Shown here piece after piece: positions 1 to 64,000 of a stretch of 64,000 nucleotides of DNA. The DNA comes from Clostridiales bacterium (GTDB lineage Bacteria > Bacillota > Clostridia > Christensenellales > UBA1242). Made by a program: the position numbers and the translations under genes. The notes beneath the pieces are model-generated. The model ran no database searches. It saw only the letters and a program-made list of their open reading frames with translations, and was not told where the DNA came from. Location of the stretch: positions 12,025 through 76,024 of the forward strand of contig SVHM01000004.1 of the NCBI GenBank assembly GCA_015055815.1, in the 5' to 3' direction. How positions within the stretch are numbered: the stretch's first letter is position 1; each line of letters begins with the position of its first letter.

Positions 1-383
1 ATGTAACTGAAGGCGTTGCTGTTATGAAACATGAAGCAGTAGACATTTCAATTACAGGTAACTCTACAAACCCAGTAAGATTTACCCACCCTACTGCTGG
101 TTGCTACAAAAAATGGTGTATGGAAAACGGTAAGAACTATTTCTCAGTTGCTTCAGGTGGCGGTACTGGTAGAACTCTTCACCCAGATAACGTTGGCGCA
201 GGTTCAGCAAGTTACGGTCTAACTGATACAATGGGAAGAATGCACGCAGACGCTCAATTCGCCGGCTCTTCATCAGTTCCTGCTCACGTAGATATGATGG
301 GATATATCGGAATGGGTAACAACCCAATGGTTGGTGCTACTGTATCTCTAGCAGTTAAATCTTATCAAGCACTAAACAACTAA
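1..383 (+). CDS. GGGtGRT family protein, 3' part (truncated at window start)
   Basis: Contains SGGGTGRTLHPD signature; frame is open back to the window edge (..VTEGVAVM). Confidence 0.9.
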   Translation, partial: VTEGVAVMKHEAVDISITGNSTNPVRFTHPTAGCYKKWCMENGKNYFSVASGGGTGRTLHPDNVGAGSASYGLTDTMGRMHADAQFAGSSSVPAHVDMMGYIGMGNNPMVGATVSLAVKSYQALNN

Positions 384-386
384 AAC

Positions 387-417
387 AAAAATCCATAGCC
401 TTCTATGGATTTTTTTG
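387..417 (+). terminator. Intrinsic terminator
   Basis: AAAAATCCATAG-cctt-CTATGGATTTTTTT immediately after the stop codon. Confidence 0.85.
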
Positions 418-497
418 TTTGTCCTTTTAAATTGTTTGACAGTGAACATGAAAAAATATTATACTTAATTATATTATGTAGATATTTAGGAGAAAAA

Positions 498-1430
498 ATG
501 AGATTTTTAGAAACATTTAACAATGAAACACCTTTGTTTCTTGAAGAAAATAACAAAAAATACAAAAAACAATTAAATGAAATAAACACTCTTATTAACC
601 AAATAAGTATAAAATATACCGAACTTTCAAACGATTTAACTTCACAAGAACACAAATCACTTATTGCTTCAGCAAAAGAAATTCAAAGTTTATTCACTTC
701 AAAAAAATTAAAACTTGACGTAGTTGTTGAAAATTTAAACAAAGCAACTAATCAAAAAATTGCTGAATTTAATAATATAAAAAACAAACTACTTTCAGCA
801 CTTTCTGAAATTTCTAACCCACAAGAAGCAATTGTTTGTCTATTTAACATTGAAAATAACGACTTTACACCATGCGAAGAAGGAAAGGAAGTTGTTATTC
901 TAGGCGAACACAATAATATAATTGGCAATATAATAGATATTGTCAACGGACTTATCGTAGAAAACAATTACGAAACAATTGAACAAAGCCAAACAACTTT
1001 CAATTACACTACACTTGAAAATAATACAAACACTTGCAAATCTCAAGCTGGTGAATTATTTGGTCACAAACAAGGCAAACTAGACAAATACTTAGAACTA
1101 ATCAACAAATTAGAAGAAAGCGGTAAAGTTCTTGTTAATTTCTACACAATGAAAGAAAATTTAATTAAAATTGGCTGTCCAGAAAAAACAGTTAAAGATT
1201 TTGAAAACGAACTTAACAAAAGTTACTTACCACTTGTAAAAACTTTACAAAAAGACTTAAAAGTTGACTTAGACGACATTTCAAATGTTAATACAAGTGC
1301 TTCAAAAATTGCATCTTCAATGAATACAATTAATCAGTTATTTTCAGCAACTTTAGAAAAACCATCTGAAGAAGCCCCTACTGAAGAAACTTCAACCGAA
1401 GACACAAATACAAATTTAGAAGATTTCTAA
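498..1430 (+). CDS. Hypothetical protein with coiled-coil N-terminus and acidic tail (~310 aa)
   Basis: AGGAG RBS before ATG at 498; heptad-like N-terminal half; tail EEAPTEETSTEDTNTNLEDF; no family recognised. Confidence 0.75.
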   Translation: MRFLETFNNETPLFLEENNKKYKKQLNEINTLINQISIKYTELSNDLTSQEHKSLIASAKEIQSLFTSKKLKLDVVVENLNKATNQKIAEFNNIKNKLLSALSEISNPQEAIVCLFNIENNDFTPCEEGKEVVILGEHNNIIGNIIDIVNGLIVENNYETIEQSQTTFNYTTLENNTNTCKSQAGELFGHKQGKLDKYLELINKLEESGKVLVNFYTMKENLIKIGCPEKTVKDFENELNKSYLPLVKTLQKDLKVDLDDISNVNTSASKIASSMNTINQLFSATLEKPSEEAPTEETSTEDTNTNLEDF

Positions 1431-1440
1431 AATTACAAAC

Positions 1441-1484
1441 AAAAAGAAAGGTAATATCGCAAATTTGATATTACCTTTCTTTTT
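1441..1484. terminator. Bidirectional intrinsic terminator
   Basis: 18-bp perfect inverted repeat AAAAAGAAAGGTAATATC / GATATTACCTTTCTTTTT between convergent genes, overlapping the XRE stop codon. Confidence 0.85.
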
Positions 1485-1671
1485 CTTCTCCAGTAATTAA
1501 ATACTCAATACTTACTTTAAAATATTTAGCCATTTGAAGCAATAAATTTAAACTTGGCTCCCTTTTGCCATTTTCATAATGAGACAAAGCTTCCCTTGAA
1601 ATATGCAAATCAAGAGCCACTTTTTGTTGATTTAAATTTCTTTCTAATCTAATTTTTTTCAAGCCTTTCAT
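1471..1671 (-). CDS. XRE-family helix-turn-helix regulator (66 aa)
   Basis: LKKIRLERNLNQQKVALDLHISREALSHYENGKREP is a classic HTH_3 pattern; start placed at MKGLKK. Confidence 0.9.
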   Translation of the reverse strand: MKGLKKIRLERNLNQQKVALDLHISREALSHYENGKREPSLNLLLQMAKYFKVSIEYLITGEEKER

Positions 1672-1730
1672 AAATTTATTATTCCCACTTGACAATATTG
1701 TAACAATTAGCGTTATTTTCAAAAAAGAAT

Positions 1731-2672
1731 TTACATTACCCTATTACTACTTCCAAACACATTATCCATTTTGTGTTTTACTACTTGTTTTATAAGTTTC
1801 ATGCCTTCTAAGTTGTATTTTCTCATATCAACATTACTTGGGTTTTCAGCTAGACTTTTTCTTATTCCTGCGGTGAAAGAAAGTCTTAGGTCGCTATCAA
1901 CATTTACTTTACATACATTATGAGAACATGCTTCTCTAAGCATTTCTTCTGGTATACCACAAGAACCAGAAAGTGTTGCGCCATACTCTTCAGCAAGTTT
2001 AACCATATCTTGTGGAATAGAACTTGCACCATGTAGTACTATTGGGAAGAATGGTAGCAATTTTTCTACTTCTTCTAGAATATCAAATCTAAGTTTTGCT
2101 TCACCTTTAAATTTAACTGTTCCATGACTAGTACCAATTGCAATTGCAAGGCTATCTACTCCCGTTGCTTTTACAAACTCATATGCTTGTTTAGGGTCGG
2201 TATACTTAGCTTGGTCTTCTGTAGCACTCACTTCATCTTCAACACCTGCAAGCACTCCAATTTCAGCTTCAACGGTAACGCCTTTGCTATGAGCATATTC
2301 TACAACTCTCTTAGTTACTTCAATATTTTCTTCATAAGGAAGATGAGAAGCATCAATCATAACATTTGTAAAACCAGCATCGATACATTTCTTACAATCT
2401 TCAAAAGTCGCACCATGGTCAAGATTTAAACAAACTGGTACCGTCATTTTTTCTGCATATGATTTACACATTGCAACTAACGTATCTACTCCAGCATATT
2501 TAATAGCACCAGTCGAGCATTGAACTATAACTGGGCTTTTATTTTCTTCTGCACTTTCTAAAATACTTTTTAAAGTCTCTAAATTTACAAAGTTAAACGC
2601 CCCTACTCCATATTTATTTCTAATTGCATCATCAAAAATTCTCTTTGCATTTTGTAATTCCATAATATTCAC
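1731..2672 (-). CDS. fba: Class II fructose-1,6-bisphosphate aldolase
   Basis: GAFNFVNLE, LDHG, MIDAS, AIGTSHG, VLHGASS, KVNVDSDLR motifs. Confidence 0.95.
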   Translation of the reverse strand: MNIMELQNAKRIFDDAIRNKYGVGAFNFVNLETLKSILESAEENKSPVIVQCSTGAIKYAGVDTLVAMCKSYAEKMTVPVCLNLDHGATFEDCKKCIDAGFTNVMIDASHLPYEENIEVTKRVVEYAHSKGVTVEAEIGVLAGVEDEVSATEDQAKYTDPKQAYEFVKATGVDSLAIAIGTSHGTVKFKGEAKLRFDILEEVEKLLPFFPIVLHGASSIPQDMVKLAEEYGATLSGSCGIPEEMLREACSHNVCKVNVDSDLRLSFTAGIRKSLAENPSNVDMRKYNLEGMKLIKQVVKHKMDNVFGSSNRVM

Positions 2673-2901
2673 CTCTAATTTTTATTTTAGCTTAATAATG
2701 AAAATTTGGCAAATAATTACTATTCAAAATTTTAATTCGGTCAAAAATTAAATAAATTTATAAAAAATATTAAATTCTTTTTCTTTTTAATTGTTTTTTT
2801 TCATTTATTAATATAAAATATAATATATATTATGGTACAAACAATATTACTCAACGCAAACATAGTTTTGAGTAATTAAAAATATTTATTTGGAGATTAT
2901 T

Positions 2902-3795
2902 ATGAAAATAGCATTTATTATCCCCGTACTTAGCGAAGTAAATTTGCAAAGAACTTTTAATAGAATTAACGAAGCTTGTGATGTAGATTTTGATATTTAC
3001 TTTGCAATAAACGGTAAATTAAATAGCTTTTTTACACAAGTTAGAAGCACATATTTAAATGAAAGTAGAGTAAAAGCATTTATGGCTGACAGACCTATTG
3101 GAGAACATAAACTTATCACTCTTGGAATGGAAATGACTGAAGATTATGATGCTACAATCATTTACTCTGGCAAAGAAGATGTCAATACAGATGTAATGAA
3201 AGCATTTATTGCTAGCTGGAAAGCAGGAAACAAAATTGTTTACCTTAAAAAACAATTTTCAGGTTTTAAAAATTTATATATGAAAATTAAAAGAGCCATT
3301 TATTCGCTAGGAATAAAAATGCTTGGAATTTTCAAAGACAGATGTGCCGAAACTGATATTCAACTTCTAGACCAAGACGTTGTAAAAACTATTAATCAAT
3401 TACCACAAAAAAATAGACAACTAAGAGTGCTTGATAGTTTCGTTGGCTTCCCTATCGATATTATTCAGTTAGAAATAGACAATAAAGTTAAAGACAATAA
3501 ATTATACGAAGAAAAAACAAAGAAATTTAAAGTTTGTAGAGTTTCATCATTTTTAAGTTTCTTCATAGGTGCAGTTGGTATAGCAGTTCCAATTGTTGGA
3601 ATGGTTTTAAAATGGACACTTCCTGCAGTTTTAATCATTTTCTTATTAGCACTAGGAGTTTTCGGTTTAATAATGTCATTTATCTTTAATATTAAGAAAA
3701 CATTACATTATAGAGTTGGCGAACAAAATGAACTTCCAGAACTTAACGATTTAAGGAATAAATTGGAAAAATATAATATTGCAAATAAGAAATAA
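2902..3795 (+). CDS. Degenerate GT2 (GtrB/YkoT-like) membrane protein with two C-terminal TM helices
   Basis: IAFIIPV start, WKAGNKIVY, DIQLLDQDVV, two hydrophobic helices; DDGS and DADLQ motifs absent. Confidence 0.7.
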   Translation: MKIAFIIPVLSEVNLQRTFNRINEACDVDFDIYFAINGKLNSFFTQVRSTYLNESRVKAFMADRPIGEHKLITLGMEMTEDYDATIIYSGKEDVNTDVMKAFIASWKAGNKIVYLKKQFSGFKNLYMKIKRAIYSLGIKMLGIFKDRCAETDIQLLDQDVVKTINQLPQKNRQLRVLDSFVGFPIDIIQLEIDNKVKDNKLYEEKTKKFKVCRVSSFLSFFIGAVGIAVPIVGMVLKWTLPAVLIIFLLALGVFGLIMSFIFNIKKTLHYRVGEQNELPELNDLRNKLEKYNIANKK

Positions 3796-3887
3796 TATCT
3801 AAATTACTTGTTTAATATAGTATTTTAGGGTTAAAATAAAAAAGACATTAATTTGTCTTTTTTTTAATTTATGTACAAGGAGACACA

Positions 3888-4994
3888 ATGTTTAACAAAT
3901 TTGATTATGAGAAAAAACTAGCAAATAAACTTATCACTTATTCTTGCAAAGTTCAAAAGGGAGAAAAAGTTTTAATTACTTATAGCGATTGTCCCGATAG
4001 TATAATTGAACATCTTATTGAAGAAATTACTCTTTGCGGTGGCATTCCACTACCCTTTAGGCTAGATAAAACAATAAAAAGACGATTGCTACTTAATAGT
4101 ACGACAGAATGGTTTGAATATTATCGTCAAATTGTAGAGCCAATAATGTCGTCTGCTGATGCTGTAATACTTATTGGTGGAAGTCATAATGACTTTGAAC
4201 TTTCAGACATTTCGGCAAATACATTTGCTGAGTATAGTAAACTTTATGTAGAGCCTATACATTTTAAAATAAGATGTTCAAAAAAATGGGTACTACTTAG
4301 ATACCCTACTCCATCTTTTGCACAAAGTAGCGGTATTAGTAGCGAGAGCTTCGAAGAGTTTTTCTACAAGGTTTGTACACTTGACTATGAAAGTTTAGAC
4401 AAGAAAATGAATAACTTAAAAGAACTTATGGAAAAAACAGATAAAGTGCATATAGTAACCCCTACAACCGATTTAACATTTTCTATTAAAGACATGCCCG
4501 CTATCAAATGTAGTGGTCAGTGTAATATCCCCGATGGCGAAATTTATACTGCGCCAGTCAAAAACTCTGTAAATGGAACAATAGTATTTAACGTTCCAGC
4601 AATAGACAATGGCAGTGAATTTAATAATATATCATTAACATTTGAAAATGGAAAAATTATAGACTTTAATTGTAACAACAATGAAGCATTTGAAGAAATA
4701 TTAAATACCGATAGCGGTAGTAGGTATTTGGGAGAATTTGCATTTGGACTTAATCCATATTGCACTGAGCCTAAAAAAGATATTTTGTTTGATGAAAAAA
4801 TGATATCTTCAATTCATTTGGCTATTGGCAGTAGTTATGAAGATTGTTTTAATGGTAATATTAGTGCCGTTCATTTAGACTTAATTCAGAGCCACAAAGA
4901 AAATCTTGGCGGTGGCAAAATTTACTTTGATGGGGCATTAATTTATGAAAATGGTAAATTTATATATCCAAATTTAGTTGATTTAAATCAATAA
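3888..4994 (+). CDS. Aminopeptidase, M29 family (AmpS/PepS-like)
   Basis: NIPDGEIYTAP, YLGEFAFG, ILFDEK, HLAIGSSY, SAVHLD motifs. Confidence 0.92.
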   Translation: MFNKFDYEKKLANKLITYSCKVQKGEKVLITYSDCPDSIIEHLIEEITLCGGIPLPFRLDKTIKRRLLLNSTTEWFEYYRQIVEPIMSSADAVILIGGSHNDFELSDISANTFAEYSKLYVEPIHFKIRCSKKWVLLRYPTPSFAQSSGISSESFEEFFYKVCTLDYESLDKKMNNLKELMEKTDKVHIVTPTTDLTFSIKDMPAIKCSGQCNIPDGEIYTAPVKNSVNGTIVFNVPAIDNGSEFNNISLTFENGKIIDFNCNNNEAFEEILNTDSGSRYLGEFAFGLNPYCTEPKKDILFDEKMISSIHLAIGSSYEDCFNGNISAVHLDLIQSHKENLGGGKIYFDGALIYENGKFIYPNLVDLNQ

Positions 4995-5011
4995 AAAACT
5001 TATAATTATAG

Positions 5012-6052
<1,041 letters not shown>

Positions 6053-6075
6053 TTAAAAAATTATATTTAATACCA

Positions 6076-6111
6076 AAAAGATGTTAGACTTAATTTCTAA
6101 CATCTTTTTTT
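6076..6111. terminator. Bidirectional terminator between gap and the metal ATPase
   Basis: AAAAGATGTTAGA-cttaatt-TCTAACATCTTTTTTT. Confidence 0.85.
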
Positions 6112-6186
6112 GTTGTTATTTAATTATAACTTTATAAATTTAGTAAAAATATATTAAAAATTTTAATCTTTAAGTTAACAATAACT

Positions 6187-8208
6187 TTATTTTTTATCTT
6201 TATAAAGAAGCACTCTCAAAGAATTTAGTATTGCAAGCAAGGTAACTCCCACATCTGCAAAGACTGCCAGTAACATACCGGTAATTCCCAATGCGCCCAA
6301 AACTAAAAATGTAAGTTTTGTAACACCAGCAAAAATAATATTCTGAAAAACAATTCTCTTAGTGCGTTTTGATATTTTGATAAGAGATGGAATTTTGCTT
6401 AAGTTATCATCAGCAATAACAACGTCACTACATTCAATAGTTGCAGGACTACCCATAATTCCCATACTTATTCCCACGTCTGACATTGTAAGAGCGGGAG
6501 CGTCATTTATTCCATCACCAACAAAAGAAATTCTCTTGCCGTCTTTTTTCAAATTATCCAAAATTTTAAATTTGTCTTGCGGAAGTAATTTACTATTATA
6601 CTCATCAATGCCTATTTCATTTGCAACACATTTTGCAACGTAATTATTATCACCCGTAAGCATAATAGTTTTGATTTTTAAATCTTTAATATCTTTGATT
6701 ACTTGTACTGTATTTTCTTTAATTTCATCTCGAAGATAAATAGTTCCCAAATGTTTTCCATTTTTTAGAACAGTAACTACCGTACTACTTTCTTTTGACG
6801 ACCCCCTGCCGATAAAATATTTGTCATCTTCAAACTCAAATTCAATTCCACTTCCCGAAGTTTCATGATAATTTTTTATTTTTATTTTCTTTTGTTTACC
6901 AGCATACTCACATATCGCTTTAGCAATTGGGTGAATAGAATTTTGTTCACCTGCAACAACTATTTCAAAAAATTTCTTTTCATCTTCACATTCAACTTTA
7001 ACAACTTTAAAATTACCCGTAGTCAATGTTCCCGTTTTATCAAAAACAATTGTATCAAGTTTACTACAATAATCTAAATAATTACTACCTTTAATAAGAA
7101 TACCGTTTTTGCTACATCTTCCAATACCCGAAAAATAAGTAAGTGGAACAGAAATTGCAAATGCACAAGGACAAGATACAACCAAAAATATTAGCCCCCT
7201 ATAAATAGCAGTTGAAATATCTCCTAGTATAAGCCATGTTATACCCCAAACAATAATAGCAGATATTATAACACCAAGAGTGTAATAAGATGAAAACTTT
7301 GAAATAAATGTTTCAGTTTTAGATTTTTTATTTGTAGCATTACTTACCAAATTTAATATCTTTGAAACAGTACTATCTTTATATAAACTTGTAACCTTTA
7401 TAGTCACTGCACTATCAAGAATTATTGACCCACTCTCAATAGTATCTCCAGCCTTTATTGATATAGGTAAACTCTCACCAGTTAAGTGTCTTTTATCAGC
7501 TGTTGCGTTACCTTCAATTACAATTCCATCAAGTGGAACTTTCTCGCCAGGCTTAACAATAATTATATCATCAATCTGAACAACTTCAGGCTTGACTTTT
7601 TTCTCAACTCCATCACTTAAAATAACAGCAAATTCAGGTTGTGAAGTTATAAGATTTGAAATACTTTTTCTTGAATAATTTACCGCCTTACTTTCTAAAA
7701 ATTTGCCCATAGTATAAAGGGCTATAACCATAATCCCTTCCATACTTTCTCCAAGTAAAATTGCTCCATAAACTGATATGGTTATAAGTGTATTTTCATT
7801 AACCTTAAAACCCTTCAATTGAACTATCGCTTTATAATAAGTTTTATATCCAAGAAGCAAAGAGGAAATTATTAACAGAACATAAAACAAAACCAACTTT
7901 GTCTTTAAAAATAATGTTACAATACCCAAAATAACGCCAATAATATATAAGATAATGTCATAAACCCTTGTACCATTGTCATTATTTACACTTTCGCTTA
8001 AAGTAACAGACGGATTAACCTGTTTAGTTGTTTTATATATTTCTCTCATAATAGATTTATATTTTTCGTCGTCTATATCCAAGAAAATTTTACTTGTAGA
8101 GAAGTTAACAATACACTCATTTACTCCATTTATTTTTTCTAAATATTTCTCTAGTGTTAAAGCACAATGACCACAATCAAGACCAATTATATTTAATTCC
8201 TTTTTCAT
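6187..8208 (-). CDS. cadA: Heavy-metal (Zn/Cd/Pb) P1B-type ATPase
   Basis: N-terminal CGHC metal-binding domain, TGES, SCPC, DKTGTLT, HP, GDGIND; C-terminal ADVG typical of P1B-2. Confidence 0.9.
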   Translation of the reverse strand: MKKELNIIGLDCGHCALTLEKYLEKINGVNECIVNFSTSKIFLDIDDEKYKSIMREIYKTTKQVNPSVTLSESVNNDNGTRVYDIILYIIGVILGIVTLFLKTKLVLFYVLLIISSLLLGYKTYYKAIVQLKGFKVNENTLITISVYGAILLGESMEGIMVIALYTMGKFLESKAVNYSRKSISNLITSQPEFAVILSDGVEKKVKPEVVQIDDIIIVKPGEKVPLDGIVIEGNATADKRHLTGESLPISIKAGDTIESGSIILDSAVTIKVTSLYKDSTVSKILNLVSNATNKKSKTETFISKFSSYYTLGVIISAIIVWGITWLILGDISTAIYRGLIFLVVSCPCAFAISVPLTYFSGIGRCSKNGILIKGSNYLDYCSKLDTIVFDKTGTLTTGNFKVVKVECEDEKKFFEIVVAGEQNSIHPIAKAICEYAGKQKKIKIKNYHETSGSGIEFEFEDDKYFIGRGSSKESSTVVTVLKNGKHLGTIYLRDEIKENTVQVIKDIKDLKIKTIMLTGDNNYVAKCVANEIGIDEYNSKLLPQDKFKILDNLKKDGKRISFVGDGINDAPALTMSDVGISMGIMGSPATIECSDVVIADDNLSKIPSLIKISKRTKRIVFQNIIFAGVTKLTFLVLGALGITGMLLAVFADVGVTLLAILNSLRVLLYKDKK

Positions 8209-8570
8209 ACCAATTCTCCCACATGTTTTAGACCAATTTCAAATATATCTTTCACATGTTTATCTGCTAAAAAATAAAAAACTGTTTTACCAATTTTTTC
8301 TAATTTTACAAGTCCATTGTCTTTTAAATTTTTCAACTGATGGGAGACTGCAGATTTAGTCATATTAAGAGAATATGCAATATCGTTTACACACATCTTT
8401 TTTGATTTGTCAAGGACATAAATTATCTTAAGCCTAGTCTCGTCGGCAACACATTTGAAAAAGTCTAACATATTATCTAATTCATTAAAATTACTAACCA
8501 ACATCATTGCTTTTTCAGTTACTTCCCTATGAATACATTCACAATCACAACCACTATTATTTTTAATCAT
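8205..8570 (-). CDS. ArsR/SmtB-family metal-sensing repressor (CadC-like)
   Basis: N-terminal CDCECIH, DETRLKII, CVNDIA, SAVSHQLKNL; stop overlaps the ATPase start (ATGA). Confidence 0.92.
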   Translation of the reverse strand: MIKNNSGCDCECIHREVTEKAMMLVSNFNELDNMLDFFKCVADETRLKIIYVLDKSKKMCVNDIAYSLNMTKSAVSHQLKNLKDNGLVKLEKIGKTVFYFLADKHVKDIFEIGLKHVGELV

Positions 8571-8586
8571 ATTATCCCCTTTATAG

Positions 8587-8643
8587 TTGAATGTATATTC
8601 AATTATACACCCTATTATAGTTGAATATTCATTCAATTGTCAA
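8587..8643 (-). promoter_or_regulatory. Sigma-A promoter with two ArsR/SmtB-type operators
   Basis: Minus-strand TTGACA (8638-8643)-18-TATAAT (8614-8619); palindromes TTGAAT-N4-ATTCAA at 8587-8602 and 8621-8636. Confidence 0.85.
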
Positions 8644-8652
8644 GCAAATAAA

Positions 8653-8680
8653 AAAAGTAATAAGACGTTCTTATTACTTT
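8653..8680 (-). terminator. Intrinsic terminator of the methyltransferase-like pair
   Basis: AAAGTAATAAGA-cgt-TCTTATTACTTT abutting the stop at 8681; A-run gives the U-tract on the minus strand. Confidence 0.75.
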
Positions 8681-9715
8681 CTACATTTCTTTTTCTAAAA
8701 ACTCAACTACATTAAATTCTCTTTCGCTCGCTTTCTCTACACATATGCCATCAATATTTATATAATTTGAACCCGCATCAACTTCTTTAATAGTAACTTT
8801 ACCACCTTTGCAAAATTGTTGCATTTTATAAGCCATACTTTCATACTCATACTCTGGGAAAATATCTAGATAGGAGTTATTATTTGCATTATTATCAACC
8901 GAATTGCTTAACACTTTTTTAGAATATTTCTTATATATATACTCAGGTGCAAAATTATAATATACTTGAATTTTGCCACCACTTTTTAAGTTATTACTAT
9001 ATAAATGTTTTACTACTACCGAAAAATCAATTAAGTCTATATAATCACCAACGTTTGAAAGCATTATAAGGTCTGCTTTCTTATCTTTTAATGCTTTTGG
9101 AAAATCCATAAACTCTTCAACAATATAATCAATTTGAGTATTAGGAATTCTTTCTTTTAAAGTATTAAAGTCTGTTATGTTTTTATAATAACTATTAGAC
9201 ATTTGGTCTTCATTAAATACACCCGGATGATGAAATAAATTTCTAAGTAAAACTTTTTGAGACCTTTCACCCATTTCAAGCATCAATGTATCCCAAAATT
9301 CTTTTGCTTTTGGAGATAAGTCATGAGATATTTTACTATAATACTTAGGATTTAAAACGTTCTTTCTTCTAAAATATTTCAGAAACTCTTCAAAGCTTAA
9401 ATTCCTAATTGCCGAAAGTTTTAATTCAACATAAAATCTAGCAACTGGATTTCCATCAATTAAAGTTATTTCGTTTGCTCCTTTAAGTATTGAATTTAAT
9501 ACTTGGTCACCTGAACTTCCAACAGTTATTACAGATTTCCCATCCAAATTGATATCTTTTAAACTATCACAAATATTTTCATTACTAAACGGATAAACTC
9601 TGTTTGCAGTAGTATTAAAGTCTTCATATTCATAACCAAATTCTTCACAAACCCTACCTAAAGCCACGTTATAATCTTTATCATAGATATACTCTTTATC
9701 TTCTTCAGTTATCAT
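8681..9715 (-). CDS. SAM-dependent transferase-fold protein (DUF3419/BtaA-like), paralogue 2
   Basis: YPFSNENI, VITVGSSGDQ, ITLIDGNP, FYVELK, DLIMLSNV, LKSGG motifs. Confidence 0.7.
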   Translation of the reverse strand: MITEEDKEYIYDKDYNVALGRVCEEFGYEYEDFNTTANRVYPFSNENICDSLKDINLDGKSVITVGSSGDQVLNSILKGANEITLIDGNPVARFYVELKLSAIRNLSFEEFLKYFRRKNVLNPKYYSKISHDLSPKAKEFWDTLMLEMGERSQKVLLRNLFHHPGVFNEDQMSNSYYKNITDFNTLKERIPNTQIDYIVEEFMDFPKALKDKKADLIMLSNVGDYIDLIDFSVVVKHLYSNNLKSGGKIQVYYNFAPEYIYKKYSKKVLSNSVDNNANNNSYLDIFPEYEYESMAYKMQQFCKGGKVTIKEVDAGSNYINIDGICVEKASEREFNVVEFLEKEM

Positions 9716-9725
9716 TTCTCACCTT

Positions 9726-10724
9726 TTATTTTTCCAACATCAAACACGTTTGATATGGTCTATGCTCTATCATATAATCTCTTGCTTTTCTTGTAATAAC
9801 CCCATCTTCACCGTATGTTCCAGCCACATAAATAGCAGGAGTTTCAACTGGAATAGCTTTAATTTTACCCCTATACCTATTCTTTCCTAAATACTTATCG
9901 CTAATGAATGCAATAAAGTCTTTAACTCCTTCATCTTTCTTAAAGAAATAATTTAATTGTATACGTCCATGTGGCAACAAATGGTCAGAATACAACTTAT
10001 TAATCCTGTATTTATACCTTTCTCTATCTACATAATCAAATACATTAGAAAGCAAGATTAGGTCGTATTTAAAGCCTCTAGTCGCATTCAAAATATTATC
10101 AAATTCTTCTGTCTTGTAAGTTATATTTACATTAGACAATTTTTCTCTTAATTTCAAATACTCTTTTTCACTACAATAAAAGTTATTTATAAACTCACCT
10201 TCATTAAACATAGTAAGTTCTTCTTTATTAGTCCCTTCATTAACTTGGTACTTAAACAATCTTGGCTTAATTTCTTCTTTTTTCTTATCATCACAAGCCA
10301 TTATTCTATCCCAAAAATACTTAACTTCAGGGCTTAAATCATGACTAACCTTGTCATAATACTCGCTGTTTAATATATTTTGTGGGGTAAAATAGGATAG
10401 AAACTGCCTTAATGACAAATTTTTAATGCTAGCAATTTTAAGCTCAACATAAAACTTTGCGTATATATTAGCATCAAATAAAGTAATTTCTTTTGCCCCT
10501 TTATACGCACAATGTAATACTTGTTCTCCCGAACTTCCTACTGTTAAAACTTTCTTACCTTCAAGGTCAATATCTTTAAGATACTCGCCAATATTTTCGT
10601 TCGTAAACGAATATATTCTATCAGCACTTCCATGAGTTGGCTTTATATTTTCATGCACAACCCTATCAACCAAAGGTTGAATATTATTTCTATTTAAATA
10701 CGACCTAAATTTATCATCAATCAT
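9726..10724 (-). CDS. SAM-dependent transferase-fold protein (DUF3419/BtaA-like), paralogue 1
   Basis: YSFTNENI, VLTVGSSGEQ, ITLFDAN, FYVELK, YDLILLSNV; GGGGAG RBS before ATG at 10724. Confidence 0.7.
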   Translation of the reverse strand: MIDDKFRSYLNRNNIQPLVDRVVHENIKPTHGSADRIYSFTNENIGEYLKDIDLEGKKVLTVGSSGEQVLHCAYKGAKEITLFDANIYAKFYVELKIASIKNLSLRQFLSYFTPQNILNSEYYDKVSHDLSPEVKYFWDRIMACDDKKKEEIKPRLFKYQVNEGTNKEELTMFNEGEFINNFYCSEKEYLKLREKLSNVNITYKTEEFDNILNATRGFKYDLILLSNVFDYVDRERYKYRINKLYSDHLLPHGRIQLNYFFKKDEGVKDFIAFISDKYLGKNRYRGKIKAIPVETPAIYVAGTYGEDGVITRKARDYMIEHRPYQTCLMLEK

Positions 10725-10839
10725 TTTATTCTCCCCCAAAATAAAAGATTTACAAACTATCCACCATAAAAATATATATCTCACCCAAAAATATTTACAG
10801 TAGATAAAAAAAACCACCAAATTTATTATACTTATATAT

Positions 10840-10868
10840 ATTATACCATATTAAATGACAAATTTCAA
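10840..10868 (-). promoter_or_regulatory. Sigma-A promoter for the DUF3419-like pair
   Basis: Minus-strand TTGAAA-17-TATAAT with extended TG. Confidence 0.65.
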
Positions 10869-10918
10869 TATCCAATTTTTCAACCACTAAGAGATAAAAA
10901 AAGGCTAGAAATCTAGCC

Positions 10919-11992
10919 TTAAAATACTTCTTCAATAACCCCACCACCAAGACAATCTGTTTCTGTATAAAACACCACATACTGCCCCGGAGTTACTGCT
11001 CTTTGTTTCTCAGCAAAGTCAACTCTAACCCTATCTTTTTCTATTGTCACAGTTACTTTTTGGTCGGGTTGACGGTATCTAAATTTTGCAAAGCACTCAA
11101 ATGTTTTTGTCTCTGGCTCTTCAGGTATCCAATTAATTTTATATGAAACAAGCCCATTTGAAAATAACTCCTCCCCTTCACCTTGAGAGACAATCAATTT
11201 ATTTTCTTTAACATTTTTATCAACGACAAACCATCTCTCACCATTACCATCTTTTGTTCCGCCAATATTAAGCCCCCTACGTTGACCTAACGTATAGTAA
11301 ATCACCCCTTCATGCTCTCCGACAACATTTCCATTGGTATCTACTATTTGCCCCTTATTACACGGCAAATAAGACTTTAAAAAGGCTCTAAACCTTTTCT
11401 CACCAATAAAACAAATACCTGTACTATCCTTCTTCTGTGCAGTAGAAAGACCATTCTCGTCGGCAATCTTTCTAACTTCACTCTTATCTAAGTCTCCAAG
11501 TGGGAAAAGTACATCTTTTAGTTGGTCTTGATTTAATTGGTTAAGAAAATACGTTTGGTCTTTACCATTATCTTTTGCCTTCATAAGATATGTTTTCCCA
11601 TCCCTTTTCTCAACCTTAGCATAATGCCCAGTTGCTATATAATCAGCACCTAATTCTTTTGCATATTTTAGAAAGGGACCGAACTTAATTTCTCTATTAC
11701 AAAGAACATCAGGATTAGGTGTTCTACCTTTACCATACTCTTCCAAAAAGTAACTAAAAACCCTATCTAAATATTCTTTAGCAAAATTAACTGTATAATA
11801 CGGAATATTAAGTTTATTACAAACTCTTTTTACATCTTCATAATCTGTTACAGCAGTACAAACCCCGTCATCATCATCTTCTTCCCAATTATGCATAAAA
11901 AGTCCAATCACTTCATGCCCAGCATTTTTAAGAAGAAGTGCAGCAACAGAACTATCTACTCCACCTGACATTCCCACAACTACTTTAGCCAT
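10919..11992 (-). CDS. mnmA: tRNA-specific 2-thiouridylase
   Basis: [44 protein letters not shown]. Confidence 0.98.
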
Positions 11993-12452
11993 TCTTTTCT
12001 CCTTTTTCAGCTAAAACTACAGGTATTTTCATTTTCTTTATAAGAACATTAATAATATCGCTTATCCATAAAATAACATTAATTGCACCCGCATATCCAA
12101 CTATTTGGTAAACAATATTAAAAAAGCCTAAAAACTGAACTCCAACAAATGTTAAAATTACAAACAAAACAAATAATGACATAGAAACTATAGAGTATAT
12201 CCCCCTATAAAGTCTATTAATATATAAATGATTTACACCAAATACACCCAAGAAAATAGTAAACAAAATAAGTTTCAATCTTTCTACATCTTTAGGAACA
12301 ATAGTTGTAAAATGAATTAAATCGGAATTGGCTTCTTTTCTTACTTTTTTTACCTTTTTATTGCTAGCATTATAAATTTGTTCATCAGTAATGTTACAAT
12401 ATTGGCACAATTGTTTATTAACCATTTTTGCGCCACAAATAGGACATCTCAT
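11985..12452 (-). CDS. Zinc-ribbon plus TM2-domain membrane protein
   Basis: CPIC..CQYC; [13 protein letters not shown] and WISDII TM2 pattern; overlaps the mnmA start. Confidence 0.75.
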
Positions 12453-12557
12453 ATAAACTCCTAAATATAAATTATCTACATATAATATTTTAACATGTCT
12501 TAGATATTATTACAAATAATACACAAAAAAATGCAAGTAAAACTTGCATTTTTCTAA

Positions 12558-12803
12558 TTAATTATTTGAGCCAGAAATTATCTTTTTGATTTCCTTCAAA
12601 TTACCCAAAGTTAATTCTTCATCAATTTCCTTATAAGCATTTTTGAAAGCGTCTTTTTTCTCTTTAGAGACATCAGGCTTACTCAAAACATAATCTCTAA
12701 CTTTTCTAGCAAACTCCACAACTTCTTCTTTAGTTGTAAAATTAACTTCAGTAATAATTCTTTCAATAACTTCAAACTTATAAATATTTGGATTTTTTGC
12801 CAT
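12558..12803 (-). CDS. Small helical hypothetical protein (81 aa)
   Basis: AAGGAAGGGA RBS, upstream TTGACA/TATAAT, downstream hairpin AAAATGCAAGT/ACTTGCATTTT. Confidence 0.8.
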   Translation of the reverse strand: MAKNPNIYKFEVIERIITEVNFTTKEEVVEFARKVRDYVLSKPDVSKEKKDAFKNAYKEIDEELTLGNLKEIKKIISGSNN

Positions 12804-12871
12804 AACATCCCTTCCTTAATAAATATCTAATAATATTATATATCAATTTTTCAATTTGTCAAGAGTACAAA

Positions 12872-15800
12872 TTATTCCATCACATTTGATTTTTCTAATT
12901 CCTGCCAAACCATATTTTTTAATTGCTTTTTTGCATTTTCTATAGCTTGTTCTCTACCGGCACGGCCTTTATAACGATCAAATAAAGCCATGCCATACTT
13001 ATTTGATTCAATAATTAGATTAAATTTTTCTTCATAATTAACACCTGTGCAATCTTTCAACGAATCGGATTTGGAAATTTCATCAGCAAGACGCTTTAAA
13101 AATTTACCATCCTCTTCTGCTACATACAAATCAAGTTCATCACTATTAACAAGTGTCCCGGTAAAAGCTTTCTTTGATGCATAATCATTATCCAAAATAG
13201 CCATCATTTCTTTAGGATCTTTTCCTTCTAAACTTTTTATAAGCTCAGGTTTAAATTGTCCACCATAATGAAGTTCTCCCTTCGCATCTTTAGTCGATAT
13301 CATTCCCACCAAACCTACAGCAAGACTATGATCAATACTAGTAAATACCTTAACTATTAACGATATAGAAGTTTCGTCAAATGGTGGAGATATTCGCAAA
13401 TTCTTAGAAATCTCATCGCCAGTTATGTCAAATGAAGGATTACTCATTTTTGCATATAACACTTGTTGTAAATAACCAATTTTATTACATCTTATTGTTT
13501 TTCCATCAACTATGGTATCAAAAGAAGATTCATCTTTACCAAATGCCAATAAATTAAACACCTTTTGATAAAGTTTTATTTCTTCATAAGCAGTTTCTTT
13601 ATCTCTCAAAACCTTTGCCCTATCTTCTTCTGATAAAGAATCTATCCCCGTAATCTTAATAGAATTATAAAAACTTTCTGCTTTAGCTGCTAATATTTGC
13701 CCCATTCTATAGAACGCAGCTTTTTCCATTAACTCCGAACCTTTTACTCGTTCTGAAGTTGCATGAGCATCACCACCAACAGGTGTAGACGTTTCAGGCT
13801 TTGGTGGTGTACTAGCTGATGCACCGTCAAGTCTTGGAGATGGTGTCTCGCCAAGAACTTCTGCAATAGGTTTTATATCTGCTACTCCCATTCTAACAAG
13901 TACTTCATGTGCTCTTCTAATATCTACCCCTGCTTTTTCAATTGTTTGGTTTGCATTAGCTTTTGTTGTCCCATCAACATCTGGCATTGCTTGTAATCTA
14001 CTATTTTTAGCAATCGCACTGGCAATTTTTCTACTTGCTTCAGCAAAGTTTTCTTTAGCCCTGTCTATATCTCCTGATTTAGCAGCTAATTCTACTGCAG
14101 TTGCTGCTGCCCCCGCCTCACTTGCTTCAGACATAATTTCCTTAGCCAAGTCTGCTGGAGATAATAATGAACTTCCAGAAGCAGCATGTGAAGCAGCCTC
14201 ATCTGCTCTAGGAGCAACGTGCGGTGTAGCAGAATGTGGAGCCATCATAAATAAATTTTTCGTTTCATCACCTAGAGACAAGTCATTAAAATTAACCTTA
14301 TGTCTATCCATTAAAGTTTCTATAGTATTCTTAGCTTCTTCTATTTTCTGATCAGCACTTAATTTATGTTCATCAGCATTCGGTCTAGTTTCAAGTAGTT
14401 TTCTTAATTTAATTGCACTGGCTAATTTTTTATATGCCATTTCACAAGTTTTCTTAACTAAAAGTTTTTTATCTTCATCTTTATCAAGTTTTGCTAATTC
14501 TCCTTGAATATTAGTAGAATTAATCACATCATTAGCAATTTCTACTATATCTGCTAATAATTCTTTAGCAGTTCTATCTGCACCTTCTATAATCTCTTCT
14601 TTACTCTCTACCTTGGACTCTTTACCTTGTTGCATTATCTGAATATTTTTGATTGCTTTTTCAAGTTCTTCAAGATATTTAATACCAGCTTTTGCGTTAA
14701 ATGGTTTCATTTTCTTCTGATAACCTTTAACGTCAAACTCTTTCTTATCACCAAGTTTTATGTATTTATCCGTTTTTTGTTGAGAATAAGATTTCTTAAG
14801 ATCTGCATCATTAACATTTTCGACTTCTGCATTATCTTTATGTCTTTCCCAAGCTAACATTTGACGTTGTAATTTATCTTTATTAACACTATTAAATTTA
14901 TCAATAAGTTCTTGCGCATCTATTACTTTTTGTTCTGGTACATCTTCGTTATTAGACACTTTTACCAATACTTTACGAGCTTCTTCAACTTCTTTTATAA
15001 GCAACTCTTCAGCTTTTATCACTTTAAGCTCTTTAACTGCATCTTCTTTTAATTTGCTATAATACTTATTAGTACTAGAGCCTTCTTTTTTGCCTGCAAG
15101 TACACTATCTTCCAAAGCTTCAAAGAATTGATTATAGTTTGAAGATTTTGTTTTTTCAGATTGTCCACGATATTTATCTATATGAGTTTTTATAGCAGTA
15201 GTTTTTTCATCATCGCTAAGACCTTCTACTTTCTTTGAGAAAATTTCAAATAAATCTTCAAAATATCCCAATCGGTATATTGCACCTTGCGGAAACTCTA
15301 TATCTGATTTACCTTCAGTAGTTAAAACATCATGTTTAGCATCAATTTCGTATGCATCTGGAATTTTTCCATCATTAGATAAAACCGCTTCACTTTTAGA
15401 CATTTCAACATTAACTTCTTCCAATTCTTTTGAAATAAACTCATTTAAATCACCATCTATTGAAATTAATTCTGCGTCTCTTAATTCATCTTCAGTTAAT
15501 GTTCTAGGATCTTTCTCATTATCTTTGCAAAATCTATGAATTTTTGCTTCTCGCAACGCATCTGTTCTTAATTTTATCAAATGTTCATCATTGTATGTAG
15601 GATCTTCTAGTTGTTTTAGTAAAGAATCAAACAACTCATCAGTTAAAAATGGATCACTGGAAGATTTTAACTCTTCTATTTTCTCTTTTGCAACTTCAAT
15701 TCCCAAGTCTTTTAAATTGGCATATAAACGATTGTAAGCACCCCACATTTCTAAATTAAATACTGAACTAAATTCATCTTCTTCAATAGTAGGGTCAACG

Positions 15801-16957
15801 CCCGCATTTATTACACCATATCTCTCATCCCTTTCCATAACGGGAACTCCTTCAGCTTCGCTCTCTACCGTTGGAGTCTCGAATTTGAATGTTGGGTCGA
15901 ATTTTTGTATGCCTTTTTCAATTGCAAGTGTTACAACTGAAGACGTAGATAATTTTTTAGTATTTACAAATTCAACCAAAAAATCCTTAATTTGACCTTC
16001 AGATATAACCCCTTCTAATTGTTTTATAGAATTTAAAACATATTCTTCAACAAACTCTTTATCAGAACTAATTTTTCCCTCAATCTCACAAAGTTGACTT
16101 AAAGCTACTTTTACTCTATATTGTCTAGGATTACTTAGTATTTCTGAAAATGATTTACCTTCAAATGCTGAAACATCATTACCACTTTCTTTAGCCATGG
16201 CTAAAATCGTATTAAATAAACTTTCAGCAGTAATCTCCACACTTTCGCCTCTAGAAGTAGATTTATTCAAATAACCATTAACAAATCTATTCAAATGCTC
16301 TCCTCTCAATACACCACTTTTTAACAATGCAAATGGAAGAGCACTAGCTTCCGCTGAGTTTATTTCTGATACAAATGTAAAGCTTTGAGATTTCGCATCA
16401 TAAACCATATTATAGCCAAAAATTTTAATAACATCTATTATTTTTACAATCTCATCATTCAAACCAAAATACATTCTGCTATTTGCTTTATTTTTAAGGT
16501 TTTCGGATGATAGTTCAATTTGCTCACAAAGATTTTCTAATTCTTCTTTTATTTTATCAAAACCACGTGCTGAATCTGAATCTTTAATTACTCCCAATTC
16601 ACCCATTACAGCTACAGGAATTCCGACAAGTTTACTTGTATATCTTCTAGCTTTCATTTTTCTGTATAGCGTTTTTAATTTTGTTAATGACTCATCGTCC
16701 ACCATGTCTTTTTCAAGCAATGAGCAAACCTTGTTAATAATTTTAGGTATACCAGCATAACGTATATAATCTCTTTCCATAGAGTATTGTAAACTTCTAA
16801 AATCATCTTTTAACTTCGTTCTAACCTCAATCTTGTTACTTCCTAAAAATTCAGTATCTGCACTACTATCTGTTGAATAATAAATAATATTATTAGCCAC
16901 TATATCCTTGTCTTTTATCATCTCAACAAATTTTGCATTTTTAATTGTTCCCGCCAT
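12872..16957 (-). CDS. Giant hypothetical protein A (1361 aa), candidate T4SS substrate or accessory protein
   Basis: 4 kb uninterrupted ORF with AAGGA RBS; charged and helical, A/S/P-rich internal segment; no signal peptide or TM seen. Confidence 0.85.
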   Translation of the reverse strand: MAGTIKNAKFVEMIKDKDIVANNIIYYSTDSSADTEFLGSNKIEVRTKLKDDFRSLQYSMERDYIRYAGIPKIINKVCSLLEKDMVDDESLTKLKTLYRKMKARRYTSKLVGIPVAVMGELGVIKDSDSARGFDKIKEELENLCEQIELSSENLKNKANSRMYFGLNDEIVKIIDVIKIFGYNMVYDAKSQSFTFVSEINSAEASALPFALLKSGVLRGEHLNRFVNGYLNKSTSRGESVEITAESLFNTILAMAKESGNDVSAFEGKSFSEILSNPRQYRVKVALSQLCEIEGKISSDKEFVEEYVLNSIKQLEGVISEGQIKDFLVEFVNTKKLSTSSVVTLAIEKGIQKFDPTFKFETPTVESEAEGVPVMERDERYGVINAGVDPTIEEDEFSSVFNLEMWGAYNRLYANLKDLGIEVAKEKIEELKSSSDPFLTDELFDSLLKQLEDPTYNDEHLIKLRTDALREAKIHRFCKDNEKDPRTLTEDELRDAELISIDGDLNEFISKELEEVNVEMSKSEAVLSNDGKIPDAYEIDAKHDVLTTEGKSDIEFPQGAIYRLGYFEDLFEIFSKKVEGLSDDEKTTAIKTHIDKYRGQSEKTKSSNYNQFFEALEDSVLAGKKEGSSTNKYYSKLKEDAVKELKVIKAEELLIKEVEEARKVLVKVSNNEDVPEQKVIDAQELIDKFNSVNKDKLQRQMLAWERHKDNAEVENVNDADLKKSYSQQKTDKYIKLGDKKEFDVKGYQKKMKPFNAKAGIKYLEELEKAIKNIQIMQQGKESKVESKEEIIEGADRTAKELLADIVEIANDVINSTNIQGELAKLDKDEDKKLLVKKTCEMAYKKLASAIKLRKLLETRPNADEHKLSADQKIEEAKNTIETLMDRHKVNFNDLSLGDETKNLFMMAPHSATPHVAPRADEAASHAASGSSLLSPADLAKEIMSEASEAGAAATAVELAAKSGDIDRAKENFAEASRKIASAIAKNSRLQAMPDVDGTTKANANQTIEKAGVDIRRAHEVLVRMGVADIKPIAEVLGETPSPRLDGASASTPPKPETSTPVGGDAHATSERVKGSELMEKAAFYRMGQILAAKAESFYNSIKITGIDSLSEEDRAKVLRDKETAYEEIKLYQKVFNLLAFGKDESSFDTIVDGKTIRCNKIGYLQQVLYAKMSNPSFDITGDEISKNLRISPPFDETSISLIVKVFTSIDHSLAVGLVGMISTKDAKGELHYGGQFKPELIKSLEGKDPKEMMAILDNDYASKKAFTGTLVNSDELDLYVAEEDGKFLKRLADEISKSDSLKDCTGVNYEEKFNLIIESNKYGMALFDRYKGRAGREQAIENAKKQLKNMVWQELEKSNVME

Positions 16958-16982
16958 ATTCTTTTCCTTTTTAAATTAGATT

Positions 16983-17037
16983 TTGAAGTGCAAATCTAGT
17001 ATATTTTTATTATAACATACTTAGATTTGCATTTCAA
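16983..17037 (-). promoter_or_regulatory. Sigma-A promoter of giant gene A embedded in a ~20-bp inverted repeat
   Basis: Minus-strand TTGAAA (17032-17037)-17-TATAAT (17009-17014) with extended TG; arms TTGAAGTGCAAATCTAGTAT and ATACTTAGATTTGCATTTCAA. Confidence 0.7.
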
Positions 17038-17047
17038 TACCCACTTA

Positions 17048-20000
17048 TCATTCTACTTGTTCTAATTTTTTCTTATTGAAATAATCTTCGAAACATCTTT
17101 GAACAGTTAAGACTCCTTCTTTATAGAAGATATCTCTATTAAGTGCTTTTTGCATATCTGTAGGAGTTTTTAATCTATTGATAGTTTCCAAAACTGTTGA
17201 AATGTTATCACCAATTTTGAACACATGACCTTTATCTGTTTCAGTAATTGATGAGAAACTTGCAAATAGGTTTATTCCAAGTTCTGCAACATTTAATCTA
17301 TCTGCGACTATTTCAATATTTTTTACAACATCAACAAGTTCTTCATGTTGACAAAGTTCGCTTACAACATAAGCAAAAGGTCCAAGTTCGTGGTCTTTGT
17401 CTACAATATATCTAAACAAATATTGTTGCATGAAACCTTTGATATTACATACAATTGATTGGTTGTTTGGAAGTGCAATTTCCAAATCTTTCTCTGGATT
17501 TTTCTTATTAGGAAGTTCGCCAACAAATTCAAGAAGTTTTCCTACTTCTTCCATTTCAGATAAAACAATTGCGTTGGTTTCATTTTTAATAGCTTTGTTA
17601 AAGCCTTCTTGAATTCCCCTAAAGATTACGTCAATATTTTGAATTCTTACTTTTTCTTTTAAAGTAGTATTTTCTTCTTCATCTTCCGCTTCTGCACGAT
17701 ATTCTTCTAGGTCAACAATCTTTTCAAGATTTAATTCAAAGTATTTAGCAATTTCTCTTTCATAGCCATTTACTTGAATTTTATCTCTAATTTTTGCTAG
17801 TAATTGACTTCTTAATTTCTTTTTATAATCGGCATAATATGTGCTAAGGCTTTCTGATACTATCCTTTCATCTTGAGACATTTTTTCAAACAATTCAAAC
17901 AACGCATAGTATAAATACAATGTTTGATATGCTTCAATATCTTCAATGCTAGCATAAATTTCTGGATGCGGATTAACCAAATCTTCTGATTTTGTATTAA
18001 AGTCAGTCTCAAGAATATCTAGAGCATCTACTTTTTCTTCTTTAGTTTTCTTATCAAAGCTATTCGATTCCCAAATAGTCTTATTGATATAAAGAACTTT
18101 ATTGAAATGACCGTTAAACTCGTTATTTACATGGGCTATATAATCTACCACTCTTTCACATTTAGACATCATTACATTTCTAATAACTTGGGTAATAATG
18201 CTAATGCTATCTTCTGGGAAATCATTAAATTTCTCATTAATCTTATTTAAAGATAATAGTCCATCTTGATAGAAATCTTCTTTAAGTTGAGTTTTACCTG
18301 GTTCTAAACCATATTTAAAACCAAACGCCATTAGGAAGTAATATTCTTTTATTCTAGATTTATCTAAAACAAATCCCCTTCTTACAAACCATTTATCGTC
18401 TTCGTAATCATAAGTAATGTCTTCAGCGCTTATTTCTTTTTTCTCTTTTTCTTTGCTTGCAAATTTTACAAGGTTTGTTACTGGCTTTTTAGTTTCATCA
18501 ACAAGGACAGTAGCCTTAATATCTATCGTTTGGCTTAATGCATCAATCAAATTTTCCATAAACTTAACACCACTATTAAGTGTAAATGGTTTTAGTTTAA
18601 GAAGAAGTTTATTGTATGCGCCATTGAATTTATATAATATACCAAATAGATTAACAACTTTATTTCCAGACAAATCTGCTTGGTTGCCTGTTGTCAACAT
18701 TTCGTTTTGTTCAAATGACAAGTTCTTACCCGATTTAAGTCTTTTATCTGCACAATTTTTCTGTCTAAAGAAAATTGCTCTTGGGTATGTATCAAAACCG
18801 TTTTCTTTTTCATCTTCATTTTGAATTATAACGTTTTGAGCCTTGATAGAGAAACTTAAATAGTCGCCCATTCTTTCATATGCTTCATCACTTGAAAGAC
18901 TAACTTTTGGTATCTCTCCACTTTCAATCTTTGCAATAAGTGAATTAATATATGATTGCTTCATTTTACTAGAATATGCTTCAAAAGTTCTTCTAACACT
19001 TCCGTCTGTCATAATTGCTTTGGCAACTGTAGCGATAATTGTTGCTGATGACATTACGTTATCTTTAACATTATCTGGAATATAGTTTTCTAGGTCTCCT
19101 GCAAATCTATGTTCTATTAAATCTTTAAGCAAATTATAATCGATTGTATCGATAAGTTCTTTATAGTCTTCAATAATTGTATCAATAATATTTTGTGGAA
19201 TATATTGAGCCAAGAACTTTCTAACGTCACCCGTATAATCAAACTTTGTAAGATTACTATCAAGTGTAGCAAAGCCCGACTTTTTCATGGCAACTTTTAC
19301 ATATCTAATATGAATATCGTTTATTATCTGTTCTGGAGTTTGAATTTGTGCTTTCTTTCCATCAATATATGTATAAAGTACGTTATTATCAGTAGTCAAC
19401 AAGAACTTATATCTATCATATGTAGCATAACCTTCCATCGCATTACCATAAACAGTAACACCTTTATCTTCGTATCCAACAATATATGGAATAATACATG
19501 GCTCTACATTATCACTTACAAAATCAAAGTTTTGATACTCTTCATTGTTATTTTTTGAGTTATTTGTATTCACTTGACTACTTCCCCCTGAAACGACTGG
19601 TGTCGCTGGTGCTACTACTACTGGAGTTGAAGCAACAACTGGTGTACTCACTACTTGAGTTGGAGTCGCACTAACAACAGGAGCTGGAGCAACCGTTTGC
19701 ACAGGAGCGCTTGCTACAGGTGTTGGAGTTGATGCTATTACATTACTACTAACCGAACTAGCAATTGGAGTTGCAACAGGAGCTACTGGAGCCACAGGCC
19801 TAACAATGCTTGCCCCACCACCAAGCGGACTACGCATAGGTGCTTGTGGAATTGGTTGTTGAACTGGATATCCTTGTGGATATGGTTGTGATGGATACGG
19901 ATTTTGCGGATATGGTGCATTAATTCCAAATGTTGGTCCACCAAGCGGAATTGTAGGCGATGCAACATTTCCATAGTTTTGTGGAATATTAGGCATTGGC

Positions 20001-22105
20001 ATTCCATTATATGCCCCTACGCCACCTGCACTTCCAACAATACTGCCATAAGCATTAATATAGGCATTAACACTTTTTACCCTTTCTTCTTTTTGGGCTT
20101 TCTTAACCGACTCTCTAACCTTGTTTTCTTCCAAGATTTTTTGGTGGCTTTCATCACTTATTTTAGCTGCAGTCTTTTCAATAATTTTATCTACGTCTGA
20201 AAGTTTATCAGTCTTTTTATCGAACTGTTCGCCTTCTTTATGTTTTATCCAAGAAACAGCCTTACCCTTATCAAATGTAACTACTAGTTCTGGAACTGAA
20301 GATAATGTCTGTCTAATAATTTCAACTTTATCTTCCATAGAAAGTTGTCTATTTTCGTCTTTTGCCTTATCAACAGCTTTATCAATATTCATCTTAACAA
20401 TTTCTTTTTGAGACTTAGCGTTAAGAAGAAGTATTCTAAAGTTATTTTTTGATTTCAAAAGAGTATTTTTTGCATCTTTATATTCAGTGTTACCAATCTT
20501 CTGAGTTAGTTCGTCAATTTGAGATTGATAATAAGCAATTTGTTGATCACTGTCTTTGCCTTTATCAATAGCAATTCTATCAATCAAATCTTCATAGTTT
20601 TTCTTCTTTGTGATATATTCTTTTTGGTCGTCTTGTTGAAGCAAGAAGATTTTTTCTTTTCTTAAATAATCAACAGTATAATTATCGATAATATCTTGAA
20701 CAAACACTCTCATTTCAAGAAGTATTCCATGCATTGAGTTTATAAGTCTAAATGCTTGGTCTTCAAGTTTTTCAACCTTTGCTTTGTTTACATTGATATC
20801 GCTCAAATCAATATTAAGACCAAAGTCTCTAGATATATCGCTTGCCCTATAATCACTAATACTTAATTGTTCATTAGACAAAATCTCCTGTCCATTAAGT
20901 AATTCTTCAAACATTTCACCAATGACAAGTCTTTTAGCTTGTTGCTTGATATGAATTTTATTTGTCAAATCATCTTTGTTTTCTTTATTGGCATAATAAT
21001 CAGAATAGTATAGTTTTTGGAAATCTTTCCATTCCTTTGCATTTCTACTATATCTTTTGATTACTTCTCTGAAGTATGCCTTGGCACTCTTTGTGTTTGC
21101 CATCTTACCAAATATCTCATCAAGTTCAACAGCCGATCTAGTATTTAAACCCAAACCTTTTTCTGCTTCATTGATATAAGATATAAATACTTGACCTGGA
21201 GTTATAAACTTTCTATTTTCAATAGGCCTATTCAAAAACTCATCAACAAATCTATGACAACTATCTTTTGAAAGTCCAAAAGTTTTTTCTTGTTCACCAA
21301 GGAAATACTTAATTCCGTTTGAGTTTGTGCCCTTTATTGAATAATGACCATAGTCATCTTTATCAACAACAAGTCCAACATAAGCAAGTGCTGAAACAAT
21401 ATCAAAGTCTTGTTCTTCTTTATTCTTCTTAATTTCAGACTCAATACCCGCTTGAGATGGTATTTCTTCGTAACCTTCTGTACAAACATCTTCAAAAAGT
21501 TTAGTTGCATTTTTTATATTAAGAACTTGGATGCTATCGTATGAATTAAGAATTGGCAAATACTTAGCAAGAACAATGTTGTATACAACAACTTTCTCTA
21601 TCTCTAAACCTACTTGTTCTGGAGTTGCTCTTAATGCTTTCATCTTATCGATTTTTCTCAAAACTTTTGCTCTGTAATTAAGAATACGGATAACAATGCC
21701 AAGCACTTTCTCACTACAACCTTCAACTTCATACACTTCATCTGGAATATCAATGTATTCTTTTTCATCAATGTACTCAATGTTTGGTTGATATTCTTCT
21801 TCCACAACTTCCATAGTAAGATTTTCTTCAGTTTCAGTAGCAGGAGTTTCTTGAGCTATCTTTTTCTTTCTCTTTTTCTCTGCTATCTCATCAATCCTAC
21901 TAAGTGTGTTTAAATCGTACTGAGCCAAGTGGTAATTAATAAGAGCCACAAGTTGAGCTTTGTCTTTTGGCCAACAAACAAGCGGGCTATCCAATTTCAA
22001 ATTATGAAGTATCCCTAGTTTATATTTCCTACTCGACTTTGAGCCATCACTATGACTATAAAATTTTAGTAATTGTCCATTTCCATTTTTCATTAATACT
22101 GACAC
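17048..22105 (-). CDS. Giant hypothetical protein B (~1685 aa), candidate T4SS substrate or accessory protein
   Basis: 5 kb ORF; AAGGAG 7 nt before GTG at 22105 (ATG at 22093 is an alternative); coiled coils and a central P/Y/Q then V/A/P/T low-complexity tract; no signal peptide or TM seen. Confidence 0.85.
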   Translation of the reverse strand: MSVLMKNGNGQLLKFYSHSDGSKSSRKYKLGILHNLKLDSPLVCWPKDKAQLVALINYHLAQYDLNTLSRIDEIAEKKRKKKIAQETPATETEENLTMEVVEEEYQPNIEYIDEKEYIDIPDEVYEVEGCSEKVLGIVIRILNYRAKVLRKIDKMKALRATPEQVGLEIEKVVVYNIVLAKYLPILNSYDSIQVLNIKNATKLFEDVCTEGYEEIPSQAGIESEIKKNKEEQDFDIVSALAYVGLVVDKDDYGHYSIKGTNSNGIKYFLGEQEKTFGLSKDSCHRFVDEFLNRPIENRKFITPGQVFISYINEAEKGLGLNTRSAVELDEIFGKMANTKSAKAYFREVIKRYSRNAKEWKDFQKLYYSDYYANKENKDDLTNKIHIKQQAKRLVIGEMFEELLNGQEILSNEQLSISDYRASDISRDFGLNIDLSDINVNKAKVEKLEDQAFRLINSMHGILLEMRVFVQDIIDNYTVDYLRKEKIFLLQQDDQKEYITKKKNYEDLIDRIAIDKGKDSDQQIAYYQSQIDELTQKIGNTEYKDAKNTLLKSKNNFRILLLNAKSQKEIVKMNIDKAVDKAKDENRQLSMEDKVEIIRQTLSSVPELVVTFDKGKAVSWIKHKEGEQFDKKTDKLSDVDKIIEKTAAKISDESHQKILEENKVRESVKKAQKEERVKSVNAYINAYGSIVGSAGGVGAYNGMPMPNIPQNYGNVASPTIPLGGPTFGINAPYPQNPYPSQPYPQGYPVQQPIPQAPMRSPLGGGASIVRPVAPVAPVATPIASSVSSNVIASTPTPVASAPVQTVAPAPVVSATPTQVVSTPVVASTPVVVAPATPVVSGGSSQVNTNNSKNNNEEYQNFDFVSDNVEPCIIPYIVGYEDKGVTVYGNAMEGYATYDRYKFLLTTDNNVLYTYIDGKKAQIQTPEQIINDIHIRYVKVAMKKSGFATLDSNLTKFDYTGDVRKFLAQYIPQNIIDTIIEDYKELIDTIDYNLLKDLIEHRFAGDLENYIPDNVKDNVMSSATIIATVAKAIMTDGSVRRTFEAYSSKMKQSYINSLIAKIESGEIPKVSLSSDEAYERMGDYLSFSIKAQNVIIQNEDEKENGFDTYPRAIFFRQKNCADKRLKSGKNLSFEQNEMLTTGNQADLSGNKVVNLFGILYKFNGAYNKLLLKLKPFTLNSGVKFMENLIDALSQTIDIKATVLVDETKKPVTNLVKFASKEKEKKEISAEDITYDYEDDKWFVRRGFVLDKSRIKEYYFLMAFGFKYGLEPGKTQLKEDFYQDGLLSLNKINEKFNDFPEDSISIITQVIRNVMMSKCERVVDYIAHVNNEFNGHFNKVLYINKTIWESNSFDKKTKEEKVDALDILETDFNTKSEDLVNPHPEIYASIEDIEAYQTLYLYYALFELFEKMSQDERIVSESLSTYYADYKKKLRSQLLAKIRDKIQVNGYEREIAKYFELNLEKIVDLEEYRAEAEDEEENTTLKEKVRIQNIDVIFRGIQEGFNKAIKNETNAIVLSEMEEVGKLLEFVGELPNKKNPEKDLEIALPNNQSIVCNIKGFMQQYLFRYIVDKDHELGPFAYVVSELCQHEELVDVVKNIEIVADRLNVAELGINLFASFSSITETDKGHVFKIGDNISTVLETINRLKTPTDMQKALNRDIFYKEGVLTVQRCFEDYFNKKKLEQVE
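19560..20050 (-). repeat. Low-complexity Pro-rich coding tract with degenerate repeats
   Basis: PYPQNPYPSQPYPQGYPVQQP followed by repeated (A/T)PVV(A/S) units; locally GC-richer. Confidence 0.8.
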
Positions 22106-22203
22106 AATAACACTCCTTAAAAAACCTATCAAATTTTTTAAATTGAAATAATTTTTTCCTATTTTAAATTAAATTTATTTAATTTACATACTCTTACAAA
22201 ATT

Positions 22204-22232
22204 ATTTTACCACATTAGATATTAATTTACAA
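22204..22232 (-). promoter_or_regulatory. Putative sigma-A promoter of giant gene B
   Basis: Minus-strand TTGTAA-17-TAAAAT with extended TG. Confidence 0.5.
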
Positions 22233-22284
22233 ATTTTTTAACTTAATAATTGCAGTAATATCAATATTTTTTGAGTAAAAAAAG

Positions 22285-22318
22285 AAAAAATCTTAAAGCT
22301 TTCACTTTAAGATTTTCT
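22285..22318 (-). terminator. Terminator after virB4
   Basis: AAAATCTTAAAG-ctttca-CTTTAAGATTTT, with a long A-run giving the U-tract on the minus strand. Confidence 0.75.
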
Positions 22319-22321
22319 AGA

Positions 22322-25000
22322 TTAATGTCCGACACCCTTTAAATAATCTGGGTTATTAAATAATTCTCTTGCGACATTCAAAGCTTCTATTTGAACGGTA
22401 GTTCTGTTCATTGGTCCAGTAATCAAGAATACCTGACCACGTCTTGCAGTTACAATTGAGTTCTGCTCTTCTTTGTTAATACCACCCGCATTACGATAAA
22501 GGGTTATAAGGTCGTTAATATCGGCTGGAGCAAGTGACAAAATCAAAGAATATTGACAGGCATTAATAATAGCAGTAGATTGCTGAGCAATCTCTTCAGA
22601 ACCAACGAAGTCTTTGATGTTCTGTGTAATGATTATCTGCATTCCGTTATATTTTCTTATACGTTTTGCCATCTGCGCCATAAAGTCAAGCGCTATAGGA
22701 TATTTTTTGTTAATAAATACGTGCGCTTCGTCAACTGCAACGATAACACGTCTATGGTCTTCTTCTAGTTCCTTATCAGCAAAATACTTAAGGTTAAAGT
22801 CTCTGTTTTTAATAATTTCAGAGTCCAAATATTTAAATACTAGAAGCATCTGTGCGTTTGTAATAGTATCATTACGGTTAGAAACCAGTGTTCTAAACGA
22901 GAAACATATAAAGTTTTCGTTTGTTACAATTGAGTTGTAACCATTCCAAAGGTTTGAGTTACGACCACCAGAACCGAATTTCTCAATGAACATTCTAACA
23001 ACTTGTAAATTTTTTAAATGATAGTCATTTTTTTCCGCTTCTATCTTTTTATCAACAAGTGCAATCAAATCGTCAAATGTTGGAAAATCTGTCGGAAGTA
23101 AGTCAGGAATTGATGTTGCTGGGGTAATATTCATAGAATAATAAAGCTCAGCAATAACGGCATTTAACATTTCAAATGCGTCTGTTGTAATTCCCGGCAA
23201 AATCAGTCTAAAGAACTGCTCCATAAACTGCAAGTGGGCACCGAATGTATCGCTCGATTCACCTTCTTCGTCTTCCAGTGTTGCATATATGTGGAATGGA
23301 TTAAAGATACCGTTTGTTGAGTTACCAACGTCGATAATCTTTCCACCCAAGTTCTGGCACAATATCTCATACTCGTTCTCGGGGTCGAGAATGAATATAC
23401 GAGTATTATCCGCTGCAAAGTTTGTAAGAAGTGTCTTCGTACAATAAGATTTACCCGCACCAGATTTACCTATAATCATCATGTTACTATTAACTCTTTC
23501 GTTGTTACGAGCAAAGAAATTTGTAAACACAGGATACTGGTTGTATCCAATATAAATTCCCCTTTCGTCGTGCAAAGTAGTAGATACAAATGGGAAACTT
23601 GCAGCAAGAGATGATGTTTGTATTCCCCTTCCATACATCTTTTGAAGTTTATCAAGACGTGAAATATTACTCGAAATAAAGCCATCAACTTGTCTTGCAA
23701 AGTTTTCAGAAAATTTATAACCGTTCTGTCTAAGCACTGCCCTTACTTCTTTCTTAACCGCTTCTCTAGCAACGATATGAATTGTGGTATTATAAAGGTT
23801 TTCGTTTGCACCTTTAATACCTTTAAGTAATTCTTTTAATGTTTCAACGTGGTTTTGTGCGTCAATTTTTTCAGATGACCTAAGGTCTTTTTTAAGCCTA
23901 ATTTCCATCTCCATCAAAGATTTATCCAAGTCTTTTTCAGCCTTGTATTTATCGATAGGAGAAATATTCACAACTACTCTACTTTCATCTAACGCAAATA
24001 ATGGATATGCCCATGCATTAGGAACTTCAATTGGGTAGTCTGTTATTGTAAAAATTCTAAAGTTTTCGCCGTCAATTTTCGTATTTCTTAAGTTAAATCT
24101 AACATCATCAGGATATGTCCAAGCTGCTTTTTCTTTAACATTAAGAAGTTCAATTTCTCTTTCATCAAAGTCGGTACAGAATGTACTTTTCATAAATACA
24201 TAAAGTCCGTCACCTTGAATAATTTTTGTAAATATTGGAGTCGCACTACTCTCTAAGGATGCAACAACACCATTAACTGTATTATTTAAAGCATCTCTAT
24301 CTGTATCATAAATAACCATGTAGAAATGGTCTTTAATAATCTTTTCTTGGTGGTTCATAAAGTTAATTGCTTGCAATCTTTCTTCAAAAACCGGTGCCCT
24401 ACTATCTAGTTCTGCAGGAGTATAAAGTCCCCTTTCGTGCATATCGTTCATAGTATTATAACGATAGTCTTCATACTTCGCCATGTCATCTAGAAGCATA
24501 GGCTTTCTTGTCTTAATAATAGTACAGTTTTGAGATAAGTTAAGTCTCTGAATAGCATTAGCAAAACTATCAATAGTCATGTTCTGTCTTTCTTCAGTTA
24601 GAAGTCCAAATGACATAGGGAAAATTTCAATAACTGATGCGTAATAATCGCCAAATTTCAGGAAGTTTTCCATATTAATATCGTCAAATGGCATGATGTT
24701 TTTTATATTAGCATTACCTTTTAATTTCTTTGAATAATGTTTGTGGTATGCCATATACTTAAACGTCAAAACTATTCCATAGTATAATCTAATTCCTTCA
24801 CTCATTTCAAGCAACAACATTGCCCATGCACCAGCAAAAAACATTGCCAGGTACAAGTTATATACCCAGTATTCAAATAAGTTAGTTGTAGCTAGCAATA
24901 TTGTTAGCCCTACGCCAATAAGAATAAGTATACAGTCAAAAACTGTAAAGTTCCTAAATAACGTAGTTTTTACTTTCGTTTTTCTCGGAATAAATCTCAT
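22322..25000 (-). CDS. virB4: VirB4-family T4SS ATPase with fused N-terminal PrgI/VirB3-like membrane module
   Basis: Walker A GKSGAGKS, LDPENEY, FNPF, Walker B VAVDEAH, RIRKYNG, ITQN; N-terminus IPRKTKVKTTLF plus two TM helices; AGGAG 7 nt before ATG at 25000. Confidence 0.92.
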   Translation of the reverse strand: MRFIPRKTKVKTTLFRNFTVFDCILILIGVGLTILLATTNLFEYWVYNLYLAMFFAGAWAMLLLEMSEGIRLYYGIVLTFKYMAYHKHYSKKLKGNANIKNIMPFDDINMENFLKFGDYYASVIEIFPMSFGLLTEERQNMTIDSFANAIQRLNLSQNCTIIKTRKPMLLDDMAKYEDYRYNTMNDMHERGLYTPAELDSRAPVFEERLQAINFMNHQEKIIKDHFYMVIYDTDRDALNNTVNGVVASLESSATPIFTKIIQGDGLYVFMKSTFCTDFDEREIELLNVKEKAAWTYPDDVRFNLRNTKIDGENFRIFTITDYPIEVPNAWAYPLFALDESRVVVNISPIDKYKAEKDLDKSLMEMEIRLKKDLRSSEKIDAQNHVETLKELLKGIKGANENLYNTTIHIVAREAVKKEVRAVLRQNGYKFSENFARQVDGFISSNISRLDKLQKMYGRGIQTSSLAASFPFVSTTLHDERGIYIGYNQYPVFTNFFARNNERVNSNMMIIGKSGAGKSYCTKTLLTNFAADNTRIFILDPENEYEILCQNLGGKIIDVGNSTNGIFNPFHIYATLEDEEGESSDTFGAHLQFMEQFFRLILPGITTDAFEMLNAVIAELYYSMNITPATSIPDLLPTDFPTFDDLIALVDKKIEAEKNDYHLKNLQVVRMFIEKFGSGGRNSNLWNGYNSIVTNENFICFSFRTLVSNRNDTITNAQMLLVFKYLDSEIIKNRDFNLKYFADKELEEDHRRVIVAVDEAHVFINKKYPIALDFMAQMAKRIRKYNGMQIIITQNIKDFVGSEEIAQQSTAIINACQYSLILSLAPADINDLITLYRNAGGINKEEQNSIVTARRGQVFLITGPMNRTTVQIEALNVARELFNNPDYLKGVGH

Positions 25001-25089
25001 TTTCATTCTCCTAAAATTCATCCCTAGGCAAGTTTACCTTGCCTAGTTCCGAATGTCTTTGCAAAGATTATACCTTTGCAGTGTTTATC

Positions 25090-27765
25090 TTACTTTCCAC
25101 CCATGTTTTTAAGTTTAGTATCAATAGCTTTAAGAATTTCATCAAGAAGTTTCTTATTACCAGCAGAGCCTTCTGCTTGTAATACTTTAGTGATTTCATC
25201 GATAATTGCTTTCTTATCCATACCTTTAGTTTTAGCCATAGCAGCTTCCAATGAAGTTGTATCAAGCTTAACTTCAACTTTACCATCAACCCCAATGCTA
25301 GTTCCATTTTCTCTCATTTTATCAGTTAAACCAAACATCGCATTTCTAAGTTGTGGTAAATATTCTCTATCATATTGACGTCCATCATAAGTTCCCTTAC
25401 CTTTGGATTCAACATCTGTTATACATTTTTGTAGTTCTTTTATTTGATCGGCAATCTTTTGTCCACTAACTCTCATTTCAGCTTTCTGAGCATTGATAGC
25501 CTCTATCATAGCATCATTAATAAGTGAATACTGTATATCATTTCTAGCATCAATAGTTGATTTGTGTGTAGCGTTGTATCTAGCTTTCTTGCCATCTTTT
25601 CTTTCATCCATAACAGAAGCTAAAGCGGCTTCACCTTCTTCACTATACGAAGCACCTGCCTTCTCAGTTTTTTGCCAACTTTCCCAAGCATCAAAAGCTC
25701 CTCCAATTGGGGTTGACTTTAACAATTCCCTTCCTCTTTCAATTAAAGCACCTTTAGCAACCTGCTGTCTTGCTAGTTTCTTTTCTCTCGAAGCAGATGC
25801 CACATCACTTGCTTCTTTTAAAGTCTTTGCCTCATCAGTTTTTCCGCTCAAGAAACTCTCAGCAGCATCTCTTTTTTCTTGAGCCTCCTTCAATCCATCT
25901 CTATGCTTATTTAAAGCACTTGGAATATCAACCGATTTATTATCTTCCTTCCATTTTTGCAAAAAAGCCTTTTCATCATCAGTTCTCTTATTACCTTTTT
26001 TGGCAGTTATTGAATTTGCCTTTTCATAATCATCAATCCAACCCTGATGTTCTGCAATACTATCTTCAGCTTCAGTTGATGCTGTTTGATATTCTTCTTT
26101 TTTACTTTGATATGCCAATTCGGCATTCGATGCTTTATGACCAGACATCTCTTGCAATCCCTCTCCGAACGACTTTAATCCATTTCCAACAGTTTGTCTA
26201 AATTGATTAAATTTTGATACCTTTTTACCTGCCTGCACAGCCTTTCCTGCCGCAGAAGCACCTTTTAGCGCCATTGACCCACCCATTTTAGCAGCCAATC
26301 CACCAACTGCAGCAGTACCAGCCCCAGCAGTCATTATTCCAGCACCGATTGCTAAAGCTGCTGTAGTAGCTGTAGATACTGCCTTTTTTGCAGTATCACC
26401 AACTTCTTTAGATATGGCTTTACCACTAGACATAGCATCCTCAGCACCTAAATAACCGCTGAAATCTTTAGACCATTTTTCTATCATTAGACATCCGCCA
26501 ATAACTAAAATAAGCCTTAAAATATCATCCATAACATCTATACCAAATGAATATCCGGCATCCCAAAAGTGCCCTTTAAAATCTATATCAATTGACATAA
26601 GTAATGAATTTATTGTAAAAAATAAGTTCATAGCAATTACAACACCATATGCCGATATCGCTTTACCCACAAACGAAGTTCTCCACTTACCTAAATTATC
26701 AGTTACTGGAGACATTCCAATAACTAAAGGCGCCATAATAAACAATGCCGTACAATAATACAACCTAATTACCATTCCAAAACAAACATTAACTAAACAT
26801 TTTATTATTATAGCACCACCTACTATTAAAAACACGTAATTCACTTCGATTAAGTTATAGTAAAGTGAAGCTTGAAACATATTAGTACACGAAAACCCTT
26901 GTTCACCATTAATAAAATTTTGATCTATAACATCATAATCATCTTCAATCTCAAGACCGACTATATTTTCTAATACAAAATCTTCAACCTCTTGTAAATT
27001 AAATACAATTCCTATTAAATCTGTAATATCAGTTTCATAATCGCCCGAAATTTCATTAACAACACCTTCATACATTTGCATGCCTCCGTAAGCCATGCCC
27101 AAATAGATCATAGTGTACGGATCTCCCGGGAATATACAACGAATGTCATTTTCATCATATTTTGCATTGTAGGCCGACGCCACAAATAACGCTCCCGATA
27201 TAGATGCCTTACTACTATTTCCAGTTGTTGCCGTATCAAGAAGTCCTAAAATTTCATTTCCAATAAATACGCCAAAAATACAAAGAATTGGTATAAGCAT
27301 TAAGTTACAAAGACCTTTAAATGTTTTTTCTAGAATTGGTCCTTTAGCATTTTTTGCCCCTTCAGTAGTATATTCAACTCTAATAATTTGAAATACTGTT
27401 GTCATAACAAGTAAGAATACTCCCACTATACACATAGCAAGAAAAGCTTCTTGAACAACATTATGTCTAATAAGTTGAATCAAAAGATCGCCTTCTCCAC
27501 CCCCATCTAACGTCATTGTCATTCCTTCTACATCTAAGCCTGCGAGCAACCTAAATAAAACTTCAACAAATTCAATTAATGACATCAACATTGCAGAAAT
27601 ATAATATAAACTAGATGCCAACACCGCTTTAAGAAGTCCAATAATAGCAACTACTAACACCTTAATTACACGTCCCAACAAGCCTGATATAGCAGGCACA
27701 GCCTCATTCGAGAACCAATCTATAAGTGGTGTAAGAAAACTTGCCAACATCATTCCAATTCCCAT
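25090..27765 (-). CDS. Extended VirB6/TrbL-like polytopic membrane protein
   Basis: Multiple TM helices in the N-terminal half with a VirB6-like segment (RLYYCTALFIMAPLVIG..W), Gly/Ala-rich linker, long charged C-terminal tail; lies between pilins and virB4. Confidence 0.75.
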   Translation of the reverse strand: MGIGMMLASFLTPLIDWFSNEAVPAISGLLGRVIKVLVVAIIGLLKAVLASSLYYISAMLMSLIEFVEVLFRLLAGLDVEGMTMTLDGGGEGDLLIQLIRHNVVQEAFLAMCIVGVFLLVMTTVFQIIRVEYTTEGAKNAKGPILEKTFKGLCNLMLIPILCIFGVFIGNEILGLLDTATTGNSSKASISGALFVASAYNAKYDENDIRCIFPGDPYTMIYLGMAYGGMQMYEGVVNEISGDYETDITDLIGIVFNLQEVEDFVLENIVGLEIEDDYDVIDQNFINGEQGFSCTNMFQASLYYNLIEVNYVFLIVGGAIIIKCLVNVCFGMVIRLYYCTALFIMAPLVIGMSPVTDNLGKWRTSFVGKAISAYGVVIAMNLFFTINSLLMSIDIDFKGHFWDAGYSFGIDVMDDILRLILVIGGCLMIEKWSKDFSGYLGAEDAMSSGKAISKEVGDTAKKAVSTATTAALAIGAGIMTAGAGTAAVGGLAAKMGGSMALKGASAAGKAVQAGKKVSKFNQFRQTVGNGLKSFGEGLQEMSGHKASNAELAYQSKKEEYQTASTEAEDSIAEHQGWIDDYEKANSITAKKGNKRTDDEKAFLQKWKEDNKSVDIPSALNKHRDGLKEAQEKRDAAESFLSGKTDEAKTLKEASDVASASREKKLARQQVAKGALIERGRELLKSTPIGGAFDAWESWQKTEKAGASYSEEGEAALASVMDERKDGKKARYNATHKSTIDARNDIQYSLINDAMIEAINAQKAEMRVSGQKIADQIKELQKCITDVESKGKGTYDGRQYDREYLPQLRNAMFGLTDKMRENGTSIGVDGKVEVKLDTTSLEAAMAKTKGMDKKAIIDEITKVLQAEGSAGNKKLLDEILKAIDTKLKNMGGK

Positions 27766-28080
27766 TTTCCATCTCCTATAAAAAATCATTTTCATGATAA
27801 TTTTTTAAATTAAGACAACTGCCACAAAAGGCAATTTTTTAGTGCAATTTTTTACTCTAAAAAACAACACTCTAACATATACTAATATCTTACCCCATTT
27901 CGACAAAAAAAACAAATAAAATTAATAATATTTATTATATTTATATAAATATATTTAACTACAAATATTTTTTACAATTATTTTATTATATTTTTATCTA
28001 TATTTTTATCAAAAAAAATTATTATAAAAACGTAATCTCAAAATGAATTATACATTTTGTTATATATTTATAAAACTCAA

Positions 28081-28108
28081 AAAAAATGGCGATTATTCGC
28101 CATTTTTT
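28081..28108 (-). terminator. Terminator after pilin 1
   Basis: AAAAAATGGCGA-ttat-TCGCCATTTTTT. Confidence 0.85.
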
Positions 28109-28427
28109 ATTCAGCTTCAGCCGCATAACCAAACATTTGAACAAAGCCTGCCCAATCAACAAAAGTACAAATTGCCGAAAGACCCAAAATCAACAGAACA
28201 CCCACCGCCAAGTTCACAATTCTCTTCTTAACTTCAGCCCTTTTGTCATCACTTTCTGACCTAGCATATTGTACTCCAAGGACTATAATATATATAGCCC
28301 CTGCACCACCAAGCGCTATAAGAATTGGACCTACAATTGTAGACAAAATTGTTTTAATTTGACCACCCAATTCTTCTAGTTTTGTATTTGCCAATAGTCT
28401 TGACATAGTCATTAATAATTTATTCAT
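28107..28427 (-). CDS. VirB2/TrbC-like pilin 1 (106 aa)
   Basis: Short leader, two hydrophobic helices separated by a charged loop (YARSESDDKRAEVKKR); GGAG RBS; T4SS context. Confidence 0.8.
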   Translation of the reverse strand: MNKLLMTMSRLLANTKLEELGGQIKTILSTIVGPILIALGGAGAIYIIVLGVQYARSESDDKRAEVKKRIVNLAVGVLLILGLSAICTFVDWAGFVQMFGYAAEAE

Positions 28428-28754
28428 AATTTCTCCATTTGATGGTCTTTATCTTCAAAAAACCATATCTATATACAATACTTTAGTATATATTAACACA
28501 AAAAAGTCTCTCTCTCCAAATAATTTTGACCCAATTGAAGAAATTTTATTAACTATTCACAATGAATATTCAGTTTTATATAATACAATTTACATTTATT
28601 ATTATCTCTCGTTATTATCTTACACATATTTTACCTAATGAAAACACTATTTGAAAATAAATCAACCATTCTTCCAACTTAACAATTTTCATTTAACTTG
28701 AGTATGTTGTTACCTTTCAATTAAAACATAAAAACATAATAATTTCAAAAAAAG

Positions 28755-28783
28755 AAAAACCCCACTTGATTGTGGGGTTTTTT
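28755..28783 (-). terminator. Terminator after pilin 2
   Basis: AAAAACCCCAC-ttgatt-GTGGGGTTTTT. Confidence 0.88.
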
Positions 28784-28790
28784 ATACTTA

Positions 28791-29147
28791 TTATTCAATA
28801 ACGAAACCTAGATAAACTTGATCCCATTTTACTGCGAAACATACAACTATACCAGCTATAATAATAACAGCTCCAACAACTGCACCTATTAGTCTACCTT
28901 GAACTTTCTTTCTACCATCAGCATCTTCAGCCTTAGCATATTGGATACCTAGCATAATAGCATAGATAACTGCAGCAACACCGATAACAGTTAGAACTGG
29001 TCCTATAATCTTGTTCATAATCTTTCTGAACGCATTAGCCAAGTCTTGCAAAGATGTAATTTCTGTAGAACCATTACCAACTCCATCTTCAGCCAATCTT
29101 GTAAAAGATGCAAACATTTTGTTCATAACCAACATAAGTTTATTCAT
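28791..29147 (-). CDS. VirB2/TrbC-like pilin 2 (118 aa), probable major pilin
   Basis: Paralogue of pilin 1 (IIGPVL..IYAIMLGIQYAKAEDADGRKKVQGRL); GGAG RBS before MNKL at 29147. Confidence 0.8.
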   Translation of the reverse strand: MNKLMLVMNKMFASFTRLAEDGVGNGSTEITSLQDLANAFRKIMNKIIGPVLTVIGVAAVIYAIMLGIQYAKAEDADGRKKVQGRLIGAVVGAVIIIAGIVVCFAVKWDQVYLGFVIE

Positions 29148-29538
29148 ATTTTCTATCTCCATACATATTTTTTTTAGTTTTGATTAACTTAATTCAAGTT
29201 TATATAAATTCTTGACTTTAGTCAACTAAATTTATCTAAAATTTTAAAAAAATTTATTTTTTTTCAATTTTTCTTATATTTATTACTTTTGTAGCATGAT
29301 TTTTGAACATAAGGTGAATTATTTATTGTAAACAAACCCAAAACATCTTTTCCACACACCACTATTTTTAAGTAAGGATATTGTAAAATTTTACTTCATT
29401 AAATATTTTTATATTAAATAACTTTGCTTATTTTTTTTGACAACATTGTAAAAACTATATATACTAATATATATTAAATTAAAAATTAAAAAACTTAATT
29501 TTATACAAATTGTTTAAGTTTAAAAGAAGGATGAAAAA

Positions 29539-31599
29539 ATGGCGGATAAAAAAAGTTCTAGTTTGGGGAAAAAATTTAGAGTTATCTTTGGCTGGTTTAT
29601 TTTATGTTTAATAGCTACAGTGCTTATATCTTATGCAATTGCAAGTTTCTTAAGCACCGGAGAAATTTCATTAGATTTTAGTACAGTAATTGGTGCAAAT
29701 TCATTTAGGACTACTTTTATTGCTGTATTTGCAATAGCAATAGTTGTTATGGTTATTGCCTTTAGTGAACATAAGTTTAAACTTGACAAGTCAAATGGAG
29801 CAAAAGTTGAAACCAAGGGCGGAATGAAGAAATTCTACGACACCAATTGGATAACTCCAGAAGAATTGAAAAATAATAAAGACTTCAAGTTCCACTATTA
29901 TGATGCATTACACCAATCTGATAACATTGGTATTCCTATTAGAGCGGAGCTTATAGGCAACAAACTTCACGTTAATATGTATAAATCTATTCACACAATG
30001 GTTGTTGGTACTACCGGTTCTGGTAAATCTACACAATTTATCAACCCTACCATTCAAATACTTAGTGAAAGTCATGCGAAACCAAACTTAGTTATCACCG
30101 ACCCTAAAGGCGAAATGTTTGACAATCATAGTGAGAAATTAAAGAAGAACGGTTACAAAGTAATGGTTTTTGACTTAAAAGAGCCTTTCCTTAGTACTCG
30201 TTGGAACCCACTAACTAGAGCATATGAACTTAATGAAAGAGCAATGAACTTAAATAAAGAAGTTACCGTTCACCACAATGACGACCCTAGAGACTTTGGT
30301 CTTAAATGTACAAGTTCTGTATACTACGGTGAGTGGTATGAATTTGACGGATATGCCTTTTCAGATATTCAGTCACTTCAATCTCACCAAGCATCACTTA
30401 AACAAATATTGAAAACAGAAGCATTTGAAGACATTAAAGATATTGCTAGTGTTCTATGTCCAATTGAAGGTCAAGACCCTATTTGGGACAGGGGTGCTAG
30501 AGACTTAGTTCAAGGTATACTTCTAGCCATGCTTGAAGATAGCGAAATTCCAGAACTTGGAATGACAAAAGAAAAGTTTAACTTCTTTAACATGGCACAA
30601 ATTGCTAACCTAAAAGACAACGACGCATACAACCAAATGAAATCTTTAACAGAATATTTCCAAGGAAGAGATACTCTATCTCAAGCAGCACAACTAGCAA
30701 ACCAAGTACTTACAAATGCTGATAAGACAAAGATGTCATACATGGGTATTGTAGCAAACCGTATGGGTTTATTTACCGATATGGGTGTATGTTATGCTAC
30801 ATCTTCAAATGAAATGGACTTAAAAACATTTACCGACCAACCTGCTGCAATATTTATTAAAATCCCAGACGAAAAAACAACTCGTCACCCAATTGCAACA
30901 ATGTTTATATCTCAGTTATATAAAATATTAGTTGACGTTGCCAATAAGAAAGGTGGTGCACTTCCTAGAGACGTATACTTCTTACTTGACGAGTTTGCTA
31001 ACATGCCAAAAATTGAAAACTTTGATACAATCATTACAGTTGCTAGATCTCGTAGAATTTACTTTACACTTATCCTTCAATCATACGCACAGCTTAATAT
31101 TAAATATGGTCAAGACATTGGTGCAACACTTAAAGATAACTGTAACATACACATATTCATAGCATCAAACGACCGAACAACATTAGAAGAGTTTAGTAAA
31201 CGTTGTGGTAATATTACAGTTGAAACAGAAACAACATCTATAAGCAAAGGTGACAAATCTGAGAGTGGCTCATCAAAGTCTATCAACGTTCAACAAGATA
31301 CTCGTCCGCTTATCTACCCAGACGAATTAGCATCATTAAAACCAAATAGCGGTGAATGTATCGTTTCAATCCTTCAAAGAAATCCAATAAGATCAGTATT
31401 CACTCCTAGTTATCTATGTAAACTATACGATATGACCCCTGCACCTAGAGATAGCAGGCTTCCACAACAGCTTGATACACAAGCAATTTACTACGATATA
31501 AGAATTAGAAACCAAAAAATTCTAAAAAAGAACGGTACACCTAATGGCGGTAGCGGAAATGCTGGTACTGGCGGAAACAAAAATCCATTCGATTTTTAA
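29539..31599 (+). CDS. virD4: VirD4/TraG-family type IV coupling protein
   Basis: Two N-terminal TM helices, Walker A GTTGSGKS, TDPKGE, WNPL, Walker B LLDEFAN, ARSRRI, LQSYAQL..YG, RPLIYPDEL. Confidence 0.95.
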   Translation: MADKKSSSLGKKFRVIFGWFILCLIATVLISYAIASFLSTGEISLDFSTVIGANSFRTTFIAVFAIAIVVMVIAFSEHKFKLDKSNGAKVETKGGMKKFYDTNWITPEELKNNKDFKFHYYDALHQSDNIGIPIRAELIGNKLHVNMYKSIHTMVVGTTGSGKSTQFINPTIQILSESHAKPNLVITDPKGEMFDNHSEKLKKNGYKVMVFDLKEPFLSTRWNPLTRAYELNERAMNLNKEVTVHHNDDPRDFGLKCTSSVYYGEWYEFDGYAFSDIQSLQSHQASLKQILKTEAFEDIKDIASVLCPIEGQDPIWDRGARDLVQGILLAMLEDSEIPELGMTKEKFNFFNMAQIANLKDNDAYNQMKSLTEYFQGRDTLSQAAQLANQVLTNADKTKMSYMGIVANRMGLFTDMGVCYATSSNEMDLKTFTDQPAAIFIKIPDEKTTRHPIATMFISQLYKILVDVANKKGGALPRDVYFLLDEFANMPKIENFDTIITVARSRRIYFTLILQSYAQLNIKYGQDIGATLKDNCNIHIFIASNDRTTLEEFSKRCGNITVETETTSISKGDKSESGSSKSINVQQDTRPLIYPDELASLKPNSGECIVSILQRNPIRSVFTPSYLCKLYDMTPAPRDSRLPQQLDTQAIYYDIRIRNQKILKKNGTPNGGSGNAGTGGNKNPFDF

Positions 31600-31608
31600 A
31601 CTTAAAGC

Positions 31609-31697
31609 AAAAAGAGACAATAATTTGTCTCTTTTTTTATTTCAAACACCAACATCATTAACGCTCAAAAAAAATAAAGGCTAAATATTTAGCCTTT
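31609..31697. terminator. Two adjacent terminators between convergent virD4 and thyX
   Basis: AAAAAGAGACAA/TTGTCTCTTTTT (31609-31636) and AAAGGCTAAA/TTTAGCCTTT (31676-31697). Confidence 0.8.
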
Positions 31698-32862
31698 AAA
31701 TTTCTCTTGTTTCATCTACCCCTAAAGCAAAGCCACAAGGTGTAGGACATTTATAATCAGGGAAAGTACATCTACTGCCCTTTGTATATTCAATTATCTC
31801 TTCTGCACGTGAATGAATTTTCATTCTAAGTGCATAAGCATATTTTTTCAAGATATCATTTGTTACTCTATTTATTTCAAGTTGAGCATTTGTACATTTT
31901 CTTTCTTTCATCTTTAGAATAAACGCATCCAAAGTACCCATTTCATTTATTTCAAGAAGTGTTGCTTGTGGATATATATTTCCCAAATCTTTAATATCAG
32001 TAATCCAAAGTTCAACAAAGTCTGGACTATCAGCAATAATTGGTGGCACATAATATTCATCTTCAAGAACTCTCATTGTATAATGTATTGTTCTATGTCT
32101 TTGAGCTTGTGCAAGGCAAGCAAATGATGCCTTATAAGTAGTTGCATATACATCACCGAAATATTCTTCTACCTTTTTCTTTTCATCTGCAAATATTGAT
32201 AATATTCTATCTTTTTCATTTGCACAAAGTTTTGGGTCATAATAAGGAAGTGCTTTTAACAGCTCAACAAACTTTCTAAGTTCATTATGTACTCTAACAC
32301 CAAAATCACTTTTTGCAAGAGCGCTTAGTTCTTTATCTATAAATGAAATTAAATAGTTTAATTGTCTATATGTAGTTGTATACATAAGACTTGTTGGAGT
32401 AAATACAGATATTAAATATCTTGCATTCTCTTGAGCAAGTTTTTCAATCTTGCTATCAGTAAAGAAAGTTGGATAGTCTTTAGCATATTTTTTGGTAATT
32501 TTACCTTTGAAAATTTCTATCCACTTGTTATATATAAGTTCTTCCTTTTCAGTCAACTTCATTCTTGTATATCTAGCAGATTTTTCACTAGTTGTATATT
32601 GCTTTTCATTATTAAGTATCATAGCAATAAATTTTGGAACGTCTTCCAAATAGAGTGAAATAGAATTATGGTCATACACACTATGATGACCACTGTTTTT
32701 TGTTTGTTCAACCCTTCTTAATGTCTTTGCTGTATCTTCAGCCATCAATTCTTCAAAACTCGCCGGCATATAGCAAATACCTGCCGCCTTACCGCTAAAC
32801 ATGTCGAAATTTTCTTTACTTTCTACACCTAATTTTGTAGTCGCTATTACACTAACTTTCAC
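31696..32862 (-). CDS. thyX: FAD-dependent thymidylate synthase, long tandem-domain form
   Basis: GHHSVYDH, SEKSARY, ENARY, AQAQRHR, R-C-x2-AQ-x-EI motifs; coupled to tmk. Confidence 0.85.
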   Translation of the reverse strand: MKVSVIATTKLGVESKENFDMFSGKAAGICYMPASFEELMAEDTAKTLRRVEQTKNSGHHSVYDHNSISLYLEDVPKFIAMILNNEKQYTTSEKSARYTRMKLTEKEELIYNKWIEIFKGKITKKYAKDYPTFFTDSKIEKLAQENARYLISVFTPTSLMYTTTYRQLNYLISFIDKELSALAKSDFGVRVHNELRKFVELLKALPYYDPKLCANEKDRILSIFADEKKKVEEYFGDVYATTYKASFACLAQAQRHRTIHYTMRVLEDEYYVPPIIADSPDFVELWITDIKDLGNIYPQATLLEINEMGTLDAFILKMKERKCTNAQLEINRVTNDILKKYAYALRMKIHSRAEEIIEYTKGSRCTFPDYKCPTPCGFALGVDETREI

Positions 32863-33539
32863 TTTGTTCTCCTTAAATCTTCGATTACTCTACTATAAAT
32901 TTTTTCTGCAATATCATCAATGGCTCTAATTTCGCCATTATAAACACAATCTATTACTTCCCAATTATATTTCTTACTTACAAACTTTCCGCTATTATAA
33001 GCATTAATCAAATGTCCTTCGCTACTTTCATGGATATCTTTTTCAGTGCTAGATTTGTATTCTCCCCTAGCTTTAGCAAGATTCATACTAATCTCTACTG
33101 GAACATCCAAAAATATAACCTTATTAGCCCTTGGTAATTTCAAAGTGCCAAACTCAAGTTCATCAAGCCAATCAAGAAATTTATCCGTCTCAATTTCATC
33201 TCTTATCTTACCCGCTTGATGCAACATGTTACTCTCAACGTATCTATCAAAAATTATAATTCCATCATTTTCATAGAAATTTTTCAAGTCTTTATTATAA
33301 GTACAAAGTCTATCCACTGCATAAAGAGAACTTGCCTGATAAGCATCTAGCGATTTATCATCACTCCCAAATTCTCCATTAAGATACATCTTAACTGGAC
33401 TAGCAGATGGACTGTCATAATTAGGAAAACTCTGCATTCTTACATTATACCCTTCACTTAAAAGTCTATTATATAGTTTTTCTGTCTGAGTTCTCTTACC
33501 ACTCCCGTCTGTTCCTTCAATAACTATAATATAACCCAT
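32859..33539 (-). CDS. tmk: Thymidylate kinase
   Basis: IEGTDGSGK, FPNY, YAVDR, DRYVESN, DIHE. Confidence 0.92.
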   Translation of the reverse strand: MGYIIVIEGTDGSGKRTQTEKLYNRLLSEGYNVRMQSFPNYDSPSASPVKMYLNGEFGSDDKSLDAYQASSLYAVDRLCTYNKDLKNFYENDGIIIFDRYVESNMLHQAGKIRDEIETDKFLDWLDELEFGTLKLPRANKVIFLDVPVEISMNLAKARGEYKSSTEKDIHESSEGHLINAYNSGKFVSKKYNWEVIDCVYNGEIRAIDDIAEKIYSRVIEDLRRTK

Positions 33540-33656
33540 ATTTTCACCTAACCTATCATTATTTTAACACATTACAAATTTCTGTCAAAGAAATTATGTC
33601 TATAAATCTATATTTTCTAAGAAAAAGCCATAGTTTAAAAAACTATGACCTTTTGC

Positions 33657-36374
33657 TTAATTTTGTTCAGCTGTTTCATCATCTTGTTCTTGTTTATATT
33701 CAGCAATTTTCTTTTGCTTTTTATTATAAATCACTTTTTCGATAAGTTTCTGAATTTCAACAATAGGAACTATAGCAAATGCACATCCTATTGCTATAAA
33801 TAGTTCAGAAATTGAAAGAGTAGTCGTTCCGAAGAATGTTTGTAGTCCTGGAATAAATGTTATTGCAGTAAGCACAAGCCCCGCAAGAACTGCCCAATTC
33901 ATTTTGCTATTTCCAAATGGATTACTTGCAAATAGTGAAAAATGTGATGACCTACTATTATAAGCATGGAATAATTGAATAAGAGCAAGAGTAATAAACG
34001 CCATTGTCATACCTACTATATGACTACCTATTACGTATTGACCAATACTAAATGATGTCATTGTAAGTAATGTTTGGAATAAACCCTGAATTAGTATATT
34101 TTTTCCCGTATGTCCAGCAAATAATGACGCATCTGCTTTTCTAGGCGGTCTATTCATTATATCTTTTTCTACTTTCTCTACCCCGAGAGCGAGAGCTGGC
34201 AAACTATCTGTAACAAGATTTATCCAAAGTATCATTACTGCACTTAAAAACTCTACTTTTAAGAATATTGTTGCAATAAACAAACATAATACTTCAGCAA
34301 TATTAGCAGAAAGCAAATATTGTACGGCTTTCTTAATATTAGAATAAACTTTTCTTCCTTCTTCAACTGCAGCAATAATTGTAGCAAAGTTATCGTCTGC
34401 TAATACTATATCAGCAGCACCCTTACTAACATCCGTACCTGTAATACCCATACCAATACCAATATCAGCAGTCTTAATTGATGGAGCATCATTAACGCCA
34501 TCACCAGTCATAGCAACTATAATATTAAATGTCTTGTATACATTTACTATTCTTACTTTATTTTCAGGACTAACCCTTGCAAAAACTTTATACTTTCTTA
34601 AATCTCTTAAGAACTCTTCGTCTGTAAGTTTATCAAGGTCAGCACCCGTTATAGCTTTGTCACCTTTTTTATAAATACCAATTTGACTAGCAATAGCAAC
34701 TGCAGTATCAAGATGGTCACCAGTTATCATAATAGCTGTCATTCCCGCTTTTCTACAAGTTGCAACAGCCCCTTCAACTTCTTTTCTTGGTGGGTCAATC
34801 ATACCAACAAGACCAACAAATACCAAGTCTTCTTCCAAGTGGTCATGGTCACTCAAATGATGTTTCTTATACGCAAGACCTAACACTCTTAAAGCATTTG
34901 AGCCCATTTCTTTATTAGCTTTCTTAAGTTCAGCAATATCTTCTTCTGTGATATCTCTTTCTTTGTTTAAATGAAGAATTTTTGTACATCTTGATAGAAG
35001 CATATCAAATGCGCCTTTCACAAATGCAATCTTTTTATTTTCATCTGTTTGATGAACTGTTGTCATAAGCTTCCTTTTACTATCAAAAGGAACTTCATCA
35101 ATTCTTATATATTTATTTTTAATTTCTTTAGCATTAAGACCAATTTTTCTAGCATATGCTACAAGTGCTGTCTCTGTAGGATCACCAATTAATTCATTAT
35201 CCATTCTTTCTTCGGTATCATTACAAAGCACCATACCATGTATAAGTGTATCAACACTTTCGTCAATATTCTTTTCTTCTCTATAGAATAGCCCCATAGA
35301 TTTAGTATAAAATTCTTTAACTGTCATTTTGTTTAATGTCAATGTTCCCGTTTTATCAGAACAAATAACTTCACAACATCCAAGAGTTTCAACTGCAGGC
35401 AAGTTTTTAACAATTGCCTTTCTTTCTGACATTTTCTTTACACCTATTGCCAATACAATAGTAACAACTGCCGGCAAACCTTCCGGGATAGCGGCTACCG
35501 CAATAGCAACTGCCGTCATAAAGCTATCAATTATAGCTTCCATTATTGTCTCATCACCAGTTCTATTAAATATACCAAATACAAATATTACAAGTGCAAT
35601 TCCAAGAACAACAAATGATAAAAATTTTGCAGTCTTAGCAAGTTGTTTTTGTAGTGGCGTATCATTTTTCTCTTGAGTATTAAGCATACCTGCAATTTTA
35701 CCAACTTCGGTATCCATACCAGTTGCTACAACTATACCACTTCCCCTACCATAAGTTACAACACCTGTACTAAATGCCATTGTCTTTCTGTCGCCAAGTG
35801 GCGTAACATCTGGAAGTTCAGCCATACAATCTTTTTCAGTAGGAACACTCTCACCAGTAAGTGTTGCTTCTTGAATTTTAAGTGACTTAGTAGAAATTAA
35901 TCTTAAATCGGCAGGAACAACATCTCCCGCTTCCAACACAACCAAATCACCAACTACTATATCTTCACACTTAATCTTAACTATTTCACCATCTCTTATA
36001 ACTTTGGCAAACGGTTTATTCATCTTGGTGAGTTCTTTCATCGCCTGATCAGCCTTGCTTTCTTGCACCGTTCCAATTACAGCGTTAAGTATTACAATAA
36101 GTAGAATTATTCCACTATCTATAAGTTCTGTATAATTGCCTTCTACTATTGCAATTACTGCTGAAATTGCCGCCGCAAATAGCAAAACTATTATCATCAA
36201 ATCTTTCATTTGTGCAAAAAATCTTTGCATCCAAGTTTTGCTTTTGCCTTCCTGCAAAACGTTCTTTCCATGTCTTTGAAGTCTAGCCGTCGCTTCTTCG
36301 CTTGTTATACCCTTTTCACCGGTATTAAGTTTATTATAAACTTCTTCTAAAGAATAATTATGAAATCCTTTCAC
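33657..36374 (-). CDS. Calcium-translocating P-type ATPase (P2A)
   Basis: TGES, AIPEGL, DKTGTLT, GDPTE, DPPR, TGDGVND, LWINLVTD. Confidence 0.95.
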   Translation of the reverse strand: MKGFHNYSLEEVYNKLNTGEKGITSEEATARLQRHGKNVLQEGKSKTWMQRFFAQMKDLMIIVLLFAAAISAVIAIVEGNYTELIDSGIILLIVILNAVIGTVQESKADQAMKELTKMNKPFAKVIRDGEIVKIKCEDIVVGDLVVLEAGDVVPADLRLISTKSLKIQEATLTGESVPTEKDCMAELPDVTPLGDRKTMAFSTGVVTYGRGSGIVVATGMDTEVGKIAGMLNTQEKNDTPLQKQLAKTAKFLSFVVLGIALVIFVFGIFNRTGDETIMEAIIDSFMTAVAIAVAAIPEGLPAVVTIVLAIGVKKMSERKAIVKNLPAVETLGCCEVICSDKTGTLTLNKMTVKEFYTKSMGLFYREEKNIDESVDTLIHGMVLCNDTEERMDNELIGDPTETALVAYARKIGLNAKEIKNKYIRIDEVPFDSKRKLMTTVHQTDENKKIAFVKGAFDMLLSRCTKILHLNKERDITEEDIAELKKANKEMGSNALRVLGLAYKKHHLSDHDHLEEDLVFVGLVGMIDPPRKEVEGAVATCRKAGMTAIMITGDHLDTAVAIASQIGIYKKGDKAITGADLDKLTDEEFLRDLRKYKVFARVSPENKVRIVNVYKTFNIIVAMTGDGVNDAPSIKTADIGIGMGITGTDVSKGAADIVLADDNFATIIAAVEEGRKVYSNIKKAVQYLLSANIAEVLCLFIATIFLKVEFLSAVMILWINLVTDSLPALALGVEKVEKDIMNRPPRKADASLFAGHTGKNILIQGLFQTLLTMTSFSIGQYVIGSHIVGMTMAFITLALIQLFHAYNSRSSHFSLFASNPFGNSKMNWAVLAGLVLTAITFIPGLQTFFGTTTLSISELFIAIGCAFAIVPIVEIQKLIEKVIYNKKQKKIAEYKQEQDDETAEQN

Positions 36375-36591
36375 GATACTCTCCTATTTTATCAATACTT
36401 AAAACTATTTTAGCAAAATTATTTTTTTTTGTTAAATAATTTACTTATGTATTTAAATATATTTATGATTTTTAATAAGTTTTGTTTTTATATATAATTT
36501 AGCACATGAACATATGTCTATATTTACAAATGCACATACAAACATCTTTATTTTACTTTTTTAAATACCACTTTTATGATATAATAAAATT

Positions 36592-37275
36592 ATGAGAATA
36601 GCAGGAATACAAAAATTATCAATGGTCGATTTTGACGAACATTTATCAGCTACAATATTTACAAGTGGCTGTAATTTTGCTTGTCCTTTTTGTCACAACT
36701 CATCACTTATCGGAAACAACAATGAACTTATTTCTGAAGATGATATTTTAGATTTTTTATACAAAAGAAAAAATATGCTTGATGCAGTTTGTATAAGCGG
36801 TGGTGAGCCTACCCTTCAAAAAGATTTACCACAATTTATTTCTAAAATAAAAAAAATGGGTTACTTAATAAAATTGGACACAAATGGTACAAATCCTGAC
36901 ATGATTAAATATTTATATGAGAATAACCTTATAGATTATGTCGCTATGGATATAAAAAACCATATTGAAAAATATCAGGACATCACTCAAACAAATTTAA
37001 ACTTAGATAATATTTTAAAATCTATAACTTACATCATGAAGTGTGGCATAGACTACGAATTTAGAACAACCCTTATTAATGAATTTCATGAAAAATCGGA
37101 TATAATTAAAATAGGCAAACTTATCAAATCTGCAAAAAGATATTTTCTTCAAAAATTTGTAGATAGCGAAAATTGTTTATCAAAAAATTTATCACCAATT
37201 CCTAAAGAACAAGCGATTGAATTTCAAGAAATTTTATGCAAATACATCAAAAATACCAACCTTAGGGGATACTAA
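36592..37275 (+). CDS. nrdG: Anaerobic ribonucleotide reductase activating enzyme (radical SAM)
   Basis: CNFACPFCHN, ISGGEP, KLDTNG, AMDIK, EFRTT; nrdD nearby. Confidence 0.93.
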   Translation: MRIAGIQKLSMVDFDEHLSATIFTSGCNFACPFCHNSSLIGNNNELISEDDILDFLYKRKNMLDAVCISGGEPTLQKDLPQFISKIKKMGYLIKLDTNGTNPDMIKYLYENNLIDYVAMDIKNHIEKYQDITQTNLNLDNILKSITYIMKCGIDYEFRTTLINEFHEKSDIIKIGKLIKSAKRYFLQKFVDSENCLSKNLSPIPKEQAIEFQEILCKYIKNTNLRGY

Positions 37276-37278
37276 ACT

Positions 37279-38442
37279 ATGAAATTTTTAAGAAAAATAC
37301 TAATTAAAAACTATCGTGATACCGACGACCCAAAAGTTAGAAATAGATACGGTTTTGTTGCTGGTATTATAGGAACACTTAGCAATATTATAGTTTTTAT
37401 CGGAAAATTAATTATCGGACTTTTAACTGCTAGTATTACAATTATCGTTGATGCCGTAAATAGTCTTACCGACGCAGGAAGTTCACTACTTACAATAATA
37501 GGTTTTAAGCTTTCAAGCAAACCCGCAGACAAAGACCACCCGTTTGGTCACGCACGATTTGAATATGTCATGGCACTAATTATTTCACTTATTACATTTG
37601 GCGCTGGTTTACTTTTCGCCAAATCTTGTATTGAAAAAATTTTTGAGCCACAAGAAATCACAATTAACATAGCAACTTATATAATCTTGTCAGTTACTAT
37701 ACTTATAAAAATTTTCCAACTACTTATGTTTAAAGACTTTTCAAAAGCAATTGATAGTGATACTTTAGAAGCATCTTATGACGACTGCAAAGCCGATTTA
37801 CTTACAACTATTGGCGTACTATCTTCAGTAATTATAATGGACATATTTACAATCAACATTGACGGATATATCGGACTTGCACTATCTATTTTTATAATTT
37901 TCACATCTATTAAAATGATAAAAAATAACATAAGCCCATTAATTAGCGAAAAGCCACAAAAAAGATTTGTAAACAAAATCAAAAAAGAGATTTTGGAATT
38001 TGACGGTGTTAACGCAGTTCACGATTTACTTATTCATTCATATGGTGCTGGTTGTTCATTTGCTTCATTTCATATCGAAGTCCCAACAAGTGCAACACTT
38101 CTTGACACACATATTTTAGTAGATAAAATTGAACGTCACTTAGAAGATAAATTTAATTTAAACGTAACAATTCAAGTCGATCCCATTGACGAAAACAACC
38201 CACAAACAAAAGTTATTTCAGATAAAGTTAAAAAATCACTTAGAAAAATGGACAAAAAGCTTAACATCCATAGTGTAAGAGTTGTATATAAAGAAAATAC
38301 AATTGATGTAATATTTGATATTTTAGAAGAATTTAATATTTCTCACACAAAAAAAGAAATATTAAAAGTATTAAACGAAGAATTTAAAAATGAAAAAATA
38401 AAGCATAACTTTATTTTTACAATTGAAAAACCATTTGTATAA
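37279..38442 (+). CDS. Cation diffusion facilitator transporter
   Basis: DAVNSLTD, KPADKDHPFGHARFEY, HDL..H, TM helices. Confidence 0.92.
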   Translation: MKFLRKILIKNYRDTDDPKVRNRYGFVAGIIGTLSNIIVFIGKLIIGLLTASITIIVDAVNSLTDAGSSLLTIIGFKLSSKPADKDHPFGHARFEYVMALIISLITFGAGLLFAKSCIEKIFEPQEITINIATYIILSVTILIKIFQLLMFKDFSKAIDSDTLEASYDDCKADLLTTIGVLSSVIIMDIFTINIDGYIGLALSIFIIFTSIKMIKNNISPLISEKPQKRFVNKIKKEILEFDGVNAVHDLLIHSYGAGCSFASFHIEVPTSATLLDTHILVDKIERHLEDKFNLNVTIQVDPIDENNPQTKVISDKVKKSLRKMDKKLNIHSVRVVYKENTIDVIFDILEEFNISHTKKEILKVLNEEFKNEKIKHNFIFTIEKPFV

Positions 38443-38476
38443 AAAAATTGGCATATTAAGTTATGCCAATTTTTTA
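38442..38476. terminator. Bidirectional terminator between the CDF gene and trxB
   Basis: AAAAAATTGGCATA / TATGCCAATTTTTT inverted repeat. Confidence 0.85.
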
Positions 38477-38495
38477 CGTTAAATATTATGCCTTT

Positions 38496-39398
38496 TTACA
38501 AAGTATTAATATAATTACAAGCAGATGTTCCAGCAACAGCACCATCACTTATAGCTGTTGTTACTTGTCTAACACCTTTTCTTCTTGTATCCCCTGCAAC
38601 AAATAATCCTGGAGTTCTAGTAGTAGTCGTTTCATCGCTATCGAAATATCCATCTTTTGTAAGGTCAGCAAGGTTTGCAAATTTTGCATTATCGGGTATT
38701 TGCCCTATTGCTACAAATAGTGGTGTGTTTTCTATAACAAATGTCTCTCCATTATTTTTCTCAAACTTAACACCTTGAAGTTCATCTTTTCCTATAAGCT
38801 CAATCGTTTTTGAGTTTTTTATAATTACTATGTTTTCCCTTTTCTCCACCGCTTTAACTAAGTTATCATCTCCGAAAAATTTATCAAACATAATAACTAA
38901 ATTTACTTTTTTACAAATATCACTAAGTAGCAGTGCATATTGAAGAGCTGTATTACCGTCACCTATTAATGTTACTTCTTTGCCAGTATAAAATGGACCA
39001 TCACAAAGTGCACAATAGTACACACCTTTACCAATTAAATCTTCTTCATTTGGTAGCCTTAATTTCCTATGTTTAACACCATTTGCAATAATTACCGCTT
39101 TGCTTTCATAGTTATTAAATTCACCTTGAACTTTGAAGTTATCATCTTTTTCAATCGCTAAAATATTATCAAACTCAAATTCCACACCAAGAGATGTAAT
39201 TTGTTCAAACAAATCTTCACTTAGTTTTGGTCCCGAGATTTCTTTGTAAGTTGGATAATTTTCAACTTTAGGTGACTGGGCAATTTGCCCACCTATACTA
39301 CTGCCTTCAATAAGTAAAACTTTTTTACCATTTCTTAAAGCGTAAAGTGCCGAAGTCATCCCCGACACTCCACCACCAATTACAATTATATCGTACAT
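38496..39398 (-). CDS. trxB: Thioredoxin-disulfide reductase
   Basis: GGGVSG, GGQI, ENYP, CALCDG, GDGNTA, FVAGD. Confidence 0.9.
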   Translation of the reverse strand: MYDIIVIGGGVSGMTSALYALRNGKKVLLIEGSSIGGQIAQSPKVENYPTYKEISGPKLSEDLFEQITSLGVEFEFDNILAIEKDDNFKVQGEFNNYESKAVIIANGVKHRKLRLPNEEDLIGKGVYYCALCDGPFYTGKEVTLIGDGNTALQYALLLSDICKKVNLVIMFDKFFGDDNLVKAVEKRENIVIIKNSKTIELIGKDELQGVKFEKNNGETFVIENTPLFVAIGQIPDNAKFANLADLTKDGYFDSDETTTTRTPGLFVAGDTRRKGVRQVTTAISDGAVAGTSACNYINTL

Positions 39399-41764
39399 TA
39401 TTTCTTTAATCCTTCAATGTATCTTTTAATATCACTCGCATTATCAAATACTTCTACACCATTTTTAGTTGGTACTAAAAGTGTTGGTGCTTTTTTAACA
39501 TTTAATTTATTTGTTAAATCTTTTTCTTCTTCTGCATCAACTGCCACATATTCAATGTTTGCTTTCTCTAGAAGCATTTTAACCATTTTACAATTAGGAC
39601 AAGTCTTTGTATAGAAAAGCATTATATTTTCTACATTTTGACTAGGCTTTGAACATTCACACTCACATTCTTCGTGTGTTCTTTTTAATTTACTTGTAGC
39701 AATTTCATATGTTTTTCTTTCTTTAAATTCTTGAGACTTACCGTCATTCCAGTTTTGAACTGGTCTATAATAACCAGTAATTCTACTATAAACTTCTGTT
39801 GTTGCTCCACATTCTGGACATTCATAATGTTCACCCGCTATATATCCGTGAGTTTTACATACCGAATATGTAGGAGACATTGTGTAATATGGAAGTTTAT
39901 AATTTTCAGCTATTTTTCTAACCAAATTCATTGTTGCTTGCCAGTTTTCAAGTTTTTCACCCAAGAATGCGTGGAATACTGTACCAGATGTATAAAGTGT
40001 TTGTAAATCATCTTGAATATCAAGTGCTTCAAAAATATCATCTGTATAACCAACAGGCAAATGTGAACTATTTGTATAATATGGTGCATTATCGTTTTGA
40101 GTAGCAGTGATGATATCTGGATATCTTTCTCTATCGTGCTTAGCAAGTCTAAATGAAGTACTTTCAGCAGGAGTTGCTTCTAAGTTATACAAATCTCCAT
40201 ATTTTTCTTGATAATCACTAAGCCTTTCTCTCATATGATTAAGAACTTTTTGAGTAAATTCTTGTGCTTTTTTATGTGTTAAATCTTCAGCAATCCAAAT
40301 AGCATTTAAACAAGCTTCGTTCATACCAACAAGTCCAATTGTTGAGAAGTGGTTGTCAAAGTTACCTAGATATCTCTTTGTATAAGGATACAAGCCAACT
40401 TCAAGAAGTTTTGTAATTACTTCTCTCTTTGTTTTTAATGACCTAGCCGAAATGTCCATCATTTTATCAAGTTTATCAAAGAACTCATCTTCTGTCTTAG
40501 ATTGATATGCTATTCTTGGCATATTAATTGTAACAACACCGACACTACCAGTACTTTCTCCCGAACCAAAGAAACCACCCGATTTCTTTCTTAGTTCTCT
40601 TAGGTCAAGTCTAAGTCTACAACACATACTTCTTACATCACTAGGTTCCATATCAGAATTGATATAATTAGAGAAGTATGGAGTACCATATTTAGTTGTC
40701 ATTTCAAATAAAAGTTTATTATTCTCAGTCTCAGACCAATCAAAATTACTAGTAATTGAATAAGTAGGAATTGGATATTGGAAGCCCCTACCATTAGCAT
40801 CACCTTCAATCATTATTTCAATGAAAGCTTTGTTAATCATATCCATTTCTTTCTTACAATCTTTGTATTTAAAGTTCTGCTCTTTACCACCAACAATAGC
40901 ATTTAATTCTGCCAAGTCATTTGGTACTACCCAGTCAAGAGTAATATTACTAAATGGTGCTTGAGTTCCCCATCTTGATGGAGTATTTACACCATACACA
41001 AAACTTTGAATACATTGTTTTACTTCTTTATATGTTAAATTATCAGCCTTAACAAATGGAGCAAGATAAGTATCAAAGCTTGAGAATGCTTGAGCACCCG
41101 CCCATTCATTTTGCATAATTCCAAGGAAATTAACCATTTGATTACAAAGTGTAGATAAGTGACTAGCCGGAGTAGAAGTAATCTTTCCCGGAACACCGCC
41201 AAGCCCTTCAAGAATTAATTGTTTAAGCGACCAACCAGCACAATAACCAGTAAGCATAGATAAGTCATGAATATGAATATCGGCATTCTTATGAGCATTT
41301 TCTATTTCTTTATCATAAACTTCACTTAACCAATAGTTTGCTGTAATAGCACCCGAGTTGCTAAGAATTAAGCCACCAACAGAATATGTAACAGTTGAAT
41401 TTTCTTTAACTCTCCAGTCGGCAAGATTAAGGTATTTGTCAACTGTAGACTTATAGTCCATCATAGTAGATTGAATGTTTCTTACTTTCTCATGATCTTT
41501 TCTATATATAATATATGCTTTTGCAACATTCTCATAACCGTTAGTCATAAGAACATTCTCAACCATATCTTGAATATCTTCAACTGTAGGAATTTTATCT
41601 TCAAACTTTTCAATTAAGTTAATTTCAGCAATCTTTGCCATCTTCTTACAGTCTTTGATTTCACCATCCCCTAGAGCAATCATTGCTTTGGCAATTGCAT
41701 TTTCAATCCTTCCAATATCATAGTCAACTAATTTTCCATCTCTTTTTCTTACTTTAGTAATCAT
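39398..41764 (-). CDS. nrdD: Class III ribonucleotide reductase with ATP-cone and C-terminal glutaredoxin/NrdH-like domain
   Basis: VRKRDG ATP cone, IHIHDL, SMCCRL, ATPAES, CxxH..CPEC, glycyl radical motif YSRITGYYRP, C-terminal TCPNC domain. Confidence 0.96.
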   Translation of the reverse strand: MITKVRKRDGKLVDYDIGRIENAIAKAMIALGDGEIKDCKKMAKIAEINLIEKFEDKIPTVEDIQDMVENVLMTNGYENVAKAYIIYRKDHEKVRNIQSTMMDYKSTVDKYLNLADWRVKENSTVTYSVGGLILSNSGAITANYWLSEVYDKEIENAHKNADIHIHDLSMLTGYCAGWSLKQLILEGLGGVPGKITSTPASHLSTLCNQMVNFLGIMQNEWAGAQAFSSFDTYLAPFVKADNLTYKEVKQCIQSFVYGVNTPSRWGTQAPFSNITLDWVVPNDLAELNAIVGGKEQNFKYKDCKKEMDMINKAFIEIMIEGDANGRGFQYPIPTYSITSNFDWSETENNKLLFEMTTKYGTPYFSNYINSDMEPSDVRSMCCRLRLDLRELRKKSGGFFGSGESTGSVGVVTINMPRIAYQSKTEDEFFDKLDKMMDISARSLKTKREVITKLLEVGLYPYTKRYLGNFDNHFSTIGLVGMNEACLNAIWIAEDLTHKKAQEFTQKVLNHMRERLSDYQEKYGDLYNLEATPAESTSFRLAKHDRERYPDIITATQNDNAPYYTNSSHLPVGYTDDIFEALDIQDDLQTLYTSGTVFHAFLGEKLENWQATMNLVRKIAENYKLPYYTMSPTYSVCKTHGYIAGEHYECPECGATTEVYSRITGYYRPVQNWNDGKSQEFKERKTYEIATSKLKRTHEECECECSKPSQNVENIMLFYTKTCPNCKMVKMLLEKANIEYVAVDAEEEKDLTNKLNVKKAPTLLVPTKNGVEVFDNASDIKRYIEGLKK

Positions 41765-41785
41765 AATTATCTCCTTTAAAGAAAC

Positions 41786-41866
41786 TTTCTATATTTAGTA
41801 CAACCGCCAAAAGCGAAATAGCATATCTTGTGGTTGTTAATTTTAGTCTAACACTATATATTGTGG
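41786..41866 (-). promoter_or_regulatory. Three tandem NrdR boxes
   Basis: ACACTATATATTGTGG (41851-41866), ATAGCATATCTTGTGG (41818-41833) and weaker TTTCTATATTTAGTAC (41786-41801), 32-33 bp apart, upstream of nrdD. Confidence 0.85.
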
Positions 41867-42180
41867 TTGTCAAAAGAAAAATACATCTTTTGAAAAATTT
41901 TAAAAAAATAAAAATTTTGACAATTTAATCAAAATTACGATAAATTTCTTGACACACATAACTCAACACATAAGACAAAACTTTCTTTTAACATACTTTC
42001 TGTCAGAAACAATAATGATTAAAGACAATACCGACCATTTAATAGTTACATCCACCCACAAAAACCATACTTTGAAAAGTCAAACTATATTATTTCATAA
42101 CTAGTAGTAAAATATAAAAAAGTCGTTATTAAATTATAACGACACTTCAAAAATAAAAAAACGGATGCATTATCCGCTTT

Positions 42181-43071
42181 CTAAACACCACTAAATATAG
42201 CTTTAGCACCCATAATCCCCGCTTCATTTTTAAGTACCGCTGGAACTATATCGACCTTATCGCTATTTTTATATCCATATTTTAAAGTATAACACTTGTC
42301 TTTAACTATTTTTATAATTTCTGGCACATACGATATCCCGCCACCAATTACAATTTTCTTTGGTCTAAAGATATTACAAAAGTTTAGTACGCCATCTGCC
42401 AAATAATCGGTATATTCATCAATTATTTTTTTAGCAACACTTTCTCCCCTTTTATACCTTTCATAAATCATTTCAGCAGACAAATCATTATAATCAATTG
42501 TATCTGCATACTTATCTCTAGCCATATTAAGAAGTGCTTTATAAGAAACATACTGTTCTAAACAGCCTTTTCTTCCACAATTACAATCTTTGCCATTATG
42601 AATTAATGTTGTGTGTCCTAGTTCTGAATATCCACGACCACTTTCATATAGTTTGTTATTAATAATAATTCCGCCACCAACTCCCGTACCAATTGTAAGA
42701 AGTATCATACTATCAACCTTATCTTCCGAACAAAAATATTCGCCAAGCACCGCCATGTCTCCATCATTTCTAACAACAACAGGCATTCCCAATTCTTTTT
42801 CAATAATATCTTTAAGTGGTACATTTTTTAGTTGCAAATTAACACTCTCAACCACAACTCCATTTTCAACAATTCCAGGACAACCTATGCCAACTCCTTT
42901 AACTTGAGCTTTATCAATATTGTTTTTAGTAATAATATTCTCTATTAAACTTGTTACCTGTTTAACTAAATCAAAAGTATTAGTAGGAGAAACTATCTTG
43001 TCTACTATTTTATCATTTATTAAACCAACTTTAACATTAGTCCCGCCAATGTCCACACCTATTATATACAT
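42181..43071 (-). CDS. ROK-family sugar kinase (glucokinase-like)
   Basis: GVDIGGT, GCPG, ND, TIGTGVGGG, ELGH, CNCGRKGCLE; AGGAG RBS before ATG at 43071. Confidence 0.9.
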   Translation of the reverse strand: MYIIGVDIGGTNVKVGLINDKIVDKIVSPTNTFDLVKQVTSLIENIITKNNIDKAQVKGVGIGCPGIVENGVVVESVNLQLKNVPLKDIIEKELGMPVVVRNDGDMAVLGEYFCSEDKVDSMILLTIGTGVGGGIIINNKLYESGRGYSELGHTTLIHNGKDCNCGRKGCLEQYVSYKALLNMARDKYADTIDYNDLSAEMIYERYKRGESVAKKIIDEYTDYLADGVLNFCNIFRPKKIVIGGGISYVPEIIKIVKDKCYTLKYGYKNSDKVDIVPAVLKNEAGIMGAKAIFSGV

Positions 43072-43078
43072 AATTCTC

Positions 43079-44314
43079 CTATGCAACCATTTCTTTTCTG
43101 TAATATGACATAGCAACATAATCATATATTGCCACTTGTGAAGCTTCTTCTACTCCACCACCCGCAACAACTTTTCCTTCGCCATCAATATTATTCTTGC
43201 TTACATCTTCATTATCCATTTCAAAACTCATAGCACCATCACTAGCAATAGATAAAGTAATATGTCCATTTGTATCATTCCTGAATACATTTATACCACC
43301 ATCTTCATATCCATATAGATAGTTTAATGTTTCGATATCTGGATGACCATGTGTATTATCTTCACCACATTGAATAATTGCCACTTCCGGATCAAGTGCT
43401 TTTAAAAATTCTTCAGTAGTCGAAGTTTTACTTCCATGATGACCTACTTTTAATACATCTATATTATTATCATCTCCATATACATCCAAATATTCTTTAA
43501 TAACTGCTTTTTCTGCATCCCCAGTAAACAATACTTTTCTATTTGCATATTCAAGCATAAGAAGTGGAGAGTTGTTATTAACATCTGAATACGAAATCTT
43601 ATCTCTATCAGCAACAGGAGTTAAAAAATCAAAAGAATATGCGGTAGATTTTTCTGGAGAAACTATATAATTTTTAAAGTCACTATCTTTATTAAATATT
43701 TCTGTTGGAGCCTTGCTATTATATGCGCTAATCATAAAATTGGCATAGTTATCATTAGTTGCAATTGCACTACCTAGAACTAGATTATTAAACTCCATTG
43801 GAATATCTTTTACCAAAACATCATTACAAAATGTTGCTGGTCTAAAAATATATTTAACTTTGTAATTGTTAATTACCCAAGACATATTTGCCGAATGGTC
43901 ACTATCTGAATGTGTAAGCAAAACATAATCAAATGTATCTATTTTATTTTCGTCAGTAAAAGCCTTTATTGTATCCCTAGGAGTTATAGTCCCACTTCTT
44001 TCATCTGTATAGCTATCGTCACCACTATCAATAATCATATTTTTATTATCTGGGAATTGAATTATGATACAATCGCCTTGACCCACATCTAAAAAGTTAA
44101 TCTTTAAATCTTCAAGGGTTTCAACATGAGTGGTCATTTCTCCCGCTTCATAAATTTCTTTTTGATCTTTTTGAAGAAGTTGATTTAACCAACCAAGATA
44201 ATAAGCAACAACTACTGCAATAATAGCGATTAATACAACAGCAACTACAATTTTCCAATATTTTTTCGCAGTGTTATTTAGTGTTTGTTTTTCTTTCTTT
44301 GTTAATTTAGCCAT
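43079..44314 (-). CDS. Membrane-anchored ComEC/Rec2-type metallo-beta-lactamase-fold nuclease (MBL domain only)
   Basis: FLDVGQGD, THSDSDH, NNNS, FTGD, KVGHHGS, HGHP, RND..G; single N-terminal TM. Confidence 0.9.
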   Translation of the reverse strand: MAKLTKKEKQTLNNTAKKYWKIVVAVVLIAIIAVVVAYYLGWLNQLLQKDQKEIYEAGEMTTHVETLEDLKINFLDVGQGDCIIIQFPDNKNMIIDSGDDSYTDERSGTITPRDTIKAFTDENKIDTFDYVLLTHSDSDHSANMSWVINNYKVKYIFRPATFCNDVLVKDIPMEFNNLVLGSAIATNDNYANFMISAYNSKAPTEIFNKDSDFKNYIVSPEKSTAYSFDFLTPVADRDKISYSDVNNNSPLLMLEYANRKVLFTGDAEKAVIKEYLDVYGDDNNIDVLKVGHHGSKTSTTEEFLKALDPEVAIIQCGEDNTHGHPDIETLNYLYGYEDGGINVFRNDTNGHITLSIASDGAMSFEMDNEDVSKNNIDGEGKVVAGGGVEEASQVAIYDYVAMSYYRKEMVA

Positions 44315-44500
44315 ACTTACCTACTTTAATTTATATATAAAATATTATTCTAAATAATTGATATTTTGTCAAGAATATTTGGGTATCAATTAAAATTATA
44401 GTAAAAACAAATGTACATTTGTGCATATATTAAAATAAATTAAATTAATTTACTTTGAGTTTGAGAAATTTAAAAGTATAATATATAAAAAAGCAAAGGA

Positions 44501-45412
44501 ATGAAAATGAAAAAAACAGTAATATTAGATGTAGATACAGGTATTGATGACGCAGTTGCAATTGCAATGGCTGTATATTCAAACAAACTAAACGTAAAAT
44601 TAATTACAACAATTTGCGGAAACTTAAGTGTAAACGAAGTGACAAAAAATACACTTAATTTCCTTCATGCAATTGGGAAGCCAAATATCCCAGTCGCAGT
44701 TGGTGAAAACAAACCATTAGAAAGAGAAAAAGACGATAGTATTCAAGCACATGGTAAGAAAGGCCTTGGCAATTTCAAATTCCCAAAACACAATTTAAAA
44801 CCAATTAAAATGGGTGCAGTTGAGAAAATGTATGAAGTTATCATGAAGTCAAAAACTCAAACTGTTATAATCGCATTAGGTCCACTTACAAATGTAGCAA
44901 GACTTCTACTTGAACACCCTGACGCAATGGAAAAAATTGAATATATTTTAATAAGTGGCGGACTACTTCATGATAGCAAGAAAAATCCATACTTGGGATT
45001 TAATGTAATGCAAGACCCTGAAGCTGCTAGATATGTTATGAAAAGTGGCGAAAAAATAATTGTTTGCCCTAGCAACCATGGACATACTGCTTATCTTACT
45101 CCAGAAGAAGTAGAAGAGACAAGGCTTACAAACAAAACTGGTGAAATGCTTGAATATATTTTCCGTTCATATAAGGATAGACACGTTAAAGTTGGAATTG
45201 CAACACACGACCCTTGTGCAGTTATGTATGTAGCACATCCTGAAATTTTTAAAAAAGAACTTATGTATGTTCATATAAGATTTTTACAAAAACAACAAAC
45301 TGGTGTAATTGATTTTGATACAAATCATGAGCCAAATACAAAAGTTGCAACAGAAATAAATGTAAAGAAATTTAAGAAACTTTATTTCAACACACTTAAG
45401 AAAATGCCATAA
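44501..45412 (+). CDS. Nucleoside hydrolase (IUNH/Rih family)
   Basis: DVDTGIDDA, CGN, HG..GLG, LGPLTNVA, FNV..DPEAA, HDP. Confidence 0.92.
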   Translation: MKMKKTVILDVDTGIDDAVAIAMAVYSNKLNVKLITTICGNLSVNEVTKNTLNFLHAIGKPNIPVAVGENKPLEREKDDSIQAHGKKGLGNFKFPKHNLKPIKMGAVEKMYEVIMKSKTQTVIIALGPLTNVARLLLEHPDAMEKIEYILISGGLLHDSKKNPYLGFNVMQDPEAARYVMKSGEKIIVCPSNHGHTAYLTPEEVEETRLTNKTGEMLEYIFRSYKDRHVKVGIATHDPCAVMYVAHPEIFKKELMYVHIRFLQKQQTGVIDFDTNHEPNTKVATEINVKKFKKLYFNTLKKMP

Positions 45413-45481
45413 GAAAAAGCATATTAAGATATTTTTAATTAATATTTTAATATGCTTTTTTGTTTTTAATATTTATAAAAA

Positions 45482-47443
45482 TTATCTTCCACCGAACGAT
45501 GCGCCACCACCACCGCCACCAGAAAATCCACCGCCAGAAAATCCGCCCGAGCCACCCGAACTATTCGACATTTTCGTAGCACGACTTTCATTAACAAAGG
45601 TAGTTAGTTTTGTGTCTAGCCCACGACAAATATACGCTAGACAAATTACATCAAATGTAGGAGCTGTCCACCATTCTGGTGGTTCAATTACGAAACCTTC
45701 AAATTTTCTTATCCATACATCACTAATACCCAAAACATATGCGTATGGCAAAATATCATAATAAACTTTTGGGTTTTCCATAACTAACATTTTTAGTTTA
45801 TCTTTTTCTACCATTTGAATGTATCTCGCCACACCCCTTACTACTTGAACATTTTTAATAGCATCATAATTCATTTTTTTGTATACCGGAATAGAACTAA
45901 TAATTGTCGCAACAGCAGTACAAATCAAATAAACAATATGACCTTCAAACAATTTAAATTCAAGCAAACATGTAAGCGAAACAAACCCAAACAAGACTGC
46001 AATTATAATGTAAAACACTATCTTCAAAGCCTTAGTATGCATTGTTTGTTTTGTCCTTGTAATCACACAAAGCCCAACAGTTAGTAATACAAGCGGTGAT
46101 ACCATTTCCGATACGAACCCCAATAGATATACACTTTGAAATAAGAATAAAAGTACTGGAGCTATTAACAACATACAATCAATAATACCCGAAAATACTA
46201 CATTGCTTGTAGATTTTTTCGTATATGACGATTTTGCATAAGCCCTTTGACAAGACATTTTGAACGAACGCAAATCTTCATAATCACCCATATCTAGTTC
46301 ATCAAAAGCAATTTCACTTCTACCATGAAACAATTTATTAAACAAAACTTTAGTTTTTTCATGAAAATTATTTGGCAAATCTTTTAATTTTACTATTTTA
46401 ACTGGAGTAAATTCTTTTCCTTCAGTTTCTATTTTTAAATACCCTTTGTTCGCAAGATATATGATTGTTGCACCAAAAGACTTTTTACTAACAACATCAG
46501 AGTAATATAGTTCTGCTTGGTGTGGCAACATCTCTGGCATCTCAATTTCAACAGGAACAATAATATGTTCTTTTTTACAAACAAATTTAAAAATAACTGC
46601 TATAATACCCAATGCCACAACACAACCAATCATAATCTTTAGAAAAATCTTATCATTTTCTACTTCTACAAAATAATCATCTGCTAAAAGATGTCTATAT
46701 GTAAGAGCATTACCCGCACCTAAACTTATTGGCGATTTTGAATATATTGTTTTACCTTGAATATCAAAATCTGCGTATGTTGTAGTAGAACCGATTTCCC
46801 CACAATAAAAATATGGCACAAACTCTTTTTCGTCAAAACTCTTTGGTAAATTAATTTTAAACGATACATTGTCAATGTCAATAGAAGTTTCACTCAACAA
46901 ATTTAAATAAATTTCATCAAAACCATTTTCATATTCAAATGTCATATCATAATCAAATGAAACTTTATAACTTCTAACTTCACCCATTTCATAGTAGTTA
47001 GAGTTATACACGCCAAAAGTTACATGGTCAGAAATTTCATCAACATAAAATTCTAAACTTTCATTTCCTTCTTGACCTTTTTCCAAATAATAGTTTGTCA
47101 CTTTTGCAATATAATCAACCGTTTCTTTTACGCCATCATTATTGCTATCTTTGTACATAACACCTTTATATGGATAGTAAAAGAAGAATTCAGAAATATA
47201 AGGCACATTGGCACATACGTCAAAGTCATAAGTAATTGTCATTGAACTATCTTCTTTTACATCAATTTGGATATCCATTCTACTATAATTCACATCATCT
47301 TTAAATTCAGTCTCAAAAATAAATTCATCATCAACTTCATCCGCACCAACAACCAAGCTAGATGAATAGAAAAATGAGCTAGTAAGAACTAGCCCCAAAA
47401 CTATTAATATTATCTTAAATATATTTGTTTTTATTTTTGTCAT
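45482..47443 (-). CDS. DUF2207-family membrane protein
   Basis: LANKGYL, LPYAYVLG..W..KF, Gly-rich GGFSGGG tail; follows lemA. Confidence 0.85.
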   Translation of the reverse strand: MTKIKTNIFKIILIVLGLVLTSSFFYSSSLVVGADEVDDEFIFETEFKDDVNYSRMDIQIDVKEDSSMTITYDFDVCANVPYISEFFFYYPYKGVMYKDSNNDGVKETVDYIAKVTNYYLEKGQEGNESLEFYVDEISDHVTFGVYNSNYYEMGEVRSYKVSFDYDMTFEYENGFDEIYLNLLSETSIDIDNVSFKINLPKSFDEKEFVPYFYCGEIGSTTTYADFDIQGKTIYSKSPISLGAGNALTYRHLLADDYFVEVENDKIFLKIMIGCVVALGIIAVIFKFVCKKEHIIVPVEIEMPEMLPHQAELYYSDVVSKKSFGATIIYLANKGYLKIETEGKEFTPVKIVKLKDLPNNFHEKTKVLFNKLFHGRSEIAFDELDMGDYEDLRSFKMSCQRAYAKSSYTKKSTSNVVFSGIIDCMLLIAPVLLFLFQSVYLLGFVSEMVSPLVLLTVGLCVITRTKQTMHTKALKIVFYIIIAVLFGFVSLTCLLEFKLFEGHIVYLICTAVATIISSIPVYKKMNYDAIKNVQVVRGVARYIQMVEKDKLKMLVMENPKVYYDILPYAYVLGISDVWIRKFEGFVIEPPEWWTAPTFDVICLAYICRGLDTKLTTFVNESRATKMSNSSGGSGGFSGGGFSGGGGGGASFGGR

Positions 47444-47444
47444 A

Positions 47445-48008
47445 TTAAAATTGAACCTTGACGTTTTTTCTTTCAGCTTCTGAAATTTCAAAAAACACTT
47501 CTTTCTTATAACCTTTTCTTCTTGCAACAATACTGCTTGGGAATAACATAACTAAATTGTTAAAGTCTTTTACACAAGCATTATAATATTTTCTGCTATT
47601 TGCAATTTTAGCTTCAATATTAGTAAGTTGATTTTGCAAATCTAAAAAGTTTGTATTAGCTTTAAGGTCTGGATAATTTTCAGTAAGAGCAAGAAGTCTA
47701 CTTACAATACTCGAAAGTTCTCCTTCAGCTTTTGCTTTTTCTTCCATAGTTGTAGCAGACAATGCTTTATTTCTGCAATCAATAACGCCAGTCAAAGTAT
47801 CTTTTTCATGTTTCATATATCCCTTAACTGTCTCAACAAGATTTGGAACTAAGTCATATCTCTCCTTCATTTGAACGTCCATTGTAGAAAAAGCTTCTTC
47901 AATATTATTTTTCTTTCTAATAAGTGTATTAGCAGTAGATATGTACCATAAAATTATAGCTAGCACCAAAACCCCTGCTATTATACCAACCCAACCAAGT
48001 GTAGTCAT
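47445..48008 (-). CDS. lemA: LemA-family protein
   Basis: RYDLVPNLVETVKGY, ENYPDLKAN, RKYYN, FPS. Confidence 0.95.
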   Translation of the reverse strand: MTTLGWVGIIAGVLVLAIILWYISTANTLIRKKNNIEEAFSTMDVQMKERYDLVPNLVETVKGYMKHEKDTLTGVIDCRNKALSATTMEEKAKAEGELSSIVSRLLALTENYPDLKANTNFLDLQNQLTNIEAKIANSRKYYNACVKDFNNLVMLFPSSIVARRKGYKKEVFFEISEAERKNVKVQF

Positions 48009-48154
48009 TTTTCAATCTCCTTTGTATTTTATTATTGTAAGTATATCAAATAAAATTAATTTTTGTAAAATGTTTTTAATAATTATTTATTAGAATATTA
48101 TTTTATAATATTAAAACCAAAAAAGTTGACAATTATTTCATGTCAACTTTTCTT

Positions 48155-50521
48155 TTATTCTGCTTTTAGGTGAATATCATGTTTTTCAAATGTATCAATT
48201 ACAGCCTTATGAAATTCTTCAATTTCAGCACTTGATAAAGTGTGGTCAAAGCTTGTTACTTGATATCTAATCGTATAACTCTTTGTCTTATTTTCTTTGT
48301 TTTCATATATATCTACAAGATTAAATTTATAAGATAAATCTGTTCTTACTAAACCACCAACACTTTCTATCTTACTATACAAATCATCTTCATCAAGCAA
48401 GAAGTTAAAATCAAGTGTTGTAACAGGATATCTTGACACCCTCTCAACCTTATATTCTTGTGACGAAATTTTATTAATCTCATTTAGATAAAGCTCAACT
48501 AAAATAATATTTTTATTACTATCTATTTTTCTTTGAACTTTTGGTGAAAGTATACCAATTTCTCCAACAATCTCTGTACCACTGACAACAATATAGTGGT
48601 TTTTGTCAATAAGATATGGTTTTTCTGGACAATTATGTTTGAAAGCCACTGGTATTTTTAATACATATTCAAATAAATAATGTATACAATCTTTCATATC
48701 AAGAAGTTGTTTTTGAGTGTCTGTTCTAGCAAAAATTTTTGCCATACCAAGAGCCTTTTCTTCAACAGCCAAATTGTCTTTCATTCCTGTAACAATATGA
48801 CCAATTTCAAACACACCACAACCATCTTCAAAATTCTTATTTTGTGCAATTGCTCTAATCATTGTAGGAAGCATTGTACTTCTCAAATCATCATTGTCTT
48901 TTTGTAAAGAATTAATAAGTCTAATATGCGAAACAGTCTCAATTCCAAGTTCTTTATTTTCTTCAGCATTCTCCCAAAGATAGCTGTGAATTTCATGGAA
49001 ATTAAATCTATCGGCAAGAGTAAATTTAAGAGAATAATCTCTTTCAACATCAACACTTAATTTTGTAGGAGTTACAGGTTGTTTAGATGGAAGGCTAACC
49101 ATATTATCATAACCATAAACTCTAGTAATTTCTTCGACTATGTCTGCCTTTACAGAAATATCTTTTGTCGCTCTCCAAGTAGGAACATCAATAGTCAAAG
49201 TTTCACCATTTTGAGAAACACCAAAGCCAAGAGATTCAAGTATAGAAACCATTCTATCTATTCCAATTTCTATTCCGGTATATCTATCAATAAAACCTTT
49301 AGTAATTTCAATAGTTATATGTTTATATTTGTTTACATATATGTCAGTAATACTACTTGTAACTTTTATATTTTCATCAATATTTTTAAGTAAATAAATA
49401 TATCTAAGTAGTGCAGTCATTGTCATTTCTGGGTCAAGACTTTTTTCGTATCTAGCGCTAGACTCACTTCTAAGACCCAAAGCAGTTGCCGTCTTTCTAA
49501 TCTTAACAGCATCAAAGTTCGCACTTTCCAAAACGGTACTATTAGTATTATCTTCAATCTCACTAGATAGTCCACCCATAACACCAGCAATAGCACCTAT
49601 TTCACTATTAAGGTCTATTACCATTGTATCTTTTGGAAGAACTCTTTCAGTTTCATCTAGAGTAGTAAACTGGGTGTCTTCTTTTACATTTCTTACTTTA
49701 ATAGCTTGTACTTTATCTCCATTAAAACTATGCATTGGTTGACCAAGTTCAAGCATAATATAGTTAGTCAAGTCAGCAAGAAGTGAAATAGCTCTCATAC
49801 CACAATAATATAATCTTACTTGCATTTCCATTGGGCTTACATTTTTTGAAACATTTTCAATTCTTACTGCAGAATATCTATTACATGTATCACTTTCAAC
49901 TTCAACATTAATTGCTGGTAAACTAGCATAATTCCCGTTATCTACAACATATTCTTTTAACTTTCTACCAGTAATTGCAGATATCTCTCTAGCGATACCA
50001 TAATGTCCCCACATATCTGGTCTATTGGTTAGAGATTTATTATCCACTTCAATTATCGTATCTTCAATGGGTAAAATTTCTTTGATATCTACACCAATTG
50101 GTGTATCTTCAGCAAATTCTATTATTCCGCTATTATCGTCAGATATGCCTAATTCTTTTGCACTACAACACATACCATAGCTTTCATATCCGCCAACAAC
50201 CGCTTTATTAATTTCAACTTCTCCTACCTTACCACCAATTGTAGCAAGAGCAGTGATAAGTCCAACCCTAACATTTGGAGCACCACACACGATATCCAAG
50301 ACTTCTTTACCAGTATTAACTTTTAGTAAATGTAATTTTTTGCTATTTGGATGATTTTCAACACTTTCAATCCTTGCCGTTATTACTTTTGAAATATCTT
50401 TACCTTTGTAAACAACATCTTCAACTTCTGCACATGAAAGAGTAAATTTATTTACAATATCTTCAACTTTTAAACCATCTAAGTCAACAAAATCTTTTAT
50501 CCAATTTAATGAAATATACAT
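48155..50521 (-). CDS. pheT: Phenylalanine-tRNA ligase beta subunit
   Basis: HPNSKKL, VCGAPN, NRPD, ELGQPMH, EEITRVYGY, SRYP. Confidence 0.97.
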   Translation of the reverse strand: MYISLNWIKDFVDLDGLKVEDIVNKFTLSCAEVEDVVYKGKDISKVITARIESVENHPNSKKLHLLKVNTGKEVLDIVCGAPNVRVGLITALATIGGKVGEVEINKAVVGGYESYGMCCSAKELGISDDNSGIIEFAEDTPIGVDIKEILPIEDTIIEVDNKSLTNRPDMWGHYGIAREISAITGRKLKEYVVDNGNYASLPAINVEVESDTCNRYSAVRIENVSKNVSPMEMQVRLYYCGMRAISLLADLTNYIMLELGQPMHSFNGDKVQAIKVRNVKEDTQFTTLDETERVLPKDTMVIDLNSEIGAIAGVMGGLSSEIEDNTNSTVLESANFDAVKIRKTATALGLRSESSARYEKSLDPEMTMTALLRYIYLLKNIDENIKVTSSITDIYVNKYKHITIEITKGFIDRYTGIEIGIDRMVSILESLGFGVSQNGETLTIDVPTWRATKDISVKADIVEEITRVYGYDNMVSLPSKQPVTPTKLSVDVERDYSLKFTLADRFNFHEIHSYLWENAEENKELGIETVSHIRLINSLQKDNDDLRSTMLPTMIRAIAQNKNFEDGCGVFEIGHIVTGMKDNLAVEEKALGMAKIFARTDTQKQLLDMKDCIHYLFEYVLKIPVAFKHNCPEKPYLIDKNHYIVVSGTEIVGEIGILSPKVQRKIDSNKNIILVELYLNEINKISSQEYKVERVSRYPVTTLDFNFLLDEDDLYSKIESVGGLVRTDLSYKFNLVDIYENKENKTKSYTIRYQVTSFDHTLSSAEIEEFHKAVIDTFEKHDIHLKAE

Positions 50522-50532
50522 AATATACCCCC

Positions 50533-51558
50533 TTATTTAACCTTTGTTTGACTAAGCACATTTAAGTCTTTACCGTTTAAATGTCTTATATCATCAAATC
50601 CATACGTCATCATTACAAGTCTACTAAGCCCAAGTCCAAACGCAAATCCCTGATACTCATTAGGGTCAATTCCACCCATTTCAAGAACATTTGGATGTAT
50701 CATACCACATGGGCAAAGTTCAATCCATCCACTATTTTTACATACCCTACAACCCTTGCCACCACAATAAGGACAAGAAGAGTCAAGTTCAAATCCCGGC
50801 TCAACGAATGGGAAAAAGCCTGGTCTAAGTCTTACATTTACTTCTTTTCCAAAAACTTCTGAAAGCATAGTTTTCATAAAATAAATAAGATTACTAATAG
50901 ATACATCTTTATCTATCATCATACCTTCCATTTGGAAGAATGTATTTTCATGACTTGCATCAAGTTCTTCATTTCTAAAACAACGTCCAGGGAAAATTGC
51001 TTTAAGGGGAGCACCATATTTTTTCATAATTCTATTCTGACTAGCCGATGTATGTGTTTTCAATACTTGACCATTACTCAAATAGAATGTGTCTTGCATG
51101 TCTCTTGCTGGGTGATGCTTTGGAATATTTACCGCTTCAAAGTTGTTGTATTCAGTCTCAACTTCGTTACCATCTTCAACAGTAAAGCCCATGCTTCTAA
51201 AAATATCAATAAGCTTCTGTTGAACAATAGTCACAGGATGTAAACTACCCCTTTTATCTCCACTAGGCGTCGTCAAATCTACATTTGGCATCTTATCAAT
51301 TTCAGCACGAATTTCCTTTTCTTCTAAATATTCTTTCTTTTCTTCTATTCTTTCTAATACTAATGTTTTTAGTTTATTAACATTCTCACCAAACGACTTT
51401 TTCTCTTCATTTGACAAGTCTTTAATAAGCTTCATGCAAGTTGTCAAATGACCATTTTTACCCAAAAAATCCACCCTAATAGCATTTAACTCATTAAGGT
51501 CATTTACGCTTGTTATTCTTTCTTCAAATAACTCTTTAATATTTTCTAATTCGTTCAT
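50533..51558 (-). CDS. pheS: Phenylalanine-tRNA ligase alpha subunit
   Basis: HPARDMQDTF, THTS, FFPFVEP, CGMIHPNV, GFAFGLG. Confidence 0.98.
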   Translation of the reverse strand: MNELENIKELFEERITSVNDLNELNAIRVDFLGKNGHLTTCMKLIKDLSNEEKKSFGENVNKLKTLVLERIEEKKEYLEEKEIRAEIDKMPNVDLTTPSGDKRGSLHPVTIVQQKLIDIFRSMGFTVEDGNEVETEYNNFEAVNIPKHHPARDMQDTFYLSNGQVLKTHTSASQNRIMKKYGAPLKAIFPGRCFRNEELDASHENTFFQMEGMMIDKDVSISNLIYFMKTMLSEVFGKEVNVRLRPGFFPFVEPGFELDSSCPYCGGKGCRVCKNSGWIELCPCGMIHPNVLEMGGIDPNEYQGFAFGLGLSRLVMMTYGFDDIRHLNGKDLNVLSQTKVK

Positions 51559-51574
51559 ACATTCTCCTTTTCAA

Positions 51575-51825
51575 TCAAAAAAGCCCTATGGCAATGCCAT
51601 AGGGACGTTAATATTAAACGTGGTACCACCCTAATTCGAAAGATAAACTTTCCTTAATTCAACTTATATAACGTCAAGCCACTCCGTCTGGTCATTTCCT
51701 ACCAGCAACTCCGATATGCGAAATTCAATTAGAACTTGAACTATGTGTTTACTCTCAGCGCACCCAAAACACTCTCTGTTTAGTAATTTTCTAATCTACT
51801 ATAATATCATCATAGTCTTTATAAC
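51575..51825 (-). ncRNA. T-box riboswitch leader of pheST
   Basis: Minus strand: AGAGAG and GCTGAGAG stem I motifs, candidate UUC specifier (51720-51722), T-box AATTAGGGTGGTACCACG, terminator CCCTATGGCA/TGCCATAGGG followed by a T-run. Confidence 0.92.
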
Positions 51826-51832
51826 TGCGTTT

Positions 51833-51861
51833 AGTTTAGCACAACTAAAATTAGTTGTCAA
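51833..51861 (-). promoter_or_regulatory. Sigma-A promoter of the pheST leader
   Basis: TTGACA-17-TAAACT with extended TG. Confidence 0.75.
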
Positions 51862-51895
51862 TTGTTATCTGACTTATTTTTAATCTTTAAATATC

Positions 51896-53566
51896 CTACA
51901 TCATTTCAGGAGCATTAATACCCAAAAGGTTTAACCCAGTTTTTAAAACTTCTTTCACCTTTTCTACAAGTCTTAATCGATAATTATTTACTCTATTTTC
52001 ATCTATAATTCTATAGTTGTTATAGAACTTATTAAATAAACTACAAAGGTTAAGTAAATATCTACTAATATAACATGGCTCATAGTCGGTCGCACTATCT
52101 ATAATAGTTTTTTCAAAGCTATTTAGATGTTTAACTATTTCAAATGTGTCTATGTTATCAATATCATCTTCTTTTCCAAAAACATCCATTCCCTTACACT
52201 TGTTCACAATGCTATTACATCTAGCATAAGTATATTGAATATATGGGCTTGTCTCCCCATCAAAATTTAAACTAGCTTCCAAATCAAACACACAGTCTTT
52301 AAGCCTTTCTGTTTTTAAAACACCAAACTTAATAGCACCAATACCTATGTCTTTAGATAATTTTTCAACATCTTCGGTTTTTGTTCCCCTTGTTGTAATT
52401 ATCTCTCTTGCTTTATTAATAGACAAGTCAAGCATATCTTTAACCAATGCTTGTTTTCCAAATCTACTACCGATTTTACCTGTTGGCAAGCTATATGTTC
52501 CATATGATACATGTTTTAAATTTTTAGCATAATCTTTACCCATAAGTTCAAGAACTTTAAACCATCTAGCAAAATGTAAATTTTGTTGAACTGACGTTAC
52601 ATATATACCCAAATCAAATTTGTATGTATCATATCTATCAATAGCGGTAGCCAAATCTCTTGTAGCATAAAGGCTTCCACCATCACTTTTAACTATCATG
52701 CAAGCACCGAGTTTATGTTCTTCTAAATCAACAATTTGTGCTCCTTCACTAGTTTTAAGCAAGCCTTTTTCTTTTAGTTCATCAATTACAGGTTGCATTT
52801 TGTCATTGTAATATGCTTCGCCACGCCAACTATCAAAATAAATTTGAAGAATGTCACAAAGCCTTTTTGCTTCCGTAATTGAAACAGAAATTATCTTATC
52901 ATAAATTCTCTTTGCTTCACTTTCATTATTTTCAATTTTTAAAGACCAATTTCTAGCATCAGTTATTAAACTTTCATCATTTTCACACTCTACATTAAAT
53001 TTAACGTAAAGACCTTGAACATAATCTACACCAAGCTTTTCAATATCGTCTTCATTTCCCCATCTTTTAATGGCTGTAATCATCTTACCAAATGGAGTAC
53101 CATAATCGCCGACATAGTTTAGCCTTTTTACAGTATAACCAAGGAATTCATATATATTTGAAATTACCGAACCTATAACAGTTGTTGAAAGATGTCCGAT
53201 ATGCATATATTTAGCCAAATTAAGACTGCTAAAATCTACAAAAACTGTTTTGCCATTTTTTTCTTTTTCTTTCGTTTCAATATTATCTACAACTAAATTA
53301 AAAACAACTTTTTTATTTAAGAAAAAATTCACATAACCATTAACATTTTCTACTTTCTCAAAAACATCACCAGTGCAATTTGCTACAACATTATCTGCAA
53401 TAACCATTGGATTTTGTCTTAGTGTTTTTGCAAGAGCGAAACAAGGAAGCGCAATATCCCCATTACTTACATCTGCGTTAAATTTAAGTAAATCAAATAA
53501 ATTATCTACATCTTTTAAAATCTCTATATTTTTGATACTATCAAAAACTATACTTCTTAAATCCAT
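51896..53566 (-). CDS. argS: Arginine-tRNA ligase
   Basis: FSSLNLAKYMHIGH, GDYG, YATRDLA, GETSPYIQYTYAR, APEMM C-terminus. Confidence 0.97.
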   Translation of the reverse strand: MDLRSIVFDSIKNIEILKDVDNLFDLLKFNADVSNGDIALPCFALAKTLRQNPMVIADNVVANCTGDVFEKVENVNGYVNFFLNKKVVFNLVVDNIETKEKEKNGKTVFVDFSSLNLAKYMHIGHLSTTVIGSVISNIYEFLGYTVKRLNYVGDYGTPFGKMITAIKRWGNEDDIEKLGVDYVQGLYVKFNVECENDESLITDARNWSLKIENNESEAKRIYDKIISVSITEAKRLCDILQIYFDSWRGEAYYNDKMQPVIDELKEKGLLKTSEGAQIVDLEEHKLGACMIVKSDGGSLYATRDLATAIDRYDTYKFDLGIYVTSVQQNLHFARWFKVLELMGKDYAKNLKHVSYGTYSLPTGKIGSRFGKQALVKDMLDLSINKAREIITTRGTKTEDVEKLSKDIGIGAIKFGVLKTERLKDCVFDLEASLNFDGETSPYIQYTYARCNSIVNKCKGMDVFGKEDDIDNIDTFEIVKHLNSFEKTIIDSATDYEPCYISRYLLNLCSLFNKFYNNYRIIDENRVNNYRLRLVEKVKEVLKTGLNLLGINAPEMM

Positions 53567-54196
53567 TTATTCCCCCAAATAATGCCCTATATTATAATCT
53601 AACTCTTCCTTGGAACAATTGCTTCCATGTCCAGGATAAATTGTCTCTACGCCTTCGCTAAGTTCATCTTTAATTCGCCTTAGTGAAATTTTCAATTGTT
53701 GTTCATCTCCACTAAACAAATCAAATCTACCAACACCAACTTTAAACACTGTATCGCCAGTAAATAAATTATTATCAATTAAAAAACAACTACTATCTGC
53801 AGTATGCCCAGCAGTGTTATAACATTTAACTAAAATATCACCAATTTGAATTTCATCTCCGTCTTTAAATGTTTTAATACCCTTTTTAGTTTTTATCTTC
53901 ATTGGCACATCCATAATAGACATATTTTCATTCTCATTATATAAACTAGACTTACCACTTTTATGAATATAAACTGGGCACATATATTTTTTTATTAAAT
54001 TATCAAGCTCTTGAATATGGTCAAAGTGACAATGGGTAAGAAAAATAGCGTTGATTTTATCACCGTCACACAACTTCAAGTTTTCTTCCACTTGAGAAAC
54101 ATATGCACTACCATCAATCAGTATTGAACTTTCGCCTACTGACACAATATAGTTATTCTGACCAAATTTTTCACTAATAATCTTTAAAATTTTCAT
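53567..54196 (-). CDS. MBL-fold metallo-hydrolase (glyoxalase II-like)
   Basis: THCHFDH, GHT, FTGD, PGHG. Confidence 0.9.
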   Translation of the reverse strand: MKILKIISEKFGQNNYIVSVGESSILIDGSAYVSQVEENLKLCDGDKINAIFLTHCHFDHIQELDNLIKKYMCPVYIHKSGKSSLYNENENMSIMDVPMKIKTKKGIKTFKDGDEIQIGDILVKCYNTAGHTADSSCFLIDNNLFTGDTVFKVGVGRFDLFSGDEQQLKISLRRIKDELSEGVETIYPGHGSNCSKEELDYNIGHYLGE

Positions 54197-54428
54197 ACAT
54201 TTTCTCCCTAATTGCTAATTATTTTAGCACATTTTTTTTCAATTGACAACAATTAATATAAACCTGCATAATTTATTAAGTACAAGCATATGTTATCATA
54301 TACAGCATTGTATTTTTTACTTTTAATTTGTCAAGTAAATTGTTAAATTTTTATGTATTACTTTACTTGACATCATTCGACAAAAAATATATAATTAATT
54401 AACAACATTTTTTAATAAGGAGAATATT

Positions 54429-54641
54429 ATGGCAAGTACAAAAAGATATTTTGGTTTAAGCTGGATTGTTTGTGTAATTTTAGCAATCATTCCAGTAACT
54501 AGCATCATTTGTGGTATTGTTACAAGAGTACAAAGAGGACATGTTTTAGGAGCTATCCTTAACTTCATTCTATGCCCAATTTTCTACATCATTGACATAG
54601 TAACAATGCTACTATCTAAAGACATTACCTTTTTGGCATAA
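54429..54641 (+). CDS. Small membrane protein (70 aa)
   Basis: Strong TAAGGAG RBS; two hydrophobic segments; terminator AAAAAATTCCCA/TGGGAATTTTTT follows. Confidence 0.85.
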   Translation: MASTKRYFGLSWIVCVILAIIPVTSIICGIVTRVQRGHVLGAILNFILCPIFYIIDIVTMLLSKDITFLA

Positions 54642-54742
54642 TAAAAAATTCCCAGTTGGGAATTTTTTTAATACATAATATCAACTAATAAAATAATATC
54701 AACAAATAAAAACTCCAGAATTTACATATTTTCTGGAGTTTT

Positions 54743-56017
54743 TTATAGATAAATATACATAAATAAATCTTCCACCATGCCTAGCATACCACAAACAACT
54801 AAAGGTATAATAAATGCCTTAGTTAAAGCCAATGGATATTCTTTCTTAAACTCTTTTAGCATAAATACAAGTGTTAAAACAAAAATTGTCACACCAACAA
54901 TACCCATTTGGTACAAACTAGATATATATATGTTATGTGTACTTTCTCCACCTATTTGTCCAGTCCCCAACCCCATGCCAAATATCAAAGATATAGGATA
55001 CTGAAATAAATATTTAAGATAGGTTATCCATAATCCCGAACGATGAGTTGTTAACTGATCGAGCACTTCTTCACTTGTCTCACCAACCCCATCTCCAACA
55101 TCAAAAAACCTAGTTATATAAGTCGTTACCAAATCACTTTTAAATAGAGAAAATAACAATGCAATTATACTAATTACTGCTAGAACAGCCAATCCATAAA
55201 TCGGATATTTCTTTAATAGGAACACGCATAAACACAATATCATAACACAAAGTAAAAGTAAAAAAGTTTTAGAAAAAGTTGAAACCCCGACTATTGTAAA
55301 AACTACTAAACTAAAAATCTCCACCCAAGATATTTTATTGCTATTAGACAACATAAAATATAAAACCAACGACAAACATATTTCACATATCATAGCAAGA
55401 ATATTAGGATTTCCAAGCAGTGCTTGAAATCTAATAAAATCATCTAAATAAAATAACACAATAGTTTCTTGTAAATAATCGGAAATAAAATATGTAGAGA
55501 AACACATTATTGAAATAAGTAATGAAAGCGCTAAAATGTTTACATTAATTTTAATTCTAAATTCTCTAGGATATTTAGTCATAAGATAAGCAACTAATAC
55601 AAGCCCAACAATTACAACAAACTTAATAATTTTGTTGTCGTTATACTCACCAAACGGAAGGAGAAGATAAATAATAAATAACACAAAACAAATAGCAAAT
55701 TTTTTATCAATTGGCTTTTTATCAACTACAATCATTTTGACATAGCCTTTAATCATAAATACCACAACAGAAAATATAAATAAAAATCCGCTAATATCTC
55801 CGCCAACTAAACAAAAAGGAATAGAATACACTAAATAAGTAAAGCCATTATCCAATTCACTTAAAAAAACAATTACCAATAAAAAAGTGAATGTCACGTA
55901 CGACATTTCACCCCAAAAACAGTTTAGGAAAAAAAGAATTGTCAATATCATTAAGTTATAAAACAATTCATTGTTTAAATATCTATCCTTTAAACTTACA
56001 TTTCCTACACTTTTCAT
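54743..56017 (-). CDS. O-antigen ligase/Wzy_C-family membrane protein
   Basis: RFQALLGNPN, TFSKT, TTHRSGLW, IFGMG, HNIYI; many TM helices. Confidence 0.85.
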   Translation of the reverse strand: MKSVGNVSLKDRYLNNELFYNLMILTILFFLNCFWGEMSYVTFTFLLVIVFLSELDNGFTYLVYSIPFCLVGGDISGFLFIFSVVVFMIKGYVKMIVVDKKPIDKKFAICFVLFIIYLLLPFGEYNDNKIIKFVVIVGLVLVAYLMTKYPREFRIKINVNILALSLLISIMCFSTYFISDYLQETIVLFYLDDFIRFQALLGNPNILAMICEICLSLVLYFMLSNSNKISWVEIFSLVVFTIVGVSTFSKTFLLLLCVMILCLCVFLLKKYPIYGLAVLAVISIIALLFSLFKSDLVTTYITRFFDVGDGVGETSEEVLDQLTTHRSGLWITYLKYLFQYPISLIFGMGLGTGQIGGESTHNIYISSLYQMGIVGVTIFVLTLVFMLKEFKKEYPLALTKAFIIPLVVCGMLGMVEDLFMYIYL

Positions 56018-56039
56018 AAATTTAAAATTTCTCTACCAA

Positions 56040-56741
56040 CTATTCTTTTATAGCACCAAATCTCCTATCACGACCTTGGAACTCATACAAAGCTTCTTTC
56101 AAATGCTTCTTAGAAAAAGCAGGCCAATGACAACTTGGGAAATATAGTTCAGCATAAGCCACCTGCCAAAGCATAAAGTTACTAAGTCTATACTCACCAC
56201 TAGTTCTAATAAGCAAATCTAAAGGAGCTTGCCCTGCAGTATATAAGTGATTTGCAATAGTTTCTCTATCAACTTCTTTTATACCTTCAGAAATAATATC
56301 ATTTACCGCCTTAACAAGTTCATCTTGTCCACTGTAGTTAATACCAAGATTTAATGTAAACTTGGTATTTTTCTTAGTTCTTTCCATTAAAGCAGAACCT
56401 TTCTTTTGTATATCGTCACCAAACTTGCCAAAATCACCCATAAAGTTAATCCTAACTTCTGGATATTTTTTCTCCATATCTCCATCTACCATCTTTTTAA
56501 AAAGTTTTCTTAAATAATCAACTTCTTTTTCGGGTCTGTTCCAATTTTCAGTAGAAAAACAATATACAGAAACGCTCTGAATACCATATTTATAAAAACA
56601 TTCTTTTACAATTCTTTCTAAATTACTAAACCCAGCCTTGTGACCCATTGACCTAGTAAGCCCTTTAGCTTTTGCCCACCTACCATTTCCGTCAATTATA
56701 AGCCCTAAGTGCTTAGGCACTTTTATCAATTCTTTTTTCAT
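56040..56741 (-). CDS. uppS: Undecaprenyl diphosphate synthase
   Basis: IDGNGRWA, FSTENWNRP, IRTSGEYRLSNF, RRFG; GGAG RBS before MKKELIK. Confidence 0.96.
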   Translation of the reverse strand: MKKELIKVPKHLGLIIDGNGRWAKAKGLTRSMGHKAGFSNLERIVKECFYKYGIQSVSVYCFSTENWNRPEKEVDYLRKLFKKMVDGDMEKKYPEVRINFMGDFGKFGDDIQKKGSALMERTKKNTKFTLNLGINYSGQDELVKAVNDIISEGIKEVDRETIANHLYTAGQAPLDLLIRTSGEYRLSNFMLWQVAYAELYFPSCHWPAFSKKHLKEALYEFQGRDRRFGAIKE

Positions 56742-56800
56742 AAAATAACTCCAAATTGTTTGTCTCAAGATTATATCAAATAGAATTGTGCTTGTCAATG

Positions 56801-58354
56801 TTATTGATTTGTACTTTTATCTTTCTTTTTCAACATACCTTTCAACATATTTTTACCCATTGTTAACAATTCTCTAAATTCTTTAGTTGGTAAATACATA
56901 AGCACAAGTAACCCACCAGACAATAAAATACATACAGCAAATTTAACAATTAACCATAATATTCCACCATCAGGAATAAACGAACAAACGAAGTATGTAA
57001 TAACACAAGCAACTATCATAATTAGGAAATCAAATAAAAAACATTTATAATATGAAACCACAGATTTTTTATAATAGTGTTTATAAACCATATATGGCCC
57101 TGCTATAAATGATGCTAACAATGTACTAAAAATAGTTCCTATTACTACACCAAACACTCCCAAATCGTTCACTAATAAAATTGAAACACCTAAATTAATA
57201 CACGCTTCTAAAATCGGTCTCCATCTATCTTGATGAAAAATACCCGCAGATTCTTTGACTATACTTACTCCCGTTAAAGTCTTTGATAGATAAAAACTAA
57301 AACAAAGAGCCAACACACTAAGTGTATCCAACATAAAAATCCCACCACCAGTCCACAATTCTATAAAAGGTTGAAATAATACAACTAAACAAATAGTTGT
57401 AAATGAAGCCAAGTAGTTAAATAATTTATTAAAAATTTTATATCTTTGAAATACATATTCTTCAGTTTGTGTTGCAATCATATTTCCAACGCTAGCAGTA
57501 ACCGCCGAAATCAATAATGCAAAAAAAGTATTGATCATTGAAATAATCATATAGTAGTTTGAATATGCACCTAATATTGCAGCACCTAAAAATGATGAAA
57601 TTATAATACTATCTGTGGAACAAACAATTACACTACCAACCTTATGCATGCTCAATGCAACCACATTTTTAATAATTTCATTTTTTGTGTCTGTATCTAA
57701 TTTTTCATTAACCACACCATTTATCTGTGGAAATAATTTTTTCGCAGACAGGTAAATCATTAATGACTCTAAAAAAGTAAACAAAATATTAACAGTAAAA
57801 AACAAATAATAATCTTTAAATATAACTAACACTAATATTTGTAATAATGTCATTCCAATAATACATACAGTTCTAATTTTATTTTCTACATCATTTCTTT
57901 CATATGCAAAAAGTAATGACCTTTTATGTGCAGAAAAATATCCAAATAAAGTATTAATTAGATACATAAAATATAGAATATAAATATTTATTGAAATAGT
58001 TAATCCATCTTTTATAAAAAATGGTAAAAAAGGCGAAATGGCAATACCTAAAACAGAAACAACTATTGAAATAGTTAAATAAAACTTTCTGTAAATTTCT
58101 TGTAATATTTTTATTTTTTTAACATCATTCTCAGCAATAGGCTTGTACATACTAAACACTATTGCTGAACCCAAACCCAATTCCGCCAAATTTAAAAAAG
58201 CAAATATGTTTGAAAATAATCCATTTAATCCTAAATATTCTACACCCATTATGTAAATTAAAATTGTACGCAAAACAAATTGTAGCACTATTTGTGTTAC
58301 AAATTTTAAAACATTAAAAAACATATTCCTTTTTATATTTGCAGTTCTATTCAT
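56801..58354 (-). CDS. Polysaccharide flippase (Wzx-like)
   Basis: LGLNGLF..LNLAELG, MYKP, many TM helices; polysaccharide cluster context. Confidence 0.88.
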   Translation of the reverse strand: MNRTANIKRNMFFNVLKFVTQIVLQFVLRTILIYIMGVEYLGLNGLFSNIFAFLNLAELGLGSAIVFSMYKPIAENDVKKIKILQEIYRKFYLTISIVVSVLGIAISPFLPFFIKDGLTISINIYILYFMYLINTLFGYFSAHKRSLLFAYERNDVENKIRTVCIIGMTLLQILVLVIFKDYYLFFTVNILFTFLESLMIYLSAKKLFPQINGVVNEKLDTDTKNEIIKNVVALSMHKVGSVIVCSTDSIIISSFLGAAILGAYSNYYMIISMINTFFALLISAVTASVGNMIATQTEEYVFQRYKIFNKLFNYLASFTTICLVVLFQPFIELWTGGGIFMLDTLSVLALCFSFYLSKTLTGVSIVKESAGIFHQDRWRPILEACINLGVSILLVNDLGVFGVVIGTIFSTLLASFIAGPYMVYKHYYKKSVVSYYKCFLFDFLIMIVACVITYFVCSFIPDGGILWLIVKFAVCILLSGGLLVLMYLPTKEFRELLTMGKNMLKGMLKKKDKSTNQ

Positions 58355-60005
58355 TAAAATTTATTAAATTGGGATTTTGATCTAATATTGATTCATATTG
58401 ACCAGCATTTCCACATTTAGCTCCCTTATCTAATTGTTTATATCTATCATATTTCGCTTTTCTATCACTTTCTCTTGCCCAACCGAAATGCTTTATTCTT
58501 ACATCAATATCGGCATTTTTTAATTTAAATAAATTGCATGGCAGTCTTCCACAATGTTGGTTTGTCTTTTTAAATTTATACTTGAATTTAGGTTGATATC
58601 TTAACATGAATGTCATATGCCTATTATGAGCATCCCAATACTCATCTTCACGATATTGCTTTTCATTCCACATATCAAAAAGCCTAAAATTATAAACATC
58701 AATATCATCAACACTAATTAAGTATTTTACAATATCCTTAAACGAATCTTCTAATATTTCATCTGCGTCTAAAGACAATATCCAACCAGGATTCAATTTT
58801 AAAGTTTCTTTCCATTGTTTCATTCTTAGCCTATACTCATGTTTAAACATAGATTTTTTGTTTTTGATAATAGTATGTGGAAAACCTTTCAAAATCTCTT
58901 CACATAATTGAAATGTATTATCAGTAGAAGCATCATCGATAATTAAAATATCATCAACAAATTTTTTAGCATTTTCAAGTAATTGATCTAAATATCTACC
59001 ACACTCATTATGAACTATCATCGATAAAACTATTTTTTTATTTTCTATAACTCTATTTTTACTCCACTTATTAATTTTTTGAATAATCACTTTATGCCTA
59101 TAGTACTTTAATAACTTTTTTATTGTATTGAATAATCGGTTTTTAAATTTAAGTCTATTATCATAAATTTTATTCGTTTGACACATATCAAATTTAAATC
59201 CATCTTTTTTAAATTCATCAACCCTATCCAAATATTCTGGTCTATAAATATGATAAGCCGGATAAACTGTATCAACATATAGTTTTAATCCTATTGCTTG
59301 AGCCCTTATACAAAAATGTCTATCTTCTCCCCAAAACGAAACATTATCTATTAGTTCAAATTTTACGCCAGACTTTAACGCATGATTTGATAACAAAGTG
59401 CAAGCCCCTAGACCACCCACTTCATAGATTCCTGGAATTCGTAATTTTGCTATAAATCCATTGGTTAACTTATACTTTTCATATTCGTTTAAGTCCCTAT
59501 CCCACGGTTTTTTAAATCTATCATAAACATTTTGTTGCCAAACCTGCGGTTCTAACTCACAACCAGCATTAAACTGAGTCCAAAAAATATTAGAAACGAC
59601 ATCAACATTTCGTGAAATTAAATGTCTTAATGTCTCAACATGTAATACAATATCTGAATCAACAAAAAATAAATAATCATATTTTTCGTGCTTAGCATAC
59701 TCAATAATTGAGTCTTTAAACATAGTAATTTTTCTAATTAAACTATCTTTCCATAAATGAGTGCTTTTGTTAGCCACGTAACTATCTTTTACATTGTGAT
59801 TAAAGTCGCTTCCTTTTTTTAAAACAACATTATTTTTTTTGGCGAAATTTTTTAGCAATTGAGAACTATCCGTATCTACATTATCATCCACGAAAAAATA
59901 ATCAACTTCAATATTAGCTTTATTTAATTCGCTTAACGAAACCAAAAATTCGTTTAAAACAACATGATCTTGCCTTATAGGACTTCCTATTAATACTTTC
60001 TTCAT
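58347..60005 (-). CDS. Two-domain family 2 glycosyltransferase
   Basis: Domain 1: FVDD, FFVDSD, GEDRHFC. Domain 2: DDASTD, LDADE, KHFG. Confidence 0.88.
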   Translation of the reverse strand: MKKVLIGSPIRQDHVVLNEFLVSLSELNKANIEVDYFFVDDNVDTDSSQLLKNFAKKNNVVLKKGSDFNHNVKDSYVANKSTHLWKDSLIRKITMFKDSIIEYAKHEKYDYLFFVDSDIVLHVETLRHLISRNVDVVSNIFWTQFNAGCELEPQVWQQNVYDRFKKPWDRDLNEYEKYKLTNGFIAKLRIPGIYEVGGLGACTLLSNHALKSGVKFELIDNVSFWGEDRHFCIRAQAIGLKLYVDTVYPAYHIYRPEYLDRVDEFKKDGFKFDMCQTNKIYDNRLKFKNRLFNTIKKLLKYYRHKVIIQKINKWSKNRVIENKKIVLSMIVHNECGRYLDQLLENAKKFVDDILIIDDASTDNTFQLCEEILKGFPHTIIKNKKSMFKHEYRLRMKQWKETLKLNPGWILSLDADEILEDSFKDIVKYLISVDDIDVYNFRLFDMWNEKQYREDEYWDAHNRHMTFMLRYQPKFKYKFKKTNQHCGRLPCNLFKLKNADIDVRIKHFGWARESDRKAKYDRYKQLDKGAKCGNAGQYESILDQNPNLINFNE

Positions 60006-60012
60006 TATACAC

Positions 60013-61107
60013 CTACATCTTTTCCAATATATCAGCAATTTGCTTACAAGCAGTTCCATCACCATATGGATTTTGTGCTTTACTCATTTTTTCATATTCA
60101 TCTTTACTTTCTAATAAAAGCTTGAAATTTTCATAAATAACACTTTCATCTGTGCCTACAAGTTTTAAAGTTCCAGCCTTAATACCCTCTGGTCTTTCTG
60201 TAGTATCCCTCATCACAAGCACTGGCTTACCCAAAGAAGGAGCCTCTTCTTGAATACCGCCACTATCGGTTAAAATCATATAACTTCTTGCTAAAAAATT
60301 ATGGAAATCTATTACTTCCAATGGCTCAATTATTCTAATTCTTTCATCATTACCTAATATTTTATTTGCAATTTCCCTGACAACAGGATTCATATGAATT
60401 GGATAAATAACCTTAACATCAGGATGTTCATCTACTATTCTTTTTATAGCCCTAAACATGTTTTCCATTGGAATACCTAAATTTTCTCTACGATGTGCTG
60501 TCAACATTATCAATCTACTATCACTCGCCCAATCAAGATGCTCATTTTCATAATCATCTCTAACAGTTGTTTTAAGAGCATCAATTGCAGTGTTTCCTGT
60601 TATAAACATTGTAGATTCATCTTTACACTCTCTTAATAGATTTTGTTTAGACATTTCTGTTGGACAAAAATTGAATTTAGAGACAATACCAACCGCTTGT
60701 CTATTAAATTCTTCTGGAAAAGGCGAATCTACATTATAAGTTCTAAGACCAGCCTCAACATGACCAACTGGAATATGTAAATAAAAACAAGCAAGTGCAG
60801 TTACAAAAGTAGTTGATGTATCTCCATGCACTAAAACAACATCCGGTTTTTCTTTCTCTAAAACATTTCTAATCCTATCTAAAATATTAATAGTAACATC
60901 AAATAAAGTTTGTTTATCTTTCATTATATCTAAATCATAATCTGGGACAACATCAAAAACTTTTAATACTTGATGTAACATTTCTCTATGTTGTCCAGTA
61001 ACACAAACTTTTGTATCAATATTTTGTCTAGTTTTCAACTCTTTAACTAATGGGCACATTTTGATTGCTTCTGGTCTTGTGCCAAAGACTAACATAACTT
61101 TTTTCAT
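60013..61107 (-). CDS. wecB: UDP-N-acetylglucosamine 2-epimerase (non-hydrolysing)
   Basis: FGTRPEAIK, HGDT, HVEAGLR, HRREN, DSGGIQEEA, RPE, NPYGDG. Confidence 0.97.
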   Translation of the reverse strand: MKKVMLVFGTRPEAIKMCPLVKELKTRQNIDTKVCVTGQHREMLHQVLKVFDVVPDYDLDIMKDKQTLFDVTINILDRIRNVLEKEKPDVVLVHGDTSTTFVTALACFYLHIPVGHVEAGLRTYNVDSPFPEEFNRQAVGIVSKFNFCPTEMSKQNLLRECKDESTMFITGNTAIDALKTTVRDDYENEHLDWASDSRLIMLTAHRRENLGIPMENMFRAIKRIVDEHPDVKVIYPIHMNPVVREIANKILGNDERIRIIEPLEVIDFHNFLARSYMILTDSGGIQEEAPSLGKPVLVMRDTTERPEGIKAGTLKLVGTDESVIYENFKLLLESKDEYEKMSKAQNPYGDGTACKQIADILEKM

Positions 61108-61123
61108 AATAACTCCTTGTCTT

Positions 61124-62125
61124 TTATGGTGTTTTTTTGAATACTCTATAAATTAATTTAATAACGACAAAAAGCTTGTATCTGCATAATTTATAAAGCA
61201 ATTTTTTACTTTTATTCATATCAAAAGATGTTAATGCTTTGTAATTCTCCTTTGTATTCAAATTATTTATTAAATCTTTTTTTAAAGTCTTAAAGTTTAA
61301 ATCTTTGGACATAGCAACATCTCTCACTAAATTAAAATAAAACCAGAATTTAAAAGCTGCAACATTACGCAAATTTTTAAACCCAACTAAATATTTCTGA
61401 AACTCTCCCCAAAAATTAATTTTTCTACGTACTGTTTCAGCATTGTAAGTATGAGACGCAGACCCTTCTCTCTGAACATATGTATAAAAGTACTTATCAA
61501 CAAAAGAAATTTTTGTACCATCTTTGATACAGTTAAGTAAGAAAATTAGATCTTCCCCCATCTTCAACTGCCCAAATCGATAATTTTTAATTGCTTTAGC
61601 ATTAAATAAAAATCTACAAGCTGACCAAATTGCTCCATAACAAACAACAAAATCTTCCTGTTTTATAACATCTTGCAACAAAAGCAAATCTTTAAAATAT
61701 TCTCCTTTGCAATTCTTCAGATTAACTTCGTTACAATATTTTATTTCTCCCAAAATTTCATATTTAATTTTGCACACTGAAATATCAGCTTTGTTTTCTT
61801 CCACAGACTCTAAAAGTTCTTTATACATACTAGTATCTATTTCATCGTCAGCATCAACAAATGCAACATACTCACCGCTGGACTTATCTAATCCGATATT
61901 TCTTGCTGAGCTCACCCCACCATTCTCTTTATGAATGACTTTGACACGTTTATCTTTTTTCGCCCACAAATCACAAATATTCCCACTATTATCCGTACTT
62001 CCATCATTCACTAAAATAATTTCTAAATTCTTGTATTCTTGTCCAACAATACTTGATAAACATCTATCCAAATATTTTTCACAATTATATATTGGAACTA
62101 TTACTGATATTTTATTTTTGTTCAT
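61124..62125 (-). CDS. Family 2 glycosyltransferase
   Basis: SVIVPIYN, NDGSTD, GVSSARN, FVDADD, GED. Confidence 0.93.
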   Translation of the reverse strand: MNKNKISVIVPIYNCEKYLDRCLSSIVGQEYKNLEIILVNDGSTDNSGNICDLWAKKDKRVKVIHKENGGVSSARNIGLDKSSGEYVAFVDADDEIDTSMYKELLESVEENKADISVCKIKYEILGEIKYCNEVNLKNCKGEYFKDLLLLQDVIKQEDFVVCYGAIWSACRFLFNAKAIKNYRFGQLKMGEDLIFLLNCIKDGTKISFVDKYFYTYVQREGSASHTYNAETVRRKINFWGEFQKYLVGFKNLRNVAAFKFWFYFNLVRDVAMSKDLNFKTLKKDLINNLNTKENYKALTSFDMNKSKKLLYKLCRYKLFVVIKLIYRVFKKTP

Positions 62126-62155
62126 TTATTAAATCCTCTAGCGCAAGGGTATAAA

Positions 62156-63100
62156 TTATTTATACTTTACCTTTAAAATGATTTCCAACAACCATGGGAA
62201 GTATTTATATAATTTAAGCACCTTATTATTTTTATTTTTTTCAACAAATCCATCAATTTCTTTTTTTAGTTTGCTAATAATACCCTCATTCAAATTAGCC
62301 CATTTTGATTTAAAATAATACAAAATCAAAACATTTATATATTGATTAATAGCCTTATCCAAAAACAAATTACGATTTTTCTTAATAAATTCAACTCTAT
62401 TTTGCTTAGCTTCAACACAATCTAAACGTCTTTCTGTAAAACATTCTCCTGTTATGCTTGTATTTCTAATGAGATAATTGTATAAAGGCAAGTTTACAAA
62501 AACAAACTTATTACAATCATTCAATAACTCATGAATAATAAATTCATCTTCATGTATTTTACCATCAGGATAGCGAATATTATCAAACAGTTCTTTTTTG
62601 TATAATTTACCCCAAGCAAGCATAATCATTGGTATTCTCTTATTAAACAATAAATCAAATACATCATCCTTTTGCGTAATAAAAATCGATTTGATTTTTT
62701 TTAGATTGATATCTTTATTAAAAACTTTATTTTCATAAACATTTCTAAAAGAAGACATCGCTATATCAGCATCTTTCTCAATCAGTTGATTTATAAGTAT
62801 CTCGCACATATGTTCATTTAAAGTATCATCGGAATCTACAAACATCAAATAATCGCCTGTCGCAACATCAATGCCAGCATTCCTTGCAGAACTCAACCCG
62901 CCATTTTTTTTATGAATAACTTTAATTCTACTATCCCTTTCTGCATATTCATCACATATTTGGGGGCATTGATCCGGACTTCCATCATCAACTACAATAA
63001 TTTCTAAGTTTTTATAAGTTTGTTTTATAACACTGTTAAGACAATTACTCAAGTATTTCTCAACTTTGTAAACGGGAATAATAACACTTATCTTTTTCAT
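62156..63100 (-). CDS. Family 2 glycosyltransferase
   Basis: SVIIPVYK, DDGSPD, GLSSARN, FVDSDD, WGKLY, HEDE. Confidence 0.93.
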   Translation of the reverse strand: MKKISVIIPVYKVEKYLSNCLNSVIKQTYKNLEIIVVDDGSPDQCPQICDEYAERDSRIKVIHKKNGGLSSARNAGIDVATGDYLMFVDSDDTLNEHMCEILINQLIEKDADIAMSSFRNVYENKVFNKDINLKKIKSIFITQKDDVFDLLFNKRIPMIMLAWGKLYKKELFDNIRYPDGKIHEDEFIIHELLNDCNKFVFVNLPLYNYLIRNTSITGECFTERRLDCVEAKQNRVEFIKKNRNLFLDKAINQYINVLILYYFKSKWANLNEGIISKLKKEIDGFVEKNKNNKVLKLYKYFPWLLEIILKVKYK

Positions 63101-64000
63101 TTATAACTCCTCATAAATTTATTTTTTTCTAACCACAAATACTCAAACAATATATTAGAGACAATTAATGCAAATAACACTATAAGTAAAAACCAACTAA
63201 AAGAAAAAGGTCCAACATAAAATTTATAGGGAAAAACATCATTGGAATTCCTAATTATTGCAGAAAAGTAGAAGAATACAATGCCTCCGACTTGAAGTAG
63301 TGGCAAATATATTTTTCTCAATTTTGCCATTTGAAAATATTTTATTGAATAAGGGATTAAGAAAACTATACTCCAAAAGAAATACATTGTAAATCTGCTT
63401 ACTAATGGAAAAAATCCACTAAATGTCGCAATCAACCTAACAATCACATTAATAAAAAACAAATTCAAGAAAATATTATAAATAGCAAAATCTTTACTAT
63501 TATTAGGTATTAAAGTTTTTATGTAAAAAAACCAAACAAATACCGCAACCATACCCACTAAATATGCCAAATTATACAAGCCTATTTCACTTTTAAACGC
63601 CCCTTCCACAATATACCTATTATAATAATCTGTAGTTAAAATTTTGCTTAACATCTTAATTATATATGGCAATGCAAATATAGTTATAATTGTTATAACG
63701 CCTATAATTAACATCTTTCCAAAGTCCAATTTAATATATTTAATAAAATAAATCGGAATTAATACCAATGCAGATGCATGACAAAATGTCGCTAAAATAC
63801 ATGCTAAAAAATACAATCTATTTTCTTCTTTTATCAAATAATAAATTGCCAATGCAAATAGTCCTACAGCCATAAATTGTCTCATGCCATTAACACTAAT
63901 TCCCCATATACCTAAACTAAACATAAAAAATAATGTACACATTGGATATGGTGACACTTTTCTAATTAACAAGTAAAAGCCAAAATATTGAACAACAAAC
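63097..64000 (-). CDS. EpsG-family polysaccharide polymerase (Wzy), 5' truncated
   Basis: NGMRQFMA, A..CHASA, SRF..YF, PY motifs; multiple TM helices; frame open to the window end. Confidence 0.85.
   Translation of the reverse strand, partial: FVVQYFGFYLLIRKVSPYPMCTLFFMFSLGIWGISVNGMRQFMAVGLFALAIYYLIKEENRLYFLACILATFCHASALVLIPIYFIKYIKLDFGKMLIIGVITIITIFALPYIIKMLSKILTTDYYNRYIVEGAFKSEIGLYNLAYLVGMVAVFVWFFYIKTLIPNNSKDFAIYNIFLNLFFINVIVRLIATFSGFFPLVSRFTMYFFWSIVFLIPYSIKYFQMAKLRKIYLPLLQVGGIVFFYFSAIIRNSNDVFPYKFYVGPFSFSWFLLIVLFALIVSNILFEYLWLEKNKFMRSYK

Follow-up and report, generated by a model that had tools for sequence, protein, structure and literature searches.

A conserved and a hypervariable giant protein, very probably distant paralogues, encoded beside a chromosomal type IV secretion system in a small-genome gut genus of Clostridia

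Two giant genes that lie side by side in the window (the whole stretch of 64,000 nucleotides that was analyzed) very probably encode distant paralogues, one conserved and one hypervariable, and follow the genes of a type IV secretion system (T4SS). Gene A (12872..16957, minus strand; 1361 aa), the hypervariable member, is referred to as the A-slot protein; gene B (17048..22132, minus strand; 1694 aa from a TTG codon, or 1685 aa in its database form with a GTG start at 22105) is the conserved one. Taken as a whole, the explanation that best fits the data, a paralogous pair of soluble giants at the tail of the T4SS in which B is conserved and A evolves fast, has in our estimate a probability of about 0.55. 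Neither protein matches any entry of Pfam, NCBIfam or PHROGs, which agrees with the preliminary description of this DNA in treating the family as unannotated, and together they appear to define a new family without a match in these collections or in the Protein Data Bank. A full-text search of the literature found no paper on them.

The pair has a long helical and coiled-coil architecture, and all features described here for the two genes are on the minus strand. B begins with an N-terminal domain (20660..21727, residues 136–491), delimited by hhalign and an AF2 model (m35e56eeb6a73, pLDDT 79.7) and predicted to be helical with a four-strand meander. It continues through a low-complexity linker rich in Pro, Ala, Val, Ser and Thr (19553..20035, residues 700–860; 12%–21% Pro, 53%–61% PAVST) and a middle region (18533..19495, residues 880–1200) that aligns with the middle of A-type proteins and ends in KLKPFTLNSGVKFMENLIDAL (18536–18598), and closes with a C-terminal domain (17051..17635, residues 1500–1694) that holds an invariant CN motif at 17414–17461. 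The homologous N-terminal domain of A (15773..16702, approximately residues 86–395; delimited by hhalign, alignment A3, the N-core HMM and the combined N HMM) contains the core motif FVNGYLNK...ITAESLF (16214–16297). Further along A are a mid block (14588..14785, residues 725–790) with KMKPFNAKAGIKYLEELEKAI at 14651–14713, and a C-terminal stretch (13184..13537) with a CN motif at 13454–13501 and KDPKEMMAILDND at 13184–13222. The middles of the two proteins differ, as had been described: B is Pro-rich at 700–860, and a composition scan finds A rich in Ala, Pro and Ser at 900–1100. A simple scan, not a dedicated predictor, found no transmembrane segment in either protein (maximum KD19 hydropathy 1.48 in A and 1.38 in B). 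Nor did simple scans find a signal peptide or an LPXTG-like match, and by these scans neither A nor B resembles a sortase-anchored Gram-positive surface adhesin.

The likeness between A and B is concentrated in a few motifs. Near the N terminus, HLNRFVNGYLNK at A221–232 (16262–16297) corresponds to SCHRFVDEFLNR at B291–302 (21227–21262), continuing as ITAESLF in A and ITPGQVF in B, and the underlying DNA has 11 identical bases in a row (CATAGATTTGT). The CN motif is KTIRCNKIGYLQQVLY at A1153–1168 (13454–13501) and QSIVCNIKGFMQQYLF at B1558–1573 (17414–17461), and downstream of it KDPKEMMAILDND at A1246–1258 corresponds to KTPTDMQKALNRD at B1655–1667, the spacing from CN to KxP being 89 residues in A and 93 in B. 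The preliminary description had quoted these motifs and the DNA likeness at the first of them, and all were located where it had put them; it had missed a third motif, A749–769 with B1179–1199, which is the best pairwise BLASTP match (E 0.043). This mid block reads KKxKPYxxKxxIK in A type and LKLKPxxLxxGVKFMEN in B, and in the mid-block HMM both A and B fit the pattern K-x-K-P-[YF]...[IV]-K-[FYW]. It is the best-conserved island of A type, with P752 and K760 invariant in alignment A1. The earlier picture of an unannotated family of two domains therefore stands in its first part but not in its second, as more than two parts are shared within the family: the N-terminal domain (~300 aa), the mid block and, probably for A, a C-terminal block.

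Pairwise BLASTP of A against B reports nothing significant (E 0.33 for the CN motif; N motif unreported), and the case for homology comes from profiles. When A alone is compared with the B-family profile, a check proposed at the outset, the top three matches are CN (E 0.0017), mid (0.047) and N (0.11), in the collinear order that had been claimed; reversed A reaches 0.62, and ten window-shuffled copies of A range from 0.032 to 0.63. At the level of families, hhalign of 45 A-type against 23 B-type proteins yields one match of 710 columns (E 1e-23, P 99.6%), into which an earlier separate match of the B middle region to the A-type middle (match 2, E 3.4e-5) was merged, and a second collinear match at the C terminus (E 0.011); with only 14 A-type rows, the N domain gives E 2.2e-14. 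As a negative control, eight queries taken from this locus in B-negative genomes, namely seven first giants used singly and one alignment of seven C-family proteins, were each compared by hhalign with the B and A-type profiles; the best E of the 16 comparisons was 0.07.

Block HMMs were also made from 44 A-type proteins, the window's A being left out, and run on the 1530 ORFs (≥80 aa) of the source genome. The mid-block HMM retrieves A at E 1.1e-9 and B at 7.3e-6, the next ORF being at 0.017, and the N-core HMM, with low bias, retrieves B at 1.2e-15 and A at 9.1e-7, followed by an ORF at 0.0033. Because these profiles, made without A, pick only A and B of 1530 ORFs, the N-terminal motif is real and the mid-protein motif common to both. 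The combined N HMM has A as its top non-self match (E 0.0028), and A is missed by the B N-domain HMM used on its own. The full-length A-type HMM places A only at E 6e-5, with high bias and level with a coiled-coil false match; full-length HMMs produce such false matches near E 1e-4. The window's A is the most divergent member of the family. The profile tests give us high confidence that A and B are diverged, distant paralogues, the relationship that the preliminary description had proposed.

The C-terminal block is less secure. In the B family the CN motif is invariant (I1560, C1562, N1563, G1566, Q1570, Y1571), and had been put forward, as CNxxG(Y/F)xQQxL, as the signature of the whole family. 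It holds for B, but only two of the 45 A-type proteins carry it, the window's A and one other (P0093), so the motif is not a family signature. The latter protein carries B's C-domain, CN motif included, at E 1.1e-9. With the HMM of B's C-domain, A is the top non-self ORF of 1530 (E 0.0045), and hhalign gives E 4.5e-5 with the C-terminus only and 0.0017 at full length; with a widened C profile, A falls to rank 3 (E 0.014), and an A-type C-block profile matches neither A nor B among the 1530 ORFs. The C-terminal motif is thus present as first quoted, but with E-values this marginal (0.002–0.014) a CN C-terminal domain common to A and B is probable. An NlpC/P60-like reading of CN...GH was dropped, because the His varies in the B family.

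Searches for known folds and domains gave little to build on. Pfam domains at E 0.001 or better were found in none of 37 A-type proteins, and at E up to 10 no Pfam family recurred in more than three of 29 N-domain rows. Pfam and NCBIfam searches found no nuclease or HUH-type domain, and a profile search of PDB sequences returned designed coiled coils only. The N-domain model matched helical hairpins, with nothing above background, in Foldseek against PDB (best E 0.067), and again helical hairpins in BFVD (best E 0.13) and in the VIA wide and second-look searches (best Z 7.4 and 6.6). A model of B 862–1694 likewise stayed at background, with a best E of 0.25 in Foldseek and a best Z of 6.6 in VIA wide, the latter on a 4-helix sub-part. 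Both models comprise several parts, and the searches do not thereby establish fold novelty for any single domain. The ESM Atlas offered unnamed clusters only (0.91–0.92, with few features in common) and no usable match among named ones. Complex prediction for the two N-domains gave a score of 0.08 and a mark of 0.32, in a run without controls. Many Foldseek rows for the N-domain model are entries that we take to be receptor–lysozyme fusions, which suggested a GH24 or T4-lysozyme-like domain. The idea found no clear support: hhalign of A3 against T4 gene e gives E 0.12 (P 0.5%), the VIA lists contain no lysozyme entries, and the column of A3 aligned to what we assume to be the position of the T4 lysozyme catalytic Glu varies (A, N, S, E, K).

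The family has a narrow distribution and a constant arrangement. B has 49 relatives at 33%–62% identity and occurs in 17 of 41 genomes of the genus. The N-domain profile (A3) likewise has matches in 17 of the 41; fourteen of these carry exactly two copies, next to each other, and in the remaining three the locus is interrupted by contig ends. A giant ORF (1074–1704 aa) follows the B orthologue, in the position of A, in 13 of 13 related loci, the pair always lying between VirB4 and the small gene orf81, and none of the 17 genomes has a further family copy at another site. The same profile finds only 51 proteins among 1.84 billion representatives, and a profile search of 200 other genomes of the order found none; among the genomes searched, the family is restricted to one clade within one genus. 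Scanning metagenomes with the B alignment yielded one additional locus and a single weak, Pro-rich match. When A or the A-type alignment served as the query in word-indexed protein searches, only A was among the matches listed, and these searches are uninformative on relatives since low-complexity words dominate their ~8000 candidates. In a VirB4 tree, a single clade (SH-aLRT 100) takes in 15 of the 16 B-positive rows, and cassette type tracks the tree. Since 14 of the 17 family-bearing genomes have both copies and the other three loci are cut by contig ends, the duplication predates the B-positive clade, in line with the old duplication envisaged earlier.

A co-occurrence check, also suggested in the preliminary description, showed that the family is never seen without the T4SS. 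The T4SS is found without the family in 24 of the 41 genus genomes and in all seven genomes drawn from other genera of the same taxonomic family. In B-negative clades, other giant ORFs occupy the slot between VirB4 and orf81; profile comparisons detect no relation between these giants and A or B, and a mid-motif regular expression, a pattern too strict to carry much weight, has no match in them. One B-negative giant is a BspA-type LRR protein.

The two copies evolve at very different rates. Across 11 loci compared with a reference (G000), identity is 78%–82% for MnmA, 79%–82% for VirB4 and 74%–81% for orf81. VirD4 shows 73%–78% in ten of the 11; the other locus (L058) has only a 54% match at 16% coverage. 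B is 38%–57% identical between species and the T4SS membrane protein 29%–35%, and A has no match beyond 2%–7% of its length. The divergence of A is spread along the whole protein, not confined to the C-terminus. Clustering at 50% identity leaves at least ~40 A-type clusters and three B-type clusters. Variation also extends below the species level. In run X10, contigs cover B at ~99% identity, and a single contig of 4816 nt links 12872 and 14655 by way of 2111 different letters, the mid island of A (14655–14788) staying alike in this alternative allele. The 3′ part of A has thus been exchanged in a strain with a nearly identical B. Coverage of gene A is patchy at ≥85% likeness in runs X11 and X13, with no bridging contig, and carries no evidential weight. 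B is the slow copy, and A a fast copy that is unrecognizable between species and partly replaced within one.

The genes ahead of the pair are those of a T4SS of Mycoplasma-ICE type. The row consists of two pilin-like genes, a membrane protein gene, VirB4, B, A and orf81, with B and A on the strand run of VirB4 and directly after it. VirB4 (22322..25021, minus strand) belongs to the Mbov_0397 family (NF045975, 602.3 bits against a cut-off of 590; Pfam P-loop_TraG). The 901-aa polytopic membrane protein with a long coiled-coil tail (25090..27795, minus strand) belongs to the MMCAP2_0566/Mbov_0396 family (NF045848, 106.3 bits; cut-off 90). The first pilin-like protein, of the Mbov_0395 family (28107..28427, minus strand; 106 aa), scores 43.1 bits with NF045849, and its paralogue (28791..29162, minus strand; 123 aa) scores 36.5, under the cut-off of 40. 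A VirD4 coupling protein of the CD1115 family (29539..31599, plus strand) scores 309.6 bits with NF045973 (cut-off 250) and E 8e-58 with Pfam T4SS-DNA_transf. Directly downstream of A, orf81 (12558..12803, minus strand; 81 aa) is present in 40 of 41 genus genomes at 47%–82% identity, and a promoter and terminator scan gives it its own consensus promoter (12862–12835) and terminator (12556–12524). The scans found only weak terminator-like sites between the membrane-protein gene and A, and possible own promoters before A and before orf81.

A VirB4 of this type is present in all 41 genus genomes, and the T4SS is flanked by conserved housekeeping genes. In the 98%-complete genome, PF03432, PF01076 and PF03389 have no match, and PF02486 reaches 18.7 bits, under its cut-off. 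With no relaxase found above cut-off and with conserved flanks, the locus does not have the appearance of a mobile element. A fixed cellular machine is favored over a mobile one, because of the housekeeping flanks and the presence in 41 of 41 genomes.

The preliminary description had offered T4SS effectors or a heteromeric T4SS-associated scaffold as possible roles. A functional link between the pair and this machine we consider moderately probable, adjacency being the sole link. Because the variation of A is extreme, and includes partial replacement within a species, A is likely an interface with other cells. We tentatively suggest, at odds somewhat below even, that A and B act together with the T4SS as contact proteins, either exported or presented at the surface. 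Since neither protein has a signal peptide, a transmembrane segment or an LPXTG motif, we infer that any export would need the T4SS itself. B would then be constant, and A variable and turned towards the partner; the N domain and mid motif found in both may serve for docking, either to the machine or to a partner that they have in common, and the variable C-terminal regions may face a changing target. A fuller version of this proposal, doubtful as a whole, is that in a reduced-genome lineage of gut Clostridia a Mycoplasma-ICE-type conjugation machine has become a permanent cell-contact organ. The exported B would be its shaft or adaptor and A a hypervariable, recombining tip that selects the partner cell (bacterial host, prey or mate), with orf81 as a conserved chaperone or adaptor on the invariant mid motif. 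If true, this would be a monoderm counterpart of the T4SS lifestyle of Patescibacteria and would add a new class of T4SS substrate.

The alternative that survives best, although we think it somewhat unlikely, makes A and B cytoplasmic accessories of the T4SS that are never exported and serve in substrate recruitment, in DNA processing for the missing relaxosome, or as an assembly scaffold. The lack of sorting signals and membrane segments, the coiled-coil architecture, the four relaxase Pfam families without a match above cut-off in a nearly complete genome, and the description in passages of PMC6030558 of most Mycoplasma ICE channel-module genes as being of unknown function all suit such a role. 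An internal scaffold, however, is unlikely to diverge beyond recognition while VirB4 and VirD4 keep 73%–82% identity, a partial swap within a species is unexpected for it, and no nuclease or HUH-type domain was found.

We give a small probability to a system of polymorphic effectors or toxins of the T4SS, in which A-type proteins would carry interchangeable killing domains at the C-terminus and B would be a conserved helper or co-effector. A conserved N-terminal part ahead of a variable, recombining C-terminal part, and the excess of A-type over B-type clusters, would be expected of such a system, but A-type proteins have no Pfam domain that would identify a toxin (0/37), their divergence runs over the full length, beyond the C-terminus, and the downstream orf81 is well conserved without the co-variation of an immunity gene, so that the features of a toxin–immunity pair are not seen.

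It is also improbable that the pair is unconnected with the T4SS and represents fast-evolving proteins of the cytoskeleton, envelope or surface layer that happen to adjoin it. The link is one of adjacency, the T4SS does without the pair in most genomes of the genus, and A and orf81 may have their own promoters; against this stand the constant VirB4–orf81 slot in all 13 loci, the other giant ORFs that fill it in B-negative clades, and the lack of any copy elsewhere in the 17 genomes. Finally, that the A–B likeness arose by chance between low-complexity, coiled-coil-rich giants, as the weak BLASTP match, the one shuffled copy in ten at E 0.032 and the coiled-coil false matches of full-length HMMs might suggest, has scarcely any probability, and for the N and mid blocks is refuted on sequence statistics by the block profiles (E 1e-6 to 1e-15), the family-level match and control giants at E 0.07 or worse.

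The locus thus presents a conserved and a hypervariable paralogue maintained as an obligate pair. A chromosomal T4SS with no relaxase found, carried by all sampled genomes of a gut genus with small genomes, poses the same question as in Patescibacteria, namely what a fixed T4SS does in a reduced genome, and the A alleles, orf81 and the invariant mid motif offer concrete handles on function. Should the pair turn out only to adjoin the T4SS, it would still show clearly how a fast-evolving orphan can be traced to its conserved paralogue.

Several known systems invite comparison. The X-T4SS effectors of Xanthomonadales are diverse, large substrates that have one conserved VirD4-docking domain, at the C-terminus, and variable parts that are known toxin domains accompanied by immunity genes. 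In A and B, by contrast, the best-conserved parts are N-terminal and mid-protein, a toxin domain was not found, and the downstream gene does not co-vary. PrgB and PrgC of pCF10 are also large, with Pro-rich wall-spanning stretches, are encoded with a monoderm T4SS and mediate cell contact. Unlike A and B, they carry signal peptides and LPXTG anchors.

Patescibacteria belong to another phylum, and the likeness to them is by analogy only. According to passages of PMC12102498, they have small genomes with a chromosomal, relaxase-less T4SS of monoderm type from which key conjugation components are missing, and since these are missing a non-conjugative role is hinted at; those passages on the T4SS make no mention of giant paired proteins. 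The machine itself is of the same type as the conjugative channel module of the Mycoplasma ICEs (ICEA/ICEB), as the neighboring VirB4, the 901-aa protein and one pilin-like protein pass the Mbov_0397, MMCAP2_0566 and Mbov_0395 cut-offs. In contrast to those elements, the locus described here is chromosomal, has housekeeping flanks and occurs in all 41 genus genomes; no relaxase was found, and none of the NCBIfam ICE families is matched by A or B. Parts of PMC6030558 portray the ICEA module as VirB4 and VirD4 set in a row of proteins that are mostly unknown, and a distant counterpart of A and B may be among them.

Gene A (12872–16957, minus strand) is a long ORF of 1361 aa, and gene B (17048–22132, minus strand) encodes 1694 aa from a TTG start, or 1685 aa in its database form, which begins at a GTG at 22105. 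Neither has a match in Pfam, NCBIfam or PHROG, and sequence scans of both found no TM-like window and no LPXTG-like motif. The preliminary description presented the two as distant paralogues; the A and B motifs it quoted all lie where it placed them, and the DNA likeness around the N-terminal motif is also present. Pairwise comparison alone does not lift this likeness above chance: the best BLASTP match between A and B (E = 0.043) falls at a third motif that the description had missed (A749–769, B1179–1199), the CNxxG(Y/F)xQQxL (CN) motif reaches E = 0.33, and the N-terminal motif is absent from the output. When A alone is compared with a 23-row B-family profile, the CN, mid and N motifs come out as the top three matches (E = 0.0017, 0.047 and 0.11, respectively) and are collinear; reversed A scores 0.62 and ten window-shuffled copies 0.032–0.63. 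This evidence is weak, though suggestive.

The profile built from 45 A-type proteins (giant ORFs that occupy A's place next to B orthologues) matches the B family over 710 columns (E = 1e-23, P = 99.6%), with a further, C-terminal match (E = 0.011) collinear with it. HMMs of single blocks were built from 44 A-type proteins, leaving out A itself, and run against all 1530 ORFs of at least 80 aa in its own genome. Both single out A and B alone: the mid-block HMM gives A 1.1e-9 and B 7.3e-6 (next ORF 0.017), and the N-core HMM gives B 1.2e-15 and A 9.1e-7 (next ORF 0.0033). In 16 control comparisons of same-locus giants from B-negative genomes with both profiles, no E-value fell below 0.07. Together, these third-party profiles, block HMMs and controls show homology between A and B across an N-terminal domain of ~300 aa and across a block in the middle of the protein, so that the paralogy is borne out by the family profiles and block HMMs and not by pairwise BLASTP. 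Two further giant ORFs in the genome (C12:21334–26724 and C7:75564–79082, both plus strand) surfaced among weak HMM matches.

The C-terminus of A is quite probably homologous to that of B as well, less certainly than the N-terminal domain and mid block. A B-family C-domain HMM places A first among the genome's non-self ORFs (E = 0.0045; the runner-up has 0.15); of the six invariant B positions in the CN motif A shares five, and the spacing from there to the second C-terminal motif agrees (89 residues in A, 93 in B). One A-type protein, P0093, clearly has B's C-domain (E = 1.1e-9). Widening the profile with P0093 and a second A-type protein, P0058, lowers A to E = 0.014 and rank 3, and an A-type C-block profile recovered neither A nor B among the genome's ORFs. 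The CN motif, previously taken as the signature of a two-domain family, does belong to the B type but does not mark the whole family, being found in just 2 of 45 A-type proteins. An AF2 model of the B N-domain (29-row alignment; pLDDT 79.7) combines long helical hairpins with a four-strand meander and additional helices; that of B 862–1694 has pLDDT 69.6, with low confidence at the mid-motif region. Fold searches with the B models against PDB and viral folds gave nothing above background.

A and B form an obligate pair in the slot adjoining VirB4. B orthologues occur in 17 of 41 genus genomes, and directly downstream of B an ORF of 1074–1704 aa fills A's position in all 13 fetched loci, these proteins having scarcely any likeness to one another. 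The N-domain profile matches the same 17 genomes: 14 of them have exactly two copies, side by side, and the remaining three are cut by contig ends. It has no match in 200 further genomes from the order, and a search of 1.84 billion representatives with it recovers only 51 proteins, which fall into three B-type and about 40 A-type clusters. A quick VirB4 tree, from which G001, G011 and G046 were excluded as fragmentary, groups 15 of 16 B-positive rows in a single clade (SH-aLRT 100). The exception, G016, comes from a contaminated assembly that contains several pieces of VirB4, and it sits on a long branch. In B-negative clades the slot is empty or holds other, unrelated giant ORFs. Seven B-negative loci (L065, L067, L068, L069, L070, L073 and L074) carry a second kind of cassette downstream of VirB4, in the order hypervariable first giant (951–1847 aa), orf81, an aldolase gene on the other strand, and second giant (875–1116 aa). 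The second giants form a family of their own, and the cassette proteins have no Pfam or NCBIfam match and no detectable kinship to A or B. Full-text searches of article texts found no paper on the A and B proteins.

A, B and their neighbors change at sharply different rates. Across 11 related loci, identity to the own genome is 78%–82% for MnmA, 79%–82% for VirB4, 73%–78% for VirD4 (10 of 11 loci; L058 has only a partial match), 74%–81% for orf81, 38%–57% for B and 29%–35% for a 901-aa membrane protein; A has no match longer than 2%–7% of its length. Replacement is seen even within the species. In sequencing run X10, contigs cover B at about 99% identity, and in a contig of 4816 nt 2111 different letters stand between 12872 and 14655, replacing the 3' 1782 bases of A, and 345 different letters between 14788 and 15143. 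The alike island (14655–14788) is the mid motif. This mosaic spans 12872–15287, and run X11, from another study, has loose ends at the same places (14642–14655 and 15240).

Directly behind the variable giant lies orf81 (12558–12803, minus strand; 81 aa), which occurs in 40 of the 41 genomes of the genus, also right behind the unrelated giants of B-negative ones. It has its own promoter (12862–12835; 12/12 consensus match) and terminator (12556–12524; 15 pairs), and is a candidate chaperone or adaptor. Further along, downstream of mnmA, are two adjacent DUF3419 paralogues (344 and 364 aa; 8681–10820, minus strand).

We infer that the A and B pair works with the neighboring type IV secretion system (T4SS). 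A would be the part facing other cells, which fits its speed of change and mosaic replacement, and the N domain and mid motif would serve as constant docking parts. A rival reading is that the pair is a cytoplasmic scaffold or a substitute for a relaxosome; another is that it merely adjoins the T4SS. A polymorphic toxin is a weakened alternative because no toxin domains were found and the downstream gene is conserved.

The T4SS core (22322–31599) comprises, on the minus strand, VirB4 upstream of B (602.3 bits, above the Mbov_0397 equivalog cut-off of 590), the 901-aa membrane protein of the MMCAP2_0566/Mbov_0396 family (25090–27795) and two pilin-like paralogues of Mbov_0395 type (28107–28427 and 28791–29162), with a CD1115-type VirD4 on the plus strand. 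The membrane protein is VirB6-like, its C-terminal half being a long charged coiled-coil tail. A strong terminator-like hairpin stands behind each pilin-like gene (28108–28081 and 28782–28755), and these genes may be transcribed apart from the run of membrane protein, VirB4, B and A. All 41 genus genomes and all 7 genomes examined from other genera of the family have a VirB4 of Mbov_0397 type, and its occurrence across the order is patchy. Public records describe the related organisms as uncultured Clostridia or Christensenellales from guts. A search for four relaxase families in the 98%-complete genome left three not found and the fourth below its cut-off. The core looks like a domesticated machine in genomes of 1.0–1.4 Mb. 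With its NCBIfam families Mbov_0395, Mbov_0396 and Mbov_0397 it is of the Mycoplasma-ICE type, whose channel module is described in PMC6030558; unlike those elements, the T4SS described here is part of the chromosome, with the housekeeping genes mnmA, thyX and tmk on its flanks.
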